This document shows positions 1 to 64,000 of a stretch of 64,000 bases of DNA, piece by piece (the first letter of the stretch is position 1; every line of letters starts with the position of its first letter). Source of the stretch: an uncultured Candidatus Saccharibacteria bacterium (GTDB lineage Bacteria > Patescibacteriota > Minisyncoccia > Sungbacterales > HO2-52-23); contig CAZPDF010000003.1 in NCBI GenBank assembly GCA_964585475.1, forward strand, positions 7,983-71,982, in the 5' to 3' direction. A program made the position numbers and the translations under genes. The notes below the pieces were generated by a model, which searched no databases, was not told where the DNA came from, and saw only the letters and a list, made by a program, of their open reading frames with translations.

Positions 1-13
1 ATGGGGTTCTTTT

Positions 14-1393
14 TTAAGTACTATTTAGTTTTCTCACTTCTTCTTTGACTACTTCTCTGTCGTCCCAGGGAACCTTAGACCCATTCGGGCCCATGATCCA
101 TGACTCCGCGCCCTTGCCAGTGATAATAACCATGTCGCCCGCCTTGGCCGAGTGCAGGGCCGTACGGATAGCTTCGCGCCTGTCCAGAATTTTTCTTATG
201 GTTGGCGGTTGGCGGTTGGTAGTTGGCGGTTGCCGAAATCCTTGCACAATTTGTTCAAGGATTTCGGCGGGATTTTCGTCATATGGATCTTCATTGGTGA
301 GAATAATTTGGTCGCAAAAGCCCGTTGCAGTTTTTCCCATGACGGGCCGCTTCCATTTATCGCGTCCTCCACCAGCCGCACCCAAAACGCAAATCATGCG
401 CCCCCGGCCAGTCATCCTGAGTCCGCCGGTGGCGGAAGAAGGATCTCCTAGATTCTTCGCTTCGCTCAGAATGACGGAGCGATGCTGTAACGCACCATAC
501 ACCGCACGCAGTGAGTCGGGCGTGTGGGCATAATCGACAACCACCCCAAAGGGCGCGTGCTGGACAAACTCCATCCGCCCGGGAATTCCCGACATGCGTG
601 CGACAGCGCCTATGATTTTTTCCAATGAAATGCACAGGTTTAGGCCCGCGGAAATTGCCGCAAGTATGTTTAGAAAATTAAATTCCCCAAGGAGGGTAGA
701 GGAAATTGTGCGGCCGTTCACATCAAACGAAATCCCGCCGCCGCCAATCTCTATATTCTGTAGGACATGGGTTCTCTCTCCCATCACAACGCCTTCCTTG
801 CCATACCAATTTTTTTTTGCGGAGGTTGCCGAGGAAAACCTTTGCGCGTACGGGTCGTCACGGTTAATAATGGCCGCACCGTCCCTCGGCAGACGCCAGA
901 AAAGGTCAAGTTTTGCCCGAAGATAGCGCTCGAAGCTTCCGTGCGCCTCGATGTGCTCTGGGGAAACGTTGGTCATGACCGCCATGCGAAAATTGATGAA
1001 ACGGTGCCGGAATTGTTTCGTGCCCTCCGACGTCACTTCCAAAACCGCATGCGTGCAACCCGCGCGCCTGGCCTCATGCAAGAATTTCTGCAGGAAAAAT
1101 CTGCCCGGCATGGTCATTTTCTTATCATTTTTCTCCTCGCGGTCCTTTATGCGAAAACGCAGTGAGGATGCAGACGCGGTTTTCAGGCCGGCCTCGCGCA
1201 AAATCTCATGTATTAATTCCACGACGGTAGTTTTACCCTTGGTGCCGGTAACACCGATAACCATTAGCCGCCGCGACGGGAAACCGTAAAACAGCGCCGC
1301 AAAGAAGGCGAGAAATAAATGGTAGGCGGGTCGCAGAAAAGAAAAAACGCGGCTCGGTATTAATTTTTTAAATATCGCAAGCGTACGCTCCAT
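14..1393 (-). CDS. murE: Mur ligase, most likely UDP-N-acetylmuramoyl-tripeptide ligase MurE; carries two in-frame repeat insertions
   Basis: GVTGTKGKTT P-loop motif typical of Mur ligases, then DYAHTPDSL and GGGRDKWKRPVMG C-terminal domain motifs. A 22-aa stretch SVILSEAKNLGDPSSATGGLRMT (nt 411-476) and a RQPPTTN repeat (nt ~196-236) interrupt otherwise conserved regions. Confidence 0.7.
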   Translation of the reverse strand: MERTLAIFKKLIPSRVFSFLRPAYHLFLAFFAALFYGFPSRRLMVIGVTGTKGKTTVVELIHEILREAGLKTASASSLRFRIKDREEKNDKKMTMPGRFFLQKFLHEARRAGCTHAVLEVTSEGTKQFRHRFINFRMAVMTNVSPEHIEAHGSFERYLRAKLDLFWRLPRDGAAIINRDDPYAQRFSSATSAKKNWYGKEGVVMGERTHVLQNIEIGGGGISFDVNGRTISSTLLGEFNFLNILAAISAGLNLCISLEKIIGAVARMSGIPGRMEFVQHAPFGVVVDYAHTPDSLRAVYGALQHRSVILSEAKNLGDPSSATGGLRMTGRGRMICVLGAAGGGRDKWKRPVMGKTATGFCDQIILTNEDPYDENPAEILEQIVQGFRQPPTTNRQPPTIRKILDRREAIRTALHSAKAGDMVIITGKGAESWIMGPNGSKVPWDDREVVKEEVRKLNST

Positions 1394-1396
1394 AAG

Positions 1397-1879
1397 CTAG
1401 GGCCTGTTGATAATGCTGCCGATATATATTACCGCAACCGCTAGACTATTTACCAAAATAATTTTGAAGCTCGCGTCAATTCGATAATTTGGGGAAAATA
1501 GCGCGGTAAGGGCCGCCACCAGAAATAAAACCAGCCAGAGCAGAACGAATATCTCTCCTAAATATAAACTGGGGTGAGAGCGACGGCGCTTTCGGATTTC
1601 CTTCAAAATGACGTACACTCCGACCGCGCCTAAATACGGCTCCTGCAGCGCGTCAAGCAAAAAGAAAAGTAGAGAAGGCCCTTCTTCAAGGTGCTGAAAA
1701 AAAGCAAAAGCTAACGCCGCCAAATATAAATACGTGAATACGCCGAGTATCCAAAAAAGCCAGTCCACCGCCTCTTTTTTCAACATTTCCTCGCAGATTA
1801 TCTCGTCAAATTCCTCTCCGCGTCCGGAGGGTTTAACTATAAGACGACAGACGATTTTTTTGGCGGGAAGAAACCACAT
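1397..1879 (-). CDS. hypothetical polytopic membrane protein
   Basis: Several hydrophobic helices and no recognisable motif. The true start is probably internal (MLKKEAVDW...). Confidence 0.35.
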   Translation of the reverse strand: MWFLPAKKIVCRLIVKPSGRGEEFDEIICEEMLKKEAVDWLFWILGVFTYLYLAALAFAFFQHLEEGPSLLFFLLDALQEPYLGAVGVYVILKEIRKRRRSHPSLYLGEIFVLLWLVLFLVAALTALFSPNYRIDASFKIILVNSLAVAVIYIGSIINRP

Positions 1880-1889
1880 GGAGGAGAAC

Positions 1890-2909
1890 TTAAAACTTAG
1901 AACTTAGAGATCGGGCGAGGATATATGCCCTATAAAGCCACGGGCGATAAATAATATCAATCGTCGGAGGATATTCAACATCCTTGCCGCCGAAGCCCTG
2001 CTTAAACCGAGTGAGACCCGGCCAGCGTTTTTCATCGATTCCCCCAAAATCGTAATATTTGAATCCGTGGCGCTTGGCCTCCTGCATAATTCTCCAGTGG
2101 AGCAGATGCGGCGCCATCATCTCTCGGGACTCGCGGCTGGATGCGCCGTGAAGATAGGTGGCGGTGCCCGAGGGCTTGTAAAAATTTATCATGGCGGCGG
2201 CAAGCAGTTTTCCCTGAAATTCGGCAAAAAAAAGTTCGGTTGCACAGTTTTCCGATCGGACACTGGGCAGTTTAACGTAGTGCTCTCGCTCATGCAGATG
2301 GAATTCGTCTCGCACCGCGGTCTCTCGGAGAAGCGCGAGAAACCTAAGGATATTCTCGTTGTTATATGCGGCTTGCAAAGCGACCACTCCCTTGCGTTCG
2401 GCCAGACGAATGTTATAGCGCGTCTTATCGTGCATGGCCGCTAGCAATCCGTTTTCCGGTTTTTGAAGATCCGCAACAATGGTTCTTTGCGGCTGGACCG
2501 GTCTTGAAACTTTAAACTTTAAACTTCCAACTTTCAACTTTTCCGCGACGTCTATTCGCAAAAAAATAGCCCCCTCTTCGCGCGCGATATTCCTGGCACC
2601 CATCAAGAAATCGTTTACCCCGCCCTTGAACCCCGCTCTTTCGGAAAAGGGCGGGGTGAATGCTCCGTCTTGCCGCGGGGTTATCATAGCATTCGTGTTT
2701 ATCCTTACCGCAGGGCTTAACGCTCCGTGGTCAAGGGCGGGGTTTACTCCTTCACGAAAAACCGGCCGTGGGCAATATAAATAATGAAGGCCACGCCAAA
2801 GATCATGACGAATGAGCAGCACGCCGGCTACGCGGTGCGTTTCTCTGCCAATAAGTTTTTGGGATTCCTCCCATTCGGAGGACTGAAGGAATGAGGCTTG
2901 ACCTACCAT
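1890..2909 (-). CDS. FemAB-family peptidoglycan interpeptide-bridge aminoacyltransferase
   Basis: FemX/FemAB-like sequence over its length (KTRYNIRLAERKG..., FHLHEREHY..., ATYLHGAS..., HLLHWRIMQEAKRHGFKYYDFGG). Adjacent to murE. Confidence 0.55.
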   Translation of the reverse strand: MVGQASFLQSSEWEESQKLIGRETHRVAGVLLIRHDLWRGLHYLYCPRPVFREGVNPALDHGALSPAVRINTNAMITPRQDGAFTPPFSERAGFKGGVNDFLMGARNIAREEGAIFLRIDVAEKLKVGSLKFKVSRPVQPQRTIVADLQKPENGLLAAMHDKTRYNIRLAERKGVVALQAAYNNENILRFLALLRETAVRDEFHLHEREHYVKLPSVRSENCATELFFAEFQGKLLAAAMINFYKPSGTATYLHGASSRESREMMAPHLLHWRIMQEAKRHGFKYYDFGGIDEKRWPGLTRFKQGFGGKDVEYPPTIDIIYRPWLYRAYILARSLSSKF

Positions 2910-2950
2910 GGGAATACGTATACATTAAGGAGGTTTACTGGGGAGGATAT

Positions 2951-3463
2951 AAGATGCCCGCCACCGTCTCCGCGATGGAAGAAAAAATCAAACAAGAGCT
3001 TTTTCAAAAGGTTAAACCGGTATACCACCTTCGCGATTTCATTAAGTACCTGGGGGCTTCGCTGACCTATAAACCGGACCCGGAAACCGTGTTCATTGGC
3101 TTGGGTTGGGAACTATCGTTCGACATGGTGGGGGAAAGAATTGTCCTAGGCCATGATCACATTGCAACGCCAGAATTCATTGAACGATACGGTGATCGAG
3201 AAATTATCAATATAATTCTCGAGGTGTGGTTCGACTTCTATAACGAAGCGGATGGCGTGGACATTTACTTTAACTTACCCGAGCATCAAGATCTTCTTTC
3301 TTTAAAGAATGAGCCGGTTTGCATCGCTAACAATTATTATATGCTCCTTAGAAACATTCTTTGGCACCTCAAACAGACATCAGAGAAACGGGCGAAATAT
3401 TTAACTCCTCCGGACCCGAAAGATGTGCTGGCCAAAAGAGCAAAAGCATCTGGTCGTTCCTAG
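2951..3463 (+). CDS. hypothetical protein
   Basis: ORF with a plausible start at MPATVSAMEEK. No recognisable domain. Confidence 0.35.
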   Translation, partial: KMPATVSAMEEKIKQELFQKVKPVYHLRDFIKYLGASLTYKPDPETVFIGLGWELSFDMVGERIVLGHDHIATPEFIERYGDREIINIILEVWFDFYNEADGVDIYFNLPEHQDLLSLKNEPVCIANNYYMLLRNILWHLKQTSEKRAKYLTPPDPKDVLAKRAKASGRS

Positions 3464-3475
3464 TGGAACGACTTT

Positions 3476-4057
3476 TCATTTTCTTCCGCCGAGTTTCTTC
3501 AGCGCCTCCTTCACCTGCTTCTCGGCGCTGGCAATTTCTTTGGGAACTCCCGAGAGCGCCTCGCGCGCCTCTCTCTGCGAGTAACCGAGGGAAACCAACG
3601 CCTCAAGCGCGTCTGCTTCTTCTTTAAGTTCCGGGGCCTCTACGGTTACTCCGCGTCCGGCCATTTTTTCTTTAAGTTCGAGGACTATTTTCTCTGCGGT
3701 TTTTCTGCCAATTCCGGAAACACGCGTTAAATAAGAAGTGTCGCCAGAAGCAATGGCTTTTTTCAGCGTATCTACGGGGGCAATACCCAAAACCCCCAGA
3801 CCGCCTTTGGGGCCAATACCCGGAACCCCGAGCAGCGTATCAAATAGTTCAAGCTCCGCATACTGCAAAAATCCGTAAAGCTCCAGCGCGTCCTCCCGGA
3901 CATAGGTATGGGTCCAGACTTTGGCATTTTGTCCTTTTTCGGGTATTTTTTGCAGAGTTTCTCTCCCAACAAAAATTTTATAGCCAATCCCGCCAACATT
4001 TACCACCACATACTTCATTCCCTTAAACTCGATTTTGCCCTCAAGATACGCAATCAT
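3476..4057 (-). CDS. ruvA: Holliday junction DNA helicase subunit RuvA
   Basis: N-terminal OB-fold sequence MIAYLEGKI...VVNVGGIGYKI, helix-hairpin-helix motifs LLGVPGIGPKGGLGVL and RVSGIGRKTAEKI, and a C-terminal RuvB-binding domain. Confidence 0.85.
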   Translation of the reverse strand: MIAYLEGKIEFKGMKYVVVNVGGIGYKIFVGRETLQKIPEKGQNAKVWTHTYVREDALELYGFLQYAELELFDTLLGVPGIGPKGGLGVLGIAPVDTLKKAIASGDTSYLTRVSGIGRKTAEKIVLELKEKMAGRGVTVEAPELKEEADALEALVSLGYSQREAREALSGVPKEIASAEKQVKEALKKLGGRK

Positions 4058-4127
4058 TGCTTTCATTATAAAACAAATGGCTCGCCAAAGAAAATGGCCG
4101 CAAGTATGCCCGGTAGTAACTCTTCGA

Positions 4128-4200
4128 CTGTCGAACACTCAACGTATTGAGTGCTCGACAAAAAACGGCAGTAGTCGAAGACTACTGCCGGGTATGCGGC
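4128..4200. terminator. two adjacent hairpins between convergently ending minus-strand genes
   Basis: GTCGAACACTCAA-cgtat-TTGAGTGCTCGAC is a near-perfect inverted repeat. CGGCAGTAGTC-gaa-GACTACTGCCG is a perfect one. Confidence 0.45.
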
Positions 4201-4225
4201 TTATGATTGAACTACTTTTATGGAA

Positions 4226-4780
4226 TTATCGGATGGGGATCTTCCTCCCAAGAACTTCCGTCTGCCCTTCGTAAAGCGTGAGGTTTACGTGGGAAAAAAC
4301 CGGGTCATTGCGATACCAGTCTTGAACAATATCGCTTCCCCGCATCCACCCGCCGTCTTCCGCCTTCAGGAAGTTAATCACGCCCCGCGGAGTTAAAAAC
4401 CGCTTCCAGATTATCGTCTCGTAATTGCCGACTAGAAACGAGTGCACCATACCCATGCAATCCGGCAAAAAATCTCCCCCAACCCTCCGAGCCGGATCCG
4501 GCTGATAAAGAAAGGTACGCACGGTATGGAACGGCCGCGGAGCTCCCCAGGGCGGTCGCTCCTTTTCTAACTCCGCTTCCAAAAGCAAGACCAGCGACCA
4601 TCCGGAATCTTCGGGGTCCATTTCCTTCGGGCACTCGATCCCCGCTGCTCTTGATGGAGCCGGAAGCATAAAGGTGGTAGCGAATAAAACTAAAAGAGCG
4701 GCGACGACGCTAGATAAAAAGCGCATATTCGACCTCGCAGGAATTGATCTATCCGTACCGCACCCCGAATCCCCCGTCAA
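4226..4780 (-). CDS. secreted hypothetical protein with signal peptide
   Basis: N-terminal MRFLSSVVAALLVLFATTFMLPAPSRAAG fits a signal peptide. No recognisable domain. Confidence 0.45.
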   Translation of the reverse strand: MTGDSGCGTDRSIPARSNMRFLSSVVAALLVLFATTFMLPAPSRAAGIECPKEMDPEDSGWSLVLLLEAELEKERPPWGAPRPFHTVRTFLYQPDPARRVGGDFLPDCMGMVHSFLVGNYETIIWKRFLTPRGVINFLKAEDGGWMRGSDIVQDWYRNDPVFSHVNLTLYEGQTEVLGRKIPIR

Positions 4781-4822
4781 GTTTCAAAAACAAATACCGG
4801 CCGCGAGGCCGGATGAATAAAT

Positions 4823-5326
4823 CTATCTTGAGACCGGTGTTGGCAAGACCGGAGAGGGCACGGACGACTCGCGGGGGCTCTTGAGCCGAATCTCCATCCC
4901 TTGCGGAGAATTGCCCGGCCAGGGATCAAGCGTTACAGTTACAGTTACAGTCATCTCCAAGGTTTCCGCATCTAGAACATAGCCCACCCAGGCTCCCGCC
5001 CCATCAACCCAGCGGCCGTCCTGCAAGCGAATAGAGACAAAGGGATTAACCGCCCTATGATCCTTATCGAGCACGAAAACAGTACGAAGAAAGGGCTGCT
5101 CCCGGCACTCAATGAGGAGCGATTGGAGAAACCCTCGGCAGTTAGGAATCGAGGGGTGCTGGAACCAACGCATCACCACATATTGATCTTTGTGGATGTT
5201 GAGCGGGAGCCATTTGTCAAAGGAATCCAGAATGGCGTCGCACTTTTCTTTGGGGGCGGATATGTAGGGGCTGGCTCCCCCAGGAAGTACTGCCAACACT
5301 GCCAAAGCCAAAGCCGCACCCGTCAT
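4823..5326 (-). CDS. secreted hypothetical protein with signal peptide
   Basis: N-terminal MTGAALALAVLAVLPGGASP fits a signal peptide. Contains a TVTVTVT tract encoded by a GTTACA x3 repeat. Sits beside another secreted ORF. Confidence 0.45.
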   Translation of the reverse strand: MTGAALALAVLAVLPGGASPYISAPKEKCDAILDSFDKWLPLNIHKDQYVVMRWFQHPSIPNCRGFLQSLLIECREQPFLRTVFVLDKDHRAVNPFVSIRLQDGRWVDGAGAWVGYVLDAETLEMTVTVTVTLDPWPGNSPQGMEIRLKSPRESSVPSPVLPTPVSR

Positions 5327-5374
5327 TGCTTATTTCCTCTTTTACTGGTTCTACCAGAAGGATAAAATCTTTTA

Positions 5375-7354
5375 GTGTTCATGTCAAAATTTAAACTCGT
5401 ATCAAACTTTAAACCCACCGGCGACCAGCCACAGGCAATCGAGAAGCTTGCGGCGAATTTACGTGCCGGCGTGGAGCACCAAACACTTCTGGGCGTAACG
5501 GGTAGCGGCAAAACGTTTACTGTGGCAAACGTAATTGAGCGGGTGCAGAAACCGACCCTCGTCATCTCTCACAACAAAACTCTGGCCGCCCAACTCTATC
5601 AGGAATTCAAAGAATTTTTTCCGGCGAGTGTGGTGCATTATTTTGTATCCTACTACGACTACTATCAGCCCGAGGCCTATATCCCGCAAAGCGACACCTA
5701 CATAGAAAAGGACGCCAAGATCAATGAAATGATTGATGCCCTGCGGCACGCCTCAACCGCGTCGTTGCTCACCCGCCGCGATGTTATTATCGTTGCCTCG
5801 GTATCTTGCATCTACGGTATCGGAAACCCAGAAGAATATCAAAAAACTTCTATCGAAATAAAACCCGGCGAGAAAATCTCGCAAAAAAGCCTTATACGGC
5901 AGCTAGTGCTGCTTCAGTACACAAGAAACCCCATTGATCCGCGCCAAGGACATTTCCGCACTCGAGAAAATGTCATAGAAATATATCTGCCGTCGGGAGA
6001 GAACAAAATCTCCATAGAGATTGCGTACGGGAGAATCGCAAATATAAACGAATCAAAAGCTAATTTTGGCGGATCGCGTATCGAGATCAGTAAATGCCGG
6101 ATTTATCCTGCGAAACACTTTGTAACTCCGCAGGAAAAACTGGGGCTCGCAATAGAAAATATAAAAAAGGAGCTTAAGGAGCGCCTGGCCGAACTTAAAA
6201 AACGGGGCAAGGTCCTTGAAGCCGCGCGCCTGAAACAGCGGACAGAGTTTGACCTTGAAATGCTCGATCACACGGGCTACGTCAATGGAATTGAGAACTA
6301 CTCGCGGCATCTCGATTTCCGGAAATCCGGCACTCCTCCCTTTACGCTTATGGATTACTTTCACCATGCGCACGGCGGTAGTTTCCTTACCGTAATTGAT
6401 GAGTCGCACGCAACAGTCCCCCAGATTCGCGGAATGTACAACGGAGACCGTGCTCGAAAAGAAGTACTTATCGAGTACGGATTCCGTCTCCCCTCCGCAC
6501 TCGATAACCGCCCCCTCAAGTTCGAGGAGTTCAATAAAAAAGTGGATCAAGTAATTTACGTTTCCGCGACTCCGGCGCCGTATGAGCTCGAGCGGTCAAA
6601 TGTCGGGAGTCAGATGTCAACTGTCGTCGAACAACTCGTCCGCCCGACAGGAATCCTTGATCCCCAAACAGAAATCCGGCCCACCAAAAACCAGATTAAA
6701 GACGTCATTAAAGAAATCAAAAACCGTGTTGCCAAAAAAGAGCGATCGCTGGTGATGGCGCTCACCAAACGCCTGGCCGAGGATATTGCGGAGTATCTTA
6801 CCGAGGCCGGAATCAAGGCCGAGTATCTGCATTCTGAAATCAAGACCCTTGAGCGCCCGGAGGTTTTGAAAAAATTAAGAACCGGCGAACATGACGTGGT
6901 CGTGGGAATAAATCTCCTCCGCGAGGGGCTCGATCTTCCGGAGGTTTCGTTTATTGCGATCCTCGACGCCGATAAGGAGGGATTTCTGCGAAACGAAACC
7001 ACGTTGCTTCAAATAATCGGCCGCGCTGCTCGCCATACCAACGGAAAAGTTATTCTTTACGCTGACGCGGTCACCGGCTCCATGAGGGCGGCTATCAAAG
7101 AGACCGATCGGCGCAGAAAAATCCAGGAAGAGTATAATCGCGAGCACCAGATAACTCCTAAGAAAATCGAGAAGGCGATCCGCGAGTCGTTGCTTGAAGA
7201 ACTTAAAAAGGAAGGTGAAGTTCCGCTACCGGAAGGGCCTATCAAAGAAATCGTGAAGTCGCTGGAGAAAGAAATGAAAAGGGCGGTACGCGAGCTAAAC
7301 TTCGAGCTTGCGGCGCGTATCCGCGATAGGATAAAACAATTGACATCGCGCTAG
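5375..7354 (+). CDS. uvrB: excinuclease ABC subunit B
   Basis: Walker A GVTGSGKTFT, UvrB helicase motifs and a C-terminal UVR motif (ELNFELAARIRDRI). Confidence 0.95.
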   Translation: MFMSKFKLVSNFKPTGDQPQAIEKLAANLRAGVEHQTLLGVTGSGKTFTVANVIERVQKPTLVISHNKTLAAQLYQEFKEFFPASVVHYFVSYYDYYQPEAYIPQSDTYIEKDAKINEMIDALRHASTASLLTRRDVIIVASVSCIYGIGNPEEYQKTSIEIKPGEKISQKSLIRQLVLLQYTRNPIDPRQGHFRTRENVIEIYLPSGENKISIEIAYGRIANINESKANFGGSRIEISKCRIYPAKHFVTPQEKLGLAIENIKKELKERLAELKKRGKVLEAARLKQRTEFDLEMLDHTGYVNGIENYSRHLDFRKSGTPPFTLMDYFHHAHGGSFLTVIDESHATVPQIRGMYNGDRARKEVLIEYGFRLPSALDNRPLKFEEFNKKVDQVIYVSATPAPYELERSNVGSQMSTVVEQLVRPTGILDPQTEIRPTKNQIKDVIKEIKNRVAKKERSLVMALTKRLAEDIAEYLTEAGIKAEYLHSEIKTLERPEVLKKLRTGEHDVVVGINLLREGLDLPEVSFIAILDADKEGFLRNETTLLQIIGRAARHTNGKVILYADAVTGSMRAAIKETDRRRKIQEEYNREHQITPKKIEKAIRESLLEELKKEGEVPLPEGPIKEIVKSLEKEMKRAVRELNFELAARIRDRIKQLTSR

Positions 7355-7374
7355 TAATTCTCTATCCTACGTTC

Positions 7375-7644
7375 ATGCCCATAACTAAATCAGCCAAAAA
7401 GGCCCTGCGCCAGTCCCACAGACGGCGCGCACAAAACCTCATAAAAAAAGAGGCGTATAAACGCTTGGTAAAAGAGATCAAAAAGCATGTTACCTCCGGG
7501 AAAATGAAGGAGGCGGAGAAACTTCTTCCTCAACTCTATAAGGCGCTGGACAAGGCGGCCAAAACCAATGTCATCAAGAAAAACAAAGCCGCGCGTCTAA
7601 AATCGCGTTTGACTAAGCTCCTCCAACAAGCAACGAAAAAGTAA
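7375..7644 (+). CDS. rpsT: 30S ribosomal protein S20
   Basis: MPITKSAKKALRQSHRRRAQN... is the typical S20 N-terminus. Small basic protein. Confidence 0.9.
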   Translation: MPITKSAKKALRQSHRRRAQNLIKKEAYKRLVKEIKKHVTSGKMKEAEKLLPQLYKALDKAAKTNVIKKNKAARLKSRLTKLLQQATKK

Positions 7645-7657
7645 TCATGGGTATTAG

Positions 7658-7694
7658 TTACATAAAATTTCCGACGATCTTCGGAAATTTTATG
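7658..7694 (+). terminator. stem-loop after rpsT, candidate intrinsic terminator
   Basis: ACATAAAATTTCCGA-cgatc-TTCGGAAATTTTATGT is a perfect 15-bp inverted repeat immediately after the rpsT stop. Confidence 0.55.
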
Positions 7695-7739
7695 TAAGAA
7701 TCATTTTGGGTGGAAGTCCGCTAGCTAAAACGTTGGCGC

Positions 7740-8486
7740 CTACTTTCTGTTCCTCTCAAGTAACATGGCAAGCAGCGAATCCTGCGGACGTGAGATGCCG
7801 GTTTTAATCCGGTGGTCTTCTTCAAAGAAGCGGCGGAAAAAATAATGAAGCTGCTCGCGAGAAAATGAACGCACCATCGAAACGGCCTTTTTGGCAACAT
7901 AGGGATGAATGCCGGAGGAGGCCGGGACGGCTTTTCCCTGCTCGTCGTATGATTTTATCACCAAAAGTTTTCGCGCGTGGTTAGCCAGGTAGGAGAAAAG
8001 ATTAAAATCGTCGTGGCCCTGCGAAATAAGTTTCAGTAAATTCCGCAACGCTTCCCGCTTGGCTACAAAAAAAGTGTCGCCGAGTGCGAATACCGAGGCC
8101 TCTTTTCCGCCCGAGGCGGACCCGCCTACGGCGGAAAATTCCTGAACTTTTTGACAAAACGCACGCAATTTCTTAAGCTCCGGCCCTTCAAGCTCGCGAT
8201 CCCAAAGAATTATGGTGGCTTGCAGATCGTCCTTAAATGTCTCTAAAATTTTATAAAGATCTTCCTGGTACGGGCTGGCGGAAAAGTATTTGAGAACAAC
8301 CAGTTTCTTCGCCGCAAAGAGGGCGCCGGTTTGAAGCGCTCCTTTTATCTTGTCCGGCGATTCCTCTTCCGCGTCAAAAATATAGTAATTCAAGTTCGCT
8401 CCCGCGCGCGACCGGAATTCTTCAATAATTTCATTTAGTTTCTCGCGACTCCGCCAGGTGCCGCTTCCGTATAAAAGGTAAATCAT
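7740..8486 (-). CDS. holA: DNA polymerase III delta subunit (HolA-like), tentative
   Basis: Size and N-terminal pattern (IYLLYG...) resemble HolA. Similarity is weak. Confidence 0.45.
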   Translation of the reverse strand: MIYLLYGSGTWRSREKLNEIIEEFRSRAGANLNYYIFDAEEESPDKIKGALQTGALFAAKKLVVLKYFSASPYQEDLYKILETFKDDLQATIILWDRELEGPELKKLRAFCQKVQEFSAVGGSASGGKEASVFALGDTFFVAKREALRNLLKLISQGHDDFNLFSYLANHARKLLVIKSYDEQGKAVPASSGIHPYVAKKAVSMVRSFSREQLHYFFRRFFEEDHRIKTGISRPQDSLLAMLLERNRK

Positions 8487-9004
8487 TTTTGCACTGCGAT
8501 AAACTGGCGAATAATCATCTGGTTTCTTGATTCTAAATATTCGCCCGTGTAATCAAACCAGACGCGTAAAAAATCGTCCTGTTTTAATTTTCGCAGTTTA
8601 CCGATTTCGGGATCTTGAAGATAAATATACTGCCGGTCAAGCCCGACCACAATAGAGTAATGCCCATCGGCCACAGCTGAATTTGGATAGTCGCGTCGGC
8701 CGCGAGTAAACCAATTTACTATCACTGGAACTCCGCGCTTGGTATATCTTTCAACGTCCTTAAGTGATGCATTATTTTTAACTATTGGCTTAAGCTCAAA
8801 TTTTCGAACTACGTTTATAATTGTTTCGTCGCTCGTGCCACCTATTTTTGTGGTTCTGGCAAGTTTCGCAAGTTCCTTCTCGGATTTATTAATGCCATAA
8901 TATTGCAAAACCATTTTTAGCACGGCTGGCCCGCAGTAACCACTATTTAGCGTTTCCTGAAATGGTTTTATTTTTAGCAGCTTCATTTCTGGTGTCTGGG
9001 ACAA
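8483..9004 (-). CDS. standalone peptidase C39-like (papain-fold) cysteine peptidase domain protein
   Basis: GYCGPAVLKMVLQYYG catalytic-Cys motif and downstream GHYSIVVGLD catalytic-His motif. Overlaps the holA start by 4 bp. Confidence 0.5.
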   Translation of the reverse strand: MSQTPEMKLLKIKPFQETLNSGYCGPAVLKMVLQYYGINKSEKELAKLARTTKIGGTSDETIINVVRKFELKPIVKNNASLKDVERYTKRGVPVIVNWFTRGRRDYPNSAVADGHYSIVVGLDRQYIYLQDPEIGKLRKLKQDDFLRVWFDYTGEYLESRNQMIIRQFIAVQK

Positions 9005-9777
9005 TAATGCGCCGATCTTTGCCCAATTACTATTCTTCTAATAATCGCTCCGCAACGGGAGCACCTCTCTTCCGCCCTTTGATACGCCTTGCGGATTTTA
9101 TAATATCCGCCCTCGCTACCGTCCGGTTTCCTGTAATCCCTTGAGCTCGTGCCTTCTTTTCGGATGGCCAGATGCAGAACCTTTTTTGCTGCCGAATAAA
9201 GCACTCGACTTTCTTTTTCGGAAAGCGAATCGGCACTCCGGGTTGGTTTTATTCCAGCATACCACAAAATTTCATCCGAGTAGATGTTGCCGATGCCGGA
9301 AATTATTTTCTGATTGAGAAGCAGGCTTTTTACGGCGCCGCTCCGGAGGCGTATTAAACTTTCAAATTTTTCAAACTTGAGTGCTAGGGCATCCGGCCCA
9401 GCAAGCTTATGGGGCGCAGAAACTATCCGGCACCAGCCGAATTGCCGAATGTCATTGAATACTAGCCGCTGTCCGCCGGAGAGCTGAAAAATCAACCTAT
9501 CATGTGGGGCTTTTTTTACGGGATCTAAAAACAACCGCCCAGTCATCATAAGGTGCAGGGCAAAACATGCGCCGCCGGAAAGCTCGAAAATTATATTTTT
9601 CCCAAGACGCGATATGTTTTTGATTCTTCTTCCGGCAACAGATTTTACGAATTCTTGGGAATTTTTGTGGTACCTTAAAACGCGCCTGCCCCTTGTTTCA
9701 ACGCTCAAAATCCGCTTACCGCGGATTTTGGGACGGAGATAGCGAACTATCGTTTCTACTTCCGGAAGTTCTGGCAT
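8983..9777 (-). CDS. mutM: formamidopyrimidine-DNA glycosylase (Fpg/MutM)
   Basis: N-terminal MPELPEVE catalytic proline/glutamate pair and a C-terminal zinc finger CSRCG...CPRHQ. Confidence 0.85.
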   Translation of the reverse strand: MPELPEVETIVRYLRPKIRGKRILSVETRGRRVLRYHKNSQEFVKSVAGRRIKNISRLGKNIIFELSGGACFALHLMMTGRLFLDPVKKAPHDRLIFQLSGGQRLVFNDIRQFGWCRIVSAPHKLAGPDALALKFEKFESLIRLRSGAVKSLLLNQKIISGIGNIYSDEILWYAGIKPTRSADSLSEKESRVLYSAAKKVLHLAIRKEGTSSRDYRKPDGSEGGYYKIRKAYQRAEERCSRCGAIIRRIVIGQRSAHYCPRHQK

Positions 9778-9867
9778 ATGGAAAAGGTATCAAATCTTTT
9801 ATGAAAATACTACAGCCCCACACAAAAAGGTGGGGCTCGTTGGTCGCCTGCGTGCCTGTCCATAGTA

Positions 9868-10287
9868 CTAACGTTTGGATGGGCCAGCGCTCTCTCTGGC
9901 TTTAAGGATGTGTGCTTCGAGTTCTTGAATTTGGTTAGATAATTTCAACTGTTCGTCCGTGGGGAGCGTTGTCATCAATACATCGTTTTCGGAGAGTTTT
10001 GTAGCGCTCAGCCGCTCCAGCAACGTCCTCCTTTGCTCTATTAAATTTCTCACATCTGGGGGGGCTTCCGCATCAGCCGCAAAAAGTGCCTCTCGTGCTC
10101 CCTTCAGTTTTTCGATTGCTCTCCGGACCTCCTCGGCCTTATCGTATTTACCGGAAACAATTAAGAGTTCCTCCCTTTTTCTTAATTCCTTTAGTTGCTT
10201 CTCTATATCTTCAAAACGCAAGGCCGGTCCCGTGGTTTCTACGGTCCCTTCAACGGTCGGTTGCGGTTGTAAAAATTCCATGCCCAT
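9868..10287 (-). CDS. hypothetical coiled-coil protein with UVR-like motifs
   Basis: DIEKQLKELRKREELL...YDKAEEVRRAIEKLK resembles UvrB/UvrC UVR motifs. Confidence 0.35.
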   Translation of the reverse strand: MGMEFLQPQPTVEGTVETTGPALRFEDIEKQLKELRKREELLIVSGKYDKAEEVRRAIEKLKGAREALFAADAEAPPDVRNLIEQRRTLLERLSATKLSENDVLMTTLPTDEQLKLSNQIQELEAHILKARESAGPSKR

Positions 10288-10357
10288 AATAGATAATGCC
10301 TATTTTACTCTTCCCAAGAATACCACTTGCAGCACGGTCGTGCAACCCGACGCCGCA

Positions 10358-12979
10358 TTAAATCTTTCCCTGTTCTCCCCAGTTTGCCCCCGCTTTCACG
10401 TCCACGACGAGCGGGACTTTTAACTCGGCAGCGCTCTCCATAATTTTTTTAATCATTCGTACGCCTTCGACAGGCTCAGGCAATAACATTTTTTCATTGA
10501 CCTCAAACAAAAGCTCGTCATGGACTTGAAGAAGCAACCGGACATCGTTCTCTAATTTTTCTTTCTTAATCCACTCGTCAACTTTAATCATGGCGATTTT
10601 GATAATATCTCCGGTTGCCGAACCCTGCACAGGCATATTAACAGCCATGCGTTCCGCCTCCCGACGCAGTTGCCAGTTCGGGGAATGGATTTCGGGAATG
10701 TAGCGGCGCCGTCCAAAAATTGTTTCCACATATCCCCGCTCTTCAGCAAAGCGCTTGGTCCGCTCGATATAATCTCGGATTCCGGAAAAATCTTGAAAAT
10801 ATTCGTCAATGAATTTTTTGGCCTCCTCCCGCGACATGCCGGTTGACTCGGCAAGTGCTTGCGACCCCATTCCGTATAGAATCCCAAAATTAAGGGTCTT
10901 CGCGGCCCGGCGTTGCTCGGCCGTTACTTTTTCAAGCGGGATGTTATAGATCTCGGAGGCGGTCATTTTATGAATATCGAGTCCCTTTTTGAAGGCCTCG
11001 ATCATTTTTTTATCATCCGCCAAATGAGCCGCGACCCGAAGCTCAATCTGCGAATAATCGAACGACACTAGTTCGTATCCCTTCTCCGCCACAAAGGCCT
11101 TTCGAATCTCGCGCCCGACCTCGGACAGGACGGGTATATTCTGAAGATTGGGGTCGGAGGAAGAAAGCCGCCCCGTTACCGTGCCGGTCTGATTAAAAGT
11201 GGTGTGCACCCTTCCGGTTTTTGGATTTATAAGCTCGGGGAGCGCATCAACATAGGTAGTTTTTAACTTCATTAATTCGCGATAGCGAAGAATTTCTGCG
11301 ATAATCGGGTGCGTTTCGCGAAGTTTTTCTAGCTCGGATTCACGGGTGGAAATAACTCCTCCTTTTTCCGTTTTTCGAAGCCCTAGAGTTTTTATTTTGA
11401 GCCCTTCAAAAAGAATACGCGACAACTGCTGAGACGAATTGATATTGAATTCTTCTCCCGCAAGTTTGTAAATTTTTTTAGTGAGGTCCAAGAGTTCACT
11501 ATCTATCTTTTTTGCGAGCCGCCCCAAAAAATCCTTGTTGATAAGAATTCCGCGGTCCTCCATGTCGGCGAGAACCCTCGCCACCGGAAGCTCGATCCTC
11601 TCGAGCACCTCCCGAAGTTTTCCGGAAGAAAGTTTGGTTTCGTACGATTTCACGATTTCAAAAAAATGCGCGAATTCTTCCCGGACGTCGGGCGCGAGAA
11701 GCCGTCCGAGCTCTCGCACGGCGATCGCGGGGAACGAGAAATCGCGGAAAACCGTGCTCGTAAGATAGGCCGCGGTCATGAGGTCAAACCGTATTTTCCC
11801 GAGTTCGATTCCGTAGGCGCGAAGAAGGTGGATGATTGATTTTCCGTCATGCACGAAAAACTTCTCGCCCTCCAAGCCCTTTTTGACACGCGCCTCTCGG
11901 AAAAGCCGTGGATCAAGGATAAAGACCCTTTTTCCTTCCCGGGGAATCAAAAAAAGATCCCCGCCTTCAAAAATAAGAGCAGCGTCCTGCCACGCACTAT
12001 CGCCGAGGCGTTTTTCTATATTCTCCGGCACGAGCTTCTCGATTTTTGCTTCCCCGATCTCCGTAGACGAAATAAGGGCCGGCTGAATCATTACCTTCTC
12101 TTTTCCCCCCTCGAGGCGTTTTAATAAACTGAAAAAACCGTATTTTTGAAAAACTTCCCGGATTTTCTTCTCGTCCCCTCCGTCCTTCCAGCGAAGTTCG
12201 TCCAGGCGGAAGGTTACGGGAACGTTGGCACGAATAGTGACAAGTTCTTTTGAAAATTTGGCGTCCTTTTCCCCCTCTTTCAATTTGGCCGCGATTGATT
12301 CCGAAACCTTTTTGGTCCCTTTTTTCAGCGCCTTATACACACCCTCAACGGATCCGAATTCGCGGATAAGTCCCGCTGCCGTCTTCTCCCCTATACCCTT
12401 GACTCCGGCGATATTATCCGACGGGTCACCTTTCAGCCCCTTAAAATCCACCAGCTGCGCGGGCTTAAGGCCGTAGCGCTCGACTACTGCTTTCTCGTCA
12501 TAAATAACGGTCTCGGTGATGCCCTTTTTCATTGAATAAACCTTGAGCCGCGGGCGGACAAGCTGGAGCGCATCGAGATCTCCGGTGACCACAACGATTT
12601 CCGTGTCCTTTTGGCCGAACAATTTTTTAGCTATGGTTCCGATGATATCATCCGCCTCAAATCCCTCTTTTTCAAAAACCGGAATTCCGAATGCGTTCAG
12701 CACCTCCCGCACCTTGGCAAACTGGCTTGAGAGATCAGTTGGGGTCTCCGGCCTCTGCGCTTTATAGCGCTCGTAGGCGATATGGCGAAAGGTCGGCCCC
12801 GGCAAATCAAAAGCGGCCGCGATGTAGTCGGGTTTAAGTTCGCGCAAGACCCGCAAAAGCATCGTCGTAAATCCGTAAACTGCGTTCGTGGGTTCGCCGG
12901 AGGGCGAGGTCAGGGGCGGAAGAGCGTGATAGGCGCGGTGGATTATGGCGTGGGAGTCGATTAAAATTAAACGCTTCAT
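10358..12979 (-). CDS. polA: DNA polymerase I
   Basis: N-terminal 5'-3' exonuclease domain (LILIDSHAIIHRAYHAL) and a C-terminal family A polymerase domain (motifs A/B/C, e.g. LVSFDYSQIELRV, QVHDELLFE). Confidence 0.95.
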   Translation of the reverse strand: MKRLILIDSHAIIHRAYHALPPLTSPSGEPTNAVYGFTTMLLRVLRELKPDYIAAAFDLPGPTFRHIAYERYKAQRPETPTDLSSQFAKVREVLNAFGIPVFEKEGFEADDIIGTIAKKLFGQKDTEIVVVTGDLDALQLVRPRLKVYSMKKGITETVIYDEKAVVERYGLKPAQLVDFKGLKGDPSDNIAGVKGIGEKTAAGLIREFGSVEGVYKALKKGTKKVSESIAAKLKEGEKDAKFSKELVTIRANVPVTFRLDELRWKDGGDEKKIREVFQKYGFFSLLKRLEGGKEKVMIQPALISSTEIGEAKIEKLVPENIEKRLGDSAWQDAALIFEGGDLFLIPREGKRVFILDPRLFREARVKKGLEGEKFFVHDGKSIIHLLRAYGIELGKIRFDLMTAAYLTSTVFRDFSFPAIAVRELGRLLAPDVREEFAHFFEIVKSYETKLSSGKLREVLERIELPVARVLADMEDRGILINKDFLGRLAKKIDSELLDLTKKIYKLAGEEFNINSSQQLSRILFEGLKIKTLGLRKTEKGGVISTRESELEKLRETHPIIAEILRYRELMKLKTTYVDALPELINPKTGRVHTTFNQTGTVTGRLSSSDPNLQNIPVLSEVGREIRKAFVAEKGYELVSFDYSQIELRVAAHLADDKKMIEAFKKGLDIHKMTASEIYNIPLEKVTAEQRRAAKTLNFGILYGMGSQALAESTGMSREEAKKFIDEYFQDFSGIRDYIERTKRFAEERGYVETIFGRRRYIPEIHSPNWQLRREAERMAVNMPVQGSATGDIIKIAMIKVDEWIKKEKLENDVRLLLQVHDELLFEVNEKMLLPEPVEGVRMIKKIMESAAELKVPLVVDVKAGANWGEQGKI

Positions 12980-12984
12980 TTTTC

Positions 12985-13085
12985 AGACGAATAGCCGCGA
13001 ATCCTTGACGAATGAACGCGAATCGCGAATCCGCGCGGATCCTAAATAATCATTCGTGATTCGTGAAAATTCGTTGGTCATTCGT
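12985..13085. repeat. CACGAAT/ATTCGTG-rich palindromic intergenic element, copy 1
   Basis: Five CGAAT copies followed by five ATTCG(TG) copies around a central GGATCC. Confidence 0.5.
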
Positions 13086-13587
13086 GCAAATTCGTTTTAA
13101 GTATACGTTCGTGAAGATTCCTGCCGTGTTTAAATTTTATCCAGAGCGCAGATTTGGGTATCAATTTGCGAACATGGTTTGCCCACTCGATAGGAATTAT
13201 GGCATCCCGGTCTTTCAATAAGTTTTTGAGCCCGAGGTGTAGTAAATCTTTGGGAGAGTTGAGGCGGTAGCAATCAATGTGAATTAAGTGTCTTAACTTT
13301 GGGTTTTGGGCTTTGGGCCCCGCGCCAGAACCTATGGTTCGGTGCGGGGCATGCTTTGGACTTATTTGGTAAATCTTCATCAGTACAAACGTGGGGCTCA
13401 AGACATTTTCCTTTACTCCCAAGGCCCTGGCAAGTCCCTGAACAAAAGTCGTTTTTCCGGAACCCAAATTGCCTTCAAGGGCCAGTACCAAAGCCGACGA
13501 TCTCGGCTGCATTTTAAGAATCTTTTTGACTAATAAGGCCGCTGTTTTTTGGGTCTCGGTCGGGCTTTTCGTTTTAATTTCCAGCAT
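13078..13587 (-). CDS. tsaE: tRNA threonylcarbamoyladenosine biosynthesis protein TsaE
   Basis: LEGNLGSGKTTFVQGLARALGV P-loop and HIDCYRL motifs of YjeE/TsaE. Start assigned to the internal MLEIKTK. Confidence 0.8.
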   Translation of the reverse strand: MLEIKTKSPTETQKTAALLVKKILKMQPRSSALVLALEGNLGSGKTTFVQGLARALGVKENVLSPTFVLMKIYQISPKHAPHRTIGSGAGPKAQNPKLRHLIHIDCYRLNSPKDLLHLGLKNLLKDRDAIIPIEWANHVRKLIPKSALWIKFKHGRNLHERILKTNLHE

Positions 13588-13670
13588 AATATTCTCAGCG
13601 TAGCAATTTTTTCGGGAATTGAGAACGCCCGCTCCTTGAAGGAAACGGGCGTTTCTACTGCGGCGATCTG

Positions 13671-14153
13671 CTACCACCTGCCCTGCGCCATGCGCTGGCG
13701 GAAGTAGGCGTTGCCGTTCTGCCAGGATCCCTGGCAGGTCGACCAGAGCTCGGGGTCCGCGGAGTAACGGTCGCAGGCCTGAATCATGTGACCCGCATTG
13801 CCTGCGGCGTATCCGAACTGGTGAGCGTCGTTCCGCATGCTGGCCCGGATCGCACCGTAGTCATACACCGGCTGTGAGTACACAGGCGGGTAGTACACTG
13901 GCGCTGGCGGGTAGTACGCGGGTGTGACCGGGTAACAGCCGGGCATGAACTGGTTGCAGTGGGGGGTCATGGTGCCCCGGACAACGGTGTAGAGGGCGTC
14001 GGTGGCGATGTTGCCAGCCATATTCGCGAGCATGAGCTCGCCGAAACTGGGGCCCCTTCGCCCACCTGCCTCAGCCTGAGGCACCGGAAGAGCGATCGCC
14101 AGGACCGCGATAACCATGAGGATCGAAAGAGCGAGCATGCTGATCCTTCTCAT
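13671..14153 (-). CDS. secreted Pro/Tyr-rich small protein
   Basis: Signal peptide MRRISMLALSILMVIAVLAIALPVPQAEA. PAYYPPAPVYYPPVY tract. The DNA is locally GC-rich compared with its surroundings. Confidence 0.4.
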   Translation of the reverse strand: MRRISMLALSILMVIAVLAIALPVPQAEAGGRRGPSFGELMLANMAGNIATDALYTVVRGTMTPHCNQFMPGCYPVTPAYYPPAPVYYPPVYSQPVYDYGAIRASMRNDAHQFGYAAGNAGHMIQACDRYSADPELWSTCQGSWQNGNAYFRQRMAQGRW

Positions 14154-14304
14154 TGCTTGTCCCTCCTCAGGGTGGTGATTTCGGTCGGTTTAGGTCGATA
14201 GATACGCTATCATTAGGCCTTGATACCTTCATTCTATCAGAAATCGAATAAAAAGTCAAGTATCTTAACTTATCCACATATTTAAATTGACTGTGCCTAA
14301 ATAG

Positions 14305-14425
14305 CGCGCTACGAATGAGGCGAAGAACGCCCATCAATAAATACACGAATTTTACCGCGCACCAATATCACGAATAGAAATTCGTGCGGTTCGTGCGGAA
14401 ATTCGTGGACAAATTCGTGGCAATG
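14305..14425. repeat. CACGAAT/ATTCGTG-rich intergenic element, copy 2
   Basis: CACGAAT x3 followed by AATTCGTG x4. A TTATCCACA nonamer lies at 14271. Confidence 0.5.
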
Positions 14426-15541
14426 GACATCCAAAAAGCCGTCGAACTTCTCGAGCGAAGCGCGCACGTAGCAGTGATCCTGCCGCCGAATCCGGATTTT
14501 GATACTCTCGCCGCGGCAGAAACCCTGCTTCGGGTGCTGCTCGCGCAAAAAAAGAAGATCGGGCTTATGACCGTCCAGCCCAGAGATCAAACGATTGTGT
14601 CTCTCCCTATTTTAAAAACGCTTCGCGAGAATCCCCTGCTCCCGCGCGAATTTATCGTCTCCCTTGATACTTCACGCTCGCCGGTGGCCGAGATGCGTTA
14701 CGAAAAGAGCGAGAGGGGCATAGACGTTATTTTTTCGCCCCAATCGGAGGAGCTGACCAAAGACGCGGTCTCCTGCAAACCAGGCAAGATGCTATGCGAC
14801 GCCGCGCTTGTACTCGGAGTTCAAGACATAGAATCCCTCAACGGCTCGCTGGGGGTTGAACCGCAATTCTTCAGCGAGACCCCCCTTATAAATATTGACG
14901 TATCCGCCGCCAACCGAAAATATGCGGAAGTGAATCTGGTCGAAGAATCCTATCCGGCAATTTCTCAAATCGTTTATCATCTGGCCTCCGCGCTGGTTGA
15001 CGGCCCCCTGAAGGAAGAGGAGGCAACGCTGGTCTTGGCCGGAATTTTCGATAAAACCGAACAATTTCACTCCTCCAATATGCAGGCCGATACCCTGCTG
15101 GCCGCGTCCGAGCTCGTACGCCTGGGCGCGCGCTACAACGAGGCAACGACTTTGGCCATGGAGAAGGCGCCGTTAGAACTCTTCCAGCTTTGCGGCAGAG
15201 CAGCGGTTCGTTCGAAACTGGACGAAGAAAAAGGAATTCTCTGGTCATTCTTAACCGCCGAAGATTTTACTAAAACCGGGCGAGGGCTTCGTGACGCCTC
15301 GAGCGTAGTTCGGCATCTCGAACGGAACTTCCCGCCGCGGCGCCTGGTTGCCCTTCTTTCGCAGGATCCGGAGAAAAAAGGTGTCGGAGTCACGCTGGCA
15401 GGAGACGCCGAGCTCCTTCGCTCCATACAAGGAACGGAGGCGGGCGAATTTCAAAGCCCGCATCTTAAATTAACCGTCCGGTTCTCTTCGTTCCGCGAGG
15501 GGGAAGAGTTTATTACCTCACTCCTTACCCGCGTTCTTTAA
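14423..15541 (+). CDS. DHH-family phosphoesterase-like protein (NrnA-like, motifs degenerate)
   Basis: Overall DHH/DHHA1 architecture, but the DHH motif is degenerate. The upstream part of the ORF only translates the ATTCGTG repeat, so the start is placed at MDIQKAV. Confidence 0.45.
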   Translation: MDIQKAVELLERSAHVAVILPPNPDFDTLAAAETLLRVLLAQKKKIGLMTVQPRDQTIVSLPILKTLRENPLLPREFIVSLDTSRSPVAEMRYEKSERGIDVIFSPQSEELTKDAVSCKPGKMLCDAALVLGVQDIESLNGSLGVEPQFFSETPLINIDVSAANRKYAEVNLVEESYPAISQIVYHLASALVDGPLKEEEATLVLAGIFDKTEQFHSSNMQADTLLAASELVRLGARYNEATTLAMEKAPLELFQLCGRAAVRSKLDEEKGILWSFLTAEDFTKTGRGLRDASSVVRHLERNFPPRRLVALLSQDPEKKGVGVTLAGDAELLRSIQGTEAGEFQSPHLKLTVRFSSFREGEEFITSLLTRVL

Positions 15542-15638
15542 AAAGGATATAATACCATCAGGAATAACAGCACGGGTTAGCTGCGAATTACTAAAAATGG
15601 CATTCATGCCGTTCGCGCCGTATTCATGCTAAAACTTT

Positions 15639-17303
15639 GTGGTCAAGCCACAAGAGGAAAAAGCCGAGCGTAAAATTGAATTCCTGCGGAGGAAGGAAGA
15701 GGAAGAGAGCGTAAAGATGCTCGCCGCCAAATACAAAATTCCCTATCTTGATCTTGCGATCTATCCTGTGGAGACCGATGCGCTACGCATAGTGACGGAG
15801 GAGAAAGCGCGGATGGGAGAACTTGCCGTGTTCCAGGTGGCGGGAACAAATATTAAAATTGGCGTGAGAAACCCCTCCAAAGAAGAGACCGGGCCCGTTT
15901 TAAAGCGGCTGGAGGAGAATCGCTACCGGATCGAATTGTTTCTGGTATCCAGACACGGCCTGGAGCACGCCTGGAGTTTCTATCGGAAGGCAACGGAAAA
16001 AAAGACGGTCGAGACCGGAGTCATCCAGGTTTCCAATGAAAAAATAGCGAGTCTCGCCAGGGAAATCACCAACGTTACAGAAATAAAGGACCGCATAGCC
16101 AAGACCTTCTTCGGAAGAACCACGGAGGCCCTTGAAATTATACTCGCCGGGTCCCTCGCGGTCGACGCCTCGGACGTTCACGTTGAACCGCAAAAAACAG
16201 GAGTGCGGATCCGCTTCCGGCTTGACGGCGTCCTACAGGACGTTATCGATATCCCGCCCAAACTTTATTCGCTCCTGCTTTCTCGCATAAAACTCATCTC
16301 CGAACTAAAGCTAAACATCCACGATAAAGCCCAGGACGGGCGCTTTACCATAAAAACCGACTCAGCCGACATAGAAGTGCGCACCTCGGTTCTCCCGGGC
16401 CCTGATGGAGAAAATATCGTCCTGCGGATACTCAACCCGAAAACCATACAAGTTCCCTTTGAGAATCTGGGTATACAGCCCTGGGTAATCGAAACGATGG
16501 AGCAGGAGCTTAAAAAACCCAATGGCATGATTCTAACCACCGGCCCGACCGGTTCCGGAAAAACAACGACCCTTTATGCTTTTTTAAGAAAAATTCACTC
16601 TCCTGCCATAAAAATCATTACCCTCGAGGACCCGATCGAATACCACCTGCCGGGCGTCGAACAGACCCAGGTTGATCATGCGGCAGGATATGATTTTACA
16701 ACCGGTCTCCGCGCGATTTTACGCCAGGACCCCGATGTTATACTCGTCGGCGAGATAAGGGACATGGAAACAGCAGAAACCGCCATGCACGCAGCGCTTA
16801 CCGGCCACCTTGTGTTCTCGACTCTCCACACCAATAATGCCGCTGGAACCGTGCCGCGGCTTCTCGACCTTGGAGTAAAACCGGCTATTATCGCGCCCGC
16901 GATCAACGTATCCATGGCGCAGCGGCTTGTCCGCAAGCTCTGCCCAGCATGTCGCTTTCCGGCGAAGCCCCCCAAAGCCAAACTTAACGAAATAGATAGG
17001 GCTCTCGCCGGCCTTCCGAAAGGAGTTCCAAGGCCCGCGGCAAACGCCTGGACGATATACGCAGCCCAGGAGAACGGGTGTTCCGCCTGTAACAACACGG
17101 GTTACAAGGGCAGGATCGGCCTTTTTGAAATCATATTGGTGGACGAGTCCATAGAACATCTTATTTTGAAAGAACCTTCGGAATATGAAATACAAAAAGT
17201 GGCGCTGGGTCAGGGCCAGATCACCATGGCGCAAGACGGACTTCTCAAGCTTCTTGCCGGCACCACAGATTTTGCGGAACTAATAAGGGTTCTCGGCGTC
17301 TGA
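15639..17303 (+). CDS. type II/IV secretion system ATPase (GspE/PilB family)
   Basis: Walker A TGPTGSGKTTT and Walker B LVGEIRD. C-terminal tetracysteine CPAC...CSAC. The N1 domain has the GspE-N fold. Confidence 0.9.
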   Translation: MVKPQEEKAERKIEFLRRKEEEESVKMLAAKYKIPYLDLAIYPVETDALRIVTEEKARMGELAVFQVAGTNIKIGVRNPSKEETGPVLKRLEENRYRIELFLVSRHGLEHAWSFYRKATEKKTVETGVIQVSNEKIASLAREITNVTEIKDRIAKTFFGRTTEALEIILAGSLAVDASDVHVEPQKTGVRIRFRLDGVLQDVIDIPPKLYSLLLSRIKLISELKLNIHDKAQDGRFTIKTDSADIEVRTSVLPGPDGENIVLRILNPKTIQVPFENLGIQPWVIETMEQELKKPNGMILTTGPTGSGKTTTLYAFLRKIHSPAIKIITLEDPIEYHLPGVEQTQVDHAAGYDFTTGLRAILRQDPDVILVGEIRDMETAETAMHAALTGHLVFSTLHTNNAAGTVPRLLDLGVKPAIIAPAINVSMAQRLVRKLCPACRFPAKPPKAKLNEIDRALAGLPKGVPRPAANAWTIYAAQENGCSACNNTGYKGRIGLFEIILVDESIEHLILKEPSEYEIQKVALGQGQITMAQDGLLKLLAGTTDFAELIRVLGV

Positions 17304-17530
17304 ACTAGTAACTGGTTACTAGTTACTGCCTTCTGGGGCCGTGGGCAATTACTCCGGTTTGGGAACACGGAGGCTAGAATTTCTCCCAGGCACAGTTCAG
17401 TAACTGGTTACTAGTAAACTAGTGACCAACCAGACTGCCCTGGTTTAAAAATCCCCATTAAGGTCTGAGTCCTCACACCTTAATTGCCCACGGCCTCAGC
17501 AGACAACCGGTTACCAGTTACTGGCAACTA
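17303..17530. other. long nested inverted-repeat structure, candidate structured RNA or regulatory palindrome
   Basis: Outer heptamer palindromes (TAGTAACTGGTTACTAGTTACTG at 17305 against CCGGTTACCAGTTACTGG at 17505) and an inner 15-bp perfect inverted repeat (GGCCGTGGGCAATTA at 17337 / TAATTGCCCACGGCC at 17476) enclose about 125 nt. Confidence 0.4.
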
Positions 17531-17565
17531 AAAAGAGGGCGCTACCCCTCCTAGTACCTATACCC

Positions 17566-17697
17566 AGTAGTAGTCTTCGGCAGTAATGTTAGGCGGCCCC
17601 GAATTTATAAGTAGAACACGGGTAACTCTAATAAGTTCTCGCGGTGAACACGCCCCTATTCTAGCGGCAAAGCTGCAGCCGAAGAGTTACTCCCGGG
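17566..17697. repeat. MITE-like element with imperfect ~20-bp terminal inverted repeats, copy 1
   Basis: 5' end ...CCAGTAGTAGTCTTCGGCAG and 3' end CTGCAGCCGAAGAGTTACTCCCGGGC are reverse complements of each other. Both termini are shared with the 21514-21697 copy. The core is different. Confidence 0.5.
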
Positions 17698-17786
17698 CAT
17701 AGAAAATCTACAAAAACTATACTAAATTATCCGGGTTCGGCCGAGTCCTGTCAATATGCTACTTATTATAACAAAATAAAAATATT

Positions 17787-18806
17787 ATGTCAAATGCTCC
17801 CTTGGTGGCTCCGCACCGCGAGAAAGAAGATGTGGTGCTGGACCTTACCCTTCGCCCACAGCGTTGGGAAGAGTACATCGGACAGGAACGCCTTAAAAAG
17901 AATTTGCGAATTCATATTGACGCGGCCAAAAAAAGAGGAGAGCCGATAGAACACATCTTATTGTCGGGGCCGGCCGGCCTTGGCAAAACCAGCATGGCAC
18001 ATCTTATTGCCCGCGAAATGAATACCAATATCCGTGTAACCTCCGGCCCGGCAATTGAGCGCGTGGGGGACCTCGCCTCCATTCTCACCAACCTCCTCCC
18101 CGGAGACATTCTTTTTGTGGATGAGGCGCATCGCTTAAATAAAATGGTGGAGGAGGTACTCTACCCAGCCATGGAATCGCGCACGCTTGATATCGTAATA
18201 GGTAAAGGGCCGTCGGCGCGCACCATACAGATCGAATTACCTCCTTTTACCCTTATGGCGGCGACCACCCGCATCGGGTTACTTTCCAGCCCCCTTCGCT
18301 CCCGCTTCGGCGGGTCTTTCCGTCTGGATTTTTATACCCGGGGCGAAATCGAGAAAATTATCGCGCGCTCCGCCAATATACTCCGGGTAGAAATAGAAGC
18401 TTCGGCCATCGGGGGCCTCGCGCGTGCAGCCAGATTCACCCCCCGCGTAGCCAACCGACTCTTGAAGCGCGCGCGTGACTATGCCGAGGTTCACGGGAGC
18501 GGAGCCATTACCGAGGAAATAGCGGGGCGTGCGCTTGCTCTTCTTGAAATTGACGCCTCGGGCCTCGAGTCTATGGACCGCAGGATTCTCGCGGTCATAA
18601 TCGATAAATTCGGGGGTGGGCCGGTAGGGCTTGCGGCCCTGGCCGCGGCGTCCGCCGAGGAGGAAGAGACGATTGAAGAAGTGTATGAACCCTATCTCAT
18701 GCAGCTTGGTTTCATCGAACGGACCCCAAGAGGAAGAACAGTCACGGAGCTCGCGTATGAGCACCTGGGGCGCGCGGTCAAAAAACAAAAGCCCCTGTTG
18801 GCATAA
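17787..18806 (+). CDS. ruvB: Holliday junction DNA helicase RuvB
   Basis: AAA+ Walker [14 protein letters not shown] and Walker [12 protein letters not shown]-terminal winged helix. Confidence 0.95.
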
Positions 18807-18818
18807 CCCTTTTTAGAC

Positions 18819-19016
18819 ATGTTTGCTATCTCTTCCATTATTTTTATAATCTTCTCCCTGCTTTTTGGTTTATTTTCGGCGGCGATTCTTTATCACTTAC
18901 GGGAATACACGCTCCCGGGACACCCCGCGCCTAAAATTATAACTGGCTCTTATTTTTTTCTCTCGGCCCTTTTTTGGCTTTTTGCACTCTACTTCTTATT
19001 AAAAATGCCCTTTTAA
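18819..19016 (+). CDS. small membrane protein
   Basis: 65 aa with two hydrophobic helices. Immediately precedes the PH-domain protein. Confidence 0.3.
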   Translation: MFAISSIIFIIFSLLFGLFSAAILYHLREYTLPGHPAPKIITGSYFFLSALFWLFALYFLLKMPF

Positions 19017-19017
19017 A

Positions 19018-19548
19018 ATGCTCAAGTTAAACGAAAACGAACGCGTGGCGCTGGTTATCCGCAAGTACTGGTTCGTCATGGCCGGGCCGGTGATTACTTT
19101 CGTCCTCGCCCTAATCCTTCCGTCCGCCCTCCTCACCCTGTTGCCCTTCCTCGCCCCGGGGCTAGACCGAGAGATCATTGCGCCTGCGGTGAACTTTTTT
19201 CTGTCGCTATATATCATGGCACTTCTGGCATTTCTTTACCTGATCTGGGCGGATTATTACCTGGATATGTGGATCGTGACGAGCCAACGCATCATTGATA
19301 TTGAACAGCGCGGCCTTTTCAGCCGCGATGTTTCGGAAATCCCCATTGACCGGGTACAGGATATTACCATCGAGGTTCACGGATTTTTTGAAACCATGCT
19401 TAAGTTCGGTACGATCCGCATTCAGACCGCAGGAGAACGAGAGTTTGTGATCCACAACGTTCCCCGTCTTTATGAGACGAAAGATGCAATTTTGAAACAC
19501 CAGGCCGCTGCGAAAAATCCCCCACCCGAGATCCCGGGTAGGCTCTAA
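19018..19548 (+). CDS. bacterial PH-domain (bPH_2, YdbS/YdbT-like) membrane protein
   Basis: N-terminal ERVALVIRKYWFV followed by two transmembrane helices and a PH-like C-terminal domain. Confidence 0.5.
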   Translation: MLKLNENERVALVIRKYWFVMAGPVITFVLALILPSALLTLLPFLAPGLDREIIAPAVNFFLSLYIMALLAFLYLIWADYYLDMWIVTSQRIIDIEQRGLFSRDVSEIPIDRVQDITIEVHGFFETMLKFGTIRIQTAGEREFVIHNVPRLYETKDAILKHQAAAKNPPPEIPGRL

Positions 19549-19581
19549 TTCTTACCAACTTTTTAGTTACCGGTTTTCAAT

Positions 19582-19607
19582 TGAGGATTGTCCGCCAGGG
19601 CGGATCC
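19582..19607. promoter_or_regulatory. perfect 12-bp-arm palindrome upstream of yebC
   Basis: CCGCCAGGGCGG-AT-CCGCCCTGGCGG with a GGATCC centre. Flanked by TTTTCAATTGA / AATTGAAAATT. Confidence 0.35.
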
Positions 19608-19635
19608 GCCCTGGCGGAAAAATTGAAAATTATAA

Positions 19636-20373
19636 TTGCATATGTCCGGTCATTCCAGGTGGGCGCAGATAAAACATAAAAAAGCACTTACCGACGCTAA
19701 AAAGGGCCAGCTTTTTTCTAAGCTAGTTCGAGAAATTATGGTCGCCGTTAGGGCCGGCGGGGCGGGCCTCGATACGAACCCGCGTCTTCGCTCGGCAATG
19801 GAGCGCGCGAGAAGCATCGGCTTACCTAAAGACAACATTGACCGCGCCGTCTCGCGCGCATCTGGCGGGGAAGATGGCACGACGCTACAGGAATTTCTCT
19901 TTGAGGCCGCATCTCCGGACGGGGTCTTGCTAATTATTGAGGGGATTACCGACAACCGGAATAGGGCCCTTGCCGAGATACGACACATACTCGCCGGCTT
20001 CGGCGCGAAACTGGCAAGCCCCGGAAGCGTTTTATGGAACTTCGAGAAAGTGGGCTTAATTGAACTCGCGCCCGGGACGGGCGCTGCCAAAACCGAGGAG
20101 GAGGCTGGGCTTGCCATCATTGATGCGGGGGCGCATGACTTTAAAGTCGCGGATGATTTATGGATTGTCGAAACGGACTTCCACAATAGAGATCGCGTAC
20201 ACAAAAACCTTGAAAAACGCGGTCTAGAGACAAAAGGGGTCGGTCATGATTATAAACCGCGCGCCACCGTATCGCCTCCGGAAAACACGAAGGGCCGGAC
20301 AGAAGAACTATTAGACGCCCTAGCCGAACATGAAGATGTGCAGGAAGTGTATACTAACCTCCAAGAGGAATAG
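19636..20373 (+). CDS. yebC: YebC/PmpR family DNA-binding transcriptional regulator
   Basis: MSGHSRWAQIKHKKA...QLFSKL is the canonical YebC N-terminus. Confidence 0.9.
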   Translation: MHMSGHSRWAQIKHKKALTDAKKGQLFSKLVREIMVAVRAGGAGLDTNPRLRSAMERARSIGLPKDNIDRAVSRASGGEDGTTLQEFLFEAASPDGVLLIIEGITDNRNRALAEIRHILAGFGAKLASPGSVLWNFEKVGLIELAPGTGAAKTEEEAGLAIIDAGAHDFKVADDLWIVETDFHNRDRVHKNLEKRGLETKGVGHDYKPRATVSPPENTKGRTEELLDALAEHEDVQEVYTNLQEE

Positions 20374-20428
20374 TCTCCAGTTCCCAATTATCAATTATTA
20401 GTAAATTTTCGATGAACCAGTTTTCAAT

Positions 20429-20462
20429 CAATTGAAAATTGAAAATTGAAAATTGAAAATTG
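20429..20462. repeat. tandem octamer AATTGAAA x4 upstream of ruvC
   Basis: caATTGAAAATTGAAAATTGAAAATTGAAAATTGtg. Confidence 0.6.
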
Positions 20463-20941
20463 TGATTATATTAGGTATTGATCCCGGAACTACGTCCATC
20501 GGCTACGCAGCCATCGACGGGGAAATCGGAGAACCGCGGCTTCTTACTGCAGACCTAATCCGTATTCCCGGCGGTTCCACGCCCCAAAAGCTGTTAGATC
20601 TCCACGAGCGACTGGCCGGGATTCTGAAGGAAATGGGGCCCGACCTCGTGGCCGTTGAGCGGCTATTTTTTGCAAAGAACCAAAAAACGGCCATGGCCGT
20701 TGCCGAAGCGCGCGGAGTAATCCTGTTGACAAGTTCCCTTGCACGAATTAGGGTACTTGAGTATACTCCGCTTGAAGTTAAAAAACTGGTTGCCGGATAC
20801 GGAAACGTGGACAAAGCCCAGCTTAAAAAGGCCGTTATCCTCACCCTGCCGCAAGCAAGAAATATTAGCGGGCCGGATGACGTGTTTGATGCGATCGCCA
20901 TCGCGCTTGCCTGCTTCTACATGGAACGCCGGAAATTTTAA
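20453..20941 (+). CDS. ruvC: crossover junction endodeoxyribonuclease RuvC
   Basis: ILGIDPGTTSIGYA catalytic-Asp N-terminus and RNase H-like fold motifs. Confidence 0.9.
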   Translation: MKIVIILGIDPGTTSIGYAAIDGEIGEPRLLTADLIRIPGGSTPQKLLDLHERLAGILKEMGPDLVAVERLFFAKNQKTAMAVAEARGVILLTSSLARIRVLEYTPLEVKKLVAGYGNVDKAQLKKAVILTLPQARNISGPDDVFDAIAIALACFYMERRKF

Positions 20942-21352
20942 TAAGCCCCCGGCTTTCCACGGGCCTGTCCGCGAGTTAGCGTAGTGCGCATATTTAAGTG
21001 ATGACACCGAGCCCCTTCTTAACTCTGCGCACGGGCGTATGGCCGGCGGGGTATTCGTGAGTATAAAAGATAAATAGTCGGCCCCCTTCTTTGCAGCGCT
21101 CTCCCGCCAACCCCGGTACGAGAAATCCTTCGGATTTCCGTACGGGGCGAGAAATAATGTTACTGATGTAATACTTTACATCTCGTCCCGTATCCTCCGC
21201 GTGTAACGAGGAGTGGTACGGGATAAAACGGGAGAGCTTACGGGCGAAGCGGCGCCGGAGAAAGGTCGAACCGTCCTTCGACAAGCTCAAGATAATATAT
21301 TTGATAGTGAGCGAAGTCGAACCATATAAACCACTATACCTACAGGAGAGTT

Positions 21353-21502
21353 ATGGCCCACATGTACTACGATCAATTTTCTCTTAACCAGGAACCAAAA
21401 GAACTCGGCGACGTGGAGGATGTAGATGCGGATGACGCCGCAGGAGGTGCCGTCCTTGACGAGGAGGAGGAGGACTTGGAGGATGAGGACGAAGATGCCT
21501 AA
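21353..21502 (+). CDS. candidate 49-aa highly acidic small protein
   Basis: ATG preceded by AGGAGAG. Sequence MAHMYYDQFSLNQEPKELGDVEDVDADDAAGGAVLDEEEEDLEDEDEDA. Below the cutoff of the supplied ORF track. Confidence 0.3.
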   Translation: MAHMYYDQFSLNQEPKELGDVEDVDADDAAGGAVLDEEEEDLEDEDEDA

Positions 21503-21513
21503 GCATGCCCGGT

Positions 21514-21697
21514 ATTAGTCTTCGACAGTAATATTATGCGGCCCCGAATTTTAAAATAGACCACATTGATTTTGTGAGGGCTTCAGAGCCGGCTCCGTCT
21601 ATCTGCGAGAAACACCCTGCCGAGAGGGTCGCCAAAGGCGAACCGGTCGAGGTTGTATTTACGGGGCAAAGCCGCAGCCGAAGAGTTACTCCCGGGC
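21514..21697. repeat. MITE-like terminal-inverted-repeat element, copy 2
   Basis: GCCCGGTATTAGTCTTCGACAG ... CGCAGCCGAAGAGTTACTCCCGGGC. Termini match copy 1; the core is longer. Confidence 0.5.
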
Positions 21698-21732
21698 GTG
21701 GATTTCGGCACTTGGCTCCACTTAAGAAATTT

Positions 21733-21775
21733 AAAAACCGTCCCGACTAGAGTCGGGGCGGTTTTTGCTTTTTGC
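21733..21775. terminator. bidirectional intrinsic terminator downstream of tyrS
   Basis: AAAAACCGTCCCGACTAGAGTCGGGGCGGTTTTTGCTTTTTG: a GC-rich hairpin flanked by A and T runs. Confidence 0.65.
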
Positions 21776-21818
21776 TGGTACCGCGTGGGCGGGATTAAGT
21801 TATAACGGCGCCGGGGGC

Positions 21819-23012
21819 CTACACGATCCGCACAAACTTCTTTTTCCCCACCCGTACGACAGCCCCACTTTTTACGTCCCTCTTCTCGCCGGCTCGCAAA
21901 ACTTTTCCTTCCACTTCTACCGCGCCTTGACGGATGAGGCGACGCGCTTCGGATTTCGACGGCGCAAGGCCTGAGGCCATCAGCAGTTCCATCGGACCCC
22001 ACTCGCCATGCCTAAGCCGAACTTCCGGAATTCCCCCCGCTGGAATCTCTTTTTTTGAAAACAGCGTGAGAAACTTCGTGCGCTCCCGTAGGGCTACGCG
22101 CTGGCCGTGGTACCTTCGAACGAGGGCCGAAGCCAAGAATAATTTTGCCTCCATAAGGTTCTTCCCCCGCCCCAATTCCCGCTCCATATTTTCTATATCG
22201 GCGAGCGGCACATCGGTGTACGCCTTAAGATACGGAATAATCAACGAGTCGGCCAGCCGCATCGTCTTTCCAAATTTGTCCTGTGGGGAGTCTGCAAGGC
22301 CAATGTAATTTCCGAGCGACTTCGACATCTTCTCGCCCCCATCAAGCCCGGGCGTGATGGTGGTCGTAATTAAAACCTGCGGGGGTTGCCCAAATTTTTC
22401 CTGAAGGAGTCGTCCGGCCCCCTCATTAAACAATTGGTCGCTACCTATAATCGTGAGGTCGGATCCCAACATAACCGAATCGTATCCTTGGAGAATCGGG
22501 TACACGAGCTCCGTTAAAACTATCTCTTTGCCTGCCGCCATTCGCTTCTTAAACATGTCGCGTTCGATCATGCGCGAGTGGGTAAAAAAAGACATCAGCC
22601 GAAGAAGGTCGGCGGCCTTCATGCGCGAATACCATTCGGAGTTTTTACGTACCTCGAATACCTTTTTTCCCGTACGTAGAATCTCGCCCGCCTCGGCGAT
22701 GAAGTTCTTGGCCCAAGAATCCACATCCTCCGGGGAAGCCTTGCGGCGCGCCTCCAGTCTGCCCGTGGGGTCTCCGATCGTGGTGGTAAAGTCTCCAATA
22801 AGAAAAACGACTTTGTGCCCGTAGTCCTGAAGCTCGCGCATCTTCCAGAGATTAACCGCGTGCCCAATGTGCAGGCTGGTGGCGGTCACGTCCGCCCCGA
22901 ATTTAATTCGCAGCTTGCGGCCGCTCGCAAGAAGCTTCCCCAGACTTTCCGCCGTAATAATATTCTCAACTGAGCGGCTAAAAACTTCCGCACCAAGAGT
23001 AAGTTTTTCCAT
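21819..23012 (-). CDS. tyrS: tyrosyl-tRNA synthetase
   Basis: HIGH-type motif (TSLHIGHAV), KMSKS motif and a C-terminal S4 domain. Confidence 0.95.
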   Translation of the reverse strand: MEKLTLGAEVFSRSVENIITAESLGKLLASGRKLRIKFGADVTATSLHIGHAVNLWKMRELQDYGHKVVFLIGDFTTTIGDPTGRLEARRKASPEDVDSWAKNFIAEAGEILRTGKKVFEVRKNSEWYSRMKAADLLRLMSFFTHSRMIERDMFKKRMAAGKEIVLTELVYPILQGYDSVMLGSDLTIIGSDQLFNEGAGRLLQEKFGQPPQVLITTTITPGLDGGEKMSKSLGNYIGLADSPQDKFGKTMRLADSLIIPYLKAYTDVPLADIENMERELGRGKNLMEAKLFLASALVRRYHGQRVALRERTKFLTLFSKKEIPAGGIPEVRLRHGEWGPMELLMASGLAPSKSEARRLIRQGAVEVEGKVLRAGEKRDVKSGAVVRVGKKKFVRIV

Positions 23013-23070
23013 ACTGCCATCCTAGCAGACCTCTCTAGAAATTTCCATAAATTTTTAGTACACTGGTTCC

Positions 23071-25620
23071 GTGATGTCTACTGCTTATCTGAGGAAAAAG
23101 AGAAACCGGCGGGCGGTTGTTTTTTTGATTTTAGTTTTTGTTTCGGCCGGATGCGTGTCCGCAGCTGCATATGCTTATTCGCTTTTCAAGGACTTGCCGG
23201 ATCCGGCGCGCATCAATGAACGCATGATAGTGGAGTCGACCAAAATTTATGACCGGTCCGGCAAGATTTTGCTCTACGAAGTCCACGGCGAGGAGAAAAG
23301 AACCGTGGTGGCGCTACAAGAAATACCCACGACTGTCCGGGCGGCCACGCTGGCCGCAGAGGACATCGGTTTTTATCGGCACCACGGACTCGACTGGCGG
23401 GGAATTCTTCGTGCTGTTGTAAAAAATTTCGTCCGCAGGGACATCAGCCAGGGCGGATCTACCATCACGCAGCAGCTGATAAAAAACTCAATTTTGACGG
23501 GCGAGCAGACTTTCAGAAGAAAATTCCGCGAAGCGTTCTTGGCCATACTTCTCGAGAAAAAATATTCTAAGAACGAGATCCTTGAACTCTATCTTAACCA
23601 GATACCTTACGGCTCAAACGCGTACGGGGTTGCATCCGCCGCCGAAACTTATTTTGCAAAACCGGTCCGAGAGCTTACGCTTGCTGAAGCGGCCACGCTT
23701 GCCTCGCTCCCCAAGGCCCCCACCTACTATTCTCCTTACGGGTCGCACCGCGAAGAGTTAATAAGGCGGCGCGATTGGGTCCTAGACAGAATGCTGGAAG
23801 AAAATTTGGTTTCGGGCGAAGCGGTGGCGGAGGCCAAAGGGTCCGCTCTCCGATTCAGTCCTCCTAAGCAGTCCCTCCGCGCGCCCCACTTTGTACTCTA
23901 TATTCGCGAGTACCTAAACCAAAAATACGGCGAGGAGTTTGTGGAGCAGGGCGGCCTCCGCGTAATTACTACGCTGGACTGGAGGCTCCAGGAGATTGCG
24001 GAAAAAATCGTGCGGGAGGGGGCCGGAGAGAACGAAAAATTAGTGCAGGCGGCAAACGCCGCCCTCGTTGCCGTTGACCCCCGCTCCGGTGAGATCCTTT
24101 CTATGGTCGGCTCCCAAAACTACTGGGGCAAACCTCTTCCCGAGGGCTGCTCTCCCGGGATTAACTGTCGCTTTGATCCGCATGTAAACATTGTTCTGCG
24201 ATCACGCCAGCCGGGATCGGCATTCAAGCCGTTTGTGTATGCAACCGCGTTCAAGAAGGGATACACGCCCGAAACCGTGCTTTTTGACGTGCCCACCGAA
24301 TTTAATCCAAATTGCAACGTCGATGGAACTCCGGGCCCTTTAATCAAAGAGGAAAAAGAGTGCTACCACCCTCAAAACTATGACGGGCGCTTCCGGGGCC
24401 CGGTCTCCCTACGACAAGCCCTCGCCCAGAGCCTTAATGTCCCTTCGGCAAAATTACTTTATCTTGCCGGGGTTGAGGATTCGATTAGAACGGCCTCCGA
24501 CATGGGAATTACCACACTGACGGACCCCGCCCGCTACGGCTTGTCTCTGGTTCTCGGAGGAGCGGAGGTAACGCTGCTTGAGATGGTGTCCTCTTTCGGC
24601 GCACTCGCCCAGGACGGCGTACTTCATCCCAAGATCGGAATCTTGAGAATCGAGGACGCACGCGGCAGAATTTTGGAAGAAAAAAAAGAAACGTCTCTAC
24701 CGGTACTTGATACTGAAATTGCCCGCATTTTGAACGACATCATGTCCGATAATGATTCTCGCGTCCCGATCTTCAGCCCCCGAAGCTCCCTCTATTTCCC
24801 GGGCCGCCAGGTTGCGGCCAAGACCGGAACCACACAAGACTTCCGTGACGCATGGGTAGTCGGATATACGCCCTCGATCGCCGCAGGCGTCTGGGTGGGG
24901 AATAACAACAACACGCCCATGAACCAGTCCGGCCTTTCCGTTATGGTCGCTGGCCCCATCTGGCATAAGTTTCTCGAGATAGCCATCGCCTCAACCACCC
25001 CGGAAGAATTTCCGAAACCGGAACAGGCCCGCCCCGAGAAACCGATTCTCCGAGGCCTATACCGCGCCGGCCCGGTAATAAAAATTGACCAGATATCAAA
25101 AAAACTTGCTACCGAATTCACGCCTCCGGAACTCATCGGAGAGATAAGTACCGGAGAGATAAAAACCATTCTTGCGTATATAGATAAGGGCACTCCTCAC
25201 GGGGGGGTCCCGTCCGATCCTTCCTCCGATCCGCAGTATAAAAACTGGCAGGGCTCGATTGAAAATTGGCTTCGTGAAAATGCGCTTCCCGCGGGTGAGA
25301 TACCGCTCGAATATGACGACCTCCACGTTCCGGAAAAAAGACCGCACCTCGCTTTAAAAAAACCGGAGGGTGCTGTGGTGCGGGCCGAGGAGCTGCCCGA
25401 GGTTGTTGTAGAAATCGTCTCTACTTTTCCCCTCCGGGAAGTGGCTCTTTTCCTCAATGACGAAATCGCGGCCTCCCGCACCGCCCCTATTCTCACGAGC
25501 GGCGTTTCATTTCCTTTAGAAATATTACTGACACCGGGCCCATACAAAATAAAAATAACCGCTTATGATGTGGTGGGGAATAAAGAAATACTTGAGCGGG
25601 AGATTACGGTGAGCGAGTGA
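23071..25620 (+). CDS. class A penicillin-binding protein (bifunctional glycosyltransferase/transpeptidase)
   Basis: N-terminal membrane anchor, GT51 motifs (EDIGFYRHHG, RKFREAF) and transpeptidase SxxK (SAFKPF), plus a KTG triad. Confidence 0.9.
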   Translation: MMSTAYLRKKRNRRAVVFLILVFVSAGCVSAAAYAYSLFKDLPDPARINERMIVESTKIYDRSGKILLYEVHGEEKRTVVALQEIPTTVRAATLAAEDIGFYRHHGLDWRGILRAVVKNFVRRDISQGGSTITQQLIKNSILTGEQTFRRKFREAFLAILLEKKYSKNEILELYLNQIPYGSNAYGVASAAETYFAKPVRELTLAEAATLASLPKAPTYYSPYGSHREELIRRRDWVLDRMLEENLVSGEAVAEAKGSALRFSPPKQSLRAPHFVLYIREYLNQKYGEEFVEQGGLRVITTLDWRLQEIAEKIVREGAGENEKLVQAANAALVAVDPRSGEILSMVGSQNYWGKPLPEGCSPGINCRFDPHVNIVLRSRQPGSAFKPFVYATAFKKGYTPETVLFDVPTEFNPNCNVDGTPGPLIKEEKECYHPQNYDGRFRGPVSLRQALAQSLNVPSAKLLYLAGVEDSIRTASDMGITTLTDPARYGLSLVLGGAEVTLLEMVSSFGALAQDGVLHPKIGILRIEDARGRILEEKKETSLPVLDTEIARILNDIMSDNDSRVPIFSPRSSLYFPGRQVAAKTGTTQDFRDAWVVGYTPSIAAGVWVGNNNNTPMNQSGLSVMVAGPIWHKFLEIAIASTTPEEFPKPEQARPEKPILRGLYRAGPVIKIDQISKKLATEFTPPELIGEISTGEIKTILAYIDKGTPHGGVPSDPSSDPQYKNWQGSIENWLRENALPAGEIPLEYDDLHVPEKRPHLALKKPEGAVVRAEELPEVVVEIVSTFPLREVALFLNDEIAASRTAPILTSGVSFPLEILLTPGPYKIKITAYDVVGNKEILEREITVSE

Positions 25621-25698
25621 GGGGCTGTCTGGGAAGTCCGTTTCGTCGCGAAATTGCAGAATAATGGCTTTCCGGACAACTTCTAAGGCCGCCGCCTC

Positions 25699-26802
25699 TT
25701 AGGACGCGCGTATGGGCATCACAACGTAAAGATACGATCCGCCGGATTTATTGCGCAGCATTGAGGGCGCGTTTTGAGAGTTAAGACCGAAGAATAGTTC
25801 CTCCTCGTCCAAAGCATTTAATCCGTCCAGTAAGAATCTGTGGTTAAAGCTCACGCTAATCCCTTTTCCGGTAACGGCGGCCGGGAGCTTGGTTTTGTAT
25901 TCTCCGATCTCTGTATTATTTGAGGCGATCTCGAGTACCCCTTTTTTTTCTTGAATAGTGAGCGCCACCTCTTGCATTTTGGAGGTAAAAATGCTTGAGG
26001 CGCGAATGGTATCAATCAGACCTTCCCGTTTTAGAAAACACGTGGTTTCGAAATTTTTGGGAACAATGGATGAGTACTCGGGAAAAACCCCATCAATAAG
26101 GCGGGAGATCACCCGCAGGCCCCCGGTTTGAAATTCCACTTGATTCTCCCCGAGTGAAATTTTTACGTCGTCGTCTCCGCCCAAAATTCTTGCAAGCTCG
26201 GTGCTCACGCGTTGCGGCAAGATAAACGAAAAATTGCCCCCTTCGTTATTTTTTAGAATCGGCGCTTGGTGCTCGGCTAGCCTGAAGGTGTCGGTTGCTG
26301 CCAGCTGCAGACTTTTCTCTGTAATTTTAAAATAGACGCCCGCTAGCTCCGGCTTGAACTCGGATAAAGATACAGCCGGAATTACCCTTTCCAAGCCCCT
26401 TTTTAATTGAAAACTCTCCATGGCACATGTGTTCTTTTTTTTTATTTTGGGGAGAAGCGGGAAATCTTCCGCGGAAATGCCGTTAATTCTTATATCTCGC
26501 GCCGGGGTTTTAACAAATAAGTTCCCTTGTTTTTCTTCGAGTTCGATTTTTTCCTCTCGTAATGACTGGAGGAGTGAACTTATGATCTTGGCCGGAACGC
26601 TAATCTGCCCTGGGCGAACCCCCTCTCCTGGAAGAATAACTTCCACTGCATACTCAAGGTTAGTTGCAATTATCTTCAACGAATTTTTTTCTACCTCCAG
26701 CAGCACATTTCCCAATATGGGAAGGGTGGCATTTTTCCCGGAAAATCTTTCGGCAATCATCACGGCCGGGGCCAAATTTTCCTTCATGCATGAAAATTTC
26801 AT
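25699..26802 (-). CDS. dnaN: DNA polymerase III beta sliding clamp
   Basis: Three-domain clamp pattern (MKFSCMKENL...ATDTFRLAEH...). Adjacent to dnaA. Confidence 0.9.
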   Translation of the reverse strand: MKFSCMKENLAPAVMIAERFSGKNATLPILGNVLLEVEKNSLKIIATNLEYAVEVILPGEGVRPGQISVPAKIISSLLQSLREEKIELEEKQGNLFVKTPARDIRINGISAEDFPLLPKIKKKNTCAMESFQLKRGLERVIPAVSLSEFKPELAGVYFKITEKSLQLAATDTFRLAEHQAPILKNNEGGNFSFILPQRVSTELARILGGDDDVKISLGENQVEFQTGGLRVISRLIDGVFPEYSSIVPKNFETTCFLKREGLIDTIRASSIFTSKMQEVALTIQEKKGVLEIASNNTEIGEYKTKLPAAVTGKGISVSFNHRFLLDGLNALDEEELFFGLNSQNAPSMLRNKSGGSYLYVVMPIRAS

Positions 26803-27022
26803 AATTTTACATGGGACCCCATTTTAACAACAATAATAATAAATTACGTTATATTTAAATTTATTGTTATTATTAGAGAAAGACAACCTGTGGATTCGAT
26901 GGATTTGTTAAGTAAGTAACACATTCTTGGCGCAAAAGCTGGCAGGTATATGTTGGGTAAACCCTGTGCGAAAAATAGAAAAGAGTAGGCGGCTCGCGAT
27001 ATCCCCTGGCCGCACCCACACT
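26803..27022. promoter_or_regulatory. candidate oriC (AT-rich unwinding element plus DnaA-box-like nonamers) between dnaN and dnaA
   Basis: AT-rich palindrome AACAATAATAATAAATT...AATTTATTGTTATTATT. TTATCCATA (8 of 9 identity to TTATCCACA) and TGTGGATTC nonamers. Confidence 0.45.
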
Positions 27023-28423
27023 TTATCCATAGTAAACCTTATCTCTAACCAAGCGGATTTCCTCCTCCAGTTCAGTGTTTATTTTCAGCAAATTAGCAAT
27101 TTTTTCACAGGAGTGGATGGCCGTTGTATGGTCACGGCCGCCGAATCTTTCGCCGATGGAAGGGTAAGAGCTCTTGAGTTCGTCGCGCATCAAGTACATC
27201 GCGATTTGCCGCGGCTTCACAATATCACGCCTCCTAGAATGACTGATGAGCTCCCGTTCTTCAATATCGTAAAATTCGGACACCGCCTTCAAAATTTTCT
27301 TAGCGGACGCAAACTTTTTGGCAACGGTTTGGTGATTCGAGAGAATTTTTTTTACGGCCTCCACGTCCACGGGGGCGGAGGAGAGTTTAGCCGCCATGAC
27401 CACGCGGTTTAAGGCCCCCTCTAGCTCCCGGATGTTGGTTTTAATCACCTCGGCAACATGTTCAAGCACCGCATCCGGAAGAGAAACGGACTTGGCGGAG
27501 GCCTTGGTCTTCAGTATGAGAAGTCGGGTTTCAAAGTCAGGAAGGCCGATGTCCGCAATCATGCCTCCCTCAAACCGCGAGCGGAGGCGTTCTTCGAGGG
27601 TGGGGATCGCGCTCGGCGGCCGATCGGACGAAATAACAATCTGCTTATTTTTTTCAAATAACGAATTGAAAGTATGGAAGAATTCTTCCTGCATCTTCTC
27701 GGTCCGGGCAATAAACTGGATATCGTCGATAATAAGGAGATCAACCCCGCGGTACTTTTCTTTGAGCCGGCCCATTTCCTGGTTTTTTAACGCATCCACG
27801 ATCTCGCCCATATACTTCTCTGAAGGAACATAGCGCACGCGTATCCCCGGAGTTTTCTTTAGAAGCTCGTTACCTATGGCTTGGATCAGGTGCGTTTTAC
27901 CAAGGCCGACCCCGCCGTATATGAAAAGAGGGTTATAACTTGTGCCTGTATTTTTTATGACCGATTGGGAGGCGGCGTGTGCCAGTTCGTTAAAGGAGCC
28001 GACTATGAAATTGTCAAAAGAATACCGGGGATTAAGGTTGGTCTCCGGGTCGACCAAAAGCTCCCTCATGGAGAGCTCGTCTCCCTCGGATGGCGGCAGG
28101 GGCCCCACGCGTTTCCGTTTGGCCAGACGGTCTTTTAACGCCACGGCCACGCCTGCGCCTTCAGGTTTGCCGATAACGTAGCTCACGTCCTTGATCTCGG
28201 AGGAGATTTCCCGCAGGGCGTGAAGAATTGTCTTGTGGTATTTATTCTGCAGCCATTCCCGGGCGAATCCATTCGGAACAAAAACGGTGGCGATCCCGCC
28301 GTCCACCTCCGTAATTCCTGTCTCCTGAAACCAGGTAAGAAAACTAGGACGCGAAATATTAAGTTCGATTTTTGCCAGAACGGCTTGCCAAAGTTCGGTC
28401 TTTTCCATAAGGATCAAAAACAC
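27023..28423 (-). CDS. dnaA: chromosomal replication initiator DnaA
   Basis: AAA+ Walker A GGVGLGKTHL. C-terminal DNA-binding domain. Confidence 0.95.
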   Translation of the reverse strand: MFLILMEKTELWQAVLAKIELNISRPSFLTWFQETGITEVDGGIATVFVPNGFAREWLQNKYHKTILHALREISSEIKDVSYVIGKPEGAGVAVALKDRLAKRKRVGPLPPSEGDELSMRELLVDPETNLNPRYSFDNFIVGSFNELAHAASQSVIKNTGTSYNPLFIYGGVGLGKTHLIQAIGNELLKKTPGIRVRYVPSEKYMGEIVDALKNQEMGRLKEKYRGVDLLIIDDIQFIARTEKMQEEFFHTFNSLFEKNKQIVISSDRPPSAIPTLEERLRSRFEGGMIADIGLPDFETRLLILKTKASAKSVSLPDAVLEHVAEVIKTNIRELEGALNRVVMAAKLSSAPVDVEAVKKILSNHQTVAKKFASAKKILKAVSEFYDIEERELISHSRRRDIVKPRQIAMYLMRDELKSSYPSIGERFGGRDHTTAIHSCEKIANLLKINTELEEEIRLVRDKVYYG

Positions 28424-28591
28424 GGTTGTTTAACGCACAAGGTCTATTATACAATATATTTGCAACCCGGCCCCTATGCAGATTTGTGGAAAGGGTGTTG
28501 ATGGCCTGTGAATAAAAAAAACGTTGACTGCCGGGCGAAACGTTGCATAAAAATTTGACTATAAAAACCCTTTATTGTATGTTTTGTTAAT

Positions 28592-28726
28592 ATGTCCGTT
28601 ACCTATCAGCCGTCGAAAATTAAGAGAAAGCGCGCCCACGGGTTCAGGAAGCGAATGAGGGGGTCGACCGGGCGCCGAGTGCTTGCGAGACGCCGAGCCA
28701 AAAAGCGGGAGAAACTTAGCCCATGA
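28592..28726 (+). CDS. rpmH: 50S ribosomal protein L34
   Basis: [44 protein letters not shown]. Stop overlaps the rnpA start (ATGA). Not in the supplied ORF track because it is under 60 aa. Confidence 0.85.
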
Positions 28727-29055
28727 AAAAGCTCTATCGGTTGCAGGGCCACCGTGAGTTTAGGGCGCTGCTTTCTCGCGGACGCAGAAGAGATGCCCCC
28801 CTATTTCGGATTATATTCAAGCAGAGCGACCTGGTTCATTCCCGATACGCCTTTGTTGCTTCGCGCGCAGTGGACAAAAGATCTGCAGCGCGCCACCGGC
28901 TCATTCGACGCGCCAGAGAATGGGCCAGGAAGCAGCCGAGCCGGGCGGCGAGCAAGTTCGACATAGCCATTTTTTTTAAGAAAGACGCGGCGCGGGCCCC
29001 GCGTAAAATATTTTATGAAGAACTCGACAAAACATTTTCCGAAATTACTCGCTGA
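28723..29055 (+). CDS. rnpA: ribonuclease P protein component
   Basis: Basic RnpA pattern in the conserved rpmH-rnpA position. Confidence 0.85.
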
Positions 29056-29296
29056 TCTTGCTGTATTTATTCTCCGTTTCTATCAAAAAACAATTTCGCC
29101 CGATCACGGAATTTTAGCCGGTGTTTGGGGAGGAGCACGGTGCCATTTTTTTCCTTCCTGCTCAGAATACGCGGTCGCCGCCATCCGTCAATATGGACTA
29201 ACATGCGGGTCTGTGGTGTCGCTTAAAAGAATTGCGCGCTGTCATCCGTGGAGTGCGGGAGGGTACGACCCCGTAGTCTTAAAACCGAAATCCTAA
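29015..29296 (+). CDS. yidD: membrane protein insertion efficiency factor YidD
   Basis: GGARCHFFPSCSEYA with the conserved cysteines. Lies between rnpA and yidC. Confidence 0.8.
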   Translation: MKNSTKHFPKLLADLAVFILRFYQKTISPDHGILAGVWGGARCHFFPSCSEYAVAAIRQYGLTCGSVVSLKRIARCHPWSAGGYDPVVLKPKS

Positions 29297-29320
29297 ACCC
29301 GAAATTCTAAACCGACCGTA

Positions 29321-29430
29321 GGTCGTCCTGAACGAAGTGAGGTCCCTAAGTCGCCGGAGGCGACCGGGATCCCGGCCGAAGGCCTAGGGAGAACTCGGGG
29401 CTCCTTCGTCGCTTCGCTCCTCAGGACGGC
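29321..29430. repeat. GTCATCCTGAGCG-family palindromic element (RPE-like), copy B, nested in a larger palindrome
   Basis: GTCGTCCTGAACGAAGTGAGG ... CCTTCGTCGCTTCGCTCCTCAGGACGGC. Flanked by inverted CCTAAA/TTTAGG tracts (29290-29475). Confidence 0.6.
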
Positions 29431-29477
29431 GTCCTAAGGGACGTCAGTTTAGGATCTAGTGCTTAGGATTTAGAATT

Positions 29478-30218
29478 TTGAATCCATTCAATTTTGTCTA
29501 CACAGAATTTCTATGGCGCCCGTTATTTAACGGGCTCGTTTGGCTCTATGCGGTTATTCCGCCGCACGATCTTGGCCTGGCCATTGTTATCCTAACGGTC
29601 CTGATTCGGGCTATCCTCACCCCCCTGCTTCTTCGTGCACAGAAATCACAGCGCGACTTTGCGCGCCTTCAGGGCGAGATCAAGCAGATCCAGGAAAAAT
29701 TTAAAGGGCATCGTGATGCTCAGGGAAAAGCAACAATGGAGCTTTACCAGCGTGAAAAGGTAAACCCCTTTTCGGGCTGTCTTATGGTACTTATTCAGGG
29801 CCTCGTGCTCTTTACTCTATTCCCGCTCTTTCGCCAGGCTCTGGACCCGGCCATGCTTGTCTTTCTTTACGCATTTGTGTCAAACCCCGGGCCGATGAAT
29901 ACCATAAGTTTCGGGGTTCTTGATCTTGCCCAAGCTAATCTATATTGGGGGGCGCTCGCGGCGGTAAGCCTCTATTTCCAAACCAAACTCGGCGCTCCGG
30001 CTCTTCCCGCCGCCTCCGGCCCGAACGATTTTTCCCGCATGCTGCAGAAGCAGATGCTCTACATGCTGCCGGTTATGATTTTCTTCTTTTCGATGAGTCT
30101 TCCCGTCGCCATCACGCTTTACTGGACAATTTTAAACATTCTTGGTATCGTGCAGGAGATCCTAGTACGCAAGTTCCAAATTCCAAGCGCCAAAGTACAA
30201 ACAAATTCCAAGACCTAA
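29478..30218 (+). CDS. yidC: membrane protein insertase YidC (short form)
   Basis: Five-transmembrane short YidC pattern. Follows yidD. Confidence 0.85.
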   Translation: MNPFNFVYTEFLWRPLFNGLVWLYAVIPPHDLGLAIVILTVLIRAILTPLLLRAQKSQRDFARLQGEIKQIQEKFKGHRDAQGKATMELYQREKVNPFSGCLMVLIQGLVLFTLFPLFRQALDPAMLVFLYAFVSNPGPMNTISFGVLDLAQANLYWGALAAVSLYFQTKLGAPALPAASGPNDFSRMLQKQMLYMLPVMIFFFSMSLPVAITLYWTILNILGIVQEILVRKFQIPSAKVQTNSKT

Positions 30219-30309
30219 GGCCTAAATTCCAGACACGTTTCGAAACCAGAGCGTTAGAATTTCGGTATTGTTTGTGATTTGGAATTTGTGATTCTGGATT
30301 TTAAGGAAG

Positions 30310-30765
30310 ATGGACCCGGAAATTATAAAAAACGAAATTAAGGAGGTGCTCGACAAAATGAGTTACGGCGAAGAGCTTGAAGCGATTGAGGCCCACCAAG
30401 GCACCACCAGCCGTTTTAGTGTGCGCGTCCGAGGAGAGGCCAATATGCTGATTGGCGAGCACGGAGCGAACCTCGCGGCCCTCGAGCATGTTTTGAAAAA
30501 AATAATTCAGAAAAAATACGGCGAGGGCCACAAATTTACTTTGGACATAAATGACTATCGCATGAAGCGGCTTGAGGACTTGAAGCAAGACGTAAAAGCG
30601 GCAGCGAAAGATGTAAGATTGTATCGAAAAGACGTTCCGCTGCGCGCCATGTCGTCCTTTGAGCGAAGGATTGTCCATCTTCTCCTTGCCGAATACCCCG
30701 ACATTACTACGGAATCAATCGGGCAGGAGCCGGAGCGCAGGGTGGTGATAAGGCCGTATCCATAA
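30310..30765 (+). CDS. jag: Jag/KhpB-like RNA-binding protein (KH + R3H)
   Basis: C-terminal R3H domain (FERRIVHLLLAEY). Conserved position after yidC. Confidence 0.7.
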   Translation: MDPEIIKNEIKEVLDKMSYGEELEAIEAHQGTTSRFSVRVRGEANMLIGEHGANLAALEHVLKKIIQKKYGEGHKFTLDINDYRMKRLEDLKQDVKAAAKDVRLYRKDVPLRAMSSFERRIVHLLLAEYPDITTESIGQEPERRVVIRPYP

Positions 30766-30859
30766 AATCCGCTGAATCATACGCGGATAGGTACGCTGAA
30801 AAGAAAAACGCTGATACTGATCAGCGTAAATTCGGCGTATTTATGCGTCTTATCGGCGG

Positions 30860-32053
30860 TTATTTTAATTTCAAACTCCACAATGTTCCGTCTCTGCGAT
30901 CGACGAACATAAGCCAATCCTTATTTTTAGTTACTGCAAGCTCCGATACGTCAAAATTGCCCTCCTCGAACACCGAAACCACTTCGTTTTTGTCCGGTAC
31001 TATGCGTACGATTCTGTCCGAAGTATTGATTTCCCCGCGCAAATAATCATCCGGCCAGAGTGCCGAGAAGGGAATTTCTTTAGGAACGGCGCAATATATT
31101 TCTTTTGCGTCGGCAAATATACATTTGGAAGCGATAGTTCGAATGCCGTCGAGGGGTGATAACAGCTTACCCGAGGAGTCATATAGCGCAAGATCCGGGT
31201 TTTTCCCGGCCAGGTCGGTTAAGGATACTAAAACTCGTGTCCCGTCATTGGACCAGCGCGACATAAGCCCCCGCAGGGGCCCCACGATTTTTGTGAGCGG
31301 CGTTGTCCGGGTGAACGTGAATAAAAATCCGTCGGCCAGGCCGGAGGGTGCGGTCTCAAGCGCAAATTTGCCTGCGGGTAGCGCGGAAAGCTCACCGTCA
31401 AAAACCGGAAGAGCGGCTATGGCCTGATTGTTTTTTCCGGAGGAAGCGACAATGACTAGTTTCATCCCTTCGCCATCGGTGAGAAGATAGACGGCGGTTT
31501 TTCCATCCGGCGCCCACGCAAAACTTTTTATATCCTGCGGCAGAGTGGCGACGGAGGAAGTTCCTATGTGCAGAAACCCTTTTAGCGTTTCGCCGTCAAG
31601 ATAAAATACTGCGGCGCGATCTCGGGCAGGTGACCAGAGCGCTTCGGTGATTCCTACGATGGTCAGGTTGGATATTTTTTCCTGGGGTTGGCCGTTGGGG
31701 GCGGAGGACAAGAGGTCCCCGCCGTCTTTTTTATAGAAAAGTATTTTGTCCTCTTTGGCGTTGAACGAAGCGCCGATTACCGGAAAATCAGTAAGCCGGA
31801 ACAATTTTCCTTCCAGGGTTTTCGGAATTTCAAATTCTACAGATTCTTCCCCGGCCGGAGAAGTGCCCGGCTCTGGGGCCCGTCCTCCCAAGGGCGAGGG
31901 CAATTTGCCGGCAACGCCACTTTCTTCCTGCGAGCCCCCCCGTTCGGTGGCGGCCGGCAATAAAAATTGATAGGCAAGAAACCCAAGACCCGCAAGAATA
32001 AGAATTCCTACCGCCCCATATATTATTAATTTTTTGCGTTGTAGCATTTCCAT
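30860..32053 (-). CDS. membrane-anchored TolB-like beta-propeller protein
   Basis: N-terminal transmembrane helix followed by WD40/TolB-like repeats (DGKTAVYLLTDGEG, DGTRVLVSLTD). Confidence 0.4.
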   Translation of the reverse strand: MEMLQRKKLIIYGAVGILILAGLGFLAYQFLLPAATERGGSQEESGVAGKLPSPLGGRAPEPGTSPAGEESVEFEIPKTLEGKLFRLTDFPVIGASFNAKEDKILFYKKDGGDLLSSAPNGQPQEKISNLTIVGITEALWSPARDRAAVFYLDGETLKGFLHIGTSSVATLPQDIKSFAWAPDGKTAVYLLTDGEGMKLVIVASSGKNNQAIAALPVFDGELSALPAGKFALETAPSGLADGFLFTFTRTTPLTKIVGPLRGLMSRWSNDGTRVLVSLTDLAGKNPDLALYDSSGKLLSPLDGIRTIASKCIFADAKEIYCAVPKEIPFSALWPDDYLRGEINTSDRIVRIVPDKNEVVSVFEEGNFDVSELAVTKNKDWLMFVDRRDGTLWSLKLK

Positions 32054-32065
32054 GGAAAAGTGTTT

Positions 32066-32548
32066 CTAAGGGCAGAACCCCGAAGCCGGAGCTGGCATGG
32101 GCGCCCCGGCCGGCTGGAGGCAGCGTAGATTTTGTACCCACCCGGCTCCGCCAACCAGGTCCGGGTTAATGGTGAACAGGATAAGATAGGAAAGCAGGGC
32201 AAGAACTAACCCCAATACGGCATTGCCCATATAATCGCGTGCGGTTTTGGCGCGCGACTCGCTGTCTCCGGCCGTAAGGTACATAATTCCTCCGATGACG
32301 AGCATGATGAGTGCGGAAATACCCACCAAACTTAAACCGAAGACATAGAGGCGGGCGAATATCTGTCCTATATCAAGCCCAACGTTTAGGAACTCAAGTC
32401 CCGGAACTTGCGCTTGCGCAATTGCGGCGAGTTCCACACAATGCCCTCCACCGCCGTTTCGGCAGGCGGCATCTACCCCAGAGCCATAAACGAATGCCGT
32501 AAAGAGGAGTACCGCGGCACCTAGATAAAAAATAGTTTTTTTCGTCAT
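32066..32548 (-). CDS. VirB2/TrbC-like type IV secretion pilin candidate
   Basis: Signal peptide followed by two hydrophobic helices separated by a short polar loop (LVGISALIMLVIGGIMYLTAGDSESRAKTARDYMGNAVLGLVLALLSYLILF). The 4-bp overlap with the upstream gene suggests one operon. Confidence 0.45.
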   Translation of the reverse strand: MTKKTIFYLGAAVLLFTAFVYGSGVDAACRNGGGGHCVELAAIAQAQVPGLEFLNVGLDIGQIFARLYVFGLSLVGISALIMLVIGGIMYLTAGDSESRAKTARDYMGNAVLGLVLALLSYLILFTINPDLVGGAGWVQNLRCLQPAGAPMPAPASGFCP

Positions 32549-33801
32549 TGCAGTATTAGGTCTATTATTTTTTCCGCCGGAGGAGCAAAGGAATTATTGC
32601 GCCCGATGCGTAAAGTTACCGAAGTTTTTCTGGCGGGCTGATTTTGGGTATCCACCGTAAGAAGGTGCGCATTTTCCGGAGAGCCGCTGATCTCATTTCC
32701 TCCGACATCCCAGACATAAGTAAGACTTTTTCTAGAGGTTACCGGAAAGAAAAATGGCTCCGCGATAAAATCCACCAGACCCCTTGTATCCGACGCAAAC
32801 GCGAAAATAGCTCGTCGCGTCTCAATGCCGCCAAGAGGCGAGGAACCATATATAACGGCGCGAGGGGTATAGGCGGGAACGAAGATTGTTTTTTCTTTGC
32901 GAATTCGCTTATTTGCGTCTTCAACGGTCAGACGGATAACGTGTGACGCGCCCGGCAAATCGGCCATTTGCACACGGAATATTTGTCTACCTACGCCAGC
33001 AAGCACGGGTTTTTGTTCGTCCAGCCCCCAACGGTAGATGAGAGTTTCCGGGCGCAGCATAACACCGCCCATTACAAATTGCGGAATTGCCGTAATCGCA
33101 ACCACTGATCCTTGCGAAGGCAGGGTCCTGCCTTTGTACCACTTGGGAACGTATGTTTCGGCGGACCACGTAACCGCGAGGTCGGATACGCGGATGGTGA
33201 GCGAGGCAGAATTTATTGTACCGTCCGGCCGCGACACGCGCACGTTCAGGGTTTCGGCTGATCCAACCCCGCCGGCAGTAAGGGCAAAGGTGTGTTTGCC
33301 GGGCCCGGAGAGATCGGAGCGGAAAACGCCGTTTACCGTCCAGGAGAAAGTTGCAAAATTCCTGTCGTAGGTCGGCATTCGCGCTTCAACCGTTATGGTT
33401 TCGCCAGGGGAAGGAGAACTTGGCGTAGCGACCACCAAGAGCGGTTCCTTAAGCTCCGAGAGCACAGAAGGATTAAATACATCCGACGGGACAGGAAAAG
33501 CGCTGGAAGGAACCTGGGGAGAGGTAGTGCCAAAAAGAGCCGAAAAGTCGGGGAGGGTTTGGGCGGACACAGCAAGGGCCACCAGGAGTCCCGCCGCCGC
33601 CAAGGCCGTTATCCACGCCCCAGAAGACCACGGGCTTGCCCGCGGACGAGTGGGTCTTCTGGAGGCGGGATTCCGCCCCTCGGCCAAGCCTGCAGGGCCT
33701 GACCGTAACGCAGGGGCACCACGGGCTTGCCCGAGGGGCTCCATTTTTGAAACCTTACGCATGTTCATATTTATTATACTTCCAAAAAGACCCGGCGTCA
33801 T
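32545..33801 (-). CDS. secreted or membrane-anchored hypothetical protein of the T4SS-like cluster
   Basis: N-terminal hydrophobic helix. Ser/Thr/Val-rich beta-rich sequence. Overlaps the VirB4 stop. Confidence 0.4.
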   Translation of the reverse strand: MTPGLFGSIINMNMRKVSKMEPLGQARGAPALRSGPAGLAEGRNPASRRPTRPRASPWSSGAWITALAAAGLLVALAVSAQTLPDFSALFGTTSPQVPSSAFPVPSDVFNPSVLSELKEPLLVVATPSSPSPGETITVEARMPTYDRNFATFSWTVNGVFRSDLSGPGKHTFALTAGGVGSAETLNVRVSRPDGTINSASLTIRVSDLAVTWSAETYVPKWYKGRTLPSQGSVVAITAIPQFVMGGVMLRPETLIYRWGLDEQKPVLAGVGRQIFRVQMADLPGASHVIRLTVEDANKRIRKEKTIFVPAYTPRAVIYGSSPLGGIETRRAIFAFASDTRGLVDFIAEPFFFPVTSRKSLTYVWDVGGNEISGSPENAHLLTVDTQNQPARKTSVTLRIGRNNSFAPPAEKIIDLILQ

Positions 33802-35633
33802 TAGGCCTTCGCGCCGGCCGCAAATTCCTCTTTGGCCTTTTTAATAAGTAAAAGCTGGGCCGGGTCAGAGGTAATAATCTGGTCTTCGGTGTAGGACCCG
33901 ATTACTTTTATCGCCACGTGCTTCAATCCGGCAAAGAATATTCCTTCCCCCCGCTCTGATTCAAGCAGGAGGAATTTTTCCTCCTCGGTCAGGTTGAAGG
34001 TTTGCATGACGAAATCAATGGTGGCGGGAGACTGCCGAAGAAGCATCTGCATGGAGGAATTGGTGATAATCGGTTTTCCGTAGGGAGAGTTAAAAAAGTC
34101 GCCCACGTCCTGCGTGACCGTGGTGAGCCCGAGATAGTACTTGCGTGCTCTTTTGGCAATGCCGAAAAGAAAAGATGCCCCGTCCTCGTGTTTCATCAAC
34201 CACCAGGCCTCGTCCACCACGAGGATCCTTTTTTTCAGGCGCGTGCGTATCTCGTTCCAAATAAACCGCAAGATAAGGAATATTCCCACCGCCCGCAGTT
34301 CGTCCTCCATGTCTCTTACGGAGAACACCACCAAGCGATTATTCATCTCGATATTGGTCGGCTGGTTGAAGAAGCCGGACCAGGTCCCGGTGGTGTATTT
34401 TTTCAGGCGCATCGCAAGATTTTCTCCGCCGGCGGTTGAGGCCAGAATCAGTTCAAGATCCGATAGGATCGGCGGAGTGATTTTCGAAAAGTCGGATTCA
34501 GGCGTGATGTCCCGCGAGGCGTAGGTTTCAGTAATTGCTTGATCAAGTATGGCATCCTCCTCGGCGGTGATCCCCCCCAGCATAATCCGGAAAAGCCCGA
34601 CCAAGTTTATGATGTTTGATCGGAGAACGTCTGACGGCGATTCATCCTCCCGAGGGACCGGAAGATCAAAAGGGTTTATGTGGTGTTTGGATGTAAGGGA
34701 GATGCCGATGTAGGAGCCGCCGACAACCTGCGCCAGATACTCATATTCTCGCTCGGGATCAATAACGATGACATCCGTATCCCACATAAGAGAGCGGATG
34801 ATTTCGAGCTTCATCAAATAGCTTTTTCCACCGCCGGAAATCCCGAAGATTACGGAATTGGCGTTGGGCAACGAGAATCGGTCAAAAAGTATCAAGCTGT
34901 TATTGTGGCGATTGATTCCGTAGAGAATGCCTTTATTTGAAGTAAGGTCAAACGACACAAACGGGAAAGTTGACGAAACGGGTGAAGAGTTGAGGTAGGT
35001 GTTGATTCCGAGTTTGTCGATGTTTAACGGGAGGACGGACTGGAAGCCCTCGGTCTGTTGGAAGAGGGCTGGCTTGGTATAGACCAGGCGCGACTCAAAA
35101 AGGGATTTAATTTCCGATTCGGTTTTATTTAGTTCCTGCTCCGAATAGCCGTAGATCGTAATATATAGGCCGAAGTTAAAAATTCTCTCAGTGGCCTGCT
35201 GGAGTTTGTCGCGGAGCTCCTCAAGGTCCTGGTGGGCGGTGTCCAGTATGGGGTCGCGGACGAGGCCCTTCTCCTCGCGCGCCGCAATCTGGGAACCCAC
35301 CTGCGCGACTTTACGGCGGAGCGTCTTTAGCATTGATCCGGTATCCACCGGATGGATGAACATAGAGACGTCGAATATTTTATCCAGATTTATAACGGGG
35401 CTGAACCAGGCCGTATGGAGGTAGCGCGGATAGGCGAAGATGAAAATGGTTCTGGCAAGTTTAGCTCCGAGGCGAATAAACGTCGGGTTGACTTCAAGCG
35501 CAGAGGGGGAGAGAACGTCTTTTAACGCAAGTTCGCCGGCCCGGTATATTTCTTCCGGGAAAACAGCAAAAATCTCCGATTCCGGATCTTTTTTAGTTTT
35601 AGTTCCAAAGAGTGAAACCACGAATATGTGCAC
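33801..35633 (-). CDS. VirB4/TrbE/CagE-family T4SS ATPase, C-terminal ATPase portion
   Basis: Walker A GISGGGKS and Walker B ILVVDEAWW. VirB4-type C-terminal domain. Begins with GTG, in frame with the upstream N-terminal ORF. Confidence 0.85.
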   Translation of the reverse strand: MHIFVVSLFGTKTKKDPESEIFAVFPEEIYRAGELALKDVLSPSALEVNPTFIRLGAKLARTIFIFAYPRYLHTAWFSPVINLDKIFDVSMFIHPVDTGSMLKTLRRKVAQVGSQIAAREEKGLVRDPILDTAHQDLEELRDKLQQATERIFNFGLYITIYGYSEQELNKTESEIKSLFESRLVYTKPALFQQTEGFQSVLPLNIDKLGINTYLNSSPVSSTFPFVSFDLTSNKGILYGINRHNNSLILFDRFSLPNANSVIFGISGGGKSYLMKLEIIRSLMWDTDVIVIDPEREYEYLAQVVGGSYIGISLTSKHHINPFDLPVPREDESPSDVLRSNIINLVGLFRIMLGGITAEEDAILDQAITETYASRDITPESDFSKITPPILSDLELILASTAGGENLAMRLKKYTTGTWSGFFNQPTNIEMNNRLVVFSVRDMEDELRAVGIFLILRFIWNEIRTRLKKRILVVDEAWWLMKHEDGASFLFGIAKRARKYYLGLTTVTQDVGDFFNSPYGKPIITNSSMQMLLRQSPATIDFVMQTFNLTEEEKFLLLESERGEGIFFAGLKHVAIKVIGSYTEDQIITSDPAQLLLIKKAKEEFAAGAKA

Positions 35634-35702
35634 TAGTTATTCACCAATAACACTAATTTACGACCTTTCTATATCCCGAGACCGTAGAAGAACCCATCTT
35701 TA

Positions 35703-35779
35703 GTTATCCTGAACGCAGTGAAGGATCTTTATTCCTCGGTATATCATACGGTTGAGGTGCTTCGCTTCGCTCAGCATGA
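35703..35779. repeat. GTCATCCTGAGCG-family palindromic element, copy C, between the two VirB4 ORFs
   Basis: GTTATCCTGAACGCAGTGAAGGA ... GCTTCGCTTCGCTCAGCATGAC. Confidence 0.65.
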
Positions 35780-35837
35780 CATTTTGAGACTCTTTTCTAC
35801 GGTTTCATCTTATCCCCGATCTGGTACATGTTCGTGG

Positions 35838-36482
35838 CTAGCTTGCGGCAGTTACCACTGCTTTCTCAAACTCCGTCGGGTTATAGAGCCCGTAGAATAG
35901 CTCGATCAGTTCCTCTGTATTCAGCGGGGCCGAGCGCACGCCAACCCGCTGGAGCCCTGCCACCACCGTATCTACCCTCTGCCAGAGCTGATTTTTGTGT
36001 TCTTCAAAAGAATCTCCTGTCCCGCCCGCCGTTTCTTTTTTGGCCAGGCCCAAGGCGGAGGTGAGTCCGCCGAGTATCCCTTTTTGTTCGAGCATCGGGG
36101 GGGTAAAGGGCACGACGGCGTAGAAAGTTTTGGACATGATGTTGGTCATCTCCACGAACGTTTTTATAAATTCCATGTATTCGGTAACCTGTATTTTTAA
36201 AAGTTCGTTGTCCTCCTCTTTCTGTCGTGTCTGTAGTGACTCAAGGTAGGGCGCGACGTTAAGGCGTCGCGAATGGACCACAAATTGCAGCGGAAAGTCG
36301 AGGGAATTCAAAAAATTCTGGTATTGGAAAATAATCGCGTCCTGTTCATCGCTTGATTTGAGAGCGAAGTTTAGCGAGGAGCACATAAGAATTACGCGAA
36401 GCCCGCCGTCTTTTAAGATGGCCGTGTCTTCCCGAACGGTTTCAATCGCCAAAAATTGTTGGGCTGATGCGCCAGTGGGCAT
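35838..36482 (-). CDS. VirB4-family N-terminal domain (separate ORF, same frame as the ATPase portion)
   Basis: REDTAILKDGGLRVILMCSSLNFALKSSDEQDAII resembles the VirB4/TraE N-terminal domain. The stop lies 204 nt upstream of the ATPase ORF's GTG start. Confidence 0.55.
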   Translation of the reverse strand: MPTGASAQQFLAIETVREDTAILKDGGLRVILMCSSLNFALKSSDEQDAIIFQYQNFLNSLDFPLQFVVHSRRLNVAPYLESLQTRQKEEDNELLKIQVTEYMEFIKTFVEMTNIMSKTFYAVVPFTPPMLEQKGILGGLTSALGLAKKETAGGTGDSFEEHKNQLWQRVDTVVAGLQRVGVRSAPLNTEELIELFYGLYNPTEFEKAVVTAAS

Positions 36483-36527
36483 ACGCGAATATTAAACGAA
36501 TTATTTAACGAATAAGAACTAATAAAT

Positions 36528-36905
36528 TTAGGGACGGTGGACGATCCGCTTGTAACGGACACCGGTTTTCGAAAAAAGTGTAAGTATTCCCAAGCGCAGT
36601 TTCGCCGCCTTCAGATAGCTATAAATCTGCTTGCTGTCTTGTGCATAAAATCTGGACGCAACTTTTAATTCCAACACTATTTTATTTTCTATCAGAAAAT
36701 CTAGCCGATACTTCCCCGCCTTTTTGCCTTCGTACTCCAGCGGGATTTCGATCTCTTTTTGGTAGACCAGGCCGAGTTTATCAAATTCGTGGGCAAGCGC
36801 GCGCTGATAATACTGTTCTCTATAGCCATGCCCGAGTGTATTGAAAACCTTGAAAATCGCCCCAATTATTTTATAACTTAGTTCTTTATACAAGATTTCG
36901 GGCAT
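36528..36905 (-). CDS. GxxExxY family protein (PD-(D/E)XK-like)
   Basis: YEGKKAGKYRLDFLIENKIVLELKVASR matches the GxxExxY family core. Confidence 0.65.
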   Translation of the reverse strand: MPEILYKELSYKIIGAIFKVFNTLGHGYREQYYQRALAHEFDKLGLVYQKEIEIPLEYEGKKAGKYRLDFLIENKIVLELKVASRFYAQDSKQIYSYLKAAKLRLGILTLFSKTGVRYKRIVHRP

Positions 36906-36939
36906 TTATTCGTTGGGATTCGTTTTGAAAATTAGTTCA

Positions 36940-37374
36940 TTATTCGCGTCTTGGTTCTTGCGTTTTCTCTTTAATATCTAAACTCCAGGCCAGATCATTA
37001 AGTTTGGATTCCGAAAGCTTGGGGATGTTTTTTATAAGGACCTCCGGTTTTTTTAATCTTTCCTCCGGTTTGGCTTTTTTGGAGGGCGGCTCCTTTTTCC
37101 AGAGGTAGAGACGCGGGCGAATCAGATAGAGCGCCGCGCTTTTTAGAATTATCGGAAAGGGCTGCTCATTTAACTTAAGGAACGCGAGGGAACCGGCCAG
37201 CGAGCCGATGATAAGGGCTGTTAGGTAGAACAGGAACCCGGTGAAGAATCGCGAGGCGATGAAAATAAGGACGGCCCCGGCCCCGAGATAAAAAAACTGT
37301 TTTATCGTGAAGGGGCCGATAACCTTGTCCTCGACCGTAATAAATTGCGGAACCTGATACTGCCTCATAAGCAA
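36940..37374 (-). CDS. small two-transmembrane-helix protein, possibly VirB3-like
   Basis: Two adjacent hydrophobic helices and a basic tail. Sits immediately upstream of VirB4, separated only by the GxxExxY gene. Confidence 0.3.
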   Translation of the reverse strand: MLMRQYQVPQFITVEDKVIGPFTIKQFFYLGAGAVLIFIASRFFTGFLFYLTALIIGSLAGSLAFLKLNEQPFPIILKSAALYLIRPRLYLWKKEPPSKKAKPEERLKKPEVLIKNIPKLSESKLNDLAWSLDIKEKTQEPRRE

Positions 37375-37477
37375 ACAAGAATATAGAACTTAGGTCTTAG
37401 AACCGGTTACGACTTTCTTATATTATCGCAGAGTTCCACGGGCTTGCCCGTGGGTATCTACATTCTCTCCGCGGCTA

Positions 37478-38437
37478 TTACTCCATCGGTTCTTTATAAG
37501 GATCATGCCCGGGGCCCTTCTCGGTAAATGGACGCTGCTCTCTCTCTACTTCTTCCGGCGCTCCGGGCATTTTTGGCGCCGCCGTTGTCTCGGGTTTTTT
37601 TTCCGGCGCGGGCGAGCGGCGAAGGGCAGAGAATATGTCTTCTTCGCGTTTCAAGGGGTCGGGTGCGGCCGGTTTAGCTTGCTGCTGGTCTCTGCCCGAC
37701 TGTCTTAAATCAAGCGGTGGAACTTTGGAGGCGCCAAAGGGAGACGGTGTTGGTTTTTCTTCTGCGGCGTTTCGCGTAGAGGATTCTCTGCCCTCGCGAT
37801 ACGGATCAAAACCCCCGTACGGAGATTTTTTTGGAGGGGGCGGGACAGCCGGCGTAACAGGAGATCCGGCTGGCTTTATTTCTTGAGCGGGGGGCTTGGG
37901 CGTCTCCGGCTTTTTTGGTACGGGCGCTGGAGAAGGCGGTACTGCTGTTGCGGCCGCGGAACTAATCGCGCTTGGTTTTTGCTGTCGCAGGTCAATAGGA
38001 GAAACCCTAGACGATGCTGGCGGAGGTTGCGATTCTTGGGTCTTTGGTGGCGAAACAACGGCATGCCTTACCAACACCTCGGACTTCTGTATTTCCTCCT
38101 CGGTCATCTCCACCTGATGAGCGGAGCGTAGGGCCTCGCGCAGGGGGTAGAAAATTTGGTGGTTTATCTCCGAGGCGATTTTTTTAGCCGTGTCCGCGTC
38201 AACGATAAGCGTACTTGCAAGCGCCTGGACAAATTCGCGGGGCTTGGTGAGCCCCATGATTACCAGCCCCGTCTCCCCGGCCGCGGCCCCCCGTTTTTCG
38301 GTGGTGAGCCCAAATTTCTTGCCGATTTCATATAGCTTATCTGCGCCTTCCACGCTTAACAAAGCGTCCTTCAGGACTTCGGGAAGTTTTTTAAATTGCT
38401 CTTCAAGCTCCTCTTTTTTGTAAGGTTTGTTTACCAT
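37478..38437 (-). CDS. proline-rich hypothetical protein with an N-terminal globular domain
   Basis: About 120 aa structured N-terminus, then a long P/S/A/K-rich low-complexity region. Confidence 0.4.
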   Translation of the reverse strand: MVNKPYKKEELEEQFKKLPEVLKDALLSVEGADKLYEIGKKFGLTTEKRGAAAGETGLVIMGLTKPREFVQALASTLIVDADTAKKIASEINHQIFYPLREALRSAHQVEMTEEEIQKSEVLVRHAVVSPPKTQESQPPPASSRVSPIDLRQQKPSAISSAAATAVPPSPAPVPKKPETPKPPAQEIKPAGSPVTPAVPPPPKKSPYGGFDPYREGRESSTRNAAEEKPTPSPFGASKVPPLDLRQSGRDQQQAKPAAPDPLKREEDIFSALRRSPAPEKKPETTAAPKMPGAPEEVEREQRPFTEKGPGHDPYKEPME

Positions 38438-38448
38438 TGGATTCGGGA

Positions 38449-40806
38449 TTACTGTAACCGCTCTCTTAGGTTTTTAATGCGGGCTTCCAGTTTTTTCACC
38501 TCGACCTCTCGTATGTTTTCTGCTTCTCGCTGCCGGTTTTGCTGGTCGAGACTTCCGGCGCGCTCTTCCAGAACCTTAAGCTGGTCTTCTAAATCCCGAA
38601 GCTGTTCCACGCGTTTTCCTATCTCCTGCTCAACGCGTTCCTGAGCTCTTTCCGTTTCGCGCGTTTCTCTTTGTGCGGCCCTTTCCTCTTCTGCTACGAT
38701 CCGCCCCGCTTCTGCCCGTTGCTCCGCCACTTGTTCACGCTGGACGGCTGTGGGCGGGGTGGCGTTTTCGGGAAGCGACAGCCCCATTTCCTGCGCGTAG
38801 TTTGAGGAAAGATAGCGGTAGGTTTCCGGCTTCATGTTAACCACCATCTGCGGTTCGAGCTCGATCCCATTCATGAATGCCTCTCTTAGCGCCGGATTTT
38901 CGCGAGCGATTCGTTTTATGTGCTCGGGATCCAGGTTCGGCACCAATATTCTTATCACGTCCATATTAAGTGCTCCGGTCGTGGGGTCCTTTATGCCCTC
39001 AAGGGACATCTTGGCCCATTCTTCGGGCTTCATTTTACGGGCCGTCTCTCTAATGGCCTCTTCTCTGGTCCGGGTATCAGGGACGAGATCGGGCGTGGCA
39101 AGATCGGGACGCGCCTTCAAAAGGTCTTTTTGCAGACCGAATTGAGTAGCCAGACGAAGGACCTGTGCTTGGTTGCCCCCGAGTTTCGAAAAGTCGCCTC
39201 TTTCTGAAAGAATCTGGGCGATGGCTACTTTATTTTCGGCCAAGGTGCTCTGGTTGAAGTCGGTTACGAGATTTTGGCTTGACCAGTTTTCGCGCCCCTT
39301 TCTTTTTTCGGTAACCCGCTGTTTCTGTGATTCAAGGTATCCGGTAACCTTTCGCGAGGCCGGTGCCGCCATCTTTCCAAGATACGGCGTTTGCGCGAGC
39401 CGCTCCTGCGCCTTGGTTATGGCGGGCGCCGCACGCCTGGCAGCCGCAGCAGCTGCCAAAGAAGCGCCGCCGGTGGCATAACCCAACCCAACAGCGGCGC
39501 CTGTTTTGGCAAGAGCTACGGCCGTATCCCCTATGGCAATGCCCATTTTTCTGCCGATGGTGATGGACGCCCATAAGAACCCGACGAATACAAAGAGGGG
39601 CAACATTAGAAGCAGGTTTCCCGCCAGGGTTGAATTTGTTCCCATGGTGGTGATGGGCCCCCGCGTCATGGCGTCAAGAATTAATAACGAAACATAAAAC
39701 AGCGCGTAGAAGGCCGGCGCAAAGAATGCCCAGCGAAGTAGGGCGTTAAGCCATTTATTCCACCAGCCCATAATGGTTGGGTTGGGTATGGCAAAAGCCA
39801 GAAAGGCAAATGGCGCGAGAATGGCAAGAAACACCATGGCAATGATTCGCGCAAGAAGCGTGGCCCAGGCGGCTATGAATGCGACAATGACCAATAGAAA
39901 AAGGAATATGGTAACTGCCAATGTCCACGACATTTTGAGGAGAATTGCGGTAGAGAGAAACCCTTTTAAAAATGCGTCTGCTGCTTCGGCGGCATACGCA
40001 ACAGCCGAGCTTGCGTTAATACATCCTTGCTGGGCGCCGGGACCCGTGGCGCTAGGATTAATTAACGCTGCCAAGCCGCAGTCAACGCTGGTGCTAGCGG
40101 GCATAGTAGGGACGCCGGTGGACACGTTGCTGGCAAGCTGTAATTTTACGCGCTCGGTAATAAATCCGGAAAGATCTCGAGGCAGAGCTTGGCGAAACGG
40201 AATGGCAATCGCATTGGCAAACCCGAAAACCGCAGAAACCATCGCCAAACTGAAATTTATCAGAAGCGCTACGATGATGATGCGGACAAGAAATTTTCTT
40301 CCACCAAGGTGCTCGATGCTGAAAATAATGGTAAAAGCAATCCAGAGAAGGATAAGAATAAAGAAAGAATTCGCAATGTCCCGCATAATCCCCCAAGCGT
40401 ACTGCACCGCGGGCATATTACTAGGATTTAGCACAACCGCGTAGAAGAAAATGTTATCAAGGATAAAGGCCTGTATGATGAGTATGCTAGATACAATCAG
40501 CTTTACTATAACCAGCATTATAAACCACAAGAGGGCGGGTATGTTGGTTGCCAGCCCGGCTGTTGCGCCAATAATGCCCGATATCCATGCGCCGATCCCG
40601 GTCGTAGGAGGTGTCGGAGCTTGCGCCAAAGCCGCAAAGGGCAACAACAATATTCCGGCAAACAATGCGCGCGCGGCGATCCGTATCAGGGGGGCAGGTT
40701 TTTTAATAGAAAGAAGCGCCATAAAAATTTTATTACGGAAAGACCGCCGTTGTGAGACGGGTAACGAGCGCGTTGGCAATAGCCACAATTGCCTCCGAAA
40801 GCTCAT
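38449..40806 (-). CDS. VirB6/TrbL-like polytopic membrane protein with a C-terminal coiled-coil extension
   Basis: Signal peptide, at least 8 transmembrane helices in the N-terminal ~480 aa, then a hydrophilic ~300 aa coiled-coil tail. Confidence 0.45.
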   Translation of the reverse strand: MSFRRQLWLLPTRSLPVSQRRSFRNKIFMALLSIKKPAPLIRIAARALFAGILLLPFAALAQAPTPPTTGIGAWISGIIGATAGLATNIPALLWFIMLVIVKLIVSSILIIQAFILDNIFFYAVVLNPSNMPAVQYAWGIMRDIANSFFILILLWIAFTIIFSIEHLGGRKFLVRIIIVALLINFSLAMVSAVFGFANAIAIPFRQALPRDLSGFITERVKLQLASNVSTGVPTMPASTSVDCGLAALINPSATGPGAQQGCINASSAVAYAAEAADAFLKGFLSTAILLKMSWTLAVTIFLFLLVIVAFIAAWATLLARIIAMVFLAILAPFAFLAFAIPNPTIMGWWNKWLNALLRWAFFAPAFYALFYVSLLILDAMTRGPITTMGTNSTLAGNLLLMLPLFVFVGFLWASITIGRKMGIAIGDTAVALAKTGAAVGLGYATGGASLAAAAAARRAAPAITKAQERLAQTPYLGKMAAPASRKVTGYLESQKQRVTEKRKGRENWSSQNLVTDFNQSTLAENKVAIAQILSERGDFSKLGGNQAQVLRLATQFGLQKDLLKARPDLATPDLVPDTRTREEAIRETARKMKPEEWAKMSLEGIKDPTTGALNMDVIRILVPNLDPEHIKRIARENPALREAFMNGIELEPQMVVNMKPETYRYLSSNYAQEMGLSLPENATPPTAVQREQVAEQRAEAGRIVAEEERAAQRETRETERAQERVEQEIGKRVEQLRDLEDQLKVLEERAGSLDQQNRQREAENIREVEVKKLEARIKNLRERLQ

Positions 40807-41599
40807 CCGAATTTACGATAAAATCAAAATTGGAGCCGACCGCCTTTCTTAACTCGTCCGTCACTAAACTCCCCGGCGTTTGCACACGCGATTGTGTAGT
40901 GCAGCCAATCGGAGCCCCGGTGTAGCTATCGTATTCGCAGGTCTGATTCTGGGCCTGTACCCCCAAGAATCCTTGGCCGGTAAGGTATTGTTGGTTGATA
41001 GCGTCAGCCCTAGCTGCTTCAGAAAGAATCTTCTCCTCGAAGGCAATCAAATAGGCGGCGTACGGGTCATTTTGGGGACTTAGGTTGTAACTAATAAAGG
41101 CCGGCCAGCCGCCATTTTGGAAGTTTTGGAAATAGGCCTGGACGTTCGCCACAATCGCGGTGACGGTGCAAGTAAGTTTTTGCGATAGACGGCTGCCGCT
41201 ACCCGCAGACCTCCGCAGGCCCCTATTAAGAAAGGACCCCAAATTCCCGCAAAGATTTAGTCCTGCAATTTGGTTTAAAAATTCGCCGCCCCTCTGATCA
41301 ACCTGCCCCCGCAAAAAACCTTCAAAATCCTGCACAAAGTCCCCTCCCCCGCCCTGAATCCAGCCAATAATCTGCTGGGTGAGGAATTGGATCAGGGCCG
41401 AAGTTACAATGCGGAGCAGGAGATCAAAAAAGCCCTCTTTATCGCAGTTAAAATCAAGAATGCTACAATGAATCGGGACGGAGGCCGTGGCTTCGCGCGG
41501 AAGTACAAGGAGGGCGGCGGACGGCGCGAGCAAAACAAAAACAAGAGCCGGAACAACGAGGCAGTGGAGGAGCTTATTTTTAGAAAAGAAAGAGATCAT
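40733..41599 (-). CDS. secreted hypothetical protein
   Basis: Signal peptide (LLHCLVVPALVFVLLAPSAALL). Cys- and Gln-rich. Confidence 0.4.
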   Translation of the reverse strand: MISFFSKNKLLHCLVVPALVFVLLAPSAALLVLPREATASVPIHCSILDFNCDKEGFFDLLLRIVTSALIQFLTQQIIGWIQGGGGDFVQDFEGFLRGQVDQRGGEFLNQIAGLNLCGNLGSFLNRGLRRSAGSGSRLSQKLTCTVTAIVANVQAYFQNFQNGGWPAFISYNLSPQNDPYAAYLIAFEEKILSEAARADAINQQYLTGQGFLGVQAQNQTCEYDSYTGAPIGCTTQSRVQTPGSLVTDELRKAVGSNFDFIVNSDELSEAIVAIANALVTRLTTAVFP

Positions 41600-41645
41600 T
41601 CCTCATTTTAAATTTTACGAACTGGTAGCGAGTAACCTCATAAAT

Positions 41646-41789
41646 GTCATTCTGAGCGCAGCCGAGCGAAGCGAGTCCTGAGCGATAGCGAAGGAGCCCA
41701 TACGAGAGACCCCTCACTGCGTTCAGGGTGACACTCCATGTCAGATTCTTCACTTCGTTCAGAATGACGATCGAAGGGTTCAGGACGAC
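41646..41789. repeat. GTCATCCTGAGCG-family palindromic element, composite copy D
   Basis: GTCATTCTGAGCGCAGCCGAGCGAAGCGAGTCCTGAGCGATAGCGAAGGA ... CTTCACTTCGTTCAGAATGAC ... GGTTCAGGACGAC. Confidence 0.6.
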
Positions 41790-41820
41790 AACGTGTAAAA
41801 ACGTTTACTCACCACCAGTT

Positions 41821-42945
41821 CTACAATTGAGGATAAAGCAGGGGGGCTTTGTCGCCCGGAAGGAAAACTATATTTTTTTCCCGGAGCCACTGCGGTATTT
41901 CGTTTCTGTGAAAAGCAGTTACTTCTTTTTTTAGTTCCGTACGCAAACTGACCAGAAGGAGAATAAGCAGGGGGTCATCCAGCGACACGTCTTTTAATAA
42001 AGAAAGTTGCTCCACCGTTTTTCTCATGAACCAAATTTCTTTTTTGTGGAAGACGAGAACCACCTGCGGCGCGGGAAGCAGAAGAAGTTCTTTACCGATA
42101 CCCCCGGCCGCCGTAAAAAGGAGACCGATTTTCTCAAGCAGGGCGCTGTCTTTGGTTTGCAGAGCCCGGGTCATTATTTCCGTATCGTCCATGTCGCCCT
42201 TGAGAGGTGCCAAGTTCTTCTCATAAATTGCGGCCACTGAATTGAAATACGTTTTTACGGCACTGTTGCTTGAGTCGCTGGAGACGCGGACCTCGCTGTC
42301 GCTTACGGCATCAGCGGAAAATTTTATTGAAGCGCCCTTTTTGAACTCTTCAATATAAGCCAGGAATTCGGAAGACACTCTTTCGGCTCCGTCTTTTTGC
42401 AAAAACGACTGGACTCCTTCTTTTTGGGCGACTTGTCCGAAGAGGATCTGGGTAAGATTCCCTCCGGCAACAACCTCGCGGAGAAGATCAAGTGAACCGC
42501 CCTGCCCCAGAAACACCATACTCGCATCCGCCGTATCTTCGGGGCCCGGTTTCTTAGGATTTCGCTTTTGGGCGATCTCATCGCCATCCTTCGTGCCGTC
42601 GCCATCGGTGTCGGGTTTATTTGGATCCGTGCCGTAGACCGTTTCTTCCCAGTCCTTTAGCCCATCGTTGTCGCTGTCCAGGAGCGCTGGGGATGCGGAT
42701 TTCCCTCCAGAGATAGCTGTTACACGGGTTTCGATAAAATCGTCCTCACCCGGAGTAAGCCAGAAAGATATCTTGAGTCCAGCCAATAAGATGATAACCC
42801 CAAAAACCACAAGGAACATACTTGCTTTCCACCGTGATTTTGGCAAAATGGGAATAGAGGATAATCTCATGCATCTAGTGTGGATTATACCATGATATCT
42901 TGTGTCCGGCCTGTGGATAACTCTGGGACCCAAGATGGATGCCAC
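41821..42945 (-). CDS. membrane-anchored protein with calcium-binding-like Asp-rich repeats
   Basis: Transmembrane helix followed by DSDNDGLKDWEE...DPNKPDTDGDGTKDGDE (thrombospondin type 3-like D-x-D-x-D-G motifs). Confidence 0.4.
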   Translation of the reverse strand: MASILGPRVIHRPDTRYHGIIHTRCMRLSSIPILPKSRWKASMFLVVFGVIILLAGLKISFWLTPGEDDFIETRVTAISGGKSASPALLDSDNDGLKDWEETVYGTDPNKPDTDGDGTKDGDEIAQKRNPKKPGPEDTADASMVFLGQGGSLDLLREVVAGGNLTQILFGQVAQKEGVQSFLQKDGAERVSSEFLAYIEEFKKGASIKFSADAVSDSEVRVSSDSSNSAVKTYFNSVAAIYEKNLAPLKGDMDDTEIMTRALQTKDSALLEKIGLLFTAAGGIGKELLLLPAPQVVLVFHKKEIWFMRKTVEQLSLLKDVSLDDPLLILLLVSLRTELKKEVTAFHRNEIPQWLREKNIVFLPGDKAPLLYPQL

Positions 42946-44072
42946 CAGCCAATCTTTTTATGACAATTTCGCGAAGAAATTTATATATACTCGGCGGCGC
43001 CGTTCTTTTGGCGGTCTTTGTGGCCCTCTTTTTACTGCCAAGGCCTTCCGGAGAAAAAGAAGCAGGCCAAGACGGTACACTTACTAAAGAAGGGCTTATT
43101 TCGTCTACCCCCCGCACCGTGGTGGGCCGTCCGGAGACCGGGCCTCCGGACACTCTTAACCTTCCCCCTCCCCCCCCAATTGAGAGGTTAGCACCGCCCT
43201 CCCCGTCGGTTAACGAACTTATCGGGGAGATTAGCGAGAGGGTCTTGGAACAAGCCCCGAATATTCCGCCATCACTCCTGTCACTTTTTGAGAATCTAAA
43301 ACGGGCCCTTCCCCAGCCAGCGGCCCCGACTGTCCAGCTTTCGGAAGAAGAAATATTTCAAAAGATTTGGCCCGCGAACGTTAGGGATACGCTAAAAGAT
43401 CTTGGGAACCTCGTAATTAAAGACGGGGTAATAGTAAAAGAGATTCCAACCTCTGGCGGGGAAAGTGGCGCGGGCGTCAAGGGGATTCCTATTCAAAATT
43501 GGTCTATGTCCGAAGGCGGCACGAATGAATTTAAAACCGACGTAGACATGTATAGATCTCTTGGCGCGCTTTTAGACGAGTCCCTTAAGCAGGGATGGAT
43601 TAAAGACCAGGAATATAAAAATCTCAAGAAGGGTCTTACCCAAGACCTACCCCTTATAGTCGAAAAACAAAAAGAGGCCCTGCGTAAGTGGGGGCGATTT
43701 GGTGGATCAGCCAGCGGGTCCGACCTTAGCATGGTCCCCGCAGATCCAAAAAAACTTATTGGTGATCTCTTTTCGTTTCTTTCCAATTTGCTGCCTATTG
43801 CACCAGAGGCCAAGGCCTTTTGGTATACTTTCCCTGATTGCTACAAAGACGATATTCCGGTTTACCCCGTACCCGGCTTCAGCTTGTGGGACCCATTTTG
43901 TAACAGCGGCTTTTATTGTGCTTATGGGTGTACATTTGTATATGACTGTGGTTATCAAGGCGTATACTGCAATGTTCCTATCGGTTGCCTTAACCTAATT
44001 TGCCGGGCGTGGCCCAATGCCATATGGGATGCTGTCTGGTATCCGGGTACGGGGATTTGCGGCTGCGGCTAG
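42939..44072 (+). CDS. membrane-anchored protein with a C-terminal Cys/Tyr/Trp/Gly-rich domain
   Basis: N-terminal transmembrane helix, a Pro-rich linker, and a ~70 aa C-terminus carrying 12 Cys. Confidence 0.4.
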   Translation: MPPANLFMTISRRNLYILGGAVLLAVFVALFLLPRPSGEKEAGQDGTLTKEGLISSTPRTVVGRPETGPPDTLNLPPPPPIERLAPPSPSVNELIGEISERVLEQAPNIPPSLLSLFENLKRALPQPAAPTVQLSEEEIFQKIWPANVRDTLKDLGNLVIKDGVIVKEIPTSGGESGAGVKGIPIQNWSMSEGGTNEFKTDVDMYRSLGALLDESLKQGWIKDQEYKNLKKGLTQDLPLIVEKQKEALRKWGRFGGSASGSDLSMVPADPKKLIGDLFSFLSNLLPIAPEAKAFWYTFPDCYKDDIPVYPVPGFSLWDPFCNSGFYCAYGCTFVYDCGYQGVYCNVPIGCLNLICRAWPNAIWDAVWYPGTGICGCG

Positions 44073-44075
44073 CTA

Positions 44076-44150
44076 AAAACCACAAATATGCACACGAATT
44101 TAGCACGAATAACACAAATATAATTATGTTTCATTCGTGCGATTGGTGGG
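44076..44150. repeat. CACGAAT/ATTCGTG-rich intergenic element, copy 3
   Basis: CACGAAT x2 and ATTCGTG within an AT-rich palindromic context. Confidence 0.4.
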
Positions 44151-45005
44151 TGATTTGTGCATCAATTGGTGGGCTAGCTTTACCCATCCTTCAAGCGAGA
44201 GCTCTTGCGGGCGGGCCGTATCTTTCAGGCCGGCTTTTTTTATTGCCTCGAGCATGTGGTTTTTATCTAAGAGTTGAGTGAGAGAACGCGCCAGCGTTTT
44301 TCTTTTCTGCGAAAAAGCCCGACGAAGAATCTCAAAGAAACGTGCCTTATCTATGCTATTTTCTTCAAAAAATCGTCCCGAAATATCGGCGATTTTTATT
44401 ATCGCAGACTCCACTTTCGGCTGTGGCGAAAAACAGGAAGCCGGGACGGTTTTTATAACTTCCGGTTTCCCAAAGGCCTGAACCGAGAGCGCAAGAAGGT
44501 TCATTTGGGGGGGGCGAGCGCACATTCTTTCGGCGACTTCTTTTTGTATCGTTAATACGATTTGATTTGGTCTCGGACCGTTTTCGAGGAGCAACCGGAT
44601 TAGTCGAGAGGTAAGGTAATAAGGAATGTTGGCCACGACTTTGTAATCTGTGCTGCTATTAACGCCATCCTGAGCGCGAGCGAAGGACCTATGAGGTTCT
44701 TCAGTCCGGCTTCTGCCGGACTTCAGAACGACGTTTTTATGAATACGAAGAACGTCTCCGGGGATCACGGCGACATTATTAATCCCCTCTTTACGGAGGG
44801 AATTTTCTAATTCTTCGGCCATTCTTTCGTCTTTTTCCACCGCAATCACTTTCCCGGCGTGCTTCGCCAGCTCTCGCGTCAAGACCCCGGTTCCCGGACC
44901 GACCTCCAGAACCGTATCGTCCGAGTTTATATCTGCGGCTTTGATAAGAGTAGAAATTACCCACCGGCAGCGTAGAAAATGTTGACCTAGTCGGGCGCGC
45001 ACCAT
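44124..45005 (-). CDS. rsmA: 16S rRNA (adenine1518/1519-N6)-dimethyltransferase RsmA/KsgA with an in-frame repeat insertion
   Basis: LGQHFL, VLEVGPGTG (SAM-binding) and VVANIPYY motifs. A 23-aa insert VLKSGRSRTEEPHRSFARAQDGV is encoded by the palindromic element at 44664-44732. Confidence 0.85.
   Translation of the reverse strand: MVRARLGQHFLRCRWVISTLIKAADINSDDTVLEVGPGTGVLTRELAKHAGKVIAVEKDERMAEELENSLRKEGINNVAVIPGDVLRIHKNVVLKSGRSRTEEPHRSFARAQDGVNSSTDYKVVANIPYYLTSRLIRLLLENGPRPNQIVLTIQKEVAERMCARPPQMNLLALSVQAFGKPEVIKTVPASCFSPQPKVESAIIKIADISGRFFEENSIDKARFFEILRRAFSQKRKTLARSLTQLLDKNHMLEAIKKAGLKDTARPQELSLEGWVKLAHQLMHKSPTNRTNET
44664..44732. repeat. GTCATCCTGAGCG-family palindromic element, copy E, in-frame inside rsmA
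   Basis: CCATCCTGAGCGCGAGCGAAGGACC ... GGACTTCAGAACGAC. Confidence 0.65.
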
Positions 45006-45042
45006 AAAGCTCCAAACTACAACTGATCGATAATTCAAAATT

Positions 45043-47034
45043 TTACAACTCGACGTCTTCCATCTCCTCGTTTATCTCGATAAGGTGTTCCGGTATCTCC
45101 GAGATAAACCTAGAGGGCGGATTAACCTGAATTGAGCCAAAATGGGTGCGCCGGAGCGCAAAAGTAAGGAAAACTTTGGCCCGCGCCCGGGTAAGCCCCA
45201 CGTAGCAGAGACGCCTCTCCTCTTCAAGTTCTGCCGGATTGAAAAGAGAACGGGAATGCGGAAATACCCCCTCTTCCATCCCGACCATGAAGACAATGGG
45301 AAATTCGAGTCCTTTGGCCGCATGAAGGGTCATTAAGTTTATGACCGGTTTTCCGGTTTCTATTTGGTCCGCCTCGGTCATAAGCGAGACGTCCTCGAGC
45401 ATGGACTCAACCCCCCCCGGAGGCTCGGCGGCGTCATATTTTTTGGCAAGGGTTACGAGCTCTTTTACGTTATCCCAGCGTTCCTCGGCATTCGGTGAGC
45501 TGTCCTCGAGATAGTCCTGGTACCGAATTATTTTTATCAAGCCCCTTAAGAAGTCCACCGCATGCTTTTTTGAAAGCCCCTCTTTTAATTTTTCCACAAG
45601 CCCATCGAACTCTTTAATTTTTTCCCTCTCGCGCTCGCGAAGCGAGCCGAGTTCTCCGGTGGCCCTGGCAAGCAGCGCGCGCGCCCCAATTCCGCGGGGA
45701 GGAACGCTTAAGACGCGCTTTAGACTTTCGAGATCCGCCGGATTCAAGAGATAGCGGAGGTAAGCGAGAATGTCTTTTATTTCCTTCCGCTGATAAAATC
45801 TTACCCCGCCGATAATTTTATAAGGTATATTTTCATCAAGAAGCGCCTCTTCCAGCGCCCGCGATTGGGCGTTTGTCCGATAGAGTACCACCATGTCCGT
45901 TAGTTCGTAGCCGCGCTCGCTAAGATCCTTTATTTTATTAACCACGAGCCCTGCTTCGGCTTTTTCATCTTCGGCTACGCAAAGTTCCAGCTTTTCTCCT
46001 GGCTCGTTCTCGGTCCAGAGTGCCTTATCCCTTTTAAGGGTGTTTTTAGAGATAAGGCCGCGCGCCGCATCAAGGATTATCTGGCTTGAGCGGTAGTTTT
46101 GATCAAGAATAACGACCTTGGCTTCCGGCCAGTCCTTCTCGAAAGCAAGAATGTTTCTGAAATCCGCCCCGCGCCAAGCGTATATTGCCTGTGCGTCGTC
46201 TCCCACCACGGCAATGTTTCTATATTTTTTAGCGAGTTCCGATATGAAAATATATTGGGCGTGGTTCGTATCCTGCCATTCGTCCACGTTTATATAGCGA
46301 AAACGGTCTTGGTACTGTTCCAAAACATCCGGATGCAGTTCAAAAAGTAGACACACATTTCCGATAAGATCGTCAAAGTCCATCGCGTTTGATTCGCATA
46401 GGCGTTTCTGGTAGGCGGCATATGCTTTATGGATCGTTTTGGGAAATAGGTCTTCGAGTCCGGCTGATTCTCTATATCGTTCCGGTGTCAATAGTTCGCC
46501 CTTGAGCCGTGAAATAGTTGCCGAGATCGCTCCGGCCGAAAACTGTTTAGGATTGATTTCCTGTTCTTTCATAACCTCTTTGATCAGCGAAAGCGAGTCA
46601 TCAGCGTCCATAATGGTGAAATTTCGCAGATACCCAAGTTTTGAGGCATGCGAGCGGAGAATACGTACCGCCAGCGCATGGAAGGTGCCGATGAGCGGAA
46701 TTGATATCCCGCTCAAGAACCCAGAACTTAGCATATTAGAACTTAGCTCTCTTCCCGGAATCTTAGTTTCAAGTTCTAAGTTCTTAGTTCTTAGTTCTAG
46801 GTTCTCGGCGAGGAGGGATTTTATCCGAGCCGCCATTTCACCCGCTGCCTTGTTGGTGAATGTGACTGCCAGAATCGCCTCCGGTCTGACCCCATTATTT
46901 AGAAGATGGGCCACCCTATGGGCAAGAACCCTTGTCTTGCCACTACCCGGGCCTGCTAAGATTAAAACTGGCCCCCCTGTTGCAAGGACCGCTTCCTGCT
47001 GCTTGGGGTTAAGATTTTTGACGAAATCAGCCAT
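45043..47034 (-). CDS. pcrA: UvrD/PcrA-family ATP-dependent DNA helicase
   Basis: Walker A AGPGSGKT and SF1 helicase motifs. An internal NLELRTKNLELETK tract is encoded by AGTTCTT heptamer repeats at 46738-46800. Confidence 0.9.
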   Translation of the reverse strand: MADFVKNLNPKQQEAVLATGGPVLILAGPGSGKTRVLAHRVAHLLNNGVRPEAILAVTFTNKAAGEMAARIKSLLAENLELRTKNLELETKIPGRELSSNMLSSGFLSGISIPLIGTFHALAVRILRSHASKLGYLRNFTIMDADDSLSLIKEVMKEQEINPKQFSAGAISATISRLKGELLTPERYRESAGLEDLFPKTIHKAYAAYQKRLCESNAMDFDDLIGNVCLLFELHPDVLEQYQDRFRYINVDEWQDTNHAQYIFISELAKKYRNIAVVGDDAQAIYAWRGADFRNILAFEKDWPEAKVVILDQNYRSSQIILDAARGLISKNTLKRDKALWTENEPGEKLELCVAEDEKAEAGLVVNKIKDLSERGYELTDMVVLYRTNAQSRALEEALLDENIPYKIIGGVRFYQRKEIKDILAYLRYLLNPADLESLKRVLSVPPRGIGARALLARATGELGSLREREREKIKEFDGLVEKLKEGLSKKHAVDFLRGLIKIIRYQDYLEDSSPNAEERWDNVKELVTLAKKYDAAEPPGGVESMLEDVSLMTEADQIETGKPVINLMTLHAAKGLEFPIVFMVGMEEGVFPHSRSLFNPAELEEERRLCYVGLTRARAKVFLTFALRRTHFGSIQVNPPSRFISEIPEHLIEINEEMEDVEL

Positions 47035-47099
47035 AAAACCAGAATAGCATGTTTTGGGGCCCGCCCCGTTAGAAGCAAGACGCCAGAGGCGTCTGCCAA

Positions 47100-47185
47100 T
47101 CCCGCTTTCGGCGGGACTGGGCTTCTAACGGGGTGTGGATAGCCCGGCTTGACTAGGGGGGTTTTCGGAGGTAGGGTGGAGGCGA
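47100..47185. other. compact structured element bounded by CCCCGTTAGAAGC / GCTTCTAACGGGG inverted repeats
   Basis: A 13-bp perfect outer stem encloses two hairpins (AGACGCC-aga-GGCGTCT and TCCCGC-tttcg-GCGGGA). A second nested palindrome follows at 47225-47270: CCCTAAG...CCGGGATCCCGG...CTTAGGG. Confidence 0.4.
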
Positions 47186-47368
47186 GGCGATACACGCTGT
47201 TTTTGTTTGTCCCTAAGCGCTTTGCGCCGGGATCCCGGTCGCTTTGCGACTTAGGGAGAATTTGGTGTAAAGATAGGCCGAAATTGGAGTATGGGTCGCA
47301 TATTTAAGTCATTTCTGCCCTAGTCGGGTCTTAATTCTATTCGCACTCAACCAGACATTAAATCGCCG

Positions 47369-48433
47369 ATGCCAGGCGAATCTCCAAAAAATGTCATATC
47401 TTGGTCACTTTTCACGAGTGGCTGGCTTGTTTTAGGATGCATCGCAGTGTTTGTCGGCGCCTTTTTTGTACTGCCGTACTCGGCGAATGCAGGGCTCCTA
47501 TCCAATATCTTCCGTTTCTTGACTGGCGGAGAGGAGAAAATCGTAAATGATACATCTGCGGCATATATCTCTTTCCCTCTCCTGGGAAGTCAAGTTCCCA
47601 ACCTTGTCCCTCCTGGAGTCGGCGGACCGGTTGAGGGCCAAGATTCCTCGCTGCCGGTTATTCAGGACGGAGCGCTGGTCGCCACCCGGAATCCGCTTGG
47701 AATCTTGGCCGGCTCCGGACAGGACCAGATCCTTATTTATACAGTTCAGGAGGGAGACAATCCAAGTTCAATTGCCGCAAATTTCGGAATTTCTTTAAAT
47801 ACGCTTCTTTGGGCAAACAACATCCGGAACCCGAATTTAATTAAAGCCGGGGACGAGCTCGTAATATTGCCCATATCCGGCGTTAAGTATGAAATCAAGG
47901 CTGGTGATACTCTGGAATCAATAGCCAAGAAGTTCCGGGCTGACCCCGGAGAAATAATGAGTTTTAACGGCCTTGCTATAGGGGAAGTGCTTGTAGTTGC
48001 CAGCGTAATTATAATTCCTGATGGAGAGATTGCCCTGCCGGCCACTGCCGAGCCGCAGCGAACGAGCGTCGCCGGGCTCCCGGAGTTTCGCGGATATTAC
48101 ATGCGGCCCATAATTGGCGGCCGAAGATCGCGCGGCATTCATGGGTATAACGGCGTGGACCTTGCTAGTTCCTGCGGTCTGCCGGTGCTCGCTTCCGCCG
48201 AAGGAACGGTAATTCTTGTCCGCAGCTCCGGATGGAACGGCGGTTATGGAAAATATCTTGTTATAACGCATCCTAATGGCACCCAGACTCTTTATGCGCA
48301 TGTAAGCTCGATCTTGGCACGCGTTGGTCAATCCCTGGCCCAGGGGTCACAGGTTGCCATGATCGGATCTACCGGAAACTCCACCGGTTGCCACTTGCAC
48401 TTTGAGGTGCGAGGGGCTAAAAATCCCTTCTAG
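47369..48433 (+). CDS. LysM-domain M23 family metallopeptidase
   Basis: Two LysM repeats (YTVQEGDNPSSIA..., YEIKAGDTLESIA...). M23 catalytic motifs HGYNGVD and GSTGNSTGCHLHFE. Confidence 0.85.
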   Translation: MPGESPKNVISWSLFTSGWLVLGCIAVFVGAFFVLPYSANAGLLSNIFRFLTGGEEKIVNDTSAAYISFPLLGSQVPNLVPPGVGGPVEGQDSSLPVIQDGALVATRNPLGILAGSGQDQILIYTVQEGDNPSSIAANFGISLNTLLWANNIRNPNLIKAGDELVILPISGVKYEIKAGDTLESIAKKFRADPGEIMSFNGLAIGEVLVVASVIIIPDGEIALPATAEPQRTSVAGLPEFRGYYMRPIIGGRRSRGIHGYNGVDLASSCGLPVLASAEGTVILVRSSGWNGGYGKYLVITHPNGTQTLYAHVSSILARVGQSLAQGSQVAMIGSTGNSTGCHLHFEVRGAKNPF

Positions 48434-48522
48434 GAAACCACGAATTAGTACACGAAAGCCGCACTAATGACATGAATAAACGATATGAACATTCGTGTTG
48501 TTCGTGAATCGATTCGTGGTTT
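48428..48522. repeat. CACGAAT/ATTCGTG palindromic element, copy 4
   Basis: GGAAACCACGAAT ... ATTCGTGGTTTTATATTTCC. The ends are inverted copies of each other. Lies between convergent genes. Confidence 0.5.
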
Positions 48523-50042
48523 TATATTTCCTGTTTCGGCCTATATAGTAATGCTTCTCCGATATGGCCTTGTTCGATATCCTCCGCTCCGGCAAGATCC
48601 GCAATGGTGCGTGAGAGCTTGAGCACCCGATGATATGAGCGCGCGCTAAGCCCGTGTTGTTCGTGCGCCATACGCAGTACGGGCCTCAGTGAGTCCTTTA
48701 TTTTAATAAATTGTTTTATCTCACCGAGACCCATTTCGCTGTTGGTGTGAATCAATGTACCCCGAAAGCGTTTCTCCTGTACCGCTCGGGCAACCGCGAC
48801 CCGTTTTCGAACCTCTTCCGAGGACTCCGAATCCCCGCCTTCCAATTTCTCGTATTCAACCGCTGGCGTTTCGATGTGGATATCTATGCGATCGAGTATG
48901 GGGCCCGAAAGCTTTTTCTTGTATTTTTGTATTGCCCCGGGCAGACAGACGCAGTCCTTAACCGCGTTCCCGAGATTACCGCAAGGACAAGGATTCATGG
49001 CACCGACGAGCATCACATGGGCGGGGAAGGTTTCCACGCCCTGCACCCGCGTGACAGTCACCGTCCGTTCCTCAAGGGGCTGGCGGAGAGATTCGATTAC
49101 CCGGCGATCGAATTCCGGAATTTCGTCCAGAAACAATACTCCGCGGTGAGCCAGCGTTATTTCTCCAGGACGCGGATAAGACCCGCCGCCGATAATTGCG
49201 GTGTAGGAGGAGGTATGATGAGGATTGCGGAAGGGCCGGGATGTAATATACGGCCGTTTTCCGTCGAGGAGTCCTGCAATGCTGTATATTCGGCTGACCT
49301 CAAGGGCCTCTGCAAAAGAAAGCGGGGGCAGAATTGAGGGAAGGGCGCGGGCCAGGATGGTCTTTCCCGCTCCCGGCGGACCGGACATCAGAATATTATG
49401 GTTCCCGGCCGAGGCAACTTCAAGGGCGCGTTTAACCATTTCCTGTCCCCGAATGTCTTTGAAATCAATGTCCGAAGCGGTTTCATTCCTCCGCATCTCC
49501 TCACGGGGTAGGGGCGCGATAGTTTTTCTTCCGGAAAGATATTCTATGGTTTCCTGCAGGCTAGCAGTTTCAATTATTTCTATTCCATCAAGTATGGCGG
49601 CCTCGGCTCCGTTTCCGCGCGGAAGAATGATCCGGGAGAATCCGCTTGCGCGAGCAACCATGGCGATCGGAAGAACGCCGGAAACCTTGCGGAGGGTCCC
49701 ATCCAGCCCCAGTTCTCCCAGAATCAGGGTTCCGCGTGGCGCGAAGTTTATTTGGCCCGACGCAAGTAGATATCCTATGGCAATGGCCAAATCAAAAGCA
49801 GGTCCTTCTTTTTTGATGTCAGCCGGCGCAAGATTAATAATTACGCGTTGAGCCTTTTTATGCGGGGCAAGCGCCCCGAGGTTTTTGATGGCAGCGCCTA
49901 TTCGTTCGCGCGATTCCTGGACTTCTTTATCGGCCAGGCCCACAATCGAGAAAATGTGAAGGCCGGACGTTATGTCAACTTCCACCGAGATCGGACGCGC
50001 CTCAAGCCCCGTCACCTGGGCAGAGTATACTGTTACGGCCAT
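48522..50042 (-). CDS. comM: YifB/ComM family Mg-chelatase-like AAA+ ATPase
   Basis: N-terminal Lon-like domain, Walker A GPPGAGKT and a C-terminal ChlI-like domain. Confidence 0.9.
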   Translation of the reverse strand: MAVTVYSAQVTGLEARPISVEVDITSGLHIFSIVGLADKEVQESRERIGAAIKNLGALAPHKKAQRVIINLAPADIKKEGPAFDLAIAIGYLLASGQINFAPRGTLILGELGLDGTLRKVSGVLPIAMVARASGFSRIILPRGNGAEAAILDGIEIIETASLQETIEYLSGRKTIAPLPREEMRRNETASDIDFKDIRGQEMVKRALEVASAGNHNILMSGPPGAGKTILARALPSILPPLSFAEALEVSRIYSIAGLLDGKRPYITSRPFRNPHHTSSYTAIIGGGSYPRPGEITLAHRGVLFLDEIPEFDRRVIESLRQPLEERTVTVTRVQGVETFPAHVMLVGAMNPCPCGNLGNAVKDCVCLPGAIQKYKKKLSGPILDRIDIHIETPAVEYEKLEGGDSESSEEVRKRVAVARAVQEKRFRGTLIHTNSEMGLGEIKQFIKIKDSLRPVLRMAHEQHGLSARSYHRVLKLSRTIADLAGAEDIEQGHIGEALLYRPKQEI

Positions 50043-50093
50043 AAAAAAATCTGCCCCTCCCGTGCAGCTTATACGTTATTATAAAATTAAAAA

Positions 50094-50504
50094 TCAGGGC
50101 GTGTGCTCGGTATGATATTCCGCAGCCGGATTCGCGCGGAGTCTTTCGGGAGGTACCTCCTTTTTACACCTCATGCATATTCCGTAGTCACCCCGCTCTA
50201 TTCGTTCAAGCGCTTTGGTTATTTCAAGAAGCCGCGATTCTAAGCTGTGCTCGGCTTCAAGCCGTTCTTCGTATTCCTCCACCTCGTCCGCCTCTTCCTC
50301 CAGCGCGGCATGGGACCCTGACTCCGCCTCTTCAAATTTCGGGTATTCCGCATTCCAATTTCCCCCCATCTTGGGGTCGGCCTTGGCAAAGGATTTTAAT
50401 TCGGCAACGAGCTTATTGTGCTCGTTCTTTAGCGCCTTCTTAGATTCATCCAGCAGGGCCTGGTCCATGGAGGGTACTTTAACAAAGTGGGTAAAAATTT
50501 TCAA
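50094..50504 (-). CDS. DksA/TraR-family-like protein (C-terminal zinc finger partly degenerate)
   Basis: Acidic coiled-coil region, then YGICMRCKKEVPPERLRANPAAEY. Confidence 0.45.
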   Translation of the reverse strand: MKIFTHFVKVPSMDQALLDESKKALKNEHNKLVAELKSFAKADPKMGGNWNAEYPKFEEAESGSHAALEEEADEVEEYEERLEAEHSLESRLLEITKALERIERGDYGICMRCKKEVPPERLRANPAAEYHTEHTP

Positions 50505-50531
50505 CCCCGTTAACTGTTTAACGCTTTCTCA

Positions 50532-51425
50532 TCAGCGTACCTCAAATAAGCGGTCAACTGTTTTCTCTAGTGACTCGCGGGAGGTGGTGAGTATAAAAAC
50601 GTCATGCGCCGGGAATACCGCGTAGGCGATGCCGCTCGATCCATCGGCGGAGAGTTTTAAGAATCGCCAGTCAATATTGCGGTAAGTCCGATCTTCGAAA
50701 GCGGACGCTTGCTCCCCGGGCTTTTCACCAAAAAAGAAAGGCCCAAGATCAATCAGCATGTTCTTCTCCCAGGCAAGAAGATTAAACAACGTTCGGTCGG
50801 CATCGCGTACTCGTGCGGCAAGGCCTAGCCGCCCTCCGCCGCCCCCATGATAAACAAAGGGCATAAACGGCTGCTCCACGCTCGAAAGAAAGTTTTGTGG
50901 AGGCCGGATGCGATAAAGGCCAAAGAAATCGGCAAGTGTTGCTGGACGAACTTGGGGGCCGTCCTCCAGGGCAATTGCGATTCGCGTTATTGTGCCCGCG
51001 CGTTCCCCCTGCTTGACCGCCGCTTCAATTGTTTGGCCAAACCTGATCCGTCCTGCGGTTTTTGCCGTAATTTCAAGCGTACGTTCGCTCGAGAAAAGTT
51101 GCGACCCAGAATTTTTATTTGTGGGTTCCAGGGGCGCCGAAGCCGGAGCTCTAAGCCACCAGGACAAACTCAATGCGATGGCCGCGGTTAGTGTGCCGAT
51201 GAGCCCCACGGCAACAAGGGACCGGATCCAGCGCGGTCCGCCCCTTTCCTCTTTTCCGGTACGCGCCGCAATTTCCTGCCCCACGATGTGGATGAACGAA
51301 GGCTTGGTTTTTTGAAAAAGTTCCTGTATATCAGTTTTCATCGTTCGGATTGCTGGCGCGCGTCTCGGCACATTTGTTTCTCGAGCCGAAAGCTCTTTTT
51401 GTAGGTCTTGGATAGGATCGGACAT
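50532..51425 (-). CDS. single-pass membrane hypothetical protein
   Basis: One transmembrane helix (LVAVGLIGTLTAAIALSL). No recognisable domain. Confidence 0.35.
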   Translation of the reverse strand: MSDPIQDLQKELSARETNVPRRAPAIRTMKTDIQELFQKTKPSFIHIVGQEIAARTGKEERGGPRWIRSLVAVGLIGTLTAAIALSLSWWLRAPASAPLEPTNKNSGSQLFSSERTLEITAKTAGRIRFGQTIEAAVKQGERAGTITRIAIALEDGPQVRPATLADFFGLYRIRPPQNFLSSVEQPFMPFVYHGGGGGRLGLAARVRDADRTLFNLLAWEKNMLIDLGPFFFGEKPGEQASAFEDRTYRNIDWRFLKLSADGSSGIAYAVFPAHDVFILTTSRESLEKTVDRLFEVR

Positions 51426-51484
51426 AGAATGCCTTAAGTTAAAATCTCAAATCACAAATTTCAAATAACAAACTGACGCAGTGC

Positions 51485-51547
51485 GTCATCCTGAGGGAGC
51501 GAAGCGACTGAAGGAACCCTGAGTTCCTTCACTTCGTTCAGGACGAC
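51485..51547. repeat. GTCATCCTGAGCG-family palindromic element, copy F
   Basis: GTCATCCTGAGGGAGCGAAGCGACTGAAGGAACCCTGAGTTCCTTCACTTCGTTCAGGACGAC. Confidence 0.65.
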
Positions 51548-51659
51548 CTTCGGTCGGTTTGTAATTTGGTGCTTGGAATTTGGGATTTATATGGCCACCC
51601 TTATCATTTCTGGTGGCATAATCTGCAAGAGAGCTCTGGGGACCGATTAGGGCTTGGAG

Positions 51660-53849
51660 TTACCGTTGGTGGGGCCGCCCGGGTCTTCTGCCCCCGCGGG
51701 GCGCATAAGGCGTTCGTGCCCGTTCTTCCTGGCCGCGCGCTATCTCCTCTTCGCTGTAGCGTCCCGGTACGTCTTTTAGGGAAAGATTGATTCTCCCCTG
51801 CTCGTCAATGTTCCTTACTTTTACCGGCACAATATCTCCTATATTCACAATATCAGTTACTCTCTCCACGTGCCACGGCGCAAGCTCGGAGATATGGATA
51901 AGTCCGTCTTGCCTTGGCCCCACCTCTACCATTGCCCCGAAATCAAGTATGCGGCTAACCTTCCCCTCGAGAATCTCCCCGGGTTTTAGCTCCCGCGTAA
52001 CTTGCTTGATAAGGGACATCGCTTTTTTCATCCCGTTCTCGGTGGTGGAGGTAATGAAGACCGTTCCATCGTCTTCAATGTCAATTTGCGTTCCGGTCTG
52101 CGCAATAATATCGTTTATCACCTTTCCGCCGGGCCCGATGAGGGCCCCTATTTTTTCCGGATTGATTTTGAGAATATTTACTCTTGGTGCCCAAGGCGAG
52201 AGTTCGGGCCTGGGTTCTTTAATGACTTCCTGCATTCGGTCAAGGATCTCAAAGCGTGATCTTCTGGCTTGTTCCAACGTCGAGCGAAGCATTTCCGGCG
52301 TGATGCCCTCGATTTTTACGTCCATCTGCACGGCCGTGATGCCGTCGCGGGTCCCGGCCACTTTAAAATCCATATCGCCGTGGTGGTCTTCCGGCCCTTG
52401 AATGTCGGTGAGAACTTTGTAATCTCCCGTTTCATTTAACATAAGGCCCATGGCCGCACCTGCCGCCGGTTTCTTAAGTGGCACTCCCGCGTCCATCAAG
52501 GCCAGAGACGATCCGCATACGGACGCCATGGAGGTCGAGCCGTTCGAAGATAGGGCCTCGGAGACCACCCGAATAGTATAGGGGAAGTTTTCTTTAAGCG
52601 GGATCAAGGGAAGGAGCGCTCTTCCGGCCAGGGCCCCGTGCCCTATTTCTCTCCTGCCGGGGCCTCGCATGGGTTTCGTTTCTCCGGTTGAGAAGGGCGG
52701 GAAATTATAATGGTGCAGAAAGTGCTTTTTCGTGCGTATTTCCATCCCCTCTATGATTTGTTCATCCCCCGGAGCTCCGAGAGTGAGGGTGGAGAGAACA
52801 TGCGTCTCGCCCCGCATGAAAAGGCCGGATCCGTGAACTCGCGGAAGCATCCCCACGGCCACCCTAATTTCGCGAAGCTCGTCCGGTTTCCTTCCGTCCG
52901 GCCGCTCGCCCTTCCCGAGTATGCGCCGGTGCACGATTTCATTTATTTCCTCCTCAAAGAGAAAATCGGCGGCTGATTTTTGGAATTTTTCCGGGTGGAG
53001 TTCCTTGGCACGCATGACCCACTCCTCCCGCACGACCATCTCCGCATGCTTCATTGTCTTCTTCCCTTTTTGGTAGAGCGCTTCCTCAATGCGCGAGGAA
53101 AACTCCTTTTTAATGAGTGTGCGAAGTTCTTCCGGAGCTTCAAGTAGCGGAACCGGTGACTTTTGTCTCGGATTTTCGGCGATAATACGTTCTTGGAATC
53201 CGATAAATTCTTGCACGAATTTGTATCCCCACTCAACGGAGACAGCAAAATCTTCCTCCGAAATTTCGTTTGCGCCGGCTTCTATCATGTTTATCCGCTC
53301 TCGGGTTCCGGAGACAATGACATCCAGATCCCCCCTTTGCCGCTCCTCGTGGGTTGGGTTTAAAAGAAATTTTCCTTCTATTCTTCCAACGCGTACTCCT
53401 GCAATCGGGCCTTGCCAGGGAATGTCGGAGAGGGAAAGCGCCAGGGACGAAGCCAGAAGTGCTACGATATCCGGATCGTTCTCGTCATCCACCGAGAGAA
53501 TAGTAAGAACTAACTGCACCTCGTTTCTCATGCGCATGTCGAATCTGGGGCGGAGGGAGCGATCAATAAGCCGTGCGGCCAGAGTCGCCTCCTCCGAGGG
53601 CCTGGTTTCGCGTTTGACGAAGCGGGAGCCAAGAATTTTGCCCGTGGCGTAAAATTTCTCTTCGTACTCTACGGTAAGCGGGAAAAAATCGCCGCCCTCC
53701 CGCGGGGTTTTATTCATGACGGCGGTGGCGAGTACCATCGTATCTCCCAGACGCACCAAAACCGAGCCGTTGGCTTGTTCGGCCCAGTTATTGAGCTCTA
53801 TTAAAAAATTTTTCCCCCCTAACGAGTGCGAATACGTTTTAGTATCCAC
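51660..53849 (-). CDS. pnp: polynucleotide phosphorylase
   Basis: Two RNase PH domains, KH and S1 domains (GKVSRILDFGAMVEV). Arg-rich C-terminal tail. Confidence 0.95.
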   Translation of the reverse strand: MDTKTYSHSLGGKNFLIELNNWAEQANGSVLVRLGDTMVLATAVMNKTPREGGDFFPLTVEYEEKFYATGKILGSRFVKRETRPSEEATLAARLIDRSLRPRFDMRMRNEVQLVLTILSVDDENDPDIVALLASSLALSLSDIPWQGPIAGVRVGRIEGKFLLNPTHEERQRGDLDVIVSGTRERINMIEAGANEISEEDFAVSVEWGYKFVQEFIGFQERIIAENPRQKSPVPLLEAPEELRTLIKKEFSSRIEEALYQKGKKTMKHAEMVVREEWVMRAKELHPEKFQKSAADFLFEEEINEIVHRRILGKGERPDGRKPDELREIRVAVGMLPRVHGSGLFMRGETHVLSTLTLGAPGDEQIIEGMEIRTKKHFLHHYNFPPFSTGETKPMRGPGRREIGHGALAGRALLPLIPLKENFPYTIRVVSEALSSNGSTSMASVCGSSLALMDAGVPLKKPAAGAAMGLMLNETGDYKVLTDIQGPEDHHGDMDFKVAGTRDGITAVQMDVKIEGITPEMLRSTLEQARRSRFEILDRMQEVIKEPRPELSPWAPRVNILKINPEKIGALIGPGGKVINDIIAQTGTQIDIEDDGTVFITSTTENGMKKAMSLIKQVTRELKPGEILEGKVSRILDFGAMVEVGPRQDGLIHISELAPWHVERVTDIVNIGDIVPVKVRNIDEQGRINLSLKDVPGRYSEEEIARGQEERARTPYAPRGGRRPGRPHQR

Positions 53850-53894
53850 CTATCTTTTGGCGTTGGGATCGCGGAAGAAGAGAGCAATCGATAC

Positions 53895-54035
53895 GAGATC
53901 ATTCATCCAGCCCTCTTAGCTGTACGTAATTTATTCTGCCCCTAAGTACGCCTTAATATAATTATCTGGATAAATTATATCTCGGCGGCTTAGAGGGCTG
54001 GATGAATGATGTATCGCGTTTTAATTCCTTCTCTT
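53895..54035. promoter_or_regulatory. long hairpin in the pnp 5' leader (20-bp perfect inverted repeat)
   Basis: CATTCATCCAGCCCTCTTAGC ... GCTTAGAGGGCTGGATGAATG, arms about 75 nt apart. Immediately upstream of the pnp start. Confidence 0.45.
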
Positions 54036-54082
54036 TCTTCGCACTTCTCCCCACGCAATTTACATGTTAGATATCACATAAT

Positions 54083-54652
54083 TTACCTAATCCTCATAAG
54101 AAATTTTCTTTGGTCGGCTCCAAGATCTGTAAATTCGTCGGTTGATTCCTGAAGTTTTTGCGACGCCGACCTCGCAAATGCCATGACTTCTACCCGTACG
54201 CCGTTTGCTTTGAGGTATTCAACCAGCGGCACGAAGTCGCCGTCCCCGGTGATAAGGACTATGGCGTCAATAAAGGTTCCGGCGAGGCGAACCGCATCAA
54301 TGGCCATGCCCACATCCCAGTCCGCTTTCTTCATGCCCCCGGGGAAAATCTGCAGATCCTTGATGCGCGTCTCAATCCCCATTTTAGTCAGCGCTTCAAG
54401 AAACGGTTTCTCCTCTCCGGATTCGGTGCGAATGACATAGGCAAAAGCGCGGACAAGTTCCCTTCCCTCCACCGCAAAGCGCAATACCTCCTTGAAATTT
54501 ACGCGCGCGCCGTAAAGATTCTTGGCCGAGTGGTACAGATTCTGCACGTCAATGAATACGGCAACGCGCTGGGCTTTGTGTTTTAATATGTTCACTTCGT
54601 TCACGAAATCGCCAATCAGTCTTGAATTAATTCGCGAATAGATAATTCGCAA
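54083..54652 (-). CDS. NYN-domain (LabA-like) protein
   Basis: VAVFIDVQNLYHSAKNLYG ... IVLITGDGDFVPLVEYLKANG is the NYN/LabA pattern. Located between rpsO and pnp. Confidence 0.6.
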   Translation of the reverse strand: MRIIYSRINSRLIGDFVNEVNILKHKAQRVAVFIDVQNLYHSAKNLYGARVNFKEVLRFAVEGRELVRAFAYVIRTESGEEKPFLEALTKMGIETRIKDLQIFPGGMKKADWDVGMAIDAVRLAGTFIDAIVLITGDGDFVPLVEYLKANGVRVEVMAFARSASQKLQESTDEFTDLGADQRKFLMRIR

Positions 54653-54663
54653 GGGACTAGAGA

Positions 54664-54933
54664 TTACCTTTTCAACCCTAGTTTCTTTATAACGCTATTA
54701 TATTTTCTGATATTCGACTCCTTGAGATAGTCCAGAAACTTTTTTCTCCGCGCGACCATTCCCAAAAGCCCCCGGCGCGAGTGGTGGTCTTTTGGGTGGG
54801 TTTTCAAGTGTCCAGTCAGGCGGACGATCTCTTCTGTGAGCACGGCAATTTGCACCTCGCTGGATCCCGTGTCTTTATCATGGGCCCTGAATTTTTCAAT
54901 GATTTTTGATTTTTCTTTTTGGGCCAGAGCCAT
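54664..54933 (-). CDS. rpsO: 30S ribosomal protein S15
   Basis: [36 protein letters not shown]... is canonical S15. Confidence 0.9.
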
Positions 54934-55031
54934 ACTTTATGACTCTATCACGCCCCTGGTCTTTTTGCAATACCTTCACGACGCCGCTGTAATCTGATAT
55001 TTTAAAGAGAGTTCTTGTTGGAGAGAATATT

Positions 55032-56036
55032 ATGAAATCACGCGCTCTTGTATTAAGAGAGCTTATTGCCCGTCCGCAGGGCGTTTCGGTGCCCGGCATA
55101 ACCGTTCCCCTGGATGCGTATATAGCAGAGCTTATCGGCCTTTTGGCGGGATATGGCGGTGGATTCGCTCAAGCCGGCCAAGACGGGAAACCTGACCGTG
55201 GATTCATCTCTCGAGATGGTATGATCGGGCGCGCAAGAAGAATTGTTTCCGCCACTTCCCTTCCCATACTTTTCGACATTGACGACGGATACGGAGACGC
55301 CCTGATTGCGCGTGATACCGTTCGGGAACTTCTTGAAACCGTGCCCAATCTTGCGGCTTTTCATATCGAAGACCAGCGGTTTCCCAAGCGATGCGGACAT
55401 ATAGCCGGAAAGGACGTTTTGCCTCTGGACGAATTTCTGGGCAAACTTGATGCGGTCTTGGACATGCGAGAGAAACTGGGCAGGAAAGATGTCAGTGTAG
55501 TTGCCAGAACAGACGCCTTTAGCGCGGCCTCCGGAAAGAAGGACAAGAAGCTCGGCGGGGATATCCGTGAAGTCGTAAAAAGACTTTGCGCATATAAAAA
55601 ACTTGGAGCGGATGTGGGATGGGCTGAGACGCCCGACCCTCGCTATAAAGTTGCGGAAGAAATCGCGCTTAGAGTACGCGATAAATTTCCCGACTTTCCG
55701 CTGGCTTATAATGTTTCGCCTTCGTTCTCGCATGAGGATTGGGAGCGGTGGGCGGATGAGACCTCTGACGAGCGATTAAACGATTTGGGCTACAAACTCC
55801 GATTTATTACCTACTTTTCTTTGGTGGTGCAGGTCTGGGCAGTGGAGAGCTTTATGCGGGTGTTTAAGGACCTCGGCGCTACGCGGACTCTCCGCGAGAT
55901 TAAACGCATAGTTAAAGGGACCCTGGCTGAGAATATAATGAAATTGGTAGGAGTTCCGGAGGCCCTTGAACTTGAACGGCGTTTTATTCCGGGATCCGGC
56001 AAAAAACAGAAACACTCGGAGGGCTTCGGGGCGTAG
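55032..56036 (+). CDS. isocitrate lyase / PEP mutase superfamily enzyme (methylisocitrate lyase / PEP mutase-like)
   Basis: FDIDDGYGD and the K-R-C-G-H signature (FPKRCGHIAGK). Confidence 0.65.
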   Translation: MKSRALVLRELIARPQGVSVPGITVPLDAYIAELIGLLAGYGGGFAQAGQDGKPDRGFISRDGMIGRARRIVSATSLPILFDIDDGYGDALIARDTVRELLETVPNLAAFHIEDQRFPKRCGHIAGKDVLPLDEFLGKLDAVLDMREKLGRKDVSVVARTDAFSAASGKKDKKLGGDIREVVKRLCAYKKLGADVGWAETPDPRYKVAEEIALRVRDKFPDFPLAYNVSPSFSHEDWERWADETSDERLNDLGYKLRFITYFSLVVQVWAVESFMRVFKDLGATRTLREIKRIVKGTLAENIMKLVGVPEALELERRFIPGSGKKQKHSEGFGA

Positions 56037-56039
56037 ATA

Positions 56040-56068
56040 CGAAAACGACGGCCTCGCCGTCGTTTTTT
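56040..56068. terminator. bidirectional intrinsic terminator
   Basis: AAAACGACGGCCTCGCCGTCGTTTT. Confidence 0.6.
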
Positions 56069-56269
56069 AAATTCCGCCCGGCAGGATTCCGTCGCTCCGC
56101 TCCTAGAACCCGTCGCACTCGCTCAACCCGGTGGACTCGCTCGCGCTCCTTGAAACCTTGCGGTTTCAATACTTCCACTGCGGGAAAACTCCCGTTTTCC
56201 CGACCCCTTTCCCAGGTTCTCATCCTGCCGGAAGTTAAATTTCAAACCCGCTTTCAGTGGGTTTAAAAT

Positions 56270-56575
56270 TTTACAATCCGCCCGGCAGGATTCGAACCCC
56301 GCACAGCAGCAAGACTGTATGCGGGGCAGGCCTGCGATTAACTCGACTGCGGCATTTACCCCGTACTAAATTTATCCGGTTCGTCCCCCGAGACTCGAAC
56401 TCGGAACCGCCGCCTTAAGAGGGAGCTGCTCTACCAATTGAGCTAGGGGCGGACACAGAATCGGGACTCTACCGCTGAGCTATGCGCGGGTTTTGAAATT
56501 TTTCGCGCCCATCAGGACTCGAACCCCAAACCTCTTGGTCCGAAGCCAAGCGCTCTGTCTTCACCCTCCCACCTT
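56270..56575 (-). other. tRNA-like units of uncertain integrity (possible Lys-CTT-like unit, truncated Arg-like duplicate, 5' partial units)
   Basis: GGATTCGAACC / GGACTCGAACC T-loop complements and canonical D-arms (TAGCTCAATTGGTAGAGC) are present. The acceptor and anticodon stems of these units do not pair cleanly when folded by eye. Confidence 0.3.
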
Positions 56576-56578
56576 TCT

Positions 56579-56652
56579 CGTCCCTGCGAGGACTCGAACC
56601 CCGAACCTCTTGCTTCGAAGGCAAGCGCTCTGTCCAGTTGAGCTACAGGGAC
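56579..56652 (-). tRNA. tRNA-Arg (anticodon TCG)
   Basis: Minus-strand fold: GTCCCTG/CAGGGAC acceptor, GCTC/GAGC D-stem, CTTGC-CTTCGAA-GCAAG anticodon arm, CGGGG-TTCGAGT-CCTCG T-arm. Confidence 0.7.
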
Positions 56653-56708
56653 AAAGGTGGGAGGGCAAGTCGAGCTATGGGCGCATCGAAGAAAAAATAT
56701 CATAAAAG

Positions 56709-56736
56709 TTGAAAAATATCAAGTTTTTGATATAAT
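56709..56736 (+). promoter_or_regulatory. sigma70-like promoter upstream of cca
   Basis: TTGAAA, a 16-nt spacer, then TATAAT, ending 8 nt before the ATG. Confidence 0.45.
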
Positions 56737-56743
56737 AACAGCG

Positions 56744-58213
56744 ATGGCCCAAAAAACTTCTATTCCAGATGCAGTTAAAGAGGTGGTTGAAAAACTGCAA
56801 AATGCCGGATTTGAGGCCTATATTGTCGGTGGCTGCGTACGGGATTTGCTGCGTGGAGAAAAACCCAAGGACTGGGATGTCACGACTTCGGCGCATCCGG
56901 AGGAGATTATAAAAATCTTTCCGGAGAGTTTTTATGAGAATAAGTTTTTGACGGTAACGGTAAAGACGGGGTCGGAGGACCAGACGCTTCGCGAAATCGA
57001 AATAACGACGTTTCGCGCCGAGGGGAAATATACGGACAAACGACACCCGGACGAGATAAGATTTGCCAAAACGCTCGAGGAGGATTTGTCCCGCCGTGAT
57101 TTTACGATTAACGCAATGGCGATGGATGCGGAGGACAATTCAACCGACCCTTTTGAAGGACAAGCGGATTTGAAGAAAAAAATTGTCCGCGCGGTAGGAG
57201 AGCCGGAGAAACGTTTTGATGAAGATGCCCTGCGGATGATGCGGGGTGTGCGCCTCGCGACCGAATTAAATTTTACTATAGAGGAAGAGACGGAGCGCGC
57301 GATTAAGAAATTGGCCGGCAACCTTCAATTTATCGCCAAAGAGCGAATCCGCGACGAGCTAGTTAAAATTATCGGAACTCCCCACGCGCGGGAAGGTATT
57401 GAGCTGCTCCACGAACTCGGACTCCTCAAATTTATAATTCCCGAACTTGAAGAAGGAATCGGAGTTGAGAATCGTCCAAGGGTTTTTACCATTTGGGAGC
57501 ACAACTTAAAAGCGTTGGAATACGGGGCAAAGACCAAATTCCCGCTTGATGTTAAGATCGCGGCCATGCTCCATGATGCTGGGAAGCCCCGCACCAAAGG
57601 CCCCATGAAAAATAACGAGTGGACTTTTTATGGGCACGATGTTGTGGGAAGCCGAATGGCGGCAGCCCTTCTCTTGCGGCTGCATTTTCCGCGGGAAACC
57701 GTAGAAAAAATATCAACGCTCATTCGCTGGCACCTTTTCAAGTACGACCCCGATGAGGGCATTACCGATTCTTCGATCCGCCGCCTGATCCGCAGAGTCG
57801 CGCCGGAAAATATGGATGATCTGGTCAAGCTTCGTATCTGCGACCGCATGGGCATGGGGGTTCCCAAGGCCGTTCCCTACCGACTGCGACACTTCCAATT
57901 CCGGGTTGAGAAAATTTTGCGGGAAGAAGAGACGCCGACACCAAAAATGCTCAAAGTGAACGGCGACGATATTATGAAAACTTTGGGAATCGAGCCGGGA
58001 CCGAAAGTCGGACATGTTCTTGAGGTGTTGCTACAAGAAGTAATTGATGAGCCCGTAAAGAATAGCCGTGAAAGTTTAGAATCGAGAATCAAGAATTTGG
58101 GGAAGCTCGAGGATAAGGAGCTCGTGAAGCTTGCCGAAGATGCCGAATCGAAAGTGGAAATGGTAGAAGATGAGCGAGTTTCGAAAATAAAGCAAAAGTA
58201 TTGGGTTAAATGA
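56744..58213 (+). CDS. cca: CCA-adding tRNA nucleotidyltransferase with HD domain
   Basis: AYIVGGCVRDLLRGEKPKDWDV Pol-beta nucleotidyltransferase motif and a downstream HD domain (MLHDAGK). Confidence 0.8.
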   Translation: MAQKTSIPDAVKEVVEKLQNAGFEAYIVGGCVRDLLRGEKPKDWDVTTSAHPEEIIKIFPESFYENKFLTVTVKTGSEDQTLREIEITTFRAEGKYTDKRHPDEIRFAKTLEEDLSRRDFTINAMAMDAEDNSTDPFEGQADLKKKIVRAVGEPEKRFDEDALRMMRGVRLATELNFTIEEETERAIKKLAGNLQFIAKERIRDELVKIIGTPHAREGIELLHELGLLKFIIPELEEGIGVENRPRVFTIWEHNLKALEYGAKTKFPLDVKIAAMLHDAGKPRTKGPMKNNEWTFYGHDVVGSRMAAALLLRLHFPRETVEKISTLIRWHLFKYDPDEGITDSSIRRLIRRVAPENMDDLVKLRICDRMGMGVPKAVPYRLRHFQFRVEKILREEETPTPKMLKVNGDDIMKTLGIEPGPKVGHVLEVLLQEVIDEPVKNSRESLESRIKNLGKLEDKELVKLAEDAESKVEMVEDERVSKIKQKYWVK

Positions 58214-58280
58214 AGCTCCACGGGCAAGCCCGTGGTCTTCTGGCGCGTGGATAAAAAAAGCACCCGCTGGGGGTGCTACG

Positions 58281-59390
58281 TTACCATTTAATATTTAGCA
58301 AAGTCTCTTTTACGGCGTTAATAAACGGATCAAGCGCGTATTTCGTGCTATCAAAGTGCGCAATACGGATGACTTCGTCACGTGTTTCTCCCAGACCAGG
58401 CGCAATCTTATAACCTTTCTCTTCCAGTCGGTCAACCAGATCTGTAGCCCTCCATCCGGGGGGCACACGAAGCACGCTCAATCCTTCAACTGGTGTCGAG
58501 CGGGGGAACTCGCGGAACCCAAGTTTCAGAAGTTCATGACGGAAATACCGGCTGCGATTCTCATGCTCTATATACCATTGCTCCTCCCGCTGTAATACGT
58601 GGGCGAGAATCGCCTGCATTCCCATGATGAGATCTACGGGCGGAGTGAAGCGAATGGAGTTTTTTCTCACAAATCGCAGTTCGTCTCGTATGTCAAGGAA
58701 ATATTCCGGATAGGCAAGCTCCTCGTATTTAAGCACTTCCATGGCCCGAGGCCCAATTAAGATAAAAGAAAGCCCCGGCGGCAGCAGAAACGCCTTTTGG
58801 CTTGCGCCAATAAGAATATCTATTCCCTGCTGCTCCATCTTGATCGGATAAAGACCTCCAGCCAGCACCGCATCCACCGCCAAAAGCGTTTTCGGGGAGA
58901 ACTGCGCTAGTACCCCTTTCATGTGGTGGCAGCCGTTCACGACACCCGTTGATGTTTCGGCGGCCTGCATGAGGAGAAGTTTGGGTTGATAGGTCTTCAG
59001 CGATTGCGCGAGCACCGTAAAATAATACGTCTCTCCCCACGTACTCTTACACTCATGAACGGTGGCCTTGTAGCGTTTCGCAATATCGTACCAGCGATCA
59101 GCAAAAAACCCCGTATTGGCAATAAGAACTGGTTCATCGGGCCTGATGAAGTTTAAGATCGCTGCTTGCATCATGCTCGTGCCGGATCCCGGAAAAAGAA
59201 GCGCTTCGGTACGCGGTGCGCCAAATAGCTCCCGCAATTTTTCCCTAAGATCCGTCATTACATGCGCGAACTCTTGGCCGCGATGATACAGTGAGTGGGA
59301 CTGCATTATGTTATAAAGCCACGCTGGAGTTTCGGTGGGTCCGGGAGTCAAGCGTATTTTTCTCAAAGAGCACCTCCTTGCTGGTTGCAT
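58281..59390 (-). CDS. class V PLP-dependent aminotransferase (AGT/SPT-like)
   Basis: LTPGPTE N-terminal motif and PLP-lysine context GASQKAF. Confidence 0.65.
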   Translation of the reverse strand: MQPARRCSLRKIRLTPGPTETPAWLYNIMQSHSLYHRGQEFAHVMTDLREKLRELFGAPRTEALLFPGSGTSMMQAAILNFIRPDEPVLIANTGFFADRWYDIAKRYKATVHECKSTWGETYYFTVLAQSLKTYQPKLLLMQAAETSTGVVNGCHHMKGVLAQFSPKTLLAVDAVLAGGLYPIKMEQQGIDILIGASQKAFLLPPGLSFILIGPRAMEVLKYEELAYPEYFLDIRDELRFVRKNSIRFTPPVDLIMGMQAILAHVLQREEQWYIEHENRSRYFRHELLKLGFREFPRSTPVEGLSVLRVPPGWRATDLVDRLEEKGYKIAPGLGETRDEVIRIAHFDSTKYALDPFINAVKETLLNIKW

Positions 59391-59452
59391 CTTAAGCTAG
59401 TATATATAATAGTATTTGCGAGTCAATTGTTGCGAGAGATCAGTCTTTATGC

Positions 59453-59485
59453 GGGCCGTAGTATAGTGGTAGTACGCGGGGCTCT
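59453..59485 (+). pseudogene. truncated tRNA-Pro-like 5' fragment
   Basis: CGGGCCGTAGTATAGTGGTAGTACGCGGGG parallels the 5' half of the adjacent tRNA-Pro, but the anticodon loop is collapsed to 4 nt and there is no T-arm. Confidence 0.3.
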
Positions 59486-59500
59486 CCCCGTTAGAAATAT

Positions 59501-59571
59501 CGGGCCATAGTGTAGCGGTAGCACGAGTCCTTCGGGAGGATTTAGCCCCGGTTCGAATCCGGGTGGCCCGA
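59501..59571 (+). tRNA. tRNA-Pro (anticodon CGG)
   Basis: CGGGCCA/TGGCCCG acceptor, AGTCC-TTCGGGA-GGATT anticodon arm with G37, CCCGG-TTCGAAT-CCGGG T-arm. Flanked by perfect 13-bp inverted repeats TCCCCGTTAGAAAT / ATTTCTAACGGGG. Confidence 0.75.
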
Positions 59572-59729
59572 GGAAAAATTTCTAACGGGGCAAGGGACTC
59601 CGTAGACTGGGGCGAAAAGATCGATGATCTTTTCGCGGGCCGACCACCAAGTTAAGTGAGCTTTGCGAGCGTTTTATGAAGGTCGGCCCGGGAATTTGCG
59701 AGGAGCAAATTGATTCCCAGCGGCCCGAA

Positions 59730-60344
59730 ATGGAAAATAAAAATATGCAGGCCATAGCAGATTTTGTTTATGAGAGTGGAATTTTGAGCAAAACCCCGCG
59801 CTCCGGTTTATGGTTTTTGGGAACAGGCAGTCAGAGTGTGGCCGAGCATACGCTCCGAACTGCTTTTATCGGTTTTGCGCTTTCTTTTCTGACCCCGAAA
59901 GCAAATAGGGACAAGGTGATTGTTATGTGCCTAATGCATGACCTTGGTGAGGGACGAACCTCCGATCTTAACTACGTTCATCAAAAATATGGCCGTCTGG
60001 CCGAAGCGCAGGCCATTGCCGACATAGCAAAAAGCGTTCCTTTTGGAAGCGGCATCAAGAAAATATATGAAGAAGTGGAAGAGAAAAAGACCATCGAGGC
60101 CAGGTTGGTAAAAGACGCTGATCAGCTTGAGTGGCTCGCAACGCTTCGCGAGGAAGAGACTAAAGGGAACACTAAGGCGCGCGTGTGGGCAAAAATTGCC
60201 CAGAAGCGCCTAAAAACTTCGGCCGGGAAGAGACTCGGGAAAGCGCTTTTGGCACTCCACCCGGACCACTGGTGGTTTGATGAAAAGGATAGATGGTTTG
60301 TAGACCGCAAGGTCGTAGATAAAAAGTGGAAAAGAAGAAAATAA
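59730..60344 (+). CDS. HD-domain phosphohydrolase (YfbR-like)
   Basis: H...HD motif (VAEHTLRTA ... LMHDLGE). Confidence 0.6.
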   Translation: MENKNMQAIADFVYESGILSKTPRSGLWFLGTGSQSVAEHTLRTAFIGFALSFLTPKANRDKVIVMCLMHDLGEGRTSDLNYVHQKYGRLAEAQAIADIAKSVPFGSGIKKIYEEVEEKKTIEARLVKDADQLEWLATLREEETKGNTKARVWAKIAQKRLKTSAGKRLGKALLALHPDHWWFDEKDRWFVDRKVVDKKWKRRK

Positions 60345-60347
60345 TAA

Positions 60348-60418
60348 GGGCCTATAGGTAAGTGGTATACCGGGTCATTCGCATTGACCAGTCGCCAGTT
60401 CGATTCTGGCTAGGTCCA
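60348..60418 (+). tRNA. tRNA-Ala (anticodon CGC)
   Basis: GGGCCTA/TAGGTCC acceptor with the G3:U70 tRNA-Ala identity pair, GGTCA-TTCGCAT-TGACC anticodon arm, GCCAG-TTCGATT-CTGGC T-arm. Confidence 0.8.
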
Positions 60419-60551
60419 AGGAACCTCCACGCAGCTTGCTGCGCAGAGCTAAAAAATGCAGAAAATAGTATTCTATTAAAATTATCCAGGAGCCATTAAA
60501 TCAAAAAACGGCCCCCGAAGAGCCGCTTTCTTGTTTTAATCTCCCGTTTAA

Positions 60552-60932
60552 CTATAAACCGTATTTCTTGGCTTCGTCTGGGTATTTATGAGTAAAGTCT
60601 CCTTTAGTTAAACCAAGGACTTGCTCCAGCGCTTTTCCTCCACCGATATTTTGACTAGGCTTAGTATTGGGTCGTCCTCCATCTTTTCGGATAAGATATC
60701 CTTCCTTGTCTAATTCGCCCGTAAACTCTCTTTCAAAATACTCCCTATCTTGTGTTTTCAGAAACTCTAGTGACCTTTCCTCAAGCATTTCTTGATACCT
60801 TGCATCACTATCTATATTTTCATATGAAAATTCAATTTTCCTCCGGCCTGTCCCACCAGCCTCCAAGTTAGAAGTTGGGCCGCCATCAACATTTTCCTCT
60901 TGTATGGGCGGAAGCCCCTCAAATCTTGGCAT
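60552..60932 (-). CDS. hypothetical protein in a lower-GC patch downstream of tRNA-Ala
   Basis: Intact ORF with no recognisable domain. Local composition is more AT-rich than the neighbouring genes. Confidence 0.35.
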   Translation of the reverse strand: MPRFEGLPPIQEENVDGGPTSNLEAGGTGRRKIEFSYENIDSDARYQEMLEERSLEFLKTQDREYFEREFTGELDKEGYLIRKDGGRPNTKPSQNIGGGKALEQVLGLTKGDFTHKYPDEAKKYGL

Positions 60933-61097
60933 AGTGTAAACTTAGCTTGTATTTATATTTTGTGCAAGCGTCCGAAAACCCCAAACCGAGCCCTGGAAAA
61001 TAATTCAAAAAGTTATAATGTCATTTCATAGTGCTCGGCCCTGAAATGAGACACGCCGTCAATACGAAAATCAACCCACACCAGTTTCAGTTTTTGA

Positions 61098-61670
61098 TTA
61101 GGTTACTTTCACTTTCAATTTCTGCACTACCCCACGTTTTTTCTTTGGCAGGCGGATGGTGAGAAGTCCGTGTTTTAGCGTGGCCTCGGCCTCCTCCTCA
61201 TCAATTTCTTCCGGCAAAATCACGGATCGAGAAAAAGTTCCCCAGAAGAGCTCTTTATAATAATAGTTTTTGTCGTTAACCTCCTCAAGGCGCTCTCGTC
61301 TGCCACGTATGGTCACCGTATCGCTCGTAATCGAAATATCAAGATTCTCCGGCGTAACACCCGCAACAGTTGACTGGATGACGATGGTGTCCCCCTTGTC
61401 GTAGATATCTACCGTGAGTTCCCCCTCCTCCTCAAGCGGCTCTTCTTCTTTCGAGATGGCCTCCGCTTCTTCCGCCTCCACTTTAAGGTGCATGGTTTTT
61501 GGCTCCGCCGCCGGAGGAGAAATTTTGGGGCGCTCCGCCAAGGACGAGGCTCGCCCCGGTGGGCGGCCGGGCCGGCGCGGGGTTTCTGACGCGATCACCA
61601 CGGGGTTTTCCTCTCGGTCTAAAGCACTCGGCACGGAGGACTTCGTAAGTTTTTCAAAAAATGTGGACAT
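61098..61670 (-). CDS. Hsp20/alpha-crystallin family small heat shock protein with a long disordered N-terminal extension
   Basis: Alpha-crystallin domain (LTVDIYDKGDTIVIQSTVAGV ... FSRSVILPEEID ... LKHGLLTIRLPK). Confidence 0.75.
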   Translation of the reverse strand: MSTFFEKLTKSSVPSALDREENPVVIASETPRRPGRPPGRASSLAERPKISPPAAEPKTMHLKVEAEEAEAISKEEEPLEEEGELTVDIYDKGDTIVIQSTVAGVTPENLDISITSDTVTIRGRRERLEEVNDKNYYYKELFWGTFSRSVILPEEIDEEEAEATLKHGLLTIRLPKKKRGVVQKLKVKVT

Positions 61671-61676
61671 GTAACG

Positions 61677-62450
61677 TTATACGTGCGGTATTTCCGCCTT
61701 CGAGCGTTTCAGACGCTCGAAGTCAATGAACACCATCACGGCCATTACGGCAAGAAGCAAAATGATATAAAACGGTCCCTCGGTGAGAACCTCTCTTTTA
61801 AGAATAAGGTAATTGAAAAATGTGTGCAACAGCGCGGCCATGGTTATCCCCAGGGCCAGGAAGTGGCGGCGGTGCGGGTGGAACCAGGCGCGAGCCAGAA
61901 AGAACCCCACAATTCCCGAAGAGAGGGCGTGAAGCAGGTTTGCTCCAAGAAACCGGTTGGTTGCGACATCCAAACTTGCCCAAAGAGTATCCGGAGCAAG
62001 CGGTAGGGCCAAAATTGCATTCTCGGCCATTTGGTAGAAAAACTGAAAGGAGAAAAGAGCGTTTTCTAACGAAGCAAAGCCGAGGGCGGCCGTCATCATG
62101 TAGACCATGGCATCCACGGGTTCATCAAAGTCCCTTCTATTTAGAATGAGGAATTTTACGGGCAGATATTTTACATACTCTTCAATAAAAGCAATTCCTA
62201 AAAAAAGAAGCCGCGGATCAACCATGGGCGGAGATCCTCCTCCGCAACTCCCGGATACGATAAAAATCCAGGCGCATTCTGCCGCAAGAGCAAGTACGGC
62301 CGACACCACTCCTCCGATGAAGGCCAGGATAAGCATCAATTTCGGCTCGGGATGCCTGTCTTCGCGTAAATAAAAAAGGAGCCAGAGAAGTGGCGGAAGA
62401 AACGTGAGAAGGAGATAGCTTACATTTGATTGGATGAGAGCGGCAGTCAT
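61677..62450 (-). CDS. PrsW-family intramembrane metalloprotease
   Basis: Multi-pass membrane protein with the EExxK motif (IEEYVKYLP) and HxxxN (HTFFNYL). Confidence 0.65.
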   Translation of the reverse strand: MTAALIQSNVSYLLLTFLPPLLWLLFYLREDRHPEPKLMLILAFIGGVVSAVLALAAECAWIFIVSGSCGGGSPPMVDPRLLFLGIAFIEEYVKYLPVKFLILNRRDFDEPVDAMVYMMTAALGFASLENALFSFQFFYQMAENAILALPLAPDTLWASLDVATNRFLGANLLHALSSGIVGFFLARAWFHPHRRHFLALGITMAALLHTFFNYLILKREVLTEGPFYIILLLAVMAVMVFIDFERLKRSKAEIPHV

Positions 62451-62510
62451 ATTCGCTTGCGCTCAAATTAAAAATTGAAAATGCAAAATGAAAAATTTTT
62501 GAGTTAGAAT

Positions 62511-64000
62511 CTAAAACGGCCACTTCTCCACCAGTAGAAGTTGTTTATTTTCTATCGGGAGGTGGGCCCAAATCTCCTCGGTTATAAACGGAAGGAAGGG
62601 ATGAAGAAGCTTGAGCGACTCGGCAAGAACGTATAGAAGAATTTGCTGAGTCGACCCTTGGCTTTTGACATCCGACATTTGACCTTTTGATGCCTCAAGG
62701 TATTTATCGCAAAATTCATGCCAGAAAAAGTCATAGAGCGTATGCAGCGCCGGCCCGAAGTCATATTTTTCAATCCTCGTATTTATTTCTTTCTTGGTTT
62801 TTTCGAGCGCCGTCAGAATTTTTCTGTCGGCGGCCGTTTTTGGTTTAGTTGGTAGTTGGTAGTTGGTAGTTGGTAGTTGCGTAAGCACAAACCGGCCGGC
62901 ATTCCAGATTTTGTTGCAGAACTTTTTACCGGCGACGACGTGCTCTTCCGACCAGTGGATATCCTGACTCCTCATCGTCTGCCAGATAAGGCCGAAGCGG
63001 GTGGCATCGGCCCCGTAGCGCGAGATTAAATCCAGCGGGTCTATGCCCGTGCCGAGTGATTTTGACATACGCCTGCCTTCTTTGGTGAGAATGGTCGCGT
63101 GGATAATTACATCTTTGAAAGGGGCCCGCCCAACGAATTCAAGGCCTGAAAATATCATCCGTGCAACCCATAAATTAATTATACCACGGTCGGTTGAGAG
63201 CACCGAGGTTGGATAGAACGTTTCAAAATCTGTTTTTTGGGGTCTACCCGCCGAAACTTTAGCGGAGGCGGGCCACCCGAGAGCGGCCAACGGCCAGAGG
63301 GCGGAGGAAAACCATGTGTCCAGGACATCTTCCACTCCCTCAATCGGAATTTTATGGCCCCACCAGATTTGGCGTGAGACGCACCAATCCTTTACGTTTT
63401 TCAGCCAGTCAAAATAGACATTTTCCCAACGCGTGGGATGGAAACGGACCTTTCCGGATTTCACGGCCTCCATCGCCATTTTGGCAAGCTCGTCCATTTT
63501 GAGGAACCATTGTTTTGAGAGGAGCGGTTCAATCACGGCCCCGCAGCGATAGCAGATGGAGAGATTATGCATATAGTCCTCAGTCCGTTCCATGAGGCCG
63601 AGCTCTGTGAGGTCTTTTGTGATCTGCTCCCGCGCCTCTGCGACTTTGAGTCCCTCGTAGCGCTCGCCGGCTTCCGCGGACATCCTGCCCTTCTCGCCGA
63701 TTACTTTTAAAATCGGAATTTCGGGATGCCTCTGATAAATTTCAAAGTCGGTTTCATCGTGCGCCGGAGTTACTTTAATGATGCCCGTGCCAAACTCGGG
63801 ATCCGCGGCCTTATCGGCAATCACCTTGATTTTAATATCCTTGAGTTTTGGCGGCTGATCCCGCGGTATGGAGTTGTCTACGGACTGGATGACTATTTCT
63901 TTCCCTGCATATTTTTTGTACCGCTCGTCTTTGGGGTTTACGGCCAGAGCCGTATCGCCGAGCTTAGTTTCCGGGCGCGCGGTTCCTACGGTGAGCGGCC
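62511..64000 (-). CDS. valS: valyl-tRNA synthetase, 3' portion (gene continues beyond the window)
   Basis: KMSKS-type motif RMSKSLGTG, tRNA-binding arm and anticodon-binding domain. An internal LPTTNYQLPTTNYQLPT tract is encoded by GGTAGTT heptamer repeats at 62841-62880. Confidence 0.9.
   Translation of the reverse strand, partial: PLTVGTARPETKLGDTALAVNPKDERYKKYAGKEIVIQSVDNSIPRDQPPKLKDIKIKVIADKAADPEFGTGIIKVTPAHDETDFEIYQRHPEIPILKVIGEKGRMSAEAGERYEGLKVAEAREQITKDLTELGLMERTEDYMHNLSICYRCGAVIEPLLSKQWFLKMDELAKMAMEAVKSGKVRFHPTRWENVYFDWLKNVKDWCVSRQIWWGHKIPIEGVEDVLDTWFSSALWPLAALGWPASAKVSAGRPQKTDFETFYPTSVLSTDRGIINLWVARMIFSGLEFVGRAPFKDVIIHATILTKEGRRMSKSLGTGIDPLDLISRYGADATRFGLIWQTMRSQDIHWSEEHVVAGKKFCNKIWNAGRFVLTQLPTTNYQLPTKPKTAADRKILTALEKTKKEINTRIEKYDFGPALHTLYDFFWHEFCDKYLEASKGQMSDVKSQGSTQQILLYVLAESLKLLHPFLPFITEEIWAHLPIENKQLLLVEKWPF

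Follow-up and report, generated by a model that had tools for sequence, protein, structure and literature searches.

Six short palindromic sequences are dispersed over a 64,000-nt stretch of a contig from an uncultured bacterium of the candidate phyla radiation (CPR), hereafter called the window, and two of them lie inside the housekeeping genes murE and rsmA. The locus raises the question of what kind of repeat this is and how it came to lie within essential genes. An earlier note on this DNA had described six related copies of a dispersed palindromic family with inverted termini. All six are present where it placed them, with the third corrected to 35703-35780 (78 bp). The copies, their arms and their neighboring genes are listed in Table 1.

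Table 1 Positions of the palindromic elements (E1 to E6), their arms, host genes and neighbors in the window
Feature	Position	Strand	Description
murE	14..1393	-	459 aa; host of E1
E1	411..476	-	inverted dimer within murE; encodes residues 307-328 on the - strand
E1 left arm	411-445	+	GTCATCCTGAG[TCCGCCGGTGGCGGA]AGAAGGATC
E1 spacer	446-450		
E1 right arm	451-475	-	GTCATTCTGAGCGAAGCGAAGAATC; same letters as the pan-bacterial 25-mer
E2	29321..29430	.	degenerate 110-bp dimer in the rnpA-yidC spacer
E2 arm	29322-29346	+	GTCGTCCTGAACGAAGTGAGGTCCC
E2 arm	29401-29430	-	GCCGTCCTGAGGAGCGAAGCGACGAAGGAG
E3	35703..35780	.	78-bp dimer in the 204-nt spacer of two co-directional T4SS genes
E3 neighbor	33801-35633		VirB4-like ATPase
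E3 neighbor	35838-36482		214-aa ORF
E3 arm	35703-35727	+	GTTATCCTGAACGCAGTGAAGGATC
E3 arm	35756-35780	-	GTCATGCTGAGCGAAGCGAAGCACC
E4	41646..41789	.	nested compound of at least 5 arms or arm fragments; intergenic
E4 neighbor	40733-41599	-	ORF
E4 neighbor	41821-42945	-	ORF
E4 arm	41646-41674	+	
E4 arm	41675-41698	+	
E4 arm	41708-41732	-	GTCACCCTGAACGCAGTGAGGGGTC
E4 arm	41744-41768	-	GTCATTCTGAACGAAGTGAAGAATC
E4 arm	41769-41789	-	partial
rsmA/ksgA	44124..45002	-	292 aa from the ATG at 45002; host of E5
E5	44664..44732	-	69-bp dimer within rsmA/ksgA; 23 residues on the - strand
E5 arm	44664-44690	+	GCCATCCTGAGCGCGAGCGAAGGACCT
E5 arm	44695-44732	-	GTCGTTCTGAAG[TCCGGCAGAAGCCGGA]CTGAAGAAC
E6	51485..51547	.	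63-bp dimer between an ORF and pnp
E6 arm	51485-51517	+	GTCATCCTGAGGGAGCGAAGCGACTGAAGGAAC
E6 arm	51523-51547	-	GTCGTCCTGAACGAAGTGAAGGAAC
E6 neighbor	50532-51425	-	ORF
E6 neighbor (pnp)	51660-53849	-	

Arms and dimers in the window and beyond

The six loci share a degenerate arm of approximately 25 nt in inverted pairs, with the consensus GTCRTYCTGARCGMAGYGAAGRAWC. The motif GTCATYCTGAG (≤1 mismatch) is found 7 times in the window compared to 1.1 expected, a number reached in 0 of 100 shuffles, and YCTGARCGNAGYGAAG (≤2 mismatches) is found 9 times compared to 0.8 expected. Overall, arm motifs are 6-11 times more common in the window than in shuffled sequences. Repeat clustering places the window arms in one family of 72-88% identity, and both the dispersed family and the kinship of its copies are thereby confirmed. 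The inverted pairs described earlier are real as well, but their ends are degenerate and do not form terminal inverted repeats (TIRs) of the transposon type, the arms being self-folding tagged hairpins. Some termini read GTCATYCTGAGCG, others GTCGTCCTGAACG, GTTATCCTGAACG or GCCATCCTGAGCG. Nine of the 14 arms and arm fragments in the window retain the GTC tag. Exceptions are GTT at 35703, GCC at 44664 and 29430, and the truncated arms at 41675 and 41789. In E1, C476 (- strand) completes a CGTC tag. The window dimers are 63-110 bp long.

Upon folding as single-stranded DNA (ssDNA), a check proposed in the earlier note, three of the six copies clearly exceed shuffled sequences (411, z -3.6; 44664, z -3.8; 51485, z -4.8), whereas the remaining three do not (z -0.7 to -2.6). 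The pairs of z values are -3.6/-3.1 for E1, -1.6/-2.6 for E2, -1.5/-0.7 for E3 (weak), -3.8/-2.8 for E5 and -4.8/-4.9 for E6, while E4 folds no better than shuffles. Inspection of the flanking sequence revealed no target-site duplications at any of the six copies, as is expected for hairpin or ssDNA elements. Period-14 low-complexity tracts flank E2 and lengthen its palindrome. E6 is also flanked by low-complexity tracts; its right flank and arm and the left flank and arm of E2 show 84% complementarity over 61 nt. Independent contigs from Logan terminate at arms, at 41742 (the edge of the 41744-41768 arm) and at 51549, which indicates that the arms are multi-copy in the community. A plasmid collection contained no match to the initial 6 kb of the window. 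A further claim, that E3 splits virB4, does not hold. Homologs of the neighboring 214-aa ORF are overwhelmingly stand-alone proteins of ~200-250 aa, and the stop codon of this ORF is located 58 nt outside E3.

What repeats is the single arm and not the palindrome; the elements are made up of two such units in inverted orientation, apart from one nested cluster. In an arm of ~25 nt, a (C/T)GTC tag stays unpaired and is joined to a stem of 5 bp opening with A-T and T-A, above which two tandem G·A mismatches, a variable apical stem of at least 2 bp and a GNA triloop are found. The canonical arm reads GTC-ATCCT-GA-GC-GAA-GC-GA-AGGAT-C and contains a minihairpin of the GCGAAGC type. A single arm as a DNA oligonucleotide is d(ATCCTGAGCGAAGCGAAGGAT). 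The arm probably gains further stability from sheared G·A pairs and from its d(GCGAAGC) minihairpin, in line with the older biophysical literature. In partner arms, GCGAAGC is exchanged for unrelated hairpins of 3-10 bp, e.g. GGGCTTTAGCCC or GGCCTGCC...GGCAGGCC, and this exchange is also seen in the copies within murE and rsmA. A hammerhead-like reading of CUGA...GAA was rejected on inspection, the core positions G8 and A9 being missing.

Arms outside the window were collected with a 25-mer pattern in which one stem pair was unconstrained. Among the 202 non-redundant matches, this pair is T-A in 116, C-G in 85, T-G in one and C-A in none. The base 5' of GTC is T in 168 (83%) and C in 24 (12%). 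Since 128 of these exact arms have no partner within 220 nt, the single arm is regarded as the unit; the other 74 are paired, with a median dimer length of 81 bp. A pairing-neutral pattern was applied to 229 kb of sequence that had been picked solely because a GIY-YIG protein is encoded there, and yielded 67 matches compared to 1.7 expected. Among the stems observed together with their complements in this set are ATCCT, ATTCT, ATGTT, ACTTC, ATTTC, ATCCC, ATACT and ATGCT. Covariation is strong in 36 arms, six of them from the window, a set that leaves out 14 of the 44 unique arms from the 229 kb (eight with a shifted register of the ATTGC type and six atypical or chance matches). Of all cells, 97.1% pair compared to 80% in shuffles (0/500), and 54 double-sided changes are present compared to 14 expected (0/500); slid controls give 24-52%. 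A loose structural arm descriptor was noisy (14 matches compared to 5 expected) and serves as a locator only.

The arm family is not confined to the source lineage. At least 120 genome contigs from ~15 phyla, and additionally 58 viral contigs, contain the exact 25-mer. A full-text literature search for the arm sequence returned unrelated primer matches only.

Relation to CGTC-tagged REPs, Ssn-related motifs and GIY-YIG genes

Two described classes of repeats resemble the arms. The CGTC-tagged REP superfamily comprises CGTC-1 to CGTC-4 and includes RPE-4, RPE-6 and Neisseria dRS3 (Di Nocera, De Gregorio and Rocco 2013, BMC Genomics 14:522; PMC3733652). Its members carry an unpaired CGTC (or TGTC/CCTC) at one hairpin end, an uninterrupted stem of 8-9 bp starting with A-T and T-A, a loop of 4-5 nt and a CCA-like tail. 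They form dimers with 20-100 bp spacers, and their in-frame intragenic copies encode 20-30 aa. They were found in 5 phyla, mostly in alpha-Proteobacteria, and bulged variants may have been missed according to the authors (PMC3733652). The window elements share the tag, the AT-starting stem, the inverted dimers (spacers up to ~100 bp, often heterodimers) and the in-frame copies. In contrast to CGTC REPs, the arm stem of 5 + 2 bp is broken by G·A, the loop has 3 nt, the tail is C(T)C, and the arm occurs in ~15 phyla including the CPR. The AT start is thus shared while the stem and loop dimensions are not; some arms carry a longer variable apical hairpin instead.

The second class are the Ssn-related motifs (SRM; Chenal et al. 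2025, Nat Commun 16:2388; PMC11893778), among them NTS, CGTCATTCCCGCGMAVGCGGGAATCYRG. SsnA is a 94-aa GIY-YIG enzyme that cuts the hairpin strand only, as ssDNA, and Ssn is inactive on dsDNA, RNA and the opposite strand. Hairpins of this class are bound as ssDNA and cut just upstream, and the arrangement NTS-ssnA-NTS resembles an IS (PMC11893778). Like SRM/NTS, the arms have a (C/T)GTC tag and a hairpin that opens with ATTC/ATCC and closes with GAAT/GGAT + C (NTS, CGTCATTC-CCGCGAAGGCGG-GAATC; arm, (T/C)GTCATYC-TGAGCGAAGCGAA-GRATC). Hundreds of dispersed copies, an occurrence in many phyla, and an arm-gene-arm layout with single-domain GIY-YIG genes of 92-116 aa are further common features. The apical half of the arm differs, its stem being interrupted by tandem G·A mismatches and capped by a minihairpin of 2 bp with a GNA triloop. 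The search pattern published for SRM, HGTCWYN(0-2)YYVSBRHN(0-5)WNVSBRGN(0-2)RNCYNB, matches the NTS control but none of the window arms and neither canonical 25-mer. Its single window match, at 52803, is unrelated (0.3 in shuffles). Nearest-neighbor DNA folding yields -2.7 kcal/mol (z -0.6) for a single arm compared to -8.9 kcal/mol (z -4.2) for NTS, and no strand asymmetry of the single-arm fold is found with standard DNA parameters. Only 2% of NTS copies are intragenic (PMC11893778), whereas this is the case for two of the six window copies.

The arms are probably a variant of this CGTC-tagged REP/SRM class that was not listed previously. The earlier note knew of no characterization of the elements for such a lineage. 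The class itself has been known since 2013 (CGTC REPs) and 2025 (SRM/Ssn), but CPR or Patescibacteria are not mentioned in the Ssn paper (PMC11893778) and a literature search for the CGTC REP/SRM class in CPR bacteria found no description.

The arms are linked to GIY-YIG genes in other genomes. In 178 loci selected for arms, all four GIY-YIG ORFs are located within 150 nt of an exact arm. The encoded proteins of 93-116 aa are single-domain (PF01541 only). NCBIfam holds no specific model for them, and a PDB search returned only distant UPF0213 relatives. In the reciprocal test, an arm core is present within 250 nt in 35 of 80 loci chosen by GIY-YIG homology, and the arm-core density is 2.36/kb near the gene compared to 0.20/kb farther away, a 12-fold local enrichment. 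Typically, a + arm is found upstream and a - arm downstream of the gene. The 45 loci without this arm core probably carry other arm types. On a Parcubacteria contig with 11 arms in 20 kb, a dimer is located 12 nt upstream of the GIY-YIG ATG and an arm just past the stop codon. Homologs flanked by arms include P0463 from Parcubacteria and P0391 from Gracilibacteria. The window and the adjoining 8.9 kb past its start, 73 kb in all, contain no GIY-YIG gene, no ssn gene and no transposase gene. The window copies are therefore probably diverged, non-autonomous relics.

A role at the RNA level, with the hairpins acting as transcript stabilizers, processing sites or attenuators between co-transcribed genes, in the way suggested for classical REPs, and their conservation reflecting RNA structure, is unlikely. 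It would agree with the position of all four intergenic copies between co-directional genes, with the inclusion of some G-T pairs in the arm covariation, and with the argument of Di Nocera et al. that many REPs are transcribed (PMC3733652). However, two copies are located inside coding sequence, Rfam returned nothing beyond four tRNAs at gathering thresholds or at E≤1, and the dimers carry one G/A-rich arm on each strand, so that there is no orientation bias to exploit. Tandem G·A together with a GNA triloop is, moreover, a signature of DNA minihairpins, and local regulation would hardly account for a 25-mer that is identical across phyla. The linked enzyme class likewise acts on ssDNA, not on RNA or dsDNA (PMC11893778).

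Somewhat less probable still is that the elements are REPINs moved by a RAYT, i.e. a HUH tyrosine transposase of the IS200-IS605 type, and not by a GIY-YIG nuclease. The resemblance in architecture is considerable. As in REPINs and BIMEs, a tagged imperfect hairpin forms inverted doublets that fold into a larger hairpin, target duplications are absent, and the GIY-YIG loci are similar to RAYT loci in that a single-copy gene is flanked by repeats; Chenal et al. draw the same parallel (PMC11893778). Yet the tag is GTC and not GTAG, the genes adjoining the arms elsewhere encode GIY-YIG nucleases, no transposase domain was found among the window ORFs scanned, and Di Nocera et al. found no transposase that goes with CGTC REPs (PMC3733652).

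Classical MITEs, defined by TIRs and mobilized in trans by a DDE transposase, are a very improbable explanation. The lengths of 63-144 bp, the inverted ends and the dispersed occurrence would be compatible with it, and the contig also encodes an rve-family integrase, close to the window but outside it. The missing target-site duplications, the many arms without a partner and the unrelated spacers among copies argue against MITEs, as do the internal self-complementarity and covariation of the arms, neither of which is needed in TIRs.

In-frame copies in murE and rsmA

E1 contributes codons 307-328 of murE, VILSEAKNLGDPSSATGGLRMT, a stop-free insert of 66 bp or 22 aa that breaks the Pfam Mur_ligase_C match into two. 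It is located in the C-terminal domain, after the DYAHTPDSLxxVY helix and before the (K)LICVLGAAGGGRD strand. The insert is absent from 120 of the 120 best MurE relatives (53-64% identity, reaching 68% upon re-alignment) and from solved MurE structures. In the AlphaFold2 model (mean pLDDT 91.5) the fold is kept. The insert is predicted to extend the helix to residue 315 and to continue as coil, with pLDDT <50 at 322-328; values <70 are found only in the distal insert, roughly at residues 311-330. At the same loop, an independent GTC-tagged dimer of 75 bp, which belongs to a different subfamily, is present in another CPR MurE (P0047).

The 69 bp of E5 give RsmA an extra peptide of 23 aa, VVLKSGRSRTEEPHRSFARAQDG, between GDVL on one side and YKVVANIPYY on the other. 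None of 119 non-identical RsmA relatives has it, and the same protein was recovered from an independent assembly of SRR8863434. Peptides predicted from the inserts are VILSEAKNLGDPSSATGGLR and SGRSRTEEPHR. Judging from the sequence, both copies are true insertions into housekeeping genes that keep the frame and bring in no stop codon, as the earlier note had claimed, and they are presumably translated and tolerated. Mapping of the inserts, which it had suggested as a check, places both in loops that are hypervariable and indel hot spots among relatives. The counter-case it had named, relatives that carry the peptide without the repeat, is absent among the ~240 MurE and RsmA relatives. That the two segments are ancestral lineage-specific loops, palindromic by mere resemblance and unrelated to a mobile element, is exceedingly improbable, as both do vary in length among relatives but the peptides occur in none of them, the right arm of the murE copy is the 25-mer of at least 120 contigs from other phyla, and the same arms are found at four intergenic sites in the window.

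Rickettsia palindromic elements (RPE), to which the copies had been likened, are described by Ogata et al. (2000 and 2002), as summarized in PMC10969869 and PMC3733652. According to these summaries, the classic RPE-1 is ~150 bp long and encodes a conserved peptide. RPEs as summarized there and the window copies have in common that palindromic inserts, in frame and free of stops, persist at fold-compatible positions in housekeeping genes unrelated to each other, and that the genome is a reduced one. The window copies differ from them in the phylum, in that two of six are intragenic, and in the variable peptides, which are not the same in murE and rsmA; the link to RPEs is made through their classification in the literature. 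The comparison is apt and closer than an analogy, RPE-4 and RPE-6 being CGTC REPs. As for the idea that the elements spread as in-frame insertions, these copies are better read as survivorship in permissive loops. The host loops are indel hot spots, and 6 of 64 testable copies elsewhere (~9%) are located in long open frames.

Proposed history and significance

In the proposed history, hairpin dimers would be copied into new sites by a single-strand, hairpin-directed process that needs an Ssn-type nuclease. The Ssn-driven mobilization step is put forward tentatively, at somewhat below even chances, and an Ssn-type enzyme would have to recognize this particular arm, as we infer it does. Insertions in essential genes would have survived only in surface loops and with the frame kept, which would account for the inserts of 22-23 aa in MurE and RsmA. 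The copies would by now be relics, read through in two genes and placed between co-directional genes elsewhere. The autonomous-looking form of the class is arm-ssn-arm. A more specific version is possible but doubtful: the G·A-interrupted arm GTCATYCTGAGCGAAGCGAAGRATC may represent a distinct lineage in which an Ssn-type GIY-YIG nuclease of ~95 aa mobilizes its flanking hairpins as well as gene-less dimers.

The window copies look like passive relics, with no sign of a new cellular function. The finding means that the repeat-nuclease partnership of CGTC REPs or SRM with Ssn reaches CPR bacteria. It also means that the SRM search pattern and the CGTC-REP dimensions both miss an abundant arm type that has a distinctive minihairpin core and is conserved to the base over many phyla. 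The question of whether Ssn nucleases act as transposases could be addressed with the arm as a clean natural substrate. Recognition of the arms would improve annotation, as they give rise to spurious small ORFs (…LSEAK…, …SLRMT, …RFAQDD), interrupt metagenome assemblies and equip conserved enzymes with additional peptide loops. If the GTCATYCTGAGCGAAGCGAAGRATC lineage is real, it would be exceptionally widespread and belong to a so far hypothetical class of transposons. That the 25-mer is identical over ~15 phyla and phage contigs would then reflect ongoing transfer between phyla and not ancient inheritance, and in the ultra-small genomes of CPR bacteria the lineage would actively supply loop insertions to essential proteins, MurE and RsmA among them.

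Palindromic elements and their host genes

The palindromic elements described in the earlier note (E1 to E6, see table) were recovered at all six sites. In the window, GTCATYCTGAG occurs seven times with at most one mismatch (1.1 expected) and YCTGARCGNAGYGAAG nine times with at most two (0.8 expected). The arms, i.e. the GTC-tagged hairpin units of about 25 nt that make up the elements, were grouped by a repeat finder at 72-88% identity. Inverted termini are present but degenerate, without the uniform end sequence originally proposed. E3, first placed at 35703-35779, extends to 78 bp, and E4, listed as a single copy, consists of five or more arms nested in a cluster. When folded as single-stranded DNA, three copies are far better than their shuffled counterparts (z = -3.6, -3.8 and -4.8); the other three are not. 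No transposase domain was found among the window ORFs scanned, and neither an Ssn-like gene (coding for a small single-domain GIY-YIG protein resembling the ssDNA nuclease Ssn) nor a further arm was found in the window and 8.9 kb of the contig beyond its start.

Two elements lie in frame within essential genes, as claimed. E1 begins exactly at a codon boundary and contributes residues 307-328 of MurE (VILSEAKNLGDPSSATGGLRMT), while the 69 bp of E5 contribute 23 residues of RsmA. In ortholog alignments, the insert peptides are found in none of 120 MurE and none of 119 non-identical RsmA relatives. The Thermotoga MurE structure 4BUB aligns on either side of the insert and skips query residues 298-324, in agreement with an insertion. 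In an AlphaFold2 model of MurE (71 sequences, mean pLDDT 91.5), the insert extends helix 292-315 and continues as coil, with pLDDT <50 only at 322-328. The same RsmA including its insert is encoded in an independent assembly of run SRR8863434, on a contig covering window positions 41742-51549. This contig begins at an arm of one element and ends at an arm of another, as would be anticipated for multi-copy sequence. The two host loops are indel hot spots among relatives. A GTC-tagged dimer of 75 bp that is independent of E1 and belongs to another subfamily occupies the same loop in the MurE of another CPR bacterium (P0047, JGI sample 3300021357); its arm GTCATTGCGAG... pairs with GTCATCGCGAGGGCGAAGCCC...

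The proposed splitting of virB4 by E3 was not borne out. Upstream of the VirB4-like ATPase, a 214-aa ORF stops 58 nt before E3. When 1.8 billion representatives were searched exhaustively, its homologues proved to be mostly complete proteins of about 200-250 aa; a single one among the top 150 is near 800 aa. Since these homologues stand alone, the two-gene arrangement is, by sequence comparison, native and E3 simply intergenic.

Location of repeats and associated loci (window coordinates unless a locus is named)
Feature	Position	Strand	Remark
E1	411-476		in murE ORF 14-1393 (-)
E2	29321-29430		rnpA-yidC spacer
E3	35703-35780		intergenic
E4	41646-41789		nested cluster
E5	44664-44732		in rsmA/ksgA
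E6	51485-51547
Dimer in P0047 murE	L180 3766-3891		arms GTCATTGCGAG... and GTCATCGCGAGGGCGAAGCCCGTGGCGATC; insert peptide ASDQRERGNPEDRHGLRPRDD
Second repeat family	17560-17703	+
Second repeat family	21505-21702	+
Second repeat family	4105-4197	-
Heptanucleotide tracts	200-232; 62846-62879; 1885-1908; 2503-2541; 20430-20462; 46771-46805
Period-14 tracts	29280-29313; 30271-30302; 51442-51472
Palindrome CCACGGGCAAGCCCGTGG	33621-33645; 33712-33736; 37429-37453; 58217-58254		18 nt, perfect
Secretion-cluster ORF	32545-33801		two copies of CCACGGGCAAGCCCGTGG
Class-I aminoacyl-tRNA synthetase ORF	62511-63824		TAGTTGG x4.9
TsaE ORF	13078-13677	-	extra loop SPKHAPHRTIGSGAGPKAQNPKLR
dnaN, dnaA, gap, rnpA, yidC, jag	25699-30765
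PDDEXK_3 genes	36528-36905; L261 14454-14858
bAvd and RVT_1	L261 17202-20241		same contig, ~6-9 kb before window position 1
bAvd, GIY-YIG, reverse transcriptase	L263/L264 9502-11951		Parcubacteria contigs

Genomic setting and other repeats

The window corresponds, in reverse complement, to positions 40026-104025 of the 112,882-bp ENA contig ERZ27284378 k139_312523 and has a G+C content of about 50%. Its genes include dnaN-dnaA, rnpA-yidC-jag, those of a type IV secretion cluster and numerous housekeeping genes. The closest MurE and RsmA relatives share 60-64% identity, those with names being Sungbacteria or Patescibacteria; on sequence grounds, the host is a CPR bacterium close to Candidatus Sungbacteria (Parcubacteria). 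The order of the genes from dnaN to jag and a cumulative GC-skew minimum near 28 kb suggest a replication origin region, in which E2 fills an unusually long spacer (420 nt). One of two small PDDEXK_3 (PD-(D/E)XK nuclease) genes on the contig is wedged within the type IV secretion cluster beside E3. Outside the window, a bAvd gene adjoins a reverse transcriptase gene (RVT_1), a pair typical of diversity-generating retroelements (DGR), and an rve-family integrase is located at the contig end.

Further repeats are present. A second family of three copies has mutually complementary conserved ends (ATACCCGGTAGTAGTCTTCGACAG and CAGCCGAAGAGTTACTCCCGGGCAT) around a variable interior of about 20-170 nt. 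It has no Rfam match at E<=1 and may be either a structured RNA not yet listed or a further small mobile element. The window has many tandem heptanucleotide tracts, two of them within coding sequences: GGTTGGC x4.7 in murE, translated as QPPTTNRQPPT, and a tract in a tRNA synthetase gene. In relatives, the same MurE and RsmA loops hold peptides such as NSKLQIPNSK and KSDFN, which look like translated heptanucleotide or period-14 tracts. E2 and E6 are flanked by period-14 tracts that lengthen their palindromes. The palindrome CCACGGGCAAGCCCGTGG may belong to a further family of hairpin repeats or be a terminator common to several sites. TsaE exceeds its usual length by about 50 aa and matches Pfam in two stretches; its extra loop may be another repeat-derived insert.

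The arm is a tagged hairpin under structural constraint

The arm is self-complementary (GTC-ATCCT-GA-GC-GAA-GC-GA-AGGAT-C). Only 74 of 202 non-redundant occurrences have an inverted partner within 220 nt, and the dimers have a median size of 81 bp (10-90% range 66-109 bp). The window elements are thus typical dimers, and their unit exists on its own as well; as read from these sequences, what repeats is the arm and not the palindrome. The stem pair left free in the search pattern is T-A in 116 arms, C-G in 85, T-G in one and C-A in none. A pattern fixing unpaired positions only gave 67 matches versus 1.7 expected in 229 kb fetched solely for encoding a GIY-YIG protein; the 44 unique arms of this set have many different stems, with the complement present for each. 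In 36 arms (six from the window), pairing cells amount to 97.1% versus 80% in shuffles and double-sided changes to 54 versus 14, values that no shuffle reaches; in slid controls, 24-52% of cells pair. Six of seven stem pairs show compensatory change. The 36-arm set omits 14 of the 44 unique arms (eight with shifted register, six atypical), and the unfiltered count is the 67 versus 1.7.

Partner arms often carry unrelated hairpins of 3-10 bp in place of GCGAAGC, as do E1 in murE (TCCGCC-GGT-GGCGGA) and E5 in rsmA (TCCGGC-AGAA-GCCGGA). In the window, GCGAAGC also takes the compensated forms ACGAAGT and ACGCAGT, which recur in other phyla. Sheared G·A pairs and d(GCGAAGC) are specially stable. 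With standard DNA energy parameters, a lone arm reaches only -2.7 kcal/mol without strand asymmetry, so the case for a hairpin rests on covariation. Two of three frames are open on each strand of the canonical arm.

Spread, kinship and mobilisation

The 25-mer GTCATYCTGAGCGAAGCGAAGRATC, for which the estimated chance expectation is far below one exact match, is found in public collections on 58 viral and at least 120 genome contigs. These span Acidobacteriota, Nitrospirota, Chloroflexota, Bacteroidota, Bacillota, Gemmatimonadota, Verrucomicrobiota, Planctomycetota, Cyanobacteria (Calothrix PCC 7716, complete genome), Ignavibacteria, Omnitrophica, Bdellovibrionota, alpha- and delta-proteobacteria, and Patescibacteria including Gracilibacteria and Saccharimonadales. 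Long open frames hold about 9% of testable copies elsewhere, e.g. one TatD-like and one terminase-like gene.

In 178 arm-selected loci, an iterative profile search detected four small GIY-YIG ORFs, none more than 150 nt from an exact arm, which encode single-domain PF01541 proteins of 93-116 aa. Reciprocally, in 80 metagenome loci chosen by homology to these proteins only, an arm core is located within 250 nt of the gene in 35, and cores number 2.36 per kb close to the gene versus 0.20 per kb farther off. Commonly, the gene is preceded by a plus-strand arm at 30-120 nt and followed by a minus-strand arm at 30-90 nt. Members of this very large protein family include Patescibacteria and Parcubacteria entries. 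One Parcubacteria contig has a dimer whose end lies 12 nt upstream of the GIY-YIG ATG and a further arm that begins just past the stop; it holds 11 arms in 20 kb. On L263/L264, the arm-flanked gene lies between bAvd and reverse transcriptase in a DGR-like locus and thus appears inserted into another retroelement. A further locus (L265) holds two GIY-YIG and two 23S_rRNA_IVP genes inside 6 kb. Arms of this family occur alone or as inverted dimers, are linked to Ssn-like genes and are missing from orthologous sites.

CGTC-tagged REPs carry a tag, CGTC or TGTC, that remains unpaired, a stem that starts with AT, and a loop and tail that are both short; they often form dimers separated by 20-100 bp, copies in frame within genes code for 20-30 aa, and no transposase was found (Di Nocera et al. 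2013, PMC3733652). They include Neisseria dRS3 (CGTC-1) and the Rickettsia elements RPE-6 (CGTC-1) and RPE-4 (CGTC-4) (PMC3733652). The Neisseria repeat NTS (CGTCATTCCCGCGMAVGCGGGAATCYRG) and related SRMs flank ssnA, whose 94-aa product, a GIY-YIG protein with this single domain, binds the hairpin and cleaves immediately upstream of it, in single-stranded DNA only and on one strand only; NTS-ssnA-NTS resembles an insertion sequence (Chenal et al. 2025, PMC11893778). The arms described here resemble these repeats in their tag and ATYC...GRAT stem base, in forming dimers and entering genes, and in neighbouring GIY-YIG genes. However, they fail the published SRM pattern (as implemented and validated on NTS) and differ from CGTC REPs in published stem and loop dimensions. 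Neither Chenal et al. 2025 nor the full-text matches mention CPR bacteria or print the arm in a relevant context. Given the shared traits and these three differences, the elements are filed, by sequence, as a new variant of the CGTC REP/NTS-SRM class outside the listed families. The earlier analogy to Rickettsia palindromic elements was right in spirit and deepens into kinship through RPE-4 and RPE-6; what changed in the overall reading is the anatomy (the arm as unit), the distribution (many phyla) and virB4.

The four intergenic copies, all located between co-directional genes, may have a REP function at the RNA level, but this leaves the cross-phylum identity, the intragenic copies and the ssDNA-specific partner enzyme unexplained. 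RAYT-type mobilisation fits the architecture only; tag and neighbouring genes disagree. A TIR-type MITE is contradicted by solitary arms, covariation within the arm and the lack of target duplications at the elements, and ancestral loops in MurE and RsmA by the absence of the peptides from about 240 relatives. Arms would instead spread by a single-strand, hairpin-directed, nuclease-dependent reaction. Selection would filter insertions in essential genes, sparing only copies without stops that keep the frame and lie in permissive loops; the open frames of the arm, the indel-prone host loops and the independent P0047 dimer point to such a filter. The window copies, diverged and with no nuclease nearby, are most simply relics. 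They may also serve the host, as suggested in Neisseria for the control of transforming DNA; nothing here points to such a role. The most valuable lead is the arm itself, a clean, near-universal substrate to test Ssn nucleases as transposases.

Follow-up and report, generated by a model that had tools for sequence, protein, structure and literature searches.

Essential genes are not expected to contain tandem repeats of a non-triplet unit, in which slippage by one unit destroys the reading frame. We examined how arrays of a 7-nt unit could nevertheless have come to lie within murE, pcrA, valS and other housekeeping genes of the window (the whole 64-kb stretch of DNA that was analysed, from an uncultured CPR bacterium of ultra-small size), and what keeps them there.

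Seven-nucleotide arrays in the window and in relatives

The window holds about 13 loci with 3–5.6 tandem copies of a unit of 7 nt (Table 1), and seven was the sole strongly enriched period. TRF, with period-7 arrays counted from 2.8 copies upward, returned 10 arrays (2.8–5.6 copies, head-to-tail, 79–100% matches), a density of 1.6 per 10 kb compared with 0.12 per 10 kb for the non-CPR control loci (598 kb), i.e., about 13-fold higher. A custom scan for strict tracts detected five at period 7 and about none at any of the remaining periods between 1 and 15; none was obtained at period 7 from 30 Markov-1 random sequences (a null based upon dinucleotide frequencies), which gives the enrichment over random expectation on which the reading in the initial annotation of this DNA depended. 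The loci from CPR relatives contained 35 period-7 arrays in a total of 235 kb and the non-CPR loci 7 in 598 kb; the modal array period was 7 in the former, whereas the latter were dominated by periods of 3, 6, 9 and 12. The CPR loci contained 11 perfect lag-7 match runs of 20–29 nt, and the non-CPR controls none. The run lengths were bimodal (13 nt or less, then 20–29 nt), and array sizes were narrow, none exceeding 5.6 units. Density varied strongly among related genomes, from no arrays in L053, L002 and L003 to nine arrays within 13 kb in L051. An assembly artefact was rejected, as arrays were recovered from sequences assembled independently, one of them a complete genome (CP066690.1, L049), and were identical across eight samples. 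The arrays are a trait of a CPR (Parcubacteria/Sungbacteria-like) lineage; their occurrence was seen lineage-wide, the window itself being only 64 kb.

Seven of the window arrays lie within genes (murE, femX with two, tsaE, pcrA, cca and valS) and the remainder are intergenic; within the CPR loci, 24 of the 35 were inside ORFs. Per kilobase, intergenic DNA was still about 9-fold denser in arrays than coding DNA. The intergenic loci, nearly half of those in the window and mainly close 5' of start codons, were absent from the initial annotation, as were the arrays at 13297 (tsaE), 20430, 29280/29443, 30271, 51442, 58078 (cca) and 62465. Every tract that it did list was recovered at, or a few bases from, the position it gave: the murE tract with its peptide, both femX tracts and the in-frame pcrA tract. 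The valS tract was a perfect array, with a peptide (QLPTTNYQLPT) shorter than the LPTTNYQLPTTNYQ noted for it; the repeats noted at 17305–17525 are within a palindrome as described, where they form three short stretches serving as outer stems and not a single long array.

An AACT core had also been proposed for the repeats. AACT was present in 11 of the 35 units from CPR loci, compared with 2.8 expected, and in 5–6 of 11 window arrays; the tendency is real, yet with about a third of the units it is no rule. Three pairs of arrays have an identical unit in common (murE and valS; the femX 3' end and pcrA; the ruvC leader and 62465), which was not significant against the 1.0 pairs expected from a composition-matched null (P ~0.1), and the minimum rotation/strand distance between window consensus units was not below that of random composition-matched heptamers. 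Unit sharing within the window was therefore dropped as positive evidence of dispersal.

Table 1. Heptamer arrays and associated hairpin elements of the window, in order of position
Feature	Position	Strand	Unit and copies	Encoded peptide	Remarks
murE loop-2 array	198..232	-	sense CAACCGC, CAACTAC, CAACCGC, CAACCGC, CAACC; 4.7 copies	RQPPTTNRQPPT	
murE coding hairpin	232..268	-		AEILEQIVQGFR	13+3 bp; adjoins the array on its 5' side; dG -23.9, z -5.7
murE loop-1 palindrome	411..475	-		SVILSEAKNLGDPSSATGGLRMT	imperfect, 66-nt, in frame
femX 3'-end array	1885..1908	-	AGAACTT/AAAACTT; 3.4 copies		femX TAA stop inside; ends 6 nt 5' of start of next gene (1397-1879)
femX internal array	2503..2541	-	sense AAAGTTG/AAAGTTT (AAACTTT-type); 5.6 copies	EKLKVGSLKFKVS	
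tsaE array	13297..13318	-	sense GCCCAAA; 3.1 copies	GPKAQNPKL	
Composite hairpin	17300..17530	+	AGTAACT/GGTTACT		directly 3' of stop codon of pilB-like gene; stems 17304-17327, 17399-17420, 17505-17522; dG -101.8, z -8.5
ruvC leader array	20430..20462	+	AATTGAA, perfect; 4.7 copies		directly abuts ruvC start codon
Inverted array pair	29280..29478	+	TAAACCC/GAAATCC		array 29280-29313, complement 29443-29478, flanking GC-rich palindromic core of GTCNTCCTGA... type; z -3.2
Leader array	30271..30302	+	TTTGTGA/TTTGGAA, 14-nt super-unit		ends 7 nt 5' of ATG at 30310
pcrA in-frame hairpin	46706..46812	-	AGAACTT-type; 5-6 copies	ENLELRTKNLELETK	array 46761-46805, then inverted complement (AAGTTCT copies) 46715-46745; dG -46.3, z -8.0
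Intergenic array	51442..51472	-	sense ATTTGNN; 4.4 copies		16 nt 5' of ATG at 51425
cca C-terminal tail array	58078..58096	+	AGAATCG/AGAATCA; 2.7 copies	ESRIKN	CCA-adding enzyme; short
Intergenic array	62465..62496	-	sense ATTTTNA; 4.6 copies		between valS stop and next start codon, 14 nt from either
valS array	62846..62879	-	CAACTAC, perfect; 4.9 copies	QLPTTNYQLPT	
valS GC hairpin element	63241..63272	-	CCGCCTCCGCTAAAGTTTCGGCGGGTAGAC	ASAKVSAGRP	in frame; 9-aa insertion vs 1GAX

Coding arrays and their orthologous sites

The view that the repeats are tolerated in protein loops was borne out by mapping on solved homologues, where the array sites are insertion-tolerant loops or tails and the arrays add to, or replace, loops. 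The array-bearing loop of MurE (loop 2) is 7 aa longer than that of T. maritima MurE (4BUB), and in the structure model the array forms coil between helix 375–387 and strand 398–401; loop 1, with the 66-nt palindrome, is a 22-aa insertion relative to 4BUB, with model pLDDT below 50 at residues 323–327. The pcrA array region adds about 31 aa to the segment bounded by residues 81 and 89 of PcrA 1PJR, the valS array replaces a loop between the catalytic and anticodon-binding parts with a net gain of 2 aa over T. thermophilus ValRS (1GAX), and the tsaE array lies in an 18-aa stretch that the L053 orthologue does not have. The internal femX array occupies a variable loop between FLKIDP and LQPQKT, where inserts are also present in L049, L051, L052 and L062. 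The gaps relative to 1PJR, 4BUB and 1GAX, the coil and low-confidence segments of the MurE model and the insertion relative to the TsaE orthologue mark these as in-frame surface insertions. Net loop length changed by +2, +3, +7 and about +31 aa relative to homologues, and this variability argues for growth in place or replacement of a loop, and against the arrival of arrays as fixed-size blocks.

The orientation of the coding arrays was asymmetric: stops were present only on the antisense strand in 10 of 22, and only on the sense strand in none of 22. Perfect arrays had stop-free units throughout, and stop-containing units were substituted exactly at the would-be stop, as in the internal femX array, where TCA stands in the place that perfect repetition would give to TAA. 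Stop-containing units were the more imperfect, a trend in the expected direction that was not significant (n=3 vs 19, P=0.25); the 10:0 asymmetry is the stronger observation. The array peptides are the three-frame read-out of the 7-nt unit. A reading as protein heptads or coiled coil was rejected: many of the peptides are P/T/N-rich, orthologues do not have the same units, and it is in the DNA that the period is exact.

Each 7-nt unit gained or lost within a reading frame shifts the frame, and heptanucleotide phase-variation switches are mentioned as known for Haemophilus (PMC8262952); the arrays could be read as such contingency switches, turning genes on or off by gain or loss of single units. 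However, contingency loci act on dispensable surface or restriction-modification genes, whereas the genes here include essential housekeeping functions (murE, valS, pcrA, tsaE, cca), all arrays were in frame in each genome examined, and the arrays are short (5.6 units or less). The initial annotation had looked to length variation as the sign of slippage; none was seen among eight contigs of one relative (99.7–99.98% identical), the intergenic array included. As array length did not change among these eight strains, the arrays are not phase-variation switches, a reading that is largely refuted and that we hold to be highly unlikely. If slippage operates, it is slow, and on the time scale of eight near-identical strains the arrays do not behave as unstable slippage tracts. 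An exact-sequence cluster look-up gave no near-identical variants of the MurE, FemX and PcrA of the window.

The orthologous MurE, PcrA and FemX loops in relatives were occupied by arrays with other units, and therefore by different peptides. Orthologous MurE loop-2 arrays were found in L049, L050, L051, L052, L054, L062 and L063, the unit being CAACCGC in the window and L051, CAACCAT in L050, CAAGTTC in L054, L062 and L063, CAATTTC in L052 and CTACAAG in L049. PcrA loop arrays were also present in L004, L026 and L044, and the PcrA-loop units across genomes were AGAACTT, CCTACAA, TCCGGCT, and AAGTTAA paired with CAACTTT. Many relatives have heptamer arrays in MurE loop 1, at the place of the window palindrome; lag-7 amino-acid identity over 121 MurE homologues was 0.15 and 0.14 in the two loops, whereas the rest of the protein, and other lags, gave 0.06. 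The MurE proteins of the array-bearing lineage are only about 55–64% identical to that of the window. Between orthologues at 58–82% protein identity both unit sequence and array length differed; phase and CAA were kept, and the other four positions differed. Identity within an array was 84–100% with units differing between lineages, which is the pattern of concerted evolution. These data sustain the earlier view that the repeats arise at the level of DNA and are not selected protein repeats, and no conserved peptide encoded by unrelated codons was found in the relatives. Occupation of the same loops across the lineage points to long persistence with turnover of units, or to recurrent targeting, rather than to random recent hits.

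We read the arrays, with moderate confidence, as STRR-like heptanucleotide simple repeats that were made by replication misalignment and filtered by selection, and that are unusually dense and mostly genic in one CPR lineage. Slipped-strand pairing would create and homogenise runs of about 4–5 units, and template switching by fold-back would build the inverted partner arrays; slippage would be the generator. Selection would retain only those variants that leave an essential protein functional, namely short arrays with a total length that is a multiple of three, with the stop-free strand as sense, and situated in mRNA leaders or, within the protein, in tails or surface loops. Since gain or loss of one unit in an essential gene would be a lethal frameshift, such an array would be locked by selection and could persist for a very long time, during which its unit sequence may drift and be re-homogenised; locked arrays with drifting units would explain orthologous loops with different units across the lineage. 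The arrays may also serve as landing sites for a GC hairpin mini-element of 27–33 nt.

Several observations tell against slippage. Growth unit by unit should yield a declining distribution of run lengths, yet the runs were bimodal and the sizes narrow; the bias toward AACT/CAAC, with similar units recurring across genes, is not predicted by purely local slippage. The data give no reason for a period of seven in particular; locking by frameshift would hold equally for periods of 4, 5 or 8. Array density differs strongly between related genomes.

Leader arrays, hairpins and nested elements

Five arrays (1885, 20430, 30271, 51442, 62465) end 0–17 nt 5' of a start codon, four of them with a common ATTTGNN/ATTGAAA-type sense unit, and this parallels the TAACTGA repeats directly 5' of start codons in Beggiatoaceae (PMC4679880). 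Such leader arrays could be selected functional elements, either bound by a regulator at the RNA or DNA level or enhancing translation as unstructured stretches, with the genic arrays acting as flexible linkers; the RNA of CA-rich coding arrays is predicted to be wholly unstructured (that of the valS array with no structure at all), and loop occupancy is kept throughout the lineage. However, with 91% of the genome coding, nearness of the intergenic arrays to start codons did not clearly exceed chance, and many relatives had no arrays at the corresponding loops and leaders. Units vary widely both within the genome and between orthologous sites, so that no single binding protein or peptide function fits, and we regard a selected function as quite improbable. 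The operators of Omega/RHH repressors are arrays of the heptad WATCACW in promoter regions; among the window arrays a single unit fits this heptad (AATCACA in 51442–51472), the others being unrelated and most of them in genes.

Only paired arrays are palindromic (pcrA, 17300–17530 and 29280–29478), with the arrays as the outer inverted arms. Rfam over the window gave only four tRNAs at gathering thresholds, and no match at E<=1 within 17200–17850; the hairpin at 17300–17530 is thus not a known RNA. Hairpins were also present in L050, L051 and L052 at the place equivalent to the murE hairpin at 232–268, each of different sequence. The small GC hairpin element in valS is of a type that sits within heptamer arrays in relatives, and some arrays are interrupted by such an element of 27–33 nt. 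Arrays of differing units in L052 and L054 are both split by one element, GCCGAGGCTTCGGCGGGCAGG; the array of L062 is split into 3+2 units by a 33-nt insert where L063 has five intact units (proteins 77% identical), and of P0067 and P0081 (82% identical) one has 11 aa more than the other, inserted in the same array loop.

The nested elements bear upon a further reading, which we consider possible but unlikely, in which the arrays were dispersed by an active, sequence-specific process, i.e., a tiny mobile or templated element like the cyanobacterial STRR/SDR. A recombinase, a reverse transcriptase or gene conversion between array loci would place blocks of about 4–5 heptamers at sites that tend to form hairpins or that already had an array. 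This would accommodate the narrow size range with its upper limit and the bimodal lag-7 runs, the AACT/CAAC-type units in unrelated genes and different genomes, the arrays standing as outer arms of composite palindromes, and the presence or absence of the hairpin element within arrays of relatives 77–82% identical. The palindrome AGTAACYRGTTACT was found both in an intergenic element of the window and in L050, there within MurE loop 1; the peptide that it encodes, TSNQLL, recurs in one or other MurE loop of at least nine homologues, and the source contig has a DGR reverse transcriptase. However, loop sequence was replaced with variable net length and no fixed block was added; the constant phase and shared CAA of orthologous arrays, with four positions differing, suggest evolution in place. 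Sharing of identical units in the window did not reach significance, no candidate enzyme was linked to the arrays, and neither insertion nor excision was seen among the eight close strains. It is also conceivable, if improbable, that a dedicated process (RT-like or fold-back copying in a 7-nt register, or conversion between loci) writes the arrays, installing and maintaining blocks of about 4–5 heptamers at hairpin-prone sites, and that with the GC mini-hairpins and small palindromes they constitute a system of mobile elements below 100 nt. If true, the surface loops of essential proteins would be continually remodelled in CPR, in parallel with cyanobacterial STRR/SDR.

Relation to known repeats

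Heptanucleotide repeats are stated to be the most abundant class of long SSR in many prokaryotes, with polymerase slippage proposed as their source (Mrazek 2007, as cited in PMC4679880 and PMC4692102), and the same two papers mention among them the cyanobacterial STRR heptamers and the GGGAATC/GGGGAYT repeats of Xanthomonas and Nostoc. The arrays described here are similar in being few-copy 7-nt tandems at many loci per genome, with period 7 specifically over-represented, and in their direct and inverted arrangements. A further likeness may lie in variation between related species, in which a given intergenic site can have arrays of unlike length and sequence. The arrays described here differ in that about two thirds are translated within conserved housekeeping genes, whereas long SSRs are described in these sources as mainly intergenic, with non-triplet units said to avoid coding sequence; the units are also A/C-rich where published heptanucleotide SSR units are G-rich, and the host is a CPR bacterium. 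In the literature searched, no paper linked heptamer or heptanucleotide repeats with CPR or Patescibacteria. The best reading is that the arrays represent the excess of 7-base simple repeats already known from bacteria, in a form that is unusual in being mostly within coding sequence, and they bear on that long-noted, unexplained excess. The lineage tolerates translated non-triplet repeats in at least six housekeeping enzymes, in loops shared lineage-wide; the arrays may explain part of the extra protein length and low-complexity inserts of this lineage, and they offer a handle on peculiarities of CPR replication and repair (the period of seven, the accumulation of hairpins with arrays). For annotation and alignment, peptides of 7-aa period such as QLPTTNY, NSKLKTK and VPSSKFQ are to be taken as read-through of a DNA repeat and not as conserved motifs, and the arrays with their nested mini-elements could be markers for tracking lineages.

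Geobacter metallireducens has four-unit heptamer elements (GGACCGG x4) at 49 intergenic and intragenic sites (PMC2700814). These resemble the arrays here in having about four heptamers, placed between and within genes, with function not assigned, yet they form one GC-rich consensus family recognisable by BLAST, whereas the units here are diverse. Likenesses are also seen to the TAACTGA direct repeats of marine Beggiatoaceae, cyanobacteria and Bacteroidetes (MacGregor 2015, PMC4679880): like these, the arrays have 2–6 copies of a heptamer, many lie directly 5' of start codons, AACT occurs in units, an array may extend over the stop codon of the preceding gene, and some are in ORFs at the periphery of the protein. 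The window contained no TAACTGA array (no match to TAACTGATAACTGA when up to 2 mismatches were allowed). The TAACTGA genomes have a single unit with coding copies as rare exceptions; here there are many units, the majority coding, within internal loops of essential enzymes.

Nostoc SDRs are reportedly hairpin-containing elements of about 21–27 nt, present or absent between relatives and nesting in other repeats; heptameric tandem repeats may be included among them. An in-frame coding location is, to our knowledge, not a feature of SDRs. The 27–33-nt GC hairpin that splits arrays here, likewise present or absent between relatives, resembles SDRs by description; the hosts differ. Rickettsia palindromic elements (RPEs) are said to be non-autonomous and to lie in frame within conserved genes for essential proteins, at points on the protein surface where function is not disturbed, as dispersed copies of 100–150 bp with a common consensus and with neither tandem heptamers nor 7-nt periodicity. 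The heptamer arrays differ from RPEs in having no common consensus, and no structure is predicted for single arrays (e.g., valS); RPE-like are the pcrA hairpin and the 66-nt palindrome of murE, both in frame at surface positions.

Period-7 arrays in the window and in other loci

All of the 7-bp repeat tracts named in the initial annotation were found in the window, and Tandem Repeats Finder yielded further arrays (tandem copies of a 7-nt unit) that had been left unlisted (Table). The valS tract is present but the peptide quoted for it was too long, the array being a perfect (CAACTAC)4.9 that encodes QLPTTNYQLPT; similarly, a palindrome placed at 17305–17525 does carry AGTAACT/GGTTACT but is really three short stretches, the stems of a larger structured element. 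Pfam agreed with the gene names (Mur ligase, FemAB, UvrD/PcrA, TsaE, RuvC, CCA-adding enzyme; the valS product is a class-I tRNA synthetase with a Val-type anticodon domain). The window MurE is a product of contig k139_312523 (113 kb) in the ENA metagenome assembly ERZ27284378. Its nearest relatives, and those of PcrA, come from Candidatus Sungbacteria/Sungiibacteriota and further Parcubacteria, at only 58–64% identity, and the gene order is that of the complete Sungiibacteriota genome CP066690.1; the host is therefore a CPR bacterium. The G+C content of the window is about 50.6% and its coding density about 91%.

In a strict scan, period 7 gave five tracts in the window vs. none in 30 Markov-1 random sequences, and next to no tracts had another period. 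Arrays of at least 2.8 copies were counted in the loci fetched for comparison: the loci of CPR relatives held 35 period-7 arrays in 235 kb, with 7 the commonest period, vs. 7 arrays in 598 kb of non-CPR control loci (Chloroflexi, Firmicutes, Actinobacteria and others), where periods of 3, 6, 9 and 12 dominate. Perfect lag-7 match runs in the CPR loci are bimodal, being of at most 13 nt or of 20–29 nt (11 runs in the upper range, vs. 0 in the controls), and no CPR array exceeds about 5.6 units. The AACT core that had been ascribed to the repeats is a real bias of the units (AACT/AGTT in 11 of 35, 2.8 expected) but does not define them.

Table. Heptamer arrays, MurE loop 2 units, hairpins and palindromes, by locus
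Feature	Locus	Position	Strand	Remark
Array	window	1885		ends 0–17 nt upstream of start codon
Newly found arrays	window	20430; 30271; 51442; 62465		end 0–17 nt upstream of start codon
Newly found array	window	13297		tsaE
Newly found arrays	window	29280/29443
Newly found array	window	58078		cca
MurE loop 2 unit	window			CAACCGC/CAACTAC
MurE loop 2 unit	L050			CAACCAT
MurE loop 2 unit	L051			CAACCGC x4.4, perfect
MurE loop 2 unit	L049 (complete genome)			CTACAAG/CTAAAAG
MurE loop 2 unit	L052			CAATTTC
MurE loop 2 unit	L054, L062, L063			CAAGTTC; perfect x5 in L063
pcrA hairpin	window	46706–46812		folding −46 kcal/mol, z = −8
Palindromic core with flanking inverted arrays	window	29280–29478		GC-rich
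Structured element	window	17300–17530		after pilB-like gene; dG −102 kcal/mol, z −8.5
murE coding hairpin	window	232–268	−	AEILEQIVQGFR; z = −5.7
GC mini-hairpin	window	63241–63272	−	in frame in valS, 9-residue insertion
GC mini-hairpin	L052	11105–11135
GC mini-hairpin	L054	1394–1425
GC mini-hairpin	L049	2115–2128
GC-rich palindrome family	window	411–475	−	murE
GC-rich palindrome family	window	41646–41768; 29320–29440; 35768–35780; 51485–51497
FemX insertion	window	2600–2775	−	GC-rich hairpin, z −3.5
CACGAAT/ATTCGTG clusters	window	13052–13086; 14344–14419; 44093–44139; 48439–48518		intergenic

Translated arrays at orthologous loops

Translation runs through the arrays, which are under a selective filter. 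Among 22 arrays lying in ORFs, stop codons were confined to the antisense reading in 10 and to the sense reading in none; all perfect arrays have stop-free units, and the arrays of stop-bearing units, AGAACTA/T (pcrA) and AAAGTTT (femX), carry a point change at the exact copy in which an in-frame stop would fall. The TAA stop of femX is part of the array at the 3' end of the gene. Relative to the PcrA structure 1PJR, the pcrA arrays fall within an insertion of some 31 residues placed between positions 81 and 89; the murE array adds 7 residues to its loop in comparison with T. maritima MurE (4BUB), and an AlphaFold model of the window MurE (mean pLDDT 92) places the array residues in coil between helix and strand. 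The valS array replaces a linker (net +2 residues vs. T. thermophilus ValRS, 1GAX), the tsaE array is within 18 inserted residues that an orthologue lacks, and the cca array forms part of the C-terminal tail. The arrays that end just upstream of start codons share, in 4 of 5 cases, an ATTTGNN/ATTGAAA-like sense unit; a regulatory or linker function of the arrays is regarded as less likely.

When the window MurE was aligned with its 120 best homologues, both variable loops of the C-terminal domain were full of 7-residue-period peptides (e.g., NPKSKIQNPK, NSKLKTKNSK, VPSSKFQVPSSRK, IRNPKSEILNFRK and QPSTANHQPSTV), exactly those obtained by three-frame reading of AATCCAA, AACTCAA, GTTCCAA and ATCCGAA-type units. 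The loops had residue identities of 0.15 and 0.14 at lag 7, vs. about 0.06 at other lags or in the rest of the protein. For loop 2, the DNA of nine orthologues confirmed the arrays, which have an identical starting point relative to conserved Gly-Phe codons; their units have CAA in common and differ at the remaining four positions, and identity within an array is 84–100%. This is the mark of an old array under concerted evolution. The pattern recurs in PcrA, in the loop that separates the NKAA and GTFH motifs: the G. stearothermophilus protein and that of L002 have 24–25 residues there, whereas L026, L004, L044 and the window have arrays whose units are unrelated; the FemX loop with the window array at 2503–2541 is an insertion site in 4 of 5 relatives too. 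Array density ranged from 0 (L053, L002, L003) up to 9 per 13 kb (L051). The heptamer arrays are a trait of the lineage, situated at orthologous loops.

Length variation, proposed as a sign of slippage, was absent: no indels occurred in five arrays, the intergenic one included, among eight contigs from different samples that carry the Sungbacteria MurE homologue P0014 and are 99.7–99.98% identical over up to 15 kb. The arrays are therefore not hypermutable contingency tracts, and phase variation by them is a less likely reading; differences in the arrays appear only once divergence is much deeper.

Hairpins and mini-elements

Some arrays form long hairpins with an inverted copy, as in pcrA; analogous inverted pairs were seen in femX of L051, in pcrA of the Doudnabacteria locus L044, and between genes in L051. 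Single arrays, such as that of valS, are predicted to be wholly unstructured. Inverted arrays also close the strongly structured element after the pilB-like gene, for which Rfam gave no match even at E≤1; the intergenic region 17300–17780 may represent either an RNA not yet described or a palindrome of MITE type. A perfect or near-perfect hairpin within conserved coding sequence directly precedes the murE array, and the equivalent place in the murE orthologues of L050, L051 and L052 is taken by hairpins whose sequences differ, which suggests structure under selection or palindrome-perfecting mutation; the murE hairpin is possibly a sign of a strong mutational bias of the latter kind.

A GC hairpin element of about 27–33 nt (..GCCGAGGCTTCGGCGGGCAGG..), translated into (A)SAGRP-like peptides, sits inside heptamer arrays, and its presence differs among MurE relatives of 77–82% identity. 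Arrays of different units in L052 and L054 are interrupted by the identical GCCGAGGCTTCGGCGGGCAGG hairpin, and an insert of exactly 11 residues in mid-array distinguishes the members of two MurE pairs (77% and 82% identity); in DNA, L063 has 5 intact CAAGTTC units where L062 has 3 units, a 33-nt GC hairpin and 2 units.

The window has 6 matches (1.3 expected) to a family of imperfect palindromes rich in GC (GTCATTCTGAGCG...CGTTCAGAATGAC). The murE member of this family is read in frame as SVILSEAKNLGDPSSATGGLRMT and forms a low-confidence insertion of 22 aa in a loop where relatives have heptamer arrays. In FemX, about 45 aa are inserted that five orthologues lack, and the DNA of this insertion forms a GC-rich hairpin (CCCCGCCCTTGAACC.../...GGTTCAAGGGCGGGG). 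The heptamer CACGAAT/ATTCGTG (22 copies vs. 7.5 expected) clusters in both orientations, spaced 7–12 nt, at four intergenic sites; binding sites or hairpins resembling terminators are possible readings. Outside the window, about 6–9 kb past its murE end, the source contig (L001, 17202–18581) has an rve integrase and a diversity-generating retroelement with a bAvd accessory gene and reverse transcriptase.

Origin of the arrays and their nearest known counterparts

We propose that replication misalignment would generate the arrays: slippage would act within them, fold-back template switching would make the inverted arms, frameshift selection would lock arrays already inside essential genes, and orientation and position would be filtered to leave harmless translation. 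Unit-by-unit slippage of a simple kind leaves the cap at about 5.6 units unexplained. This narrow size range, the AACT/CAAC bias of the units and the absence of short-term polymorphism all count against simple slippage and keep alive, as a rival, an active process that installs or converts blocks of heptamers. Unit sharing within the window was not significant, and dispersal is therefore not claimed.

Heptanucleotide long SSRs are over-represented in many prokaryotes, a surplus for which the proposed cause is slippage by a polymerase with a 7-nt footprint (Mrazek 2007, as relayed in PMC4679880 and PMC4692102). This class, of which the CPR arrays may be read as members, is the nearest known phenomenon; it includes the cyanobacterial STRRs, the GGGAATC/GGGGAYT repeats of Xanthomonas and Nostoc, the TAACTGA repeats of Beggiatoaceae, and the four-heptamer elements of Geobacter metallireducens, found both between and within genes. 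Already known are the heptanucleotide excess and, from Rickettsia, in-frame selfish repeats in essential genes. A literature search of incomplete coverage found no report in which CPR or Patescibacteria are associated with heptamer or heptanucleotide repeats. What seems new is that non-triplet arrays lie mostly within housekeeping genes, contrary to the triplet periods reported as the rule for coding SSRs (PMC4679880), that they persist with unit turnover at orthologous loops across one CPR lineage, and that they are nested with mini-hairpin elements.

Follow-up and report, generated by a model that had tools for sequence, protein, structure and literature searches.

A gene cluster beside the replication origin of Patescibacteria that probably encodes a non-conjugative type IV secretion system

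Does the compact cluster of secretion-like genes beside the replication origin belong to a plasmid transfer system, or does it encode an apparatus of another kind? In the window (the whole stretch of DNA that was analysed, 64 kb), an intact and tightly packed block of ten minus-strand genes at 30860-42945 encodes, in order, a TSP3 protein, a 288-aa secreted protein, an extended VirB6, a DPYREP protein, PrgI/VirB3, TrsD, VirB4, a triple-Ig protein, a VirB2-like pilin and a TolB-like propeller. The block is flanked by dnaN-dnaA-yidC on one side and ksgA-uvrD on the other, its G+C content matches that of the flanks, and every one of its ORFs is intact. All ORFs listed in the initial annotation were present where it had placed them. 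A scan of 40 window ORFs, among them every ORF of at least 300 aa, detected no relaxase, VirD4/T4CP or VirB11 domain, as had been noted earlier, and no integrase; nearly all window ORFs outside the cluster are housekeeping genes. What can be recognised in the block corresponds to Gram-positive (MPF-FATA-type) conjugation machines, with a pilin in addition. We conclude that the cluster is very likely a non-conjugative type IV secretion system (T4SS) kept by ultrasmall Patescibacteria beside the replication origin. The initial annotation had suggested that the apparatus is T4SS-like but reduced, chromosomal and non-conjugative, and not one for plasmid transfer; the housekeeping setting, the missing relaxase, T4CP and VirB11 in the scanned ORFs, the flank-like G+C, the synteny and the co-divergence of VirB4 all support that proposal.

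The motor of the system would be VirB4 (33801-35633, minus strand), an ATPase of the Gram-positive (MPF-FATA-like) type. In profile searches it scored 354 bits against NF045971 (conju_CD1110; cutoff 325) and 7e-24 against PF19044, and the Walker A (GISGGGKS) and Walker B (ILVVDE) motifs are legible in the sequence. The best solved relative is Thermoanaerobacter VirB4 (PDB 4ag5, 2e-42); TrwK was also matched in the PDB profile search (4e-7). The adjacent TrsD/TraD-like protein (35838-36482, minus strand) is homologous to the N-terminal domain of VirB4 but encoded as a separate gene; in NCBIfam it matched the TrsD/TraD family and VirB4 models, the latter in their N-terminal parts. Its orthologues matched VirB4 N-terminal regions in 57 of 57 cases and TrsD in 51 of 57. 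The two genes had been read as VirB4 in two parts; two ORFs are indeed there, but they form a conserved two-gene arrangement without disruption, being separate in 73 of 73 loci, and the split is ancestral. VirB4 is not split by a selfish element.

The polytopic membrane protein at 38449-40806 (minus strand; 785 aa, ~9 hydrophobic segments) gave no direct profile match of its own. It is a putative extended VirB6/TrbL-like protein, as first proposed, by way of its orthologues, 15 of 47 of which matched PF04610 (TrbL/VirB6; best 6e-8), and of a weak match of the family profile, whose top PDB hit was TrwI, the VirB6 of R388 (7o3v, E = 2.8e-4). Its tail had been described as a 300-aa coiled coil: ~300 hydrophilic residues are present, but high charge and coiled-coil-like character are limited to the final ~90. 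The true start is probably at 40722, which gives 757 aa, the length called on L081. The PrgI/VirB3-like protein (36940-37374, minus strand) matched PF12666 at E = 7.7e-6 (26.8 bits, just below the gathering score of 27) and has two hydrophobic segments, in agreement with its earlier description as a VirB3-like protein with two transmembrane helices. The VirB2/TrbC-like pilin (32066-32548, minus strand), with two hydrophobic helices after a signal peptide (hydrophobic segments at residues 6-24, 67-85 and 109-127), scored 26.6 bits against PF18895, which is exactly the gathering score. PF18895 was matched by 40 of 42 orthologues and TrbC/VirB2 PF04956 by 9 of 42, so the pilin assignment was borne out.

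Five conserved accessory families accompany this core, and the roles suggested for them are putative, being read only from synteny and predicted topology. The 418-aa protein at 32545-33801 (minus strand), predicted to be membrane-anchored or secreted, had been raised as a VirB8 or VirB9 candidate; its AF2 model (pLDDT 87.6, pTM 0.72) predicts three tandem Ig-like beta-sandwich domains instead. The top Foldseek matches were NCAM Ig1-3, Hoc, SbsB and adhesin extender domains (1e-9 to 1e-7), the orthologues gave weak PKD/BiPBP_C matches, and a pattern W..NG..SG.G is repeated. The start as annotated overlaps with the stop of VirB4. Because the first ~60-90 aa of the ORF are unconserved and cross two REP-like hairpins, the true start is probably internal. 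The last gene of the block (30860-32053, minus strand) encodes an N-terminally anchored protein (hydrophobic segment at residues 9-27), and its earlier description as a TolB-like beta-propeller agrees with matches of the family profile to TolB structures at 1.7e-10 and below; PD40 was matched in 8 of 47 orthologues.

At the other end of the block, the first gene (41821-42945, minus strand) encodes the TSP3-like Asp-repeat protein noticed earlier, which matched PF18884 at 7.9e-11. It has an N-terminal membrane anchor (one hydrophobic segment, residues 43-61), invariant Ca-binding TSP3 repeats (DxDxDGLxDWEE...DTDGDG) and a C-terminal domain of ~220 aa; the PDB profile search matched only the TSP3-type repeats of a biofilm surface protein. 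The next gene (40733-41599, minus strand) encodes a mostly helical protein of 288 aa with conserved Cys, predicted to be secreted or anchored and belonging to a Patescibacteria-specific family. Among 189 homologues at E<=1e-5 every named one is hypothetical and none carries a precomputed Pfam domain. W80, C117, C144 and C221 are invariant, and orthologues are often 450-700 aa long with extra C-terminal domains. The AF2 model was poor (pLDDT 60), and neither Foldseek nor the PDB profile search gave a match.

The fifth accessory protein (37478-38437, minus strand; 319 aa) is predicted to be cytoplasmic, with no hydrophobic segment. A conserved ~110-aa N-terminal domain is followed by a Pro-rich, disordered linker whose length varies and by the invariant C-terminal motif DPY(R/K)EPxE-COOH, in which D312, Y314 and E316 are invariant in the alignment. 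No Pfam or PDB match was found. The family comprises ~3,700 cluster representatives at E<=1e-3; in 129 of the 150 best of them the motif is the C-terminal end, and within the loci it is confined to the gene between VirB6 and PrgI. This protein, too, had been put forward as VirB8- or VirB9-like, which appears unlikely: sequence searches gave no match, and it lacks the transmembrane anchor that such proteins need. Beside the block, a divergently transcribed gene (42939-44072, plus strand) encodes an anchored or secreted protein (hydrophobic segment at residues 15-33) with no Pfam match. It had been credited with a 12-Cys C-terminal domain; we counted 10 Cys in its last 77 residues. Orthologues occupy the same position in just 4-5 loci, and it is possibly a T4SS accessory protein with a weak link to the system.

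The cluster also contains elements that are not part of the secretion machinery. The GxxExxY PD-(D/E)XK nuclease-family gene (36528-36905, minus strand), whose GxxExxY identity had been recognised earlier, matched TIGR04256 at 5.9e-33 and PF13366 at 1.6e-32. It sits in the PrgI-TrsD spacer and is missing from most relatives, including the closest (L001 and L002); L004, L005 and L056 carry it at this position with just 34-60% identity. It is a passenger or selfish gene and no part of the T4SS. Two MITE-like palindromic elements with common termini in the alignment lie at 41640-41775 (inverted repeat I3, which lies in the spacer that separates the TSP3 and 288-aa genes and has an RNA fold of -50.9 kcal/mol, z = -3.1) and at 35690-35800 in the TrsD-VirB4 spacer. 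The latter element widens its spacer to 204 nt, whereas in most relatives the two ORFs overlap or lie <25 nt apart, and this might disturb the translational coupling seen in relatives. The initial annotation was right that selfish elements are present, but they do not interrupt the cluster in the sense of breaking an ORF: the palindromes, the REP-like hairpins and the GxxExxY gene are passengers that lie between genes.

The 80 closest VirB4 loci all belong to Patescibacteria, with 54-85% VirB4 identity, and gene order is colinear in 76 of them. A comparison with relatives, suggested in the initial annotation, found the whole uvrD-ksgA to dnaA-dnaN arrangement to be syntenic in dozens of Patescibacteria (Parcubacteria/Paceibacteria) genomes. 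Counted over the 39 or 47 loci with enough DNA sequence, PrgI and TrsD were each present in 39/39, VirB6 in 37/39, the 288-aa family in 28/39, the propeller in 40/47, the pilin in 39/47 and the triple-Ig protein in 38/47; TSP3 orthologues stood at the same position in 20 of the 39 loci with enough upstream DNA. ksgA was upstream in 30/39 and dnaA downstream in 31/47. VirB4 identity tracks that of DnaA, YidC and KsgA (Spearman 0.56-0.72), and its median (66%) is higher than that of DnaA (50%).

A non-conjugative T4SS reading for Patescibacteria has been reached independently (PMC12102498; PMC10633639; PMC12857230). Since such systems were already described in 2023-2025, the window copy is another member. 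VirB4, TrsD, PrgI, VirB6 and a VirB2-like pilin were reported across Patescibacteria, with no relaxase and seldom a T4CP in the vicinity; in Paceibacteria they were found near dnaA/dnaN/ksgA (Quinonero-Coronel et al., 2025; PMC12102498). The window copy shows no essential difference from the Paceibacteria arrangement: it shares VirB4 with an adjacent separate TrsD, PrgI/VirB3, VirB6, the PF18895 pilin, the absence of relaxase and T4CP nearby and the chromosomal position beside dnaA/dnaN/ksgA, and it adds the MITE-like, REP-like and GxxExxY intergenic insertions. Only some conserved accessory proteins of the block appear undescribed; the triple-Ig, TolB-like propeller, TSP3, 288-aa Cys and DPYREP families are not mentioned in the main text or the searched parts of the supplementary tables of PMC12102498, and these five families are apparently the new points.

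Epibiotic growth requires the Saccharibacteria T4SS, which lacks a coupling protein and a relaxase (Wang et al., 2023; PMC10633639). In Southlakia epibionticum (Saccharimonadia; SEML1_0006-0019 in the supplement of that work) the core order VirB6-PrgI-(TrsD-like)-VirB4, the location near the chromosome start and the PF18895 pilins are the same as here. However, Southlakia has two giant VirB6-like proteins, its pilins form an array of six divergent members encoded on the opposite strand, and lysozyme/peptidase genes follow VirB4. In the window there is only one pilin, VirB4 is followed by the triple-Ig and propeller genes, and the block contains no hydrolase. The Gram-positive MPF-FATA systems (pGO1/pSK41 trs, pCF10 prg, pIP501 tra, CTn2 CD1110) resemble the window in their VirB4 (the window protein best matches the CD1110 family, at 354 bits), in a PrgI-type VirB3 and in the lack of a VirB7/9/10 outer-membrane core, and pGO1 also has a separate TrsD/TraD-like gene. 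Unlike the window, they carry a relaxase, a T4CP (PcfC/TraJ), a VirB1-like hydrolase and VirB8-like proteins, lack a VirB2 pilin and reside on mobile elements.

The function, substrate and direction of the Paceibacteria T4SS are matters that we infer. It may tentatively be read as a competence-type T4SS for DNA uptake, comparable to Helicobacter ComB or archaeal Ced, that would supply nucleotide-auxotrophic cells with DNA or nucleic acid taken from their surroundings or host. This proposal concerns the function of the cluster, not its identity. T4CP, relaxase and VirB11 were not found in the scanned ORFs, as in ComB, and a VirB4-driven channel without relaxase and T4CP offers a possible functional analogy with H. 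pylori ComB and Ced; ComB, however, has a VirB7-10 core complex (diderm), and the Ced proteins are unrelated to those of the window except for the ATPase. Even there, the weak VirB4-CedB match (4e-11) reached 42 bits against a cutoff of 700 and therefore reflects generic VirB4 similarity. Import of DNA or macromolecules was proposed in PMC12102498, and a 2026 preprint ties the Minisyncoccota VirB4 clade to feeding on host RNA. In Southlakia, on the other hand, the T4SS is essential and ComEC-dependent competence dispensable, its authors favouring protein export or another role, and the conserved block holds no DNA-binding or processing gene.

Another tentative reading is that the machine exports effector proteins into or onto the host bacterium, or is an adhesive pilus only, with no nucleic-acid transport. 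The operon includes a VirB2-like pilin and surface modules typical of adhesins (three Ig-like domains, TSP3 Ca-binding repeats and a propeller), protein export was suggested by Wang et al. (PMC10633639), and the effector translocators Bordetella Ptl and Brucella VirB are known to lack T4CP; yet no effector candidates or secretion signals were identified, and DPYREP, the sole conserved motif at a C-terminus, belongs to a single protein of the operon. That the cluster is what remains of a decaying integrated conjugative element, or of a plasmid transfer region, without its former relaxase and coupling protein is highly improbable, for although VirB4, TrsD and PrgI are nearest to Gram-positive conjugation families and two MITE-like palindromes and the GxxExxY gene lie inside the cluster, these selfish elements are intergenic only, all ORFs are intact, G+C is uniform, no integrase was found in the scanned ORFs, the flanks are housekeeping genes, the same order is kept between them across lineages down to 54% VirB4 identity, and VirB4, which diverges in step with its neighbours, is better conserved than DnaA.

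Conjugation by the T4SS of this block is unlikely, and we favour a non-conjugative machine retained beside the origin. In such a machine VirB4 and the separate TrsD N-domain protein would dock on PrgI and VirB6 in the membrane, and VirB4 would power assembly of a VirB2-type pilus or conduit across the wall. A 2026 preprint describes tubular structures at a parasite-host interface that may be T4SS pili. The triple-Ig, propeller, TSP3 and 288-aa proteins, predicted to be extracytoplasmic with single anchors, may build or decorate the wall-spanning, host-contacting part and may substitute for adhesins and for the missing VirB8 and VirB1. As to cargo, uptake of host-derived material would be the leading guess, with effector export nearly as likely. 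The machine would serve the epibiotic lifestyle through host-cell contact and macromolecule transfer.

The window is a segment of a Patescibacteria (CPR) chromosome. All 80 loci nearest to it by VirB4 relative came from Patescibacteria MAGs or SAGs. The best named VirB4 relative belongs to a Candidatus Sungiibacteriota genome (80% identity), and further relatives were found in Giovannoni-, Ryan-, Nomura-, Kaiser- and Campbellbacteria. The ORFs listed in the initial annotation were present where it had placed them, and a single dense block of minus-strand genes runs from 42945 down to 30860. One flank of the block holds yidC/jag, dnaA (27023-28423) and dnaN, and the other holds ksgA (44124-45038) and uvrD; the distances from the block ends are 2.4 kb for dnaA and 0.05 kb for ksgA. 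The G+C content of the block (0.49-0.54) is the same as that of the flanks. The gene order is uvrD, ksgA, a Cys-rich protein on the opposite strand, the TSP3 protein, a 288-aa protein, VirB6, the DPYREP protein (named for its C-terminal motif), PrgI, TrsD, VirB4, the triple-Ig protein, the pilin, the propeller, jag/yidC on the opposite strand, dnaA and dnaN. This order recurs across related genomes and was colinear in 76/80 loci. The cluster had been described as lying next to the origin region. The dnaA-dnaN adjacency agrees with this, but a DnaA-box scan detected no cluster beside dnaA, so that adjacency is the sole basis for the label. Rfam matches in the window were four tRNAs only, none of them within the cluster.

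By sequence, the identity of the ORF at 33801-35633 as VirB4 is unambiguous. It matches NF045971 ("VirB4-like conjugal transfer ATPase, CD1110 family") at 354 bits (cutoff 325) and PF19044 at 7e-24, and Walker A (GISGGGKS) and Walker B (ILVVDE) motifs are legible in the translation. The closest solved relative in PDB is the Gram-positive Thermoanaerobacter VirB4 domain (4ag5, 2e-42), R388 TrwK being a much weaker match (4e-7); by sequence similarity the protein has Gram-positive/MPF-FATA affinity and is nearest to Patescibacteria VirB4s. The adjoining gene (35838-36482) encodes a 214-aa protein similar to the TrsD/TraD family and to the N-terminal portions of full-length VirB4 models. All 57 of its orthologues matched VirB4 N-terminal regions and 51/57 matched TrsD, which identifies a separate TrsD-like gene, homologous to the VirB4 N-domain, next to virB4; a PDB profile search with this family gave no meaningful match. 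The initial annotation had read the two genes as VirB4 in two parts. There are indeed two genes, but they do not reflect a disruption. The N-domain protein and the ATPase were separate ORFs in 73/73 loci holding both parts, overlapping or less than 25 nt apart in most of them, and the split is therefore an ancestral TrsD plus VirB4 pair; pGO1-type Gram-positive systems likewise have TrsD and VirB4 as two genes. The window stands out by its 204-nt TrsD-VirB4 spacer, in which a MITE-like palindrome lies at 35690-35800. The idea that this element split VirB4 is ruled out by the same split in the 73 relatives.

Three further core components are encoded near virB4. The 144-aa protein (36940-37374) matched PF12666 over positions 2-79 of 91 with E=7.7e-6, its 26.8 bits falling just below the gathering score of 27. 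With its two hydrophobic helices it is a PrgI/VirB3 homologue, as the earlier designation of a two-helix VirB3-like protein had it. The 160-aa protein (32066-32548) combines a signal peptide with two hydrophobic helices and matched PF18895 at 26.6 bits, equal to the gathering score. Among its orthologues, 40/42 matched PF18895 and nine matched TrbC/VirB2 (PF04956), in agreement with a VirB2/TrbC-like pilin; the PDB profile search with the pilin family gave no meaningful match. The 785-aa protein (38449-40806) showed about nine hydrophobic segments followed by a hydrophilic tail of ~300 residues. On its own it had no Pfam or NCBIfam match, while 15/47 of its orthologues matched PF04610 (TrbL/VirB6, best 6e-8) and the top PDB match of the family profile was TrwI, the VirB6 of R388 (E=2.8e-4). 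By this indirect support the window copy is likely an "extended VirB6". A coiled-coil tail of 300 aa had been proposed for it; the length of the tail held up, but its high charge and coiled-coil-like character are confined to the final ~90 residues. On a metagenomic contig of identical sequence the ORF was called from 40722, 28 codons further in, and so starts without overlapping the upstream gene.

Presence of the neighboring genes was counted in loci with enough flanking sequence, and the counts are lower bounds since they are single-query BLAST detections. Upstream of virB4, 39 loci extended for 9 kb or more; of these, PrgI and TrsD were present in all 39, VirB6 in 37, ksgA in 30, the 288-aa protein in 28, the DPYREP protein (BLAST-detectable) in 22 and the TSP3 protein in 20. 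Downstream, where 47 loci extended at least 6 kb from virB4, the propeller was detected in 40, the pilin in 39, the triple-Ig protein in 38 and dnaA in 31. VirB4 identity to the window correlated with the identity of DnaA, DnaN, YidC and KsgA (Spearman 0.56-0.72), and the median identity to the window was 66% for VirB4 vs. 50% for DnaA. Co-divergence with the neighbors, together with conservation of VirB4 above DnaA, is a signature of vertical inheritance. Judged from these comparisons, the system is a vertically inherited, strongly constrained core and not a mobile element.

Other classes of T4SS were weighed against this. A domain scan of 40 window ORFs, including every ORF of at least 300 aa, turned up no domain of a relaxase, VirD4/TcpA, VirB11 or integrase, as the initial annotation had noted for the first three, and the scanned ORFs outside the cluster were nearly all housekeeping genes (MurE-type ligase, UvrB, PolA, PBP1, RuvABC, PNPase, tRNA synthetases and others). 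Among these ORFs the system thus occupies a chromosomal site near dnaA/dnaN/ksgA with no relaxase or T4CP. A conjugative T4SS or ICE would be compatible with the VirB4 family but fails on both the relaxase (MOB) and the coupling protein (VirD4/TcpA) within the ORFs scanned, and conjugation by this T4SS is unlikely. A mobile-element context is contradicted by the housekeeping flanks, conserved synteny, co-divergence and flank-like G+C, and an ICE remnant is rejected on the conserved synteny and the co-divergence with neighbors. Relationship to ComB/Ced DNA-import systems is not indicated by sequence: the window VirB4 scores CedB at 42 bits (cutoff 700), and no ComB7-10-like proteins were found in the window. 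The diderm VirB/D4 type (MPF-T) does not fit either, no domains of a VirB7/VirB9/VirB10 core complex or VirB11 being found in the window. The sole T2SSE-family ATPase there (15639-17303) lies 16 kb from the T4SS, and its MshEN N-domain marks it as PilB-like, from type IV pilus machinery, and not VirB11.

Three genes beyond the ksgA side were also recorded. A LysM plus peptidase M23 protein (47369-48433) is encoded 3.3 kb beyond the cluster and could hydrolyse the wall in the manner of VirB1, but is syntenic in 2/80 related loci only. Also near the cluster, a competence-associated ATPase resembling ComM (Mg-chelatase family; 48522-50042) was found in 1/80 related loci only. An isocitrate-lyase/PEP-mutase family protein (55032-56036) would not be expected of a CPR genome with reduced metabolism.

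The window system is another copy of the already described Patescibacteria T4SS. An essential T4SS was reported in the Saccharibacterium Southlakia (Wang et al., 2023; PMC10633639), with Gram-positive-like composition and pilins and without coupling protein or relaxase. Its gene table gives VirB6-PrgI-(TrsD-like)-VirB4 at the chromosome start (PMC10633639), the same core order as in the window. A phylum survey (Quinonero-Coronel et al., 2025; PMC12102498) described the Patescibacteria VirB4s as a monophyletic clade with ties to MPF-FATA, with TrsD, PrgI, VirB6 and VirB2-like pilins widespread beside virB4, relaxases almost absent, T4CPs seldom nearby, and Paceibacteria systems close to dnaA, dnaN and ksgA. 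A 2025 FEMS review counts the Patescibacteria systems as a separate, recent addition to the superfamily (PMC12857230). The earlier proposal of a reduced, non-conjugative T4SS-like apparatus was correct and agrees with these independent publications (PMC10633639, PMC12102498, PMC12857230). The main text and the searched portions of the supplementary tables of the phylum survey (PMC12102498) name no propeller, TSP3, PKD/Ig or GxxExxY neighbors, so that, as far as those portions go, only the conserved accessory set and the family with the DPYREP tail seem to be undescribed.

VirB8-like components carry an N-terminal TM segment and an NTF2-like periplasmic domain. Two proteins of the cluster had been raised as candidates for VirB8 or VirB9, and neither bore this out. 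For the 418-aa protein (32545-33801), the AF2 model from a 25-sequence alignment (pLDDT 87.6, pTM 0.72) has an N-terminal helix and three beta-sandwich domains. Its Foldseek matches lay between 1e-9 and 1e-7 and were proteins with tandem Ig/FN3 domains, namely NCAM Ig1-3, phage Hoc, the SbsB S-layer protein and adhesin extender domains. Its orthologues show weak PKD/BiPBP_C matches and a threefold W..NG..SG.G repeat, both of which agree with three Ig-like domains. The protein is thus predicted to consist of three tandem Ig-like domains, and the model and the Foldseek matches rule out VirB8 (NTF2 fold) and VirB9. The other candidate, the 319-aa proline-rich DPYREP protein (37478-38437), has no hydrophobic (TM) segment, and its family profile gave no VirB8-type PDB match. 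The family profiles of the TSP3, 288-aa and 319-aa proteins had no PDB match to VirB8, PrgL, TraM or TcpC.

The family profile of the 397-aa protein (30860-32053) matched TolB structures at ~1e-10, in keeping with an N-terminally anchored TolB-like propeller. The 374-aa protein (41821-42945) is membrane-anchored. Its Ca-binding TSP3 repeats are invariant and bear out its description as a TSP3-like Asp-repeat protein, and a further domain of ~220 aa has no detectable relative. The 288-aa protein (40733-41599) is one of a large family confined to Patescibacteria, with 189 homologues at E<=1e-5 and with conserved Cys and Trp residues. The few homologues that have a name are labelled hypothetical, and a precomputed Pfam domain is recorded for none of the 189. 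AF2 modelled the 288-aa protein poorly from an alignment of 65 sequences (pLDDT 60, pTM 0.28), and a Foldseek search with that model was uninformative (best E=0.45), so that they weigh neither for nor against a VirB5-like reading. The PDB profile search with the family gave no meaningful match. The 288-aa protein is a short form; orthologues in loci L002, L005, L007, L014 and others are mostly 450-700 aa with extra C-terminal domains, and some of the longer ones carry CHB_HEX_C, Fn3_assoc or Big_13 modules. In the 377-aa Cys-rich protein on the plus strand (42939-44072), the last 77 residues hold 10 Cys, not the 12 counted earlier. Its tie to the system is weak because it is kept at the same position in only four or five loci.

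The DPYREP protein has a conserved N-terminal domain of ~110 residues, a Pro-rich, disordered linker whose length varies widely and, at the extreme C-terminus, the invariant motif DPY(R/K)EPxE. A library of 1.84 billion proteins, clustered at 50% identity, held 3,700 cluster representatives with the N-domain at E<=1e-3, and 129 of the 150 best N-domain relatives had the motif at the C-terminal end. Across 80 loci the C-terminal motif was confined to the gene between VirB6 and PrgI. Some family members have two N-domains. Pfam scans of the family gave scattered chance-level matches only, the family profile found no meaningful match in PDB, and a literature search on the DPYRE motif returned nothing relevant.

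Several small insertions lie in the block, which had been described as interrupted by selfish elements; the palindromes, hairpins and GxxExxY gene break no ORF. A second copy of the MITE-like element occupies the spacer between the TSP3 and 288-aa genes (41640-41775; RNA fold z=-3.1). The element termini are GTCAT(G/T)CTGAGCG...CGTTCAG(A/G)AT(G/A)AC, and a partial copy is present near 450-476. The REP-like hairpin CCACGGGCAAGCCCGTGG occurs in four copies in the window (33630-33643, 33721-33734, 37438-37451 and 58220-58233), giving 6 matches on two strands vs. 0.7 expected by chance. Of the three copies in the cluster, one lies between the 319-aa gene and prgI and two lie where the 5' end of the 418-aa ORF extends beyond its conserved part. 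The annotated start of that gene, at 33801, is therefore probably too far upstream. The GxxExxY gene (36528-36905; TIGR04256, 5.9e-33), its identity as first annotated, is an insertion in the PrgI-TrsD spacer. GxxExxY (PD-(D/E)XK_3) genes occupy this spacer in four genomes: the window and loci L004 (8507-9205), L005 (8235-8666) and L056 (2888-3298). The four genes are mutually just 34-60% identical, and the closest relatives of the window, L001 and L002, lack the gene. This distribution suggests recurrent insertion at one site or a long-standing presence/absence polymorphism.

The most likely working of the system can be put as follows. VirB4 and TrsD would dock on PrgI and VirB6 and power the building of a pilus or conduit of VirB2 type. 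Four extracytoplasmic proteins with a single anchor each (triple-Ig, propeller, TSP3 and 288-aa) would construct or decorate a wall-spanning, host-contacting part, and would stand in for the missing VirB8, VirB1 and adhesin functions. The traffic could be host material coming in or effectors going out. The DPYREP protein could, speculatively, be an adaptor that docks on the ATPase via its C-terminal peptide. We offer a more far-reaching combination of these ideas only as a long shot: that the five conserved non-canonical genes encode true lineage-specific subunits of the Paceibacteria T4SS, the DPYREP protein being an adaptor or substrate receptor in place of the missing coupling protein and the other four forming a module that spans the wall, contacts the host and has no counterpart among described T4SS cores. 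Under this doubtful scheme, the invariant tail would dock on the VirB4/TrsD ATPase, much as C-terminal peptides of the SSB and FtsZ type dock on their partners, and the N-domain, on its long flexible linker, would trap cargo or serve as a tether for the motor.

Much of bacterial diversity belongs to the Patescibacteria, most of which live attached to other microbes. To our knowledge, no T4SS besides theirs is known to be indispensable for growth of the cell that encodes it. The window adds nothing categorically new to this picture but is a clean, complete Paceibacteria example, and the accessory-gene assignments, with the corrections to the initial annotation, are of moderate added value. The syntenic unannotated partners, namely the triple-Ig protein, the propeller, the TSP3 protein, the 288-aa family and the DPYREP protein, are concrete targets for structural or genetic work on how these bacteria tap their hosts.
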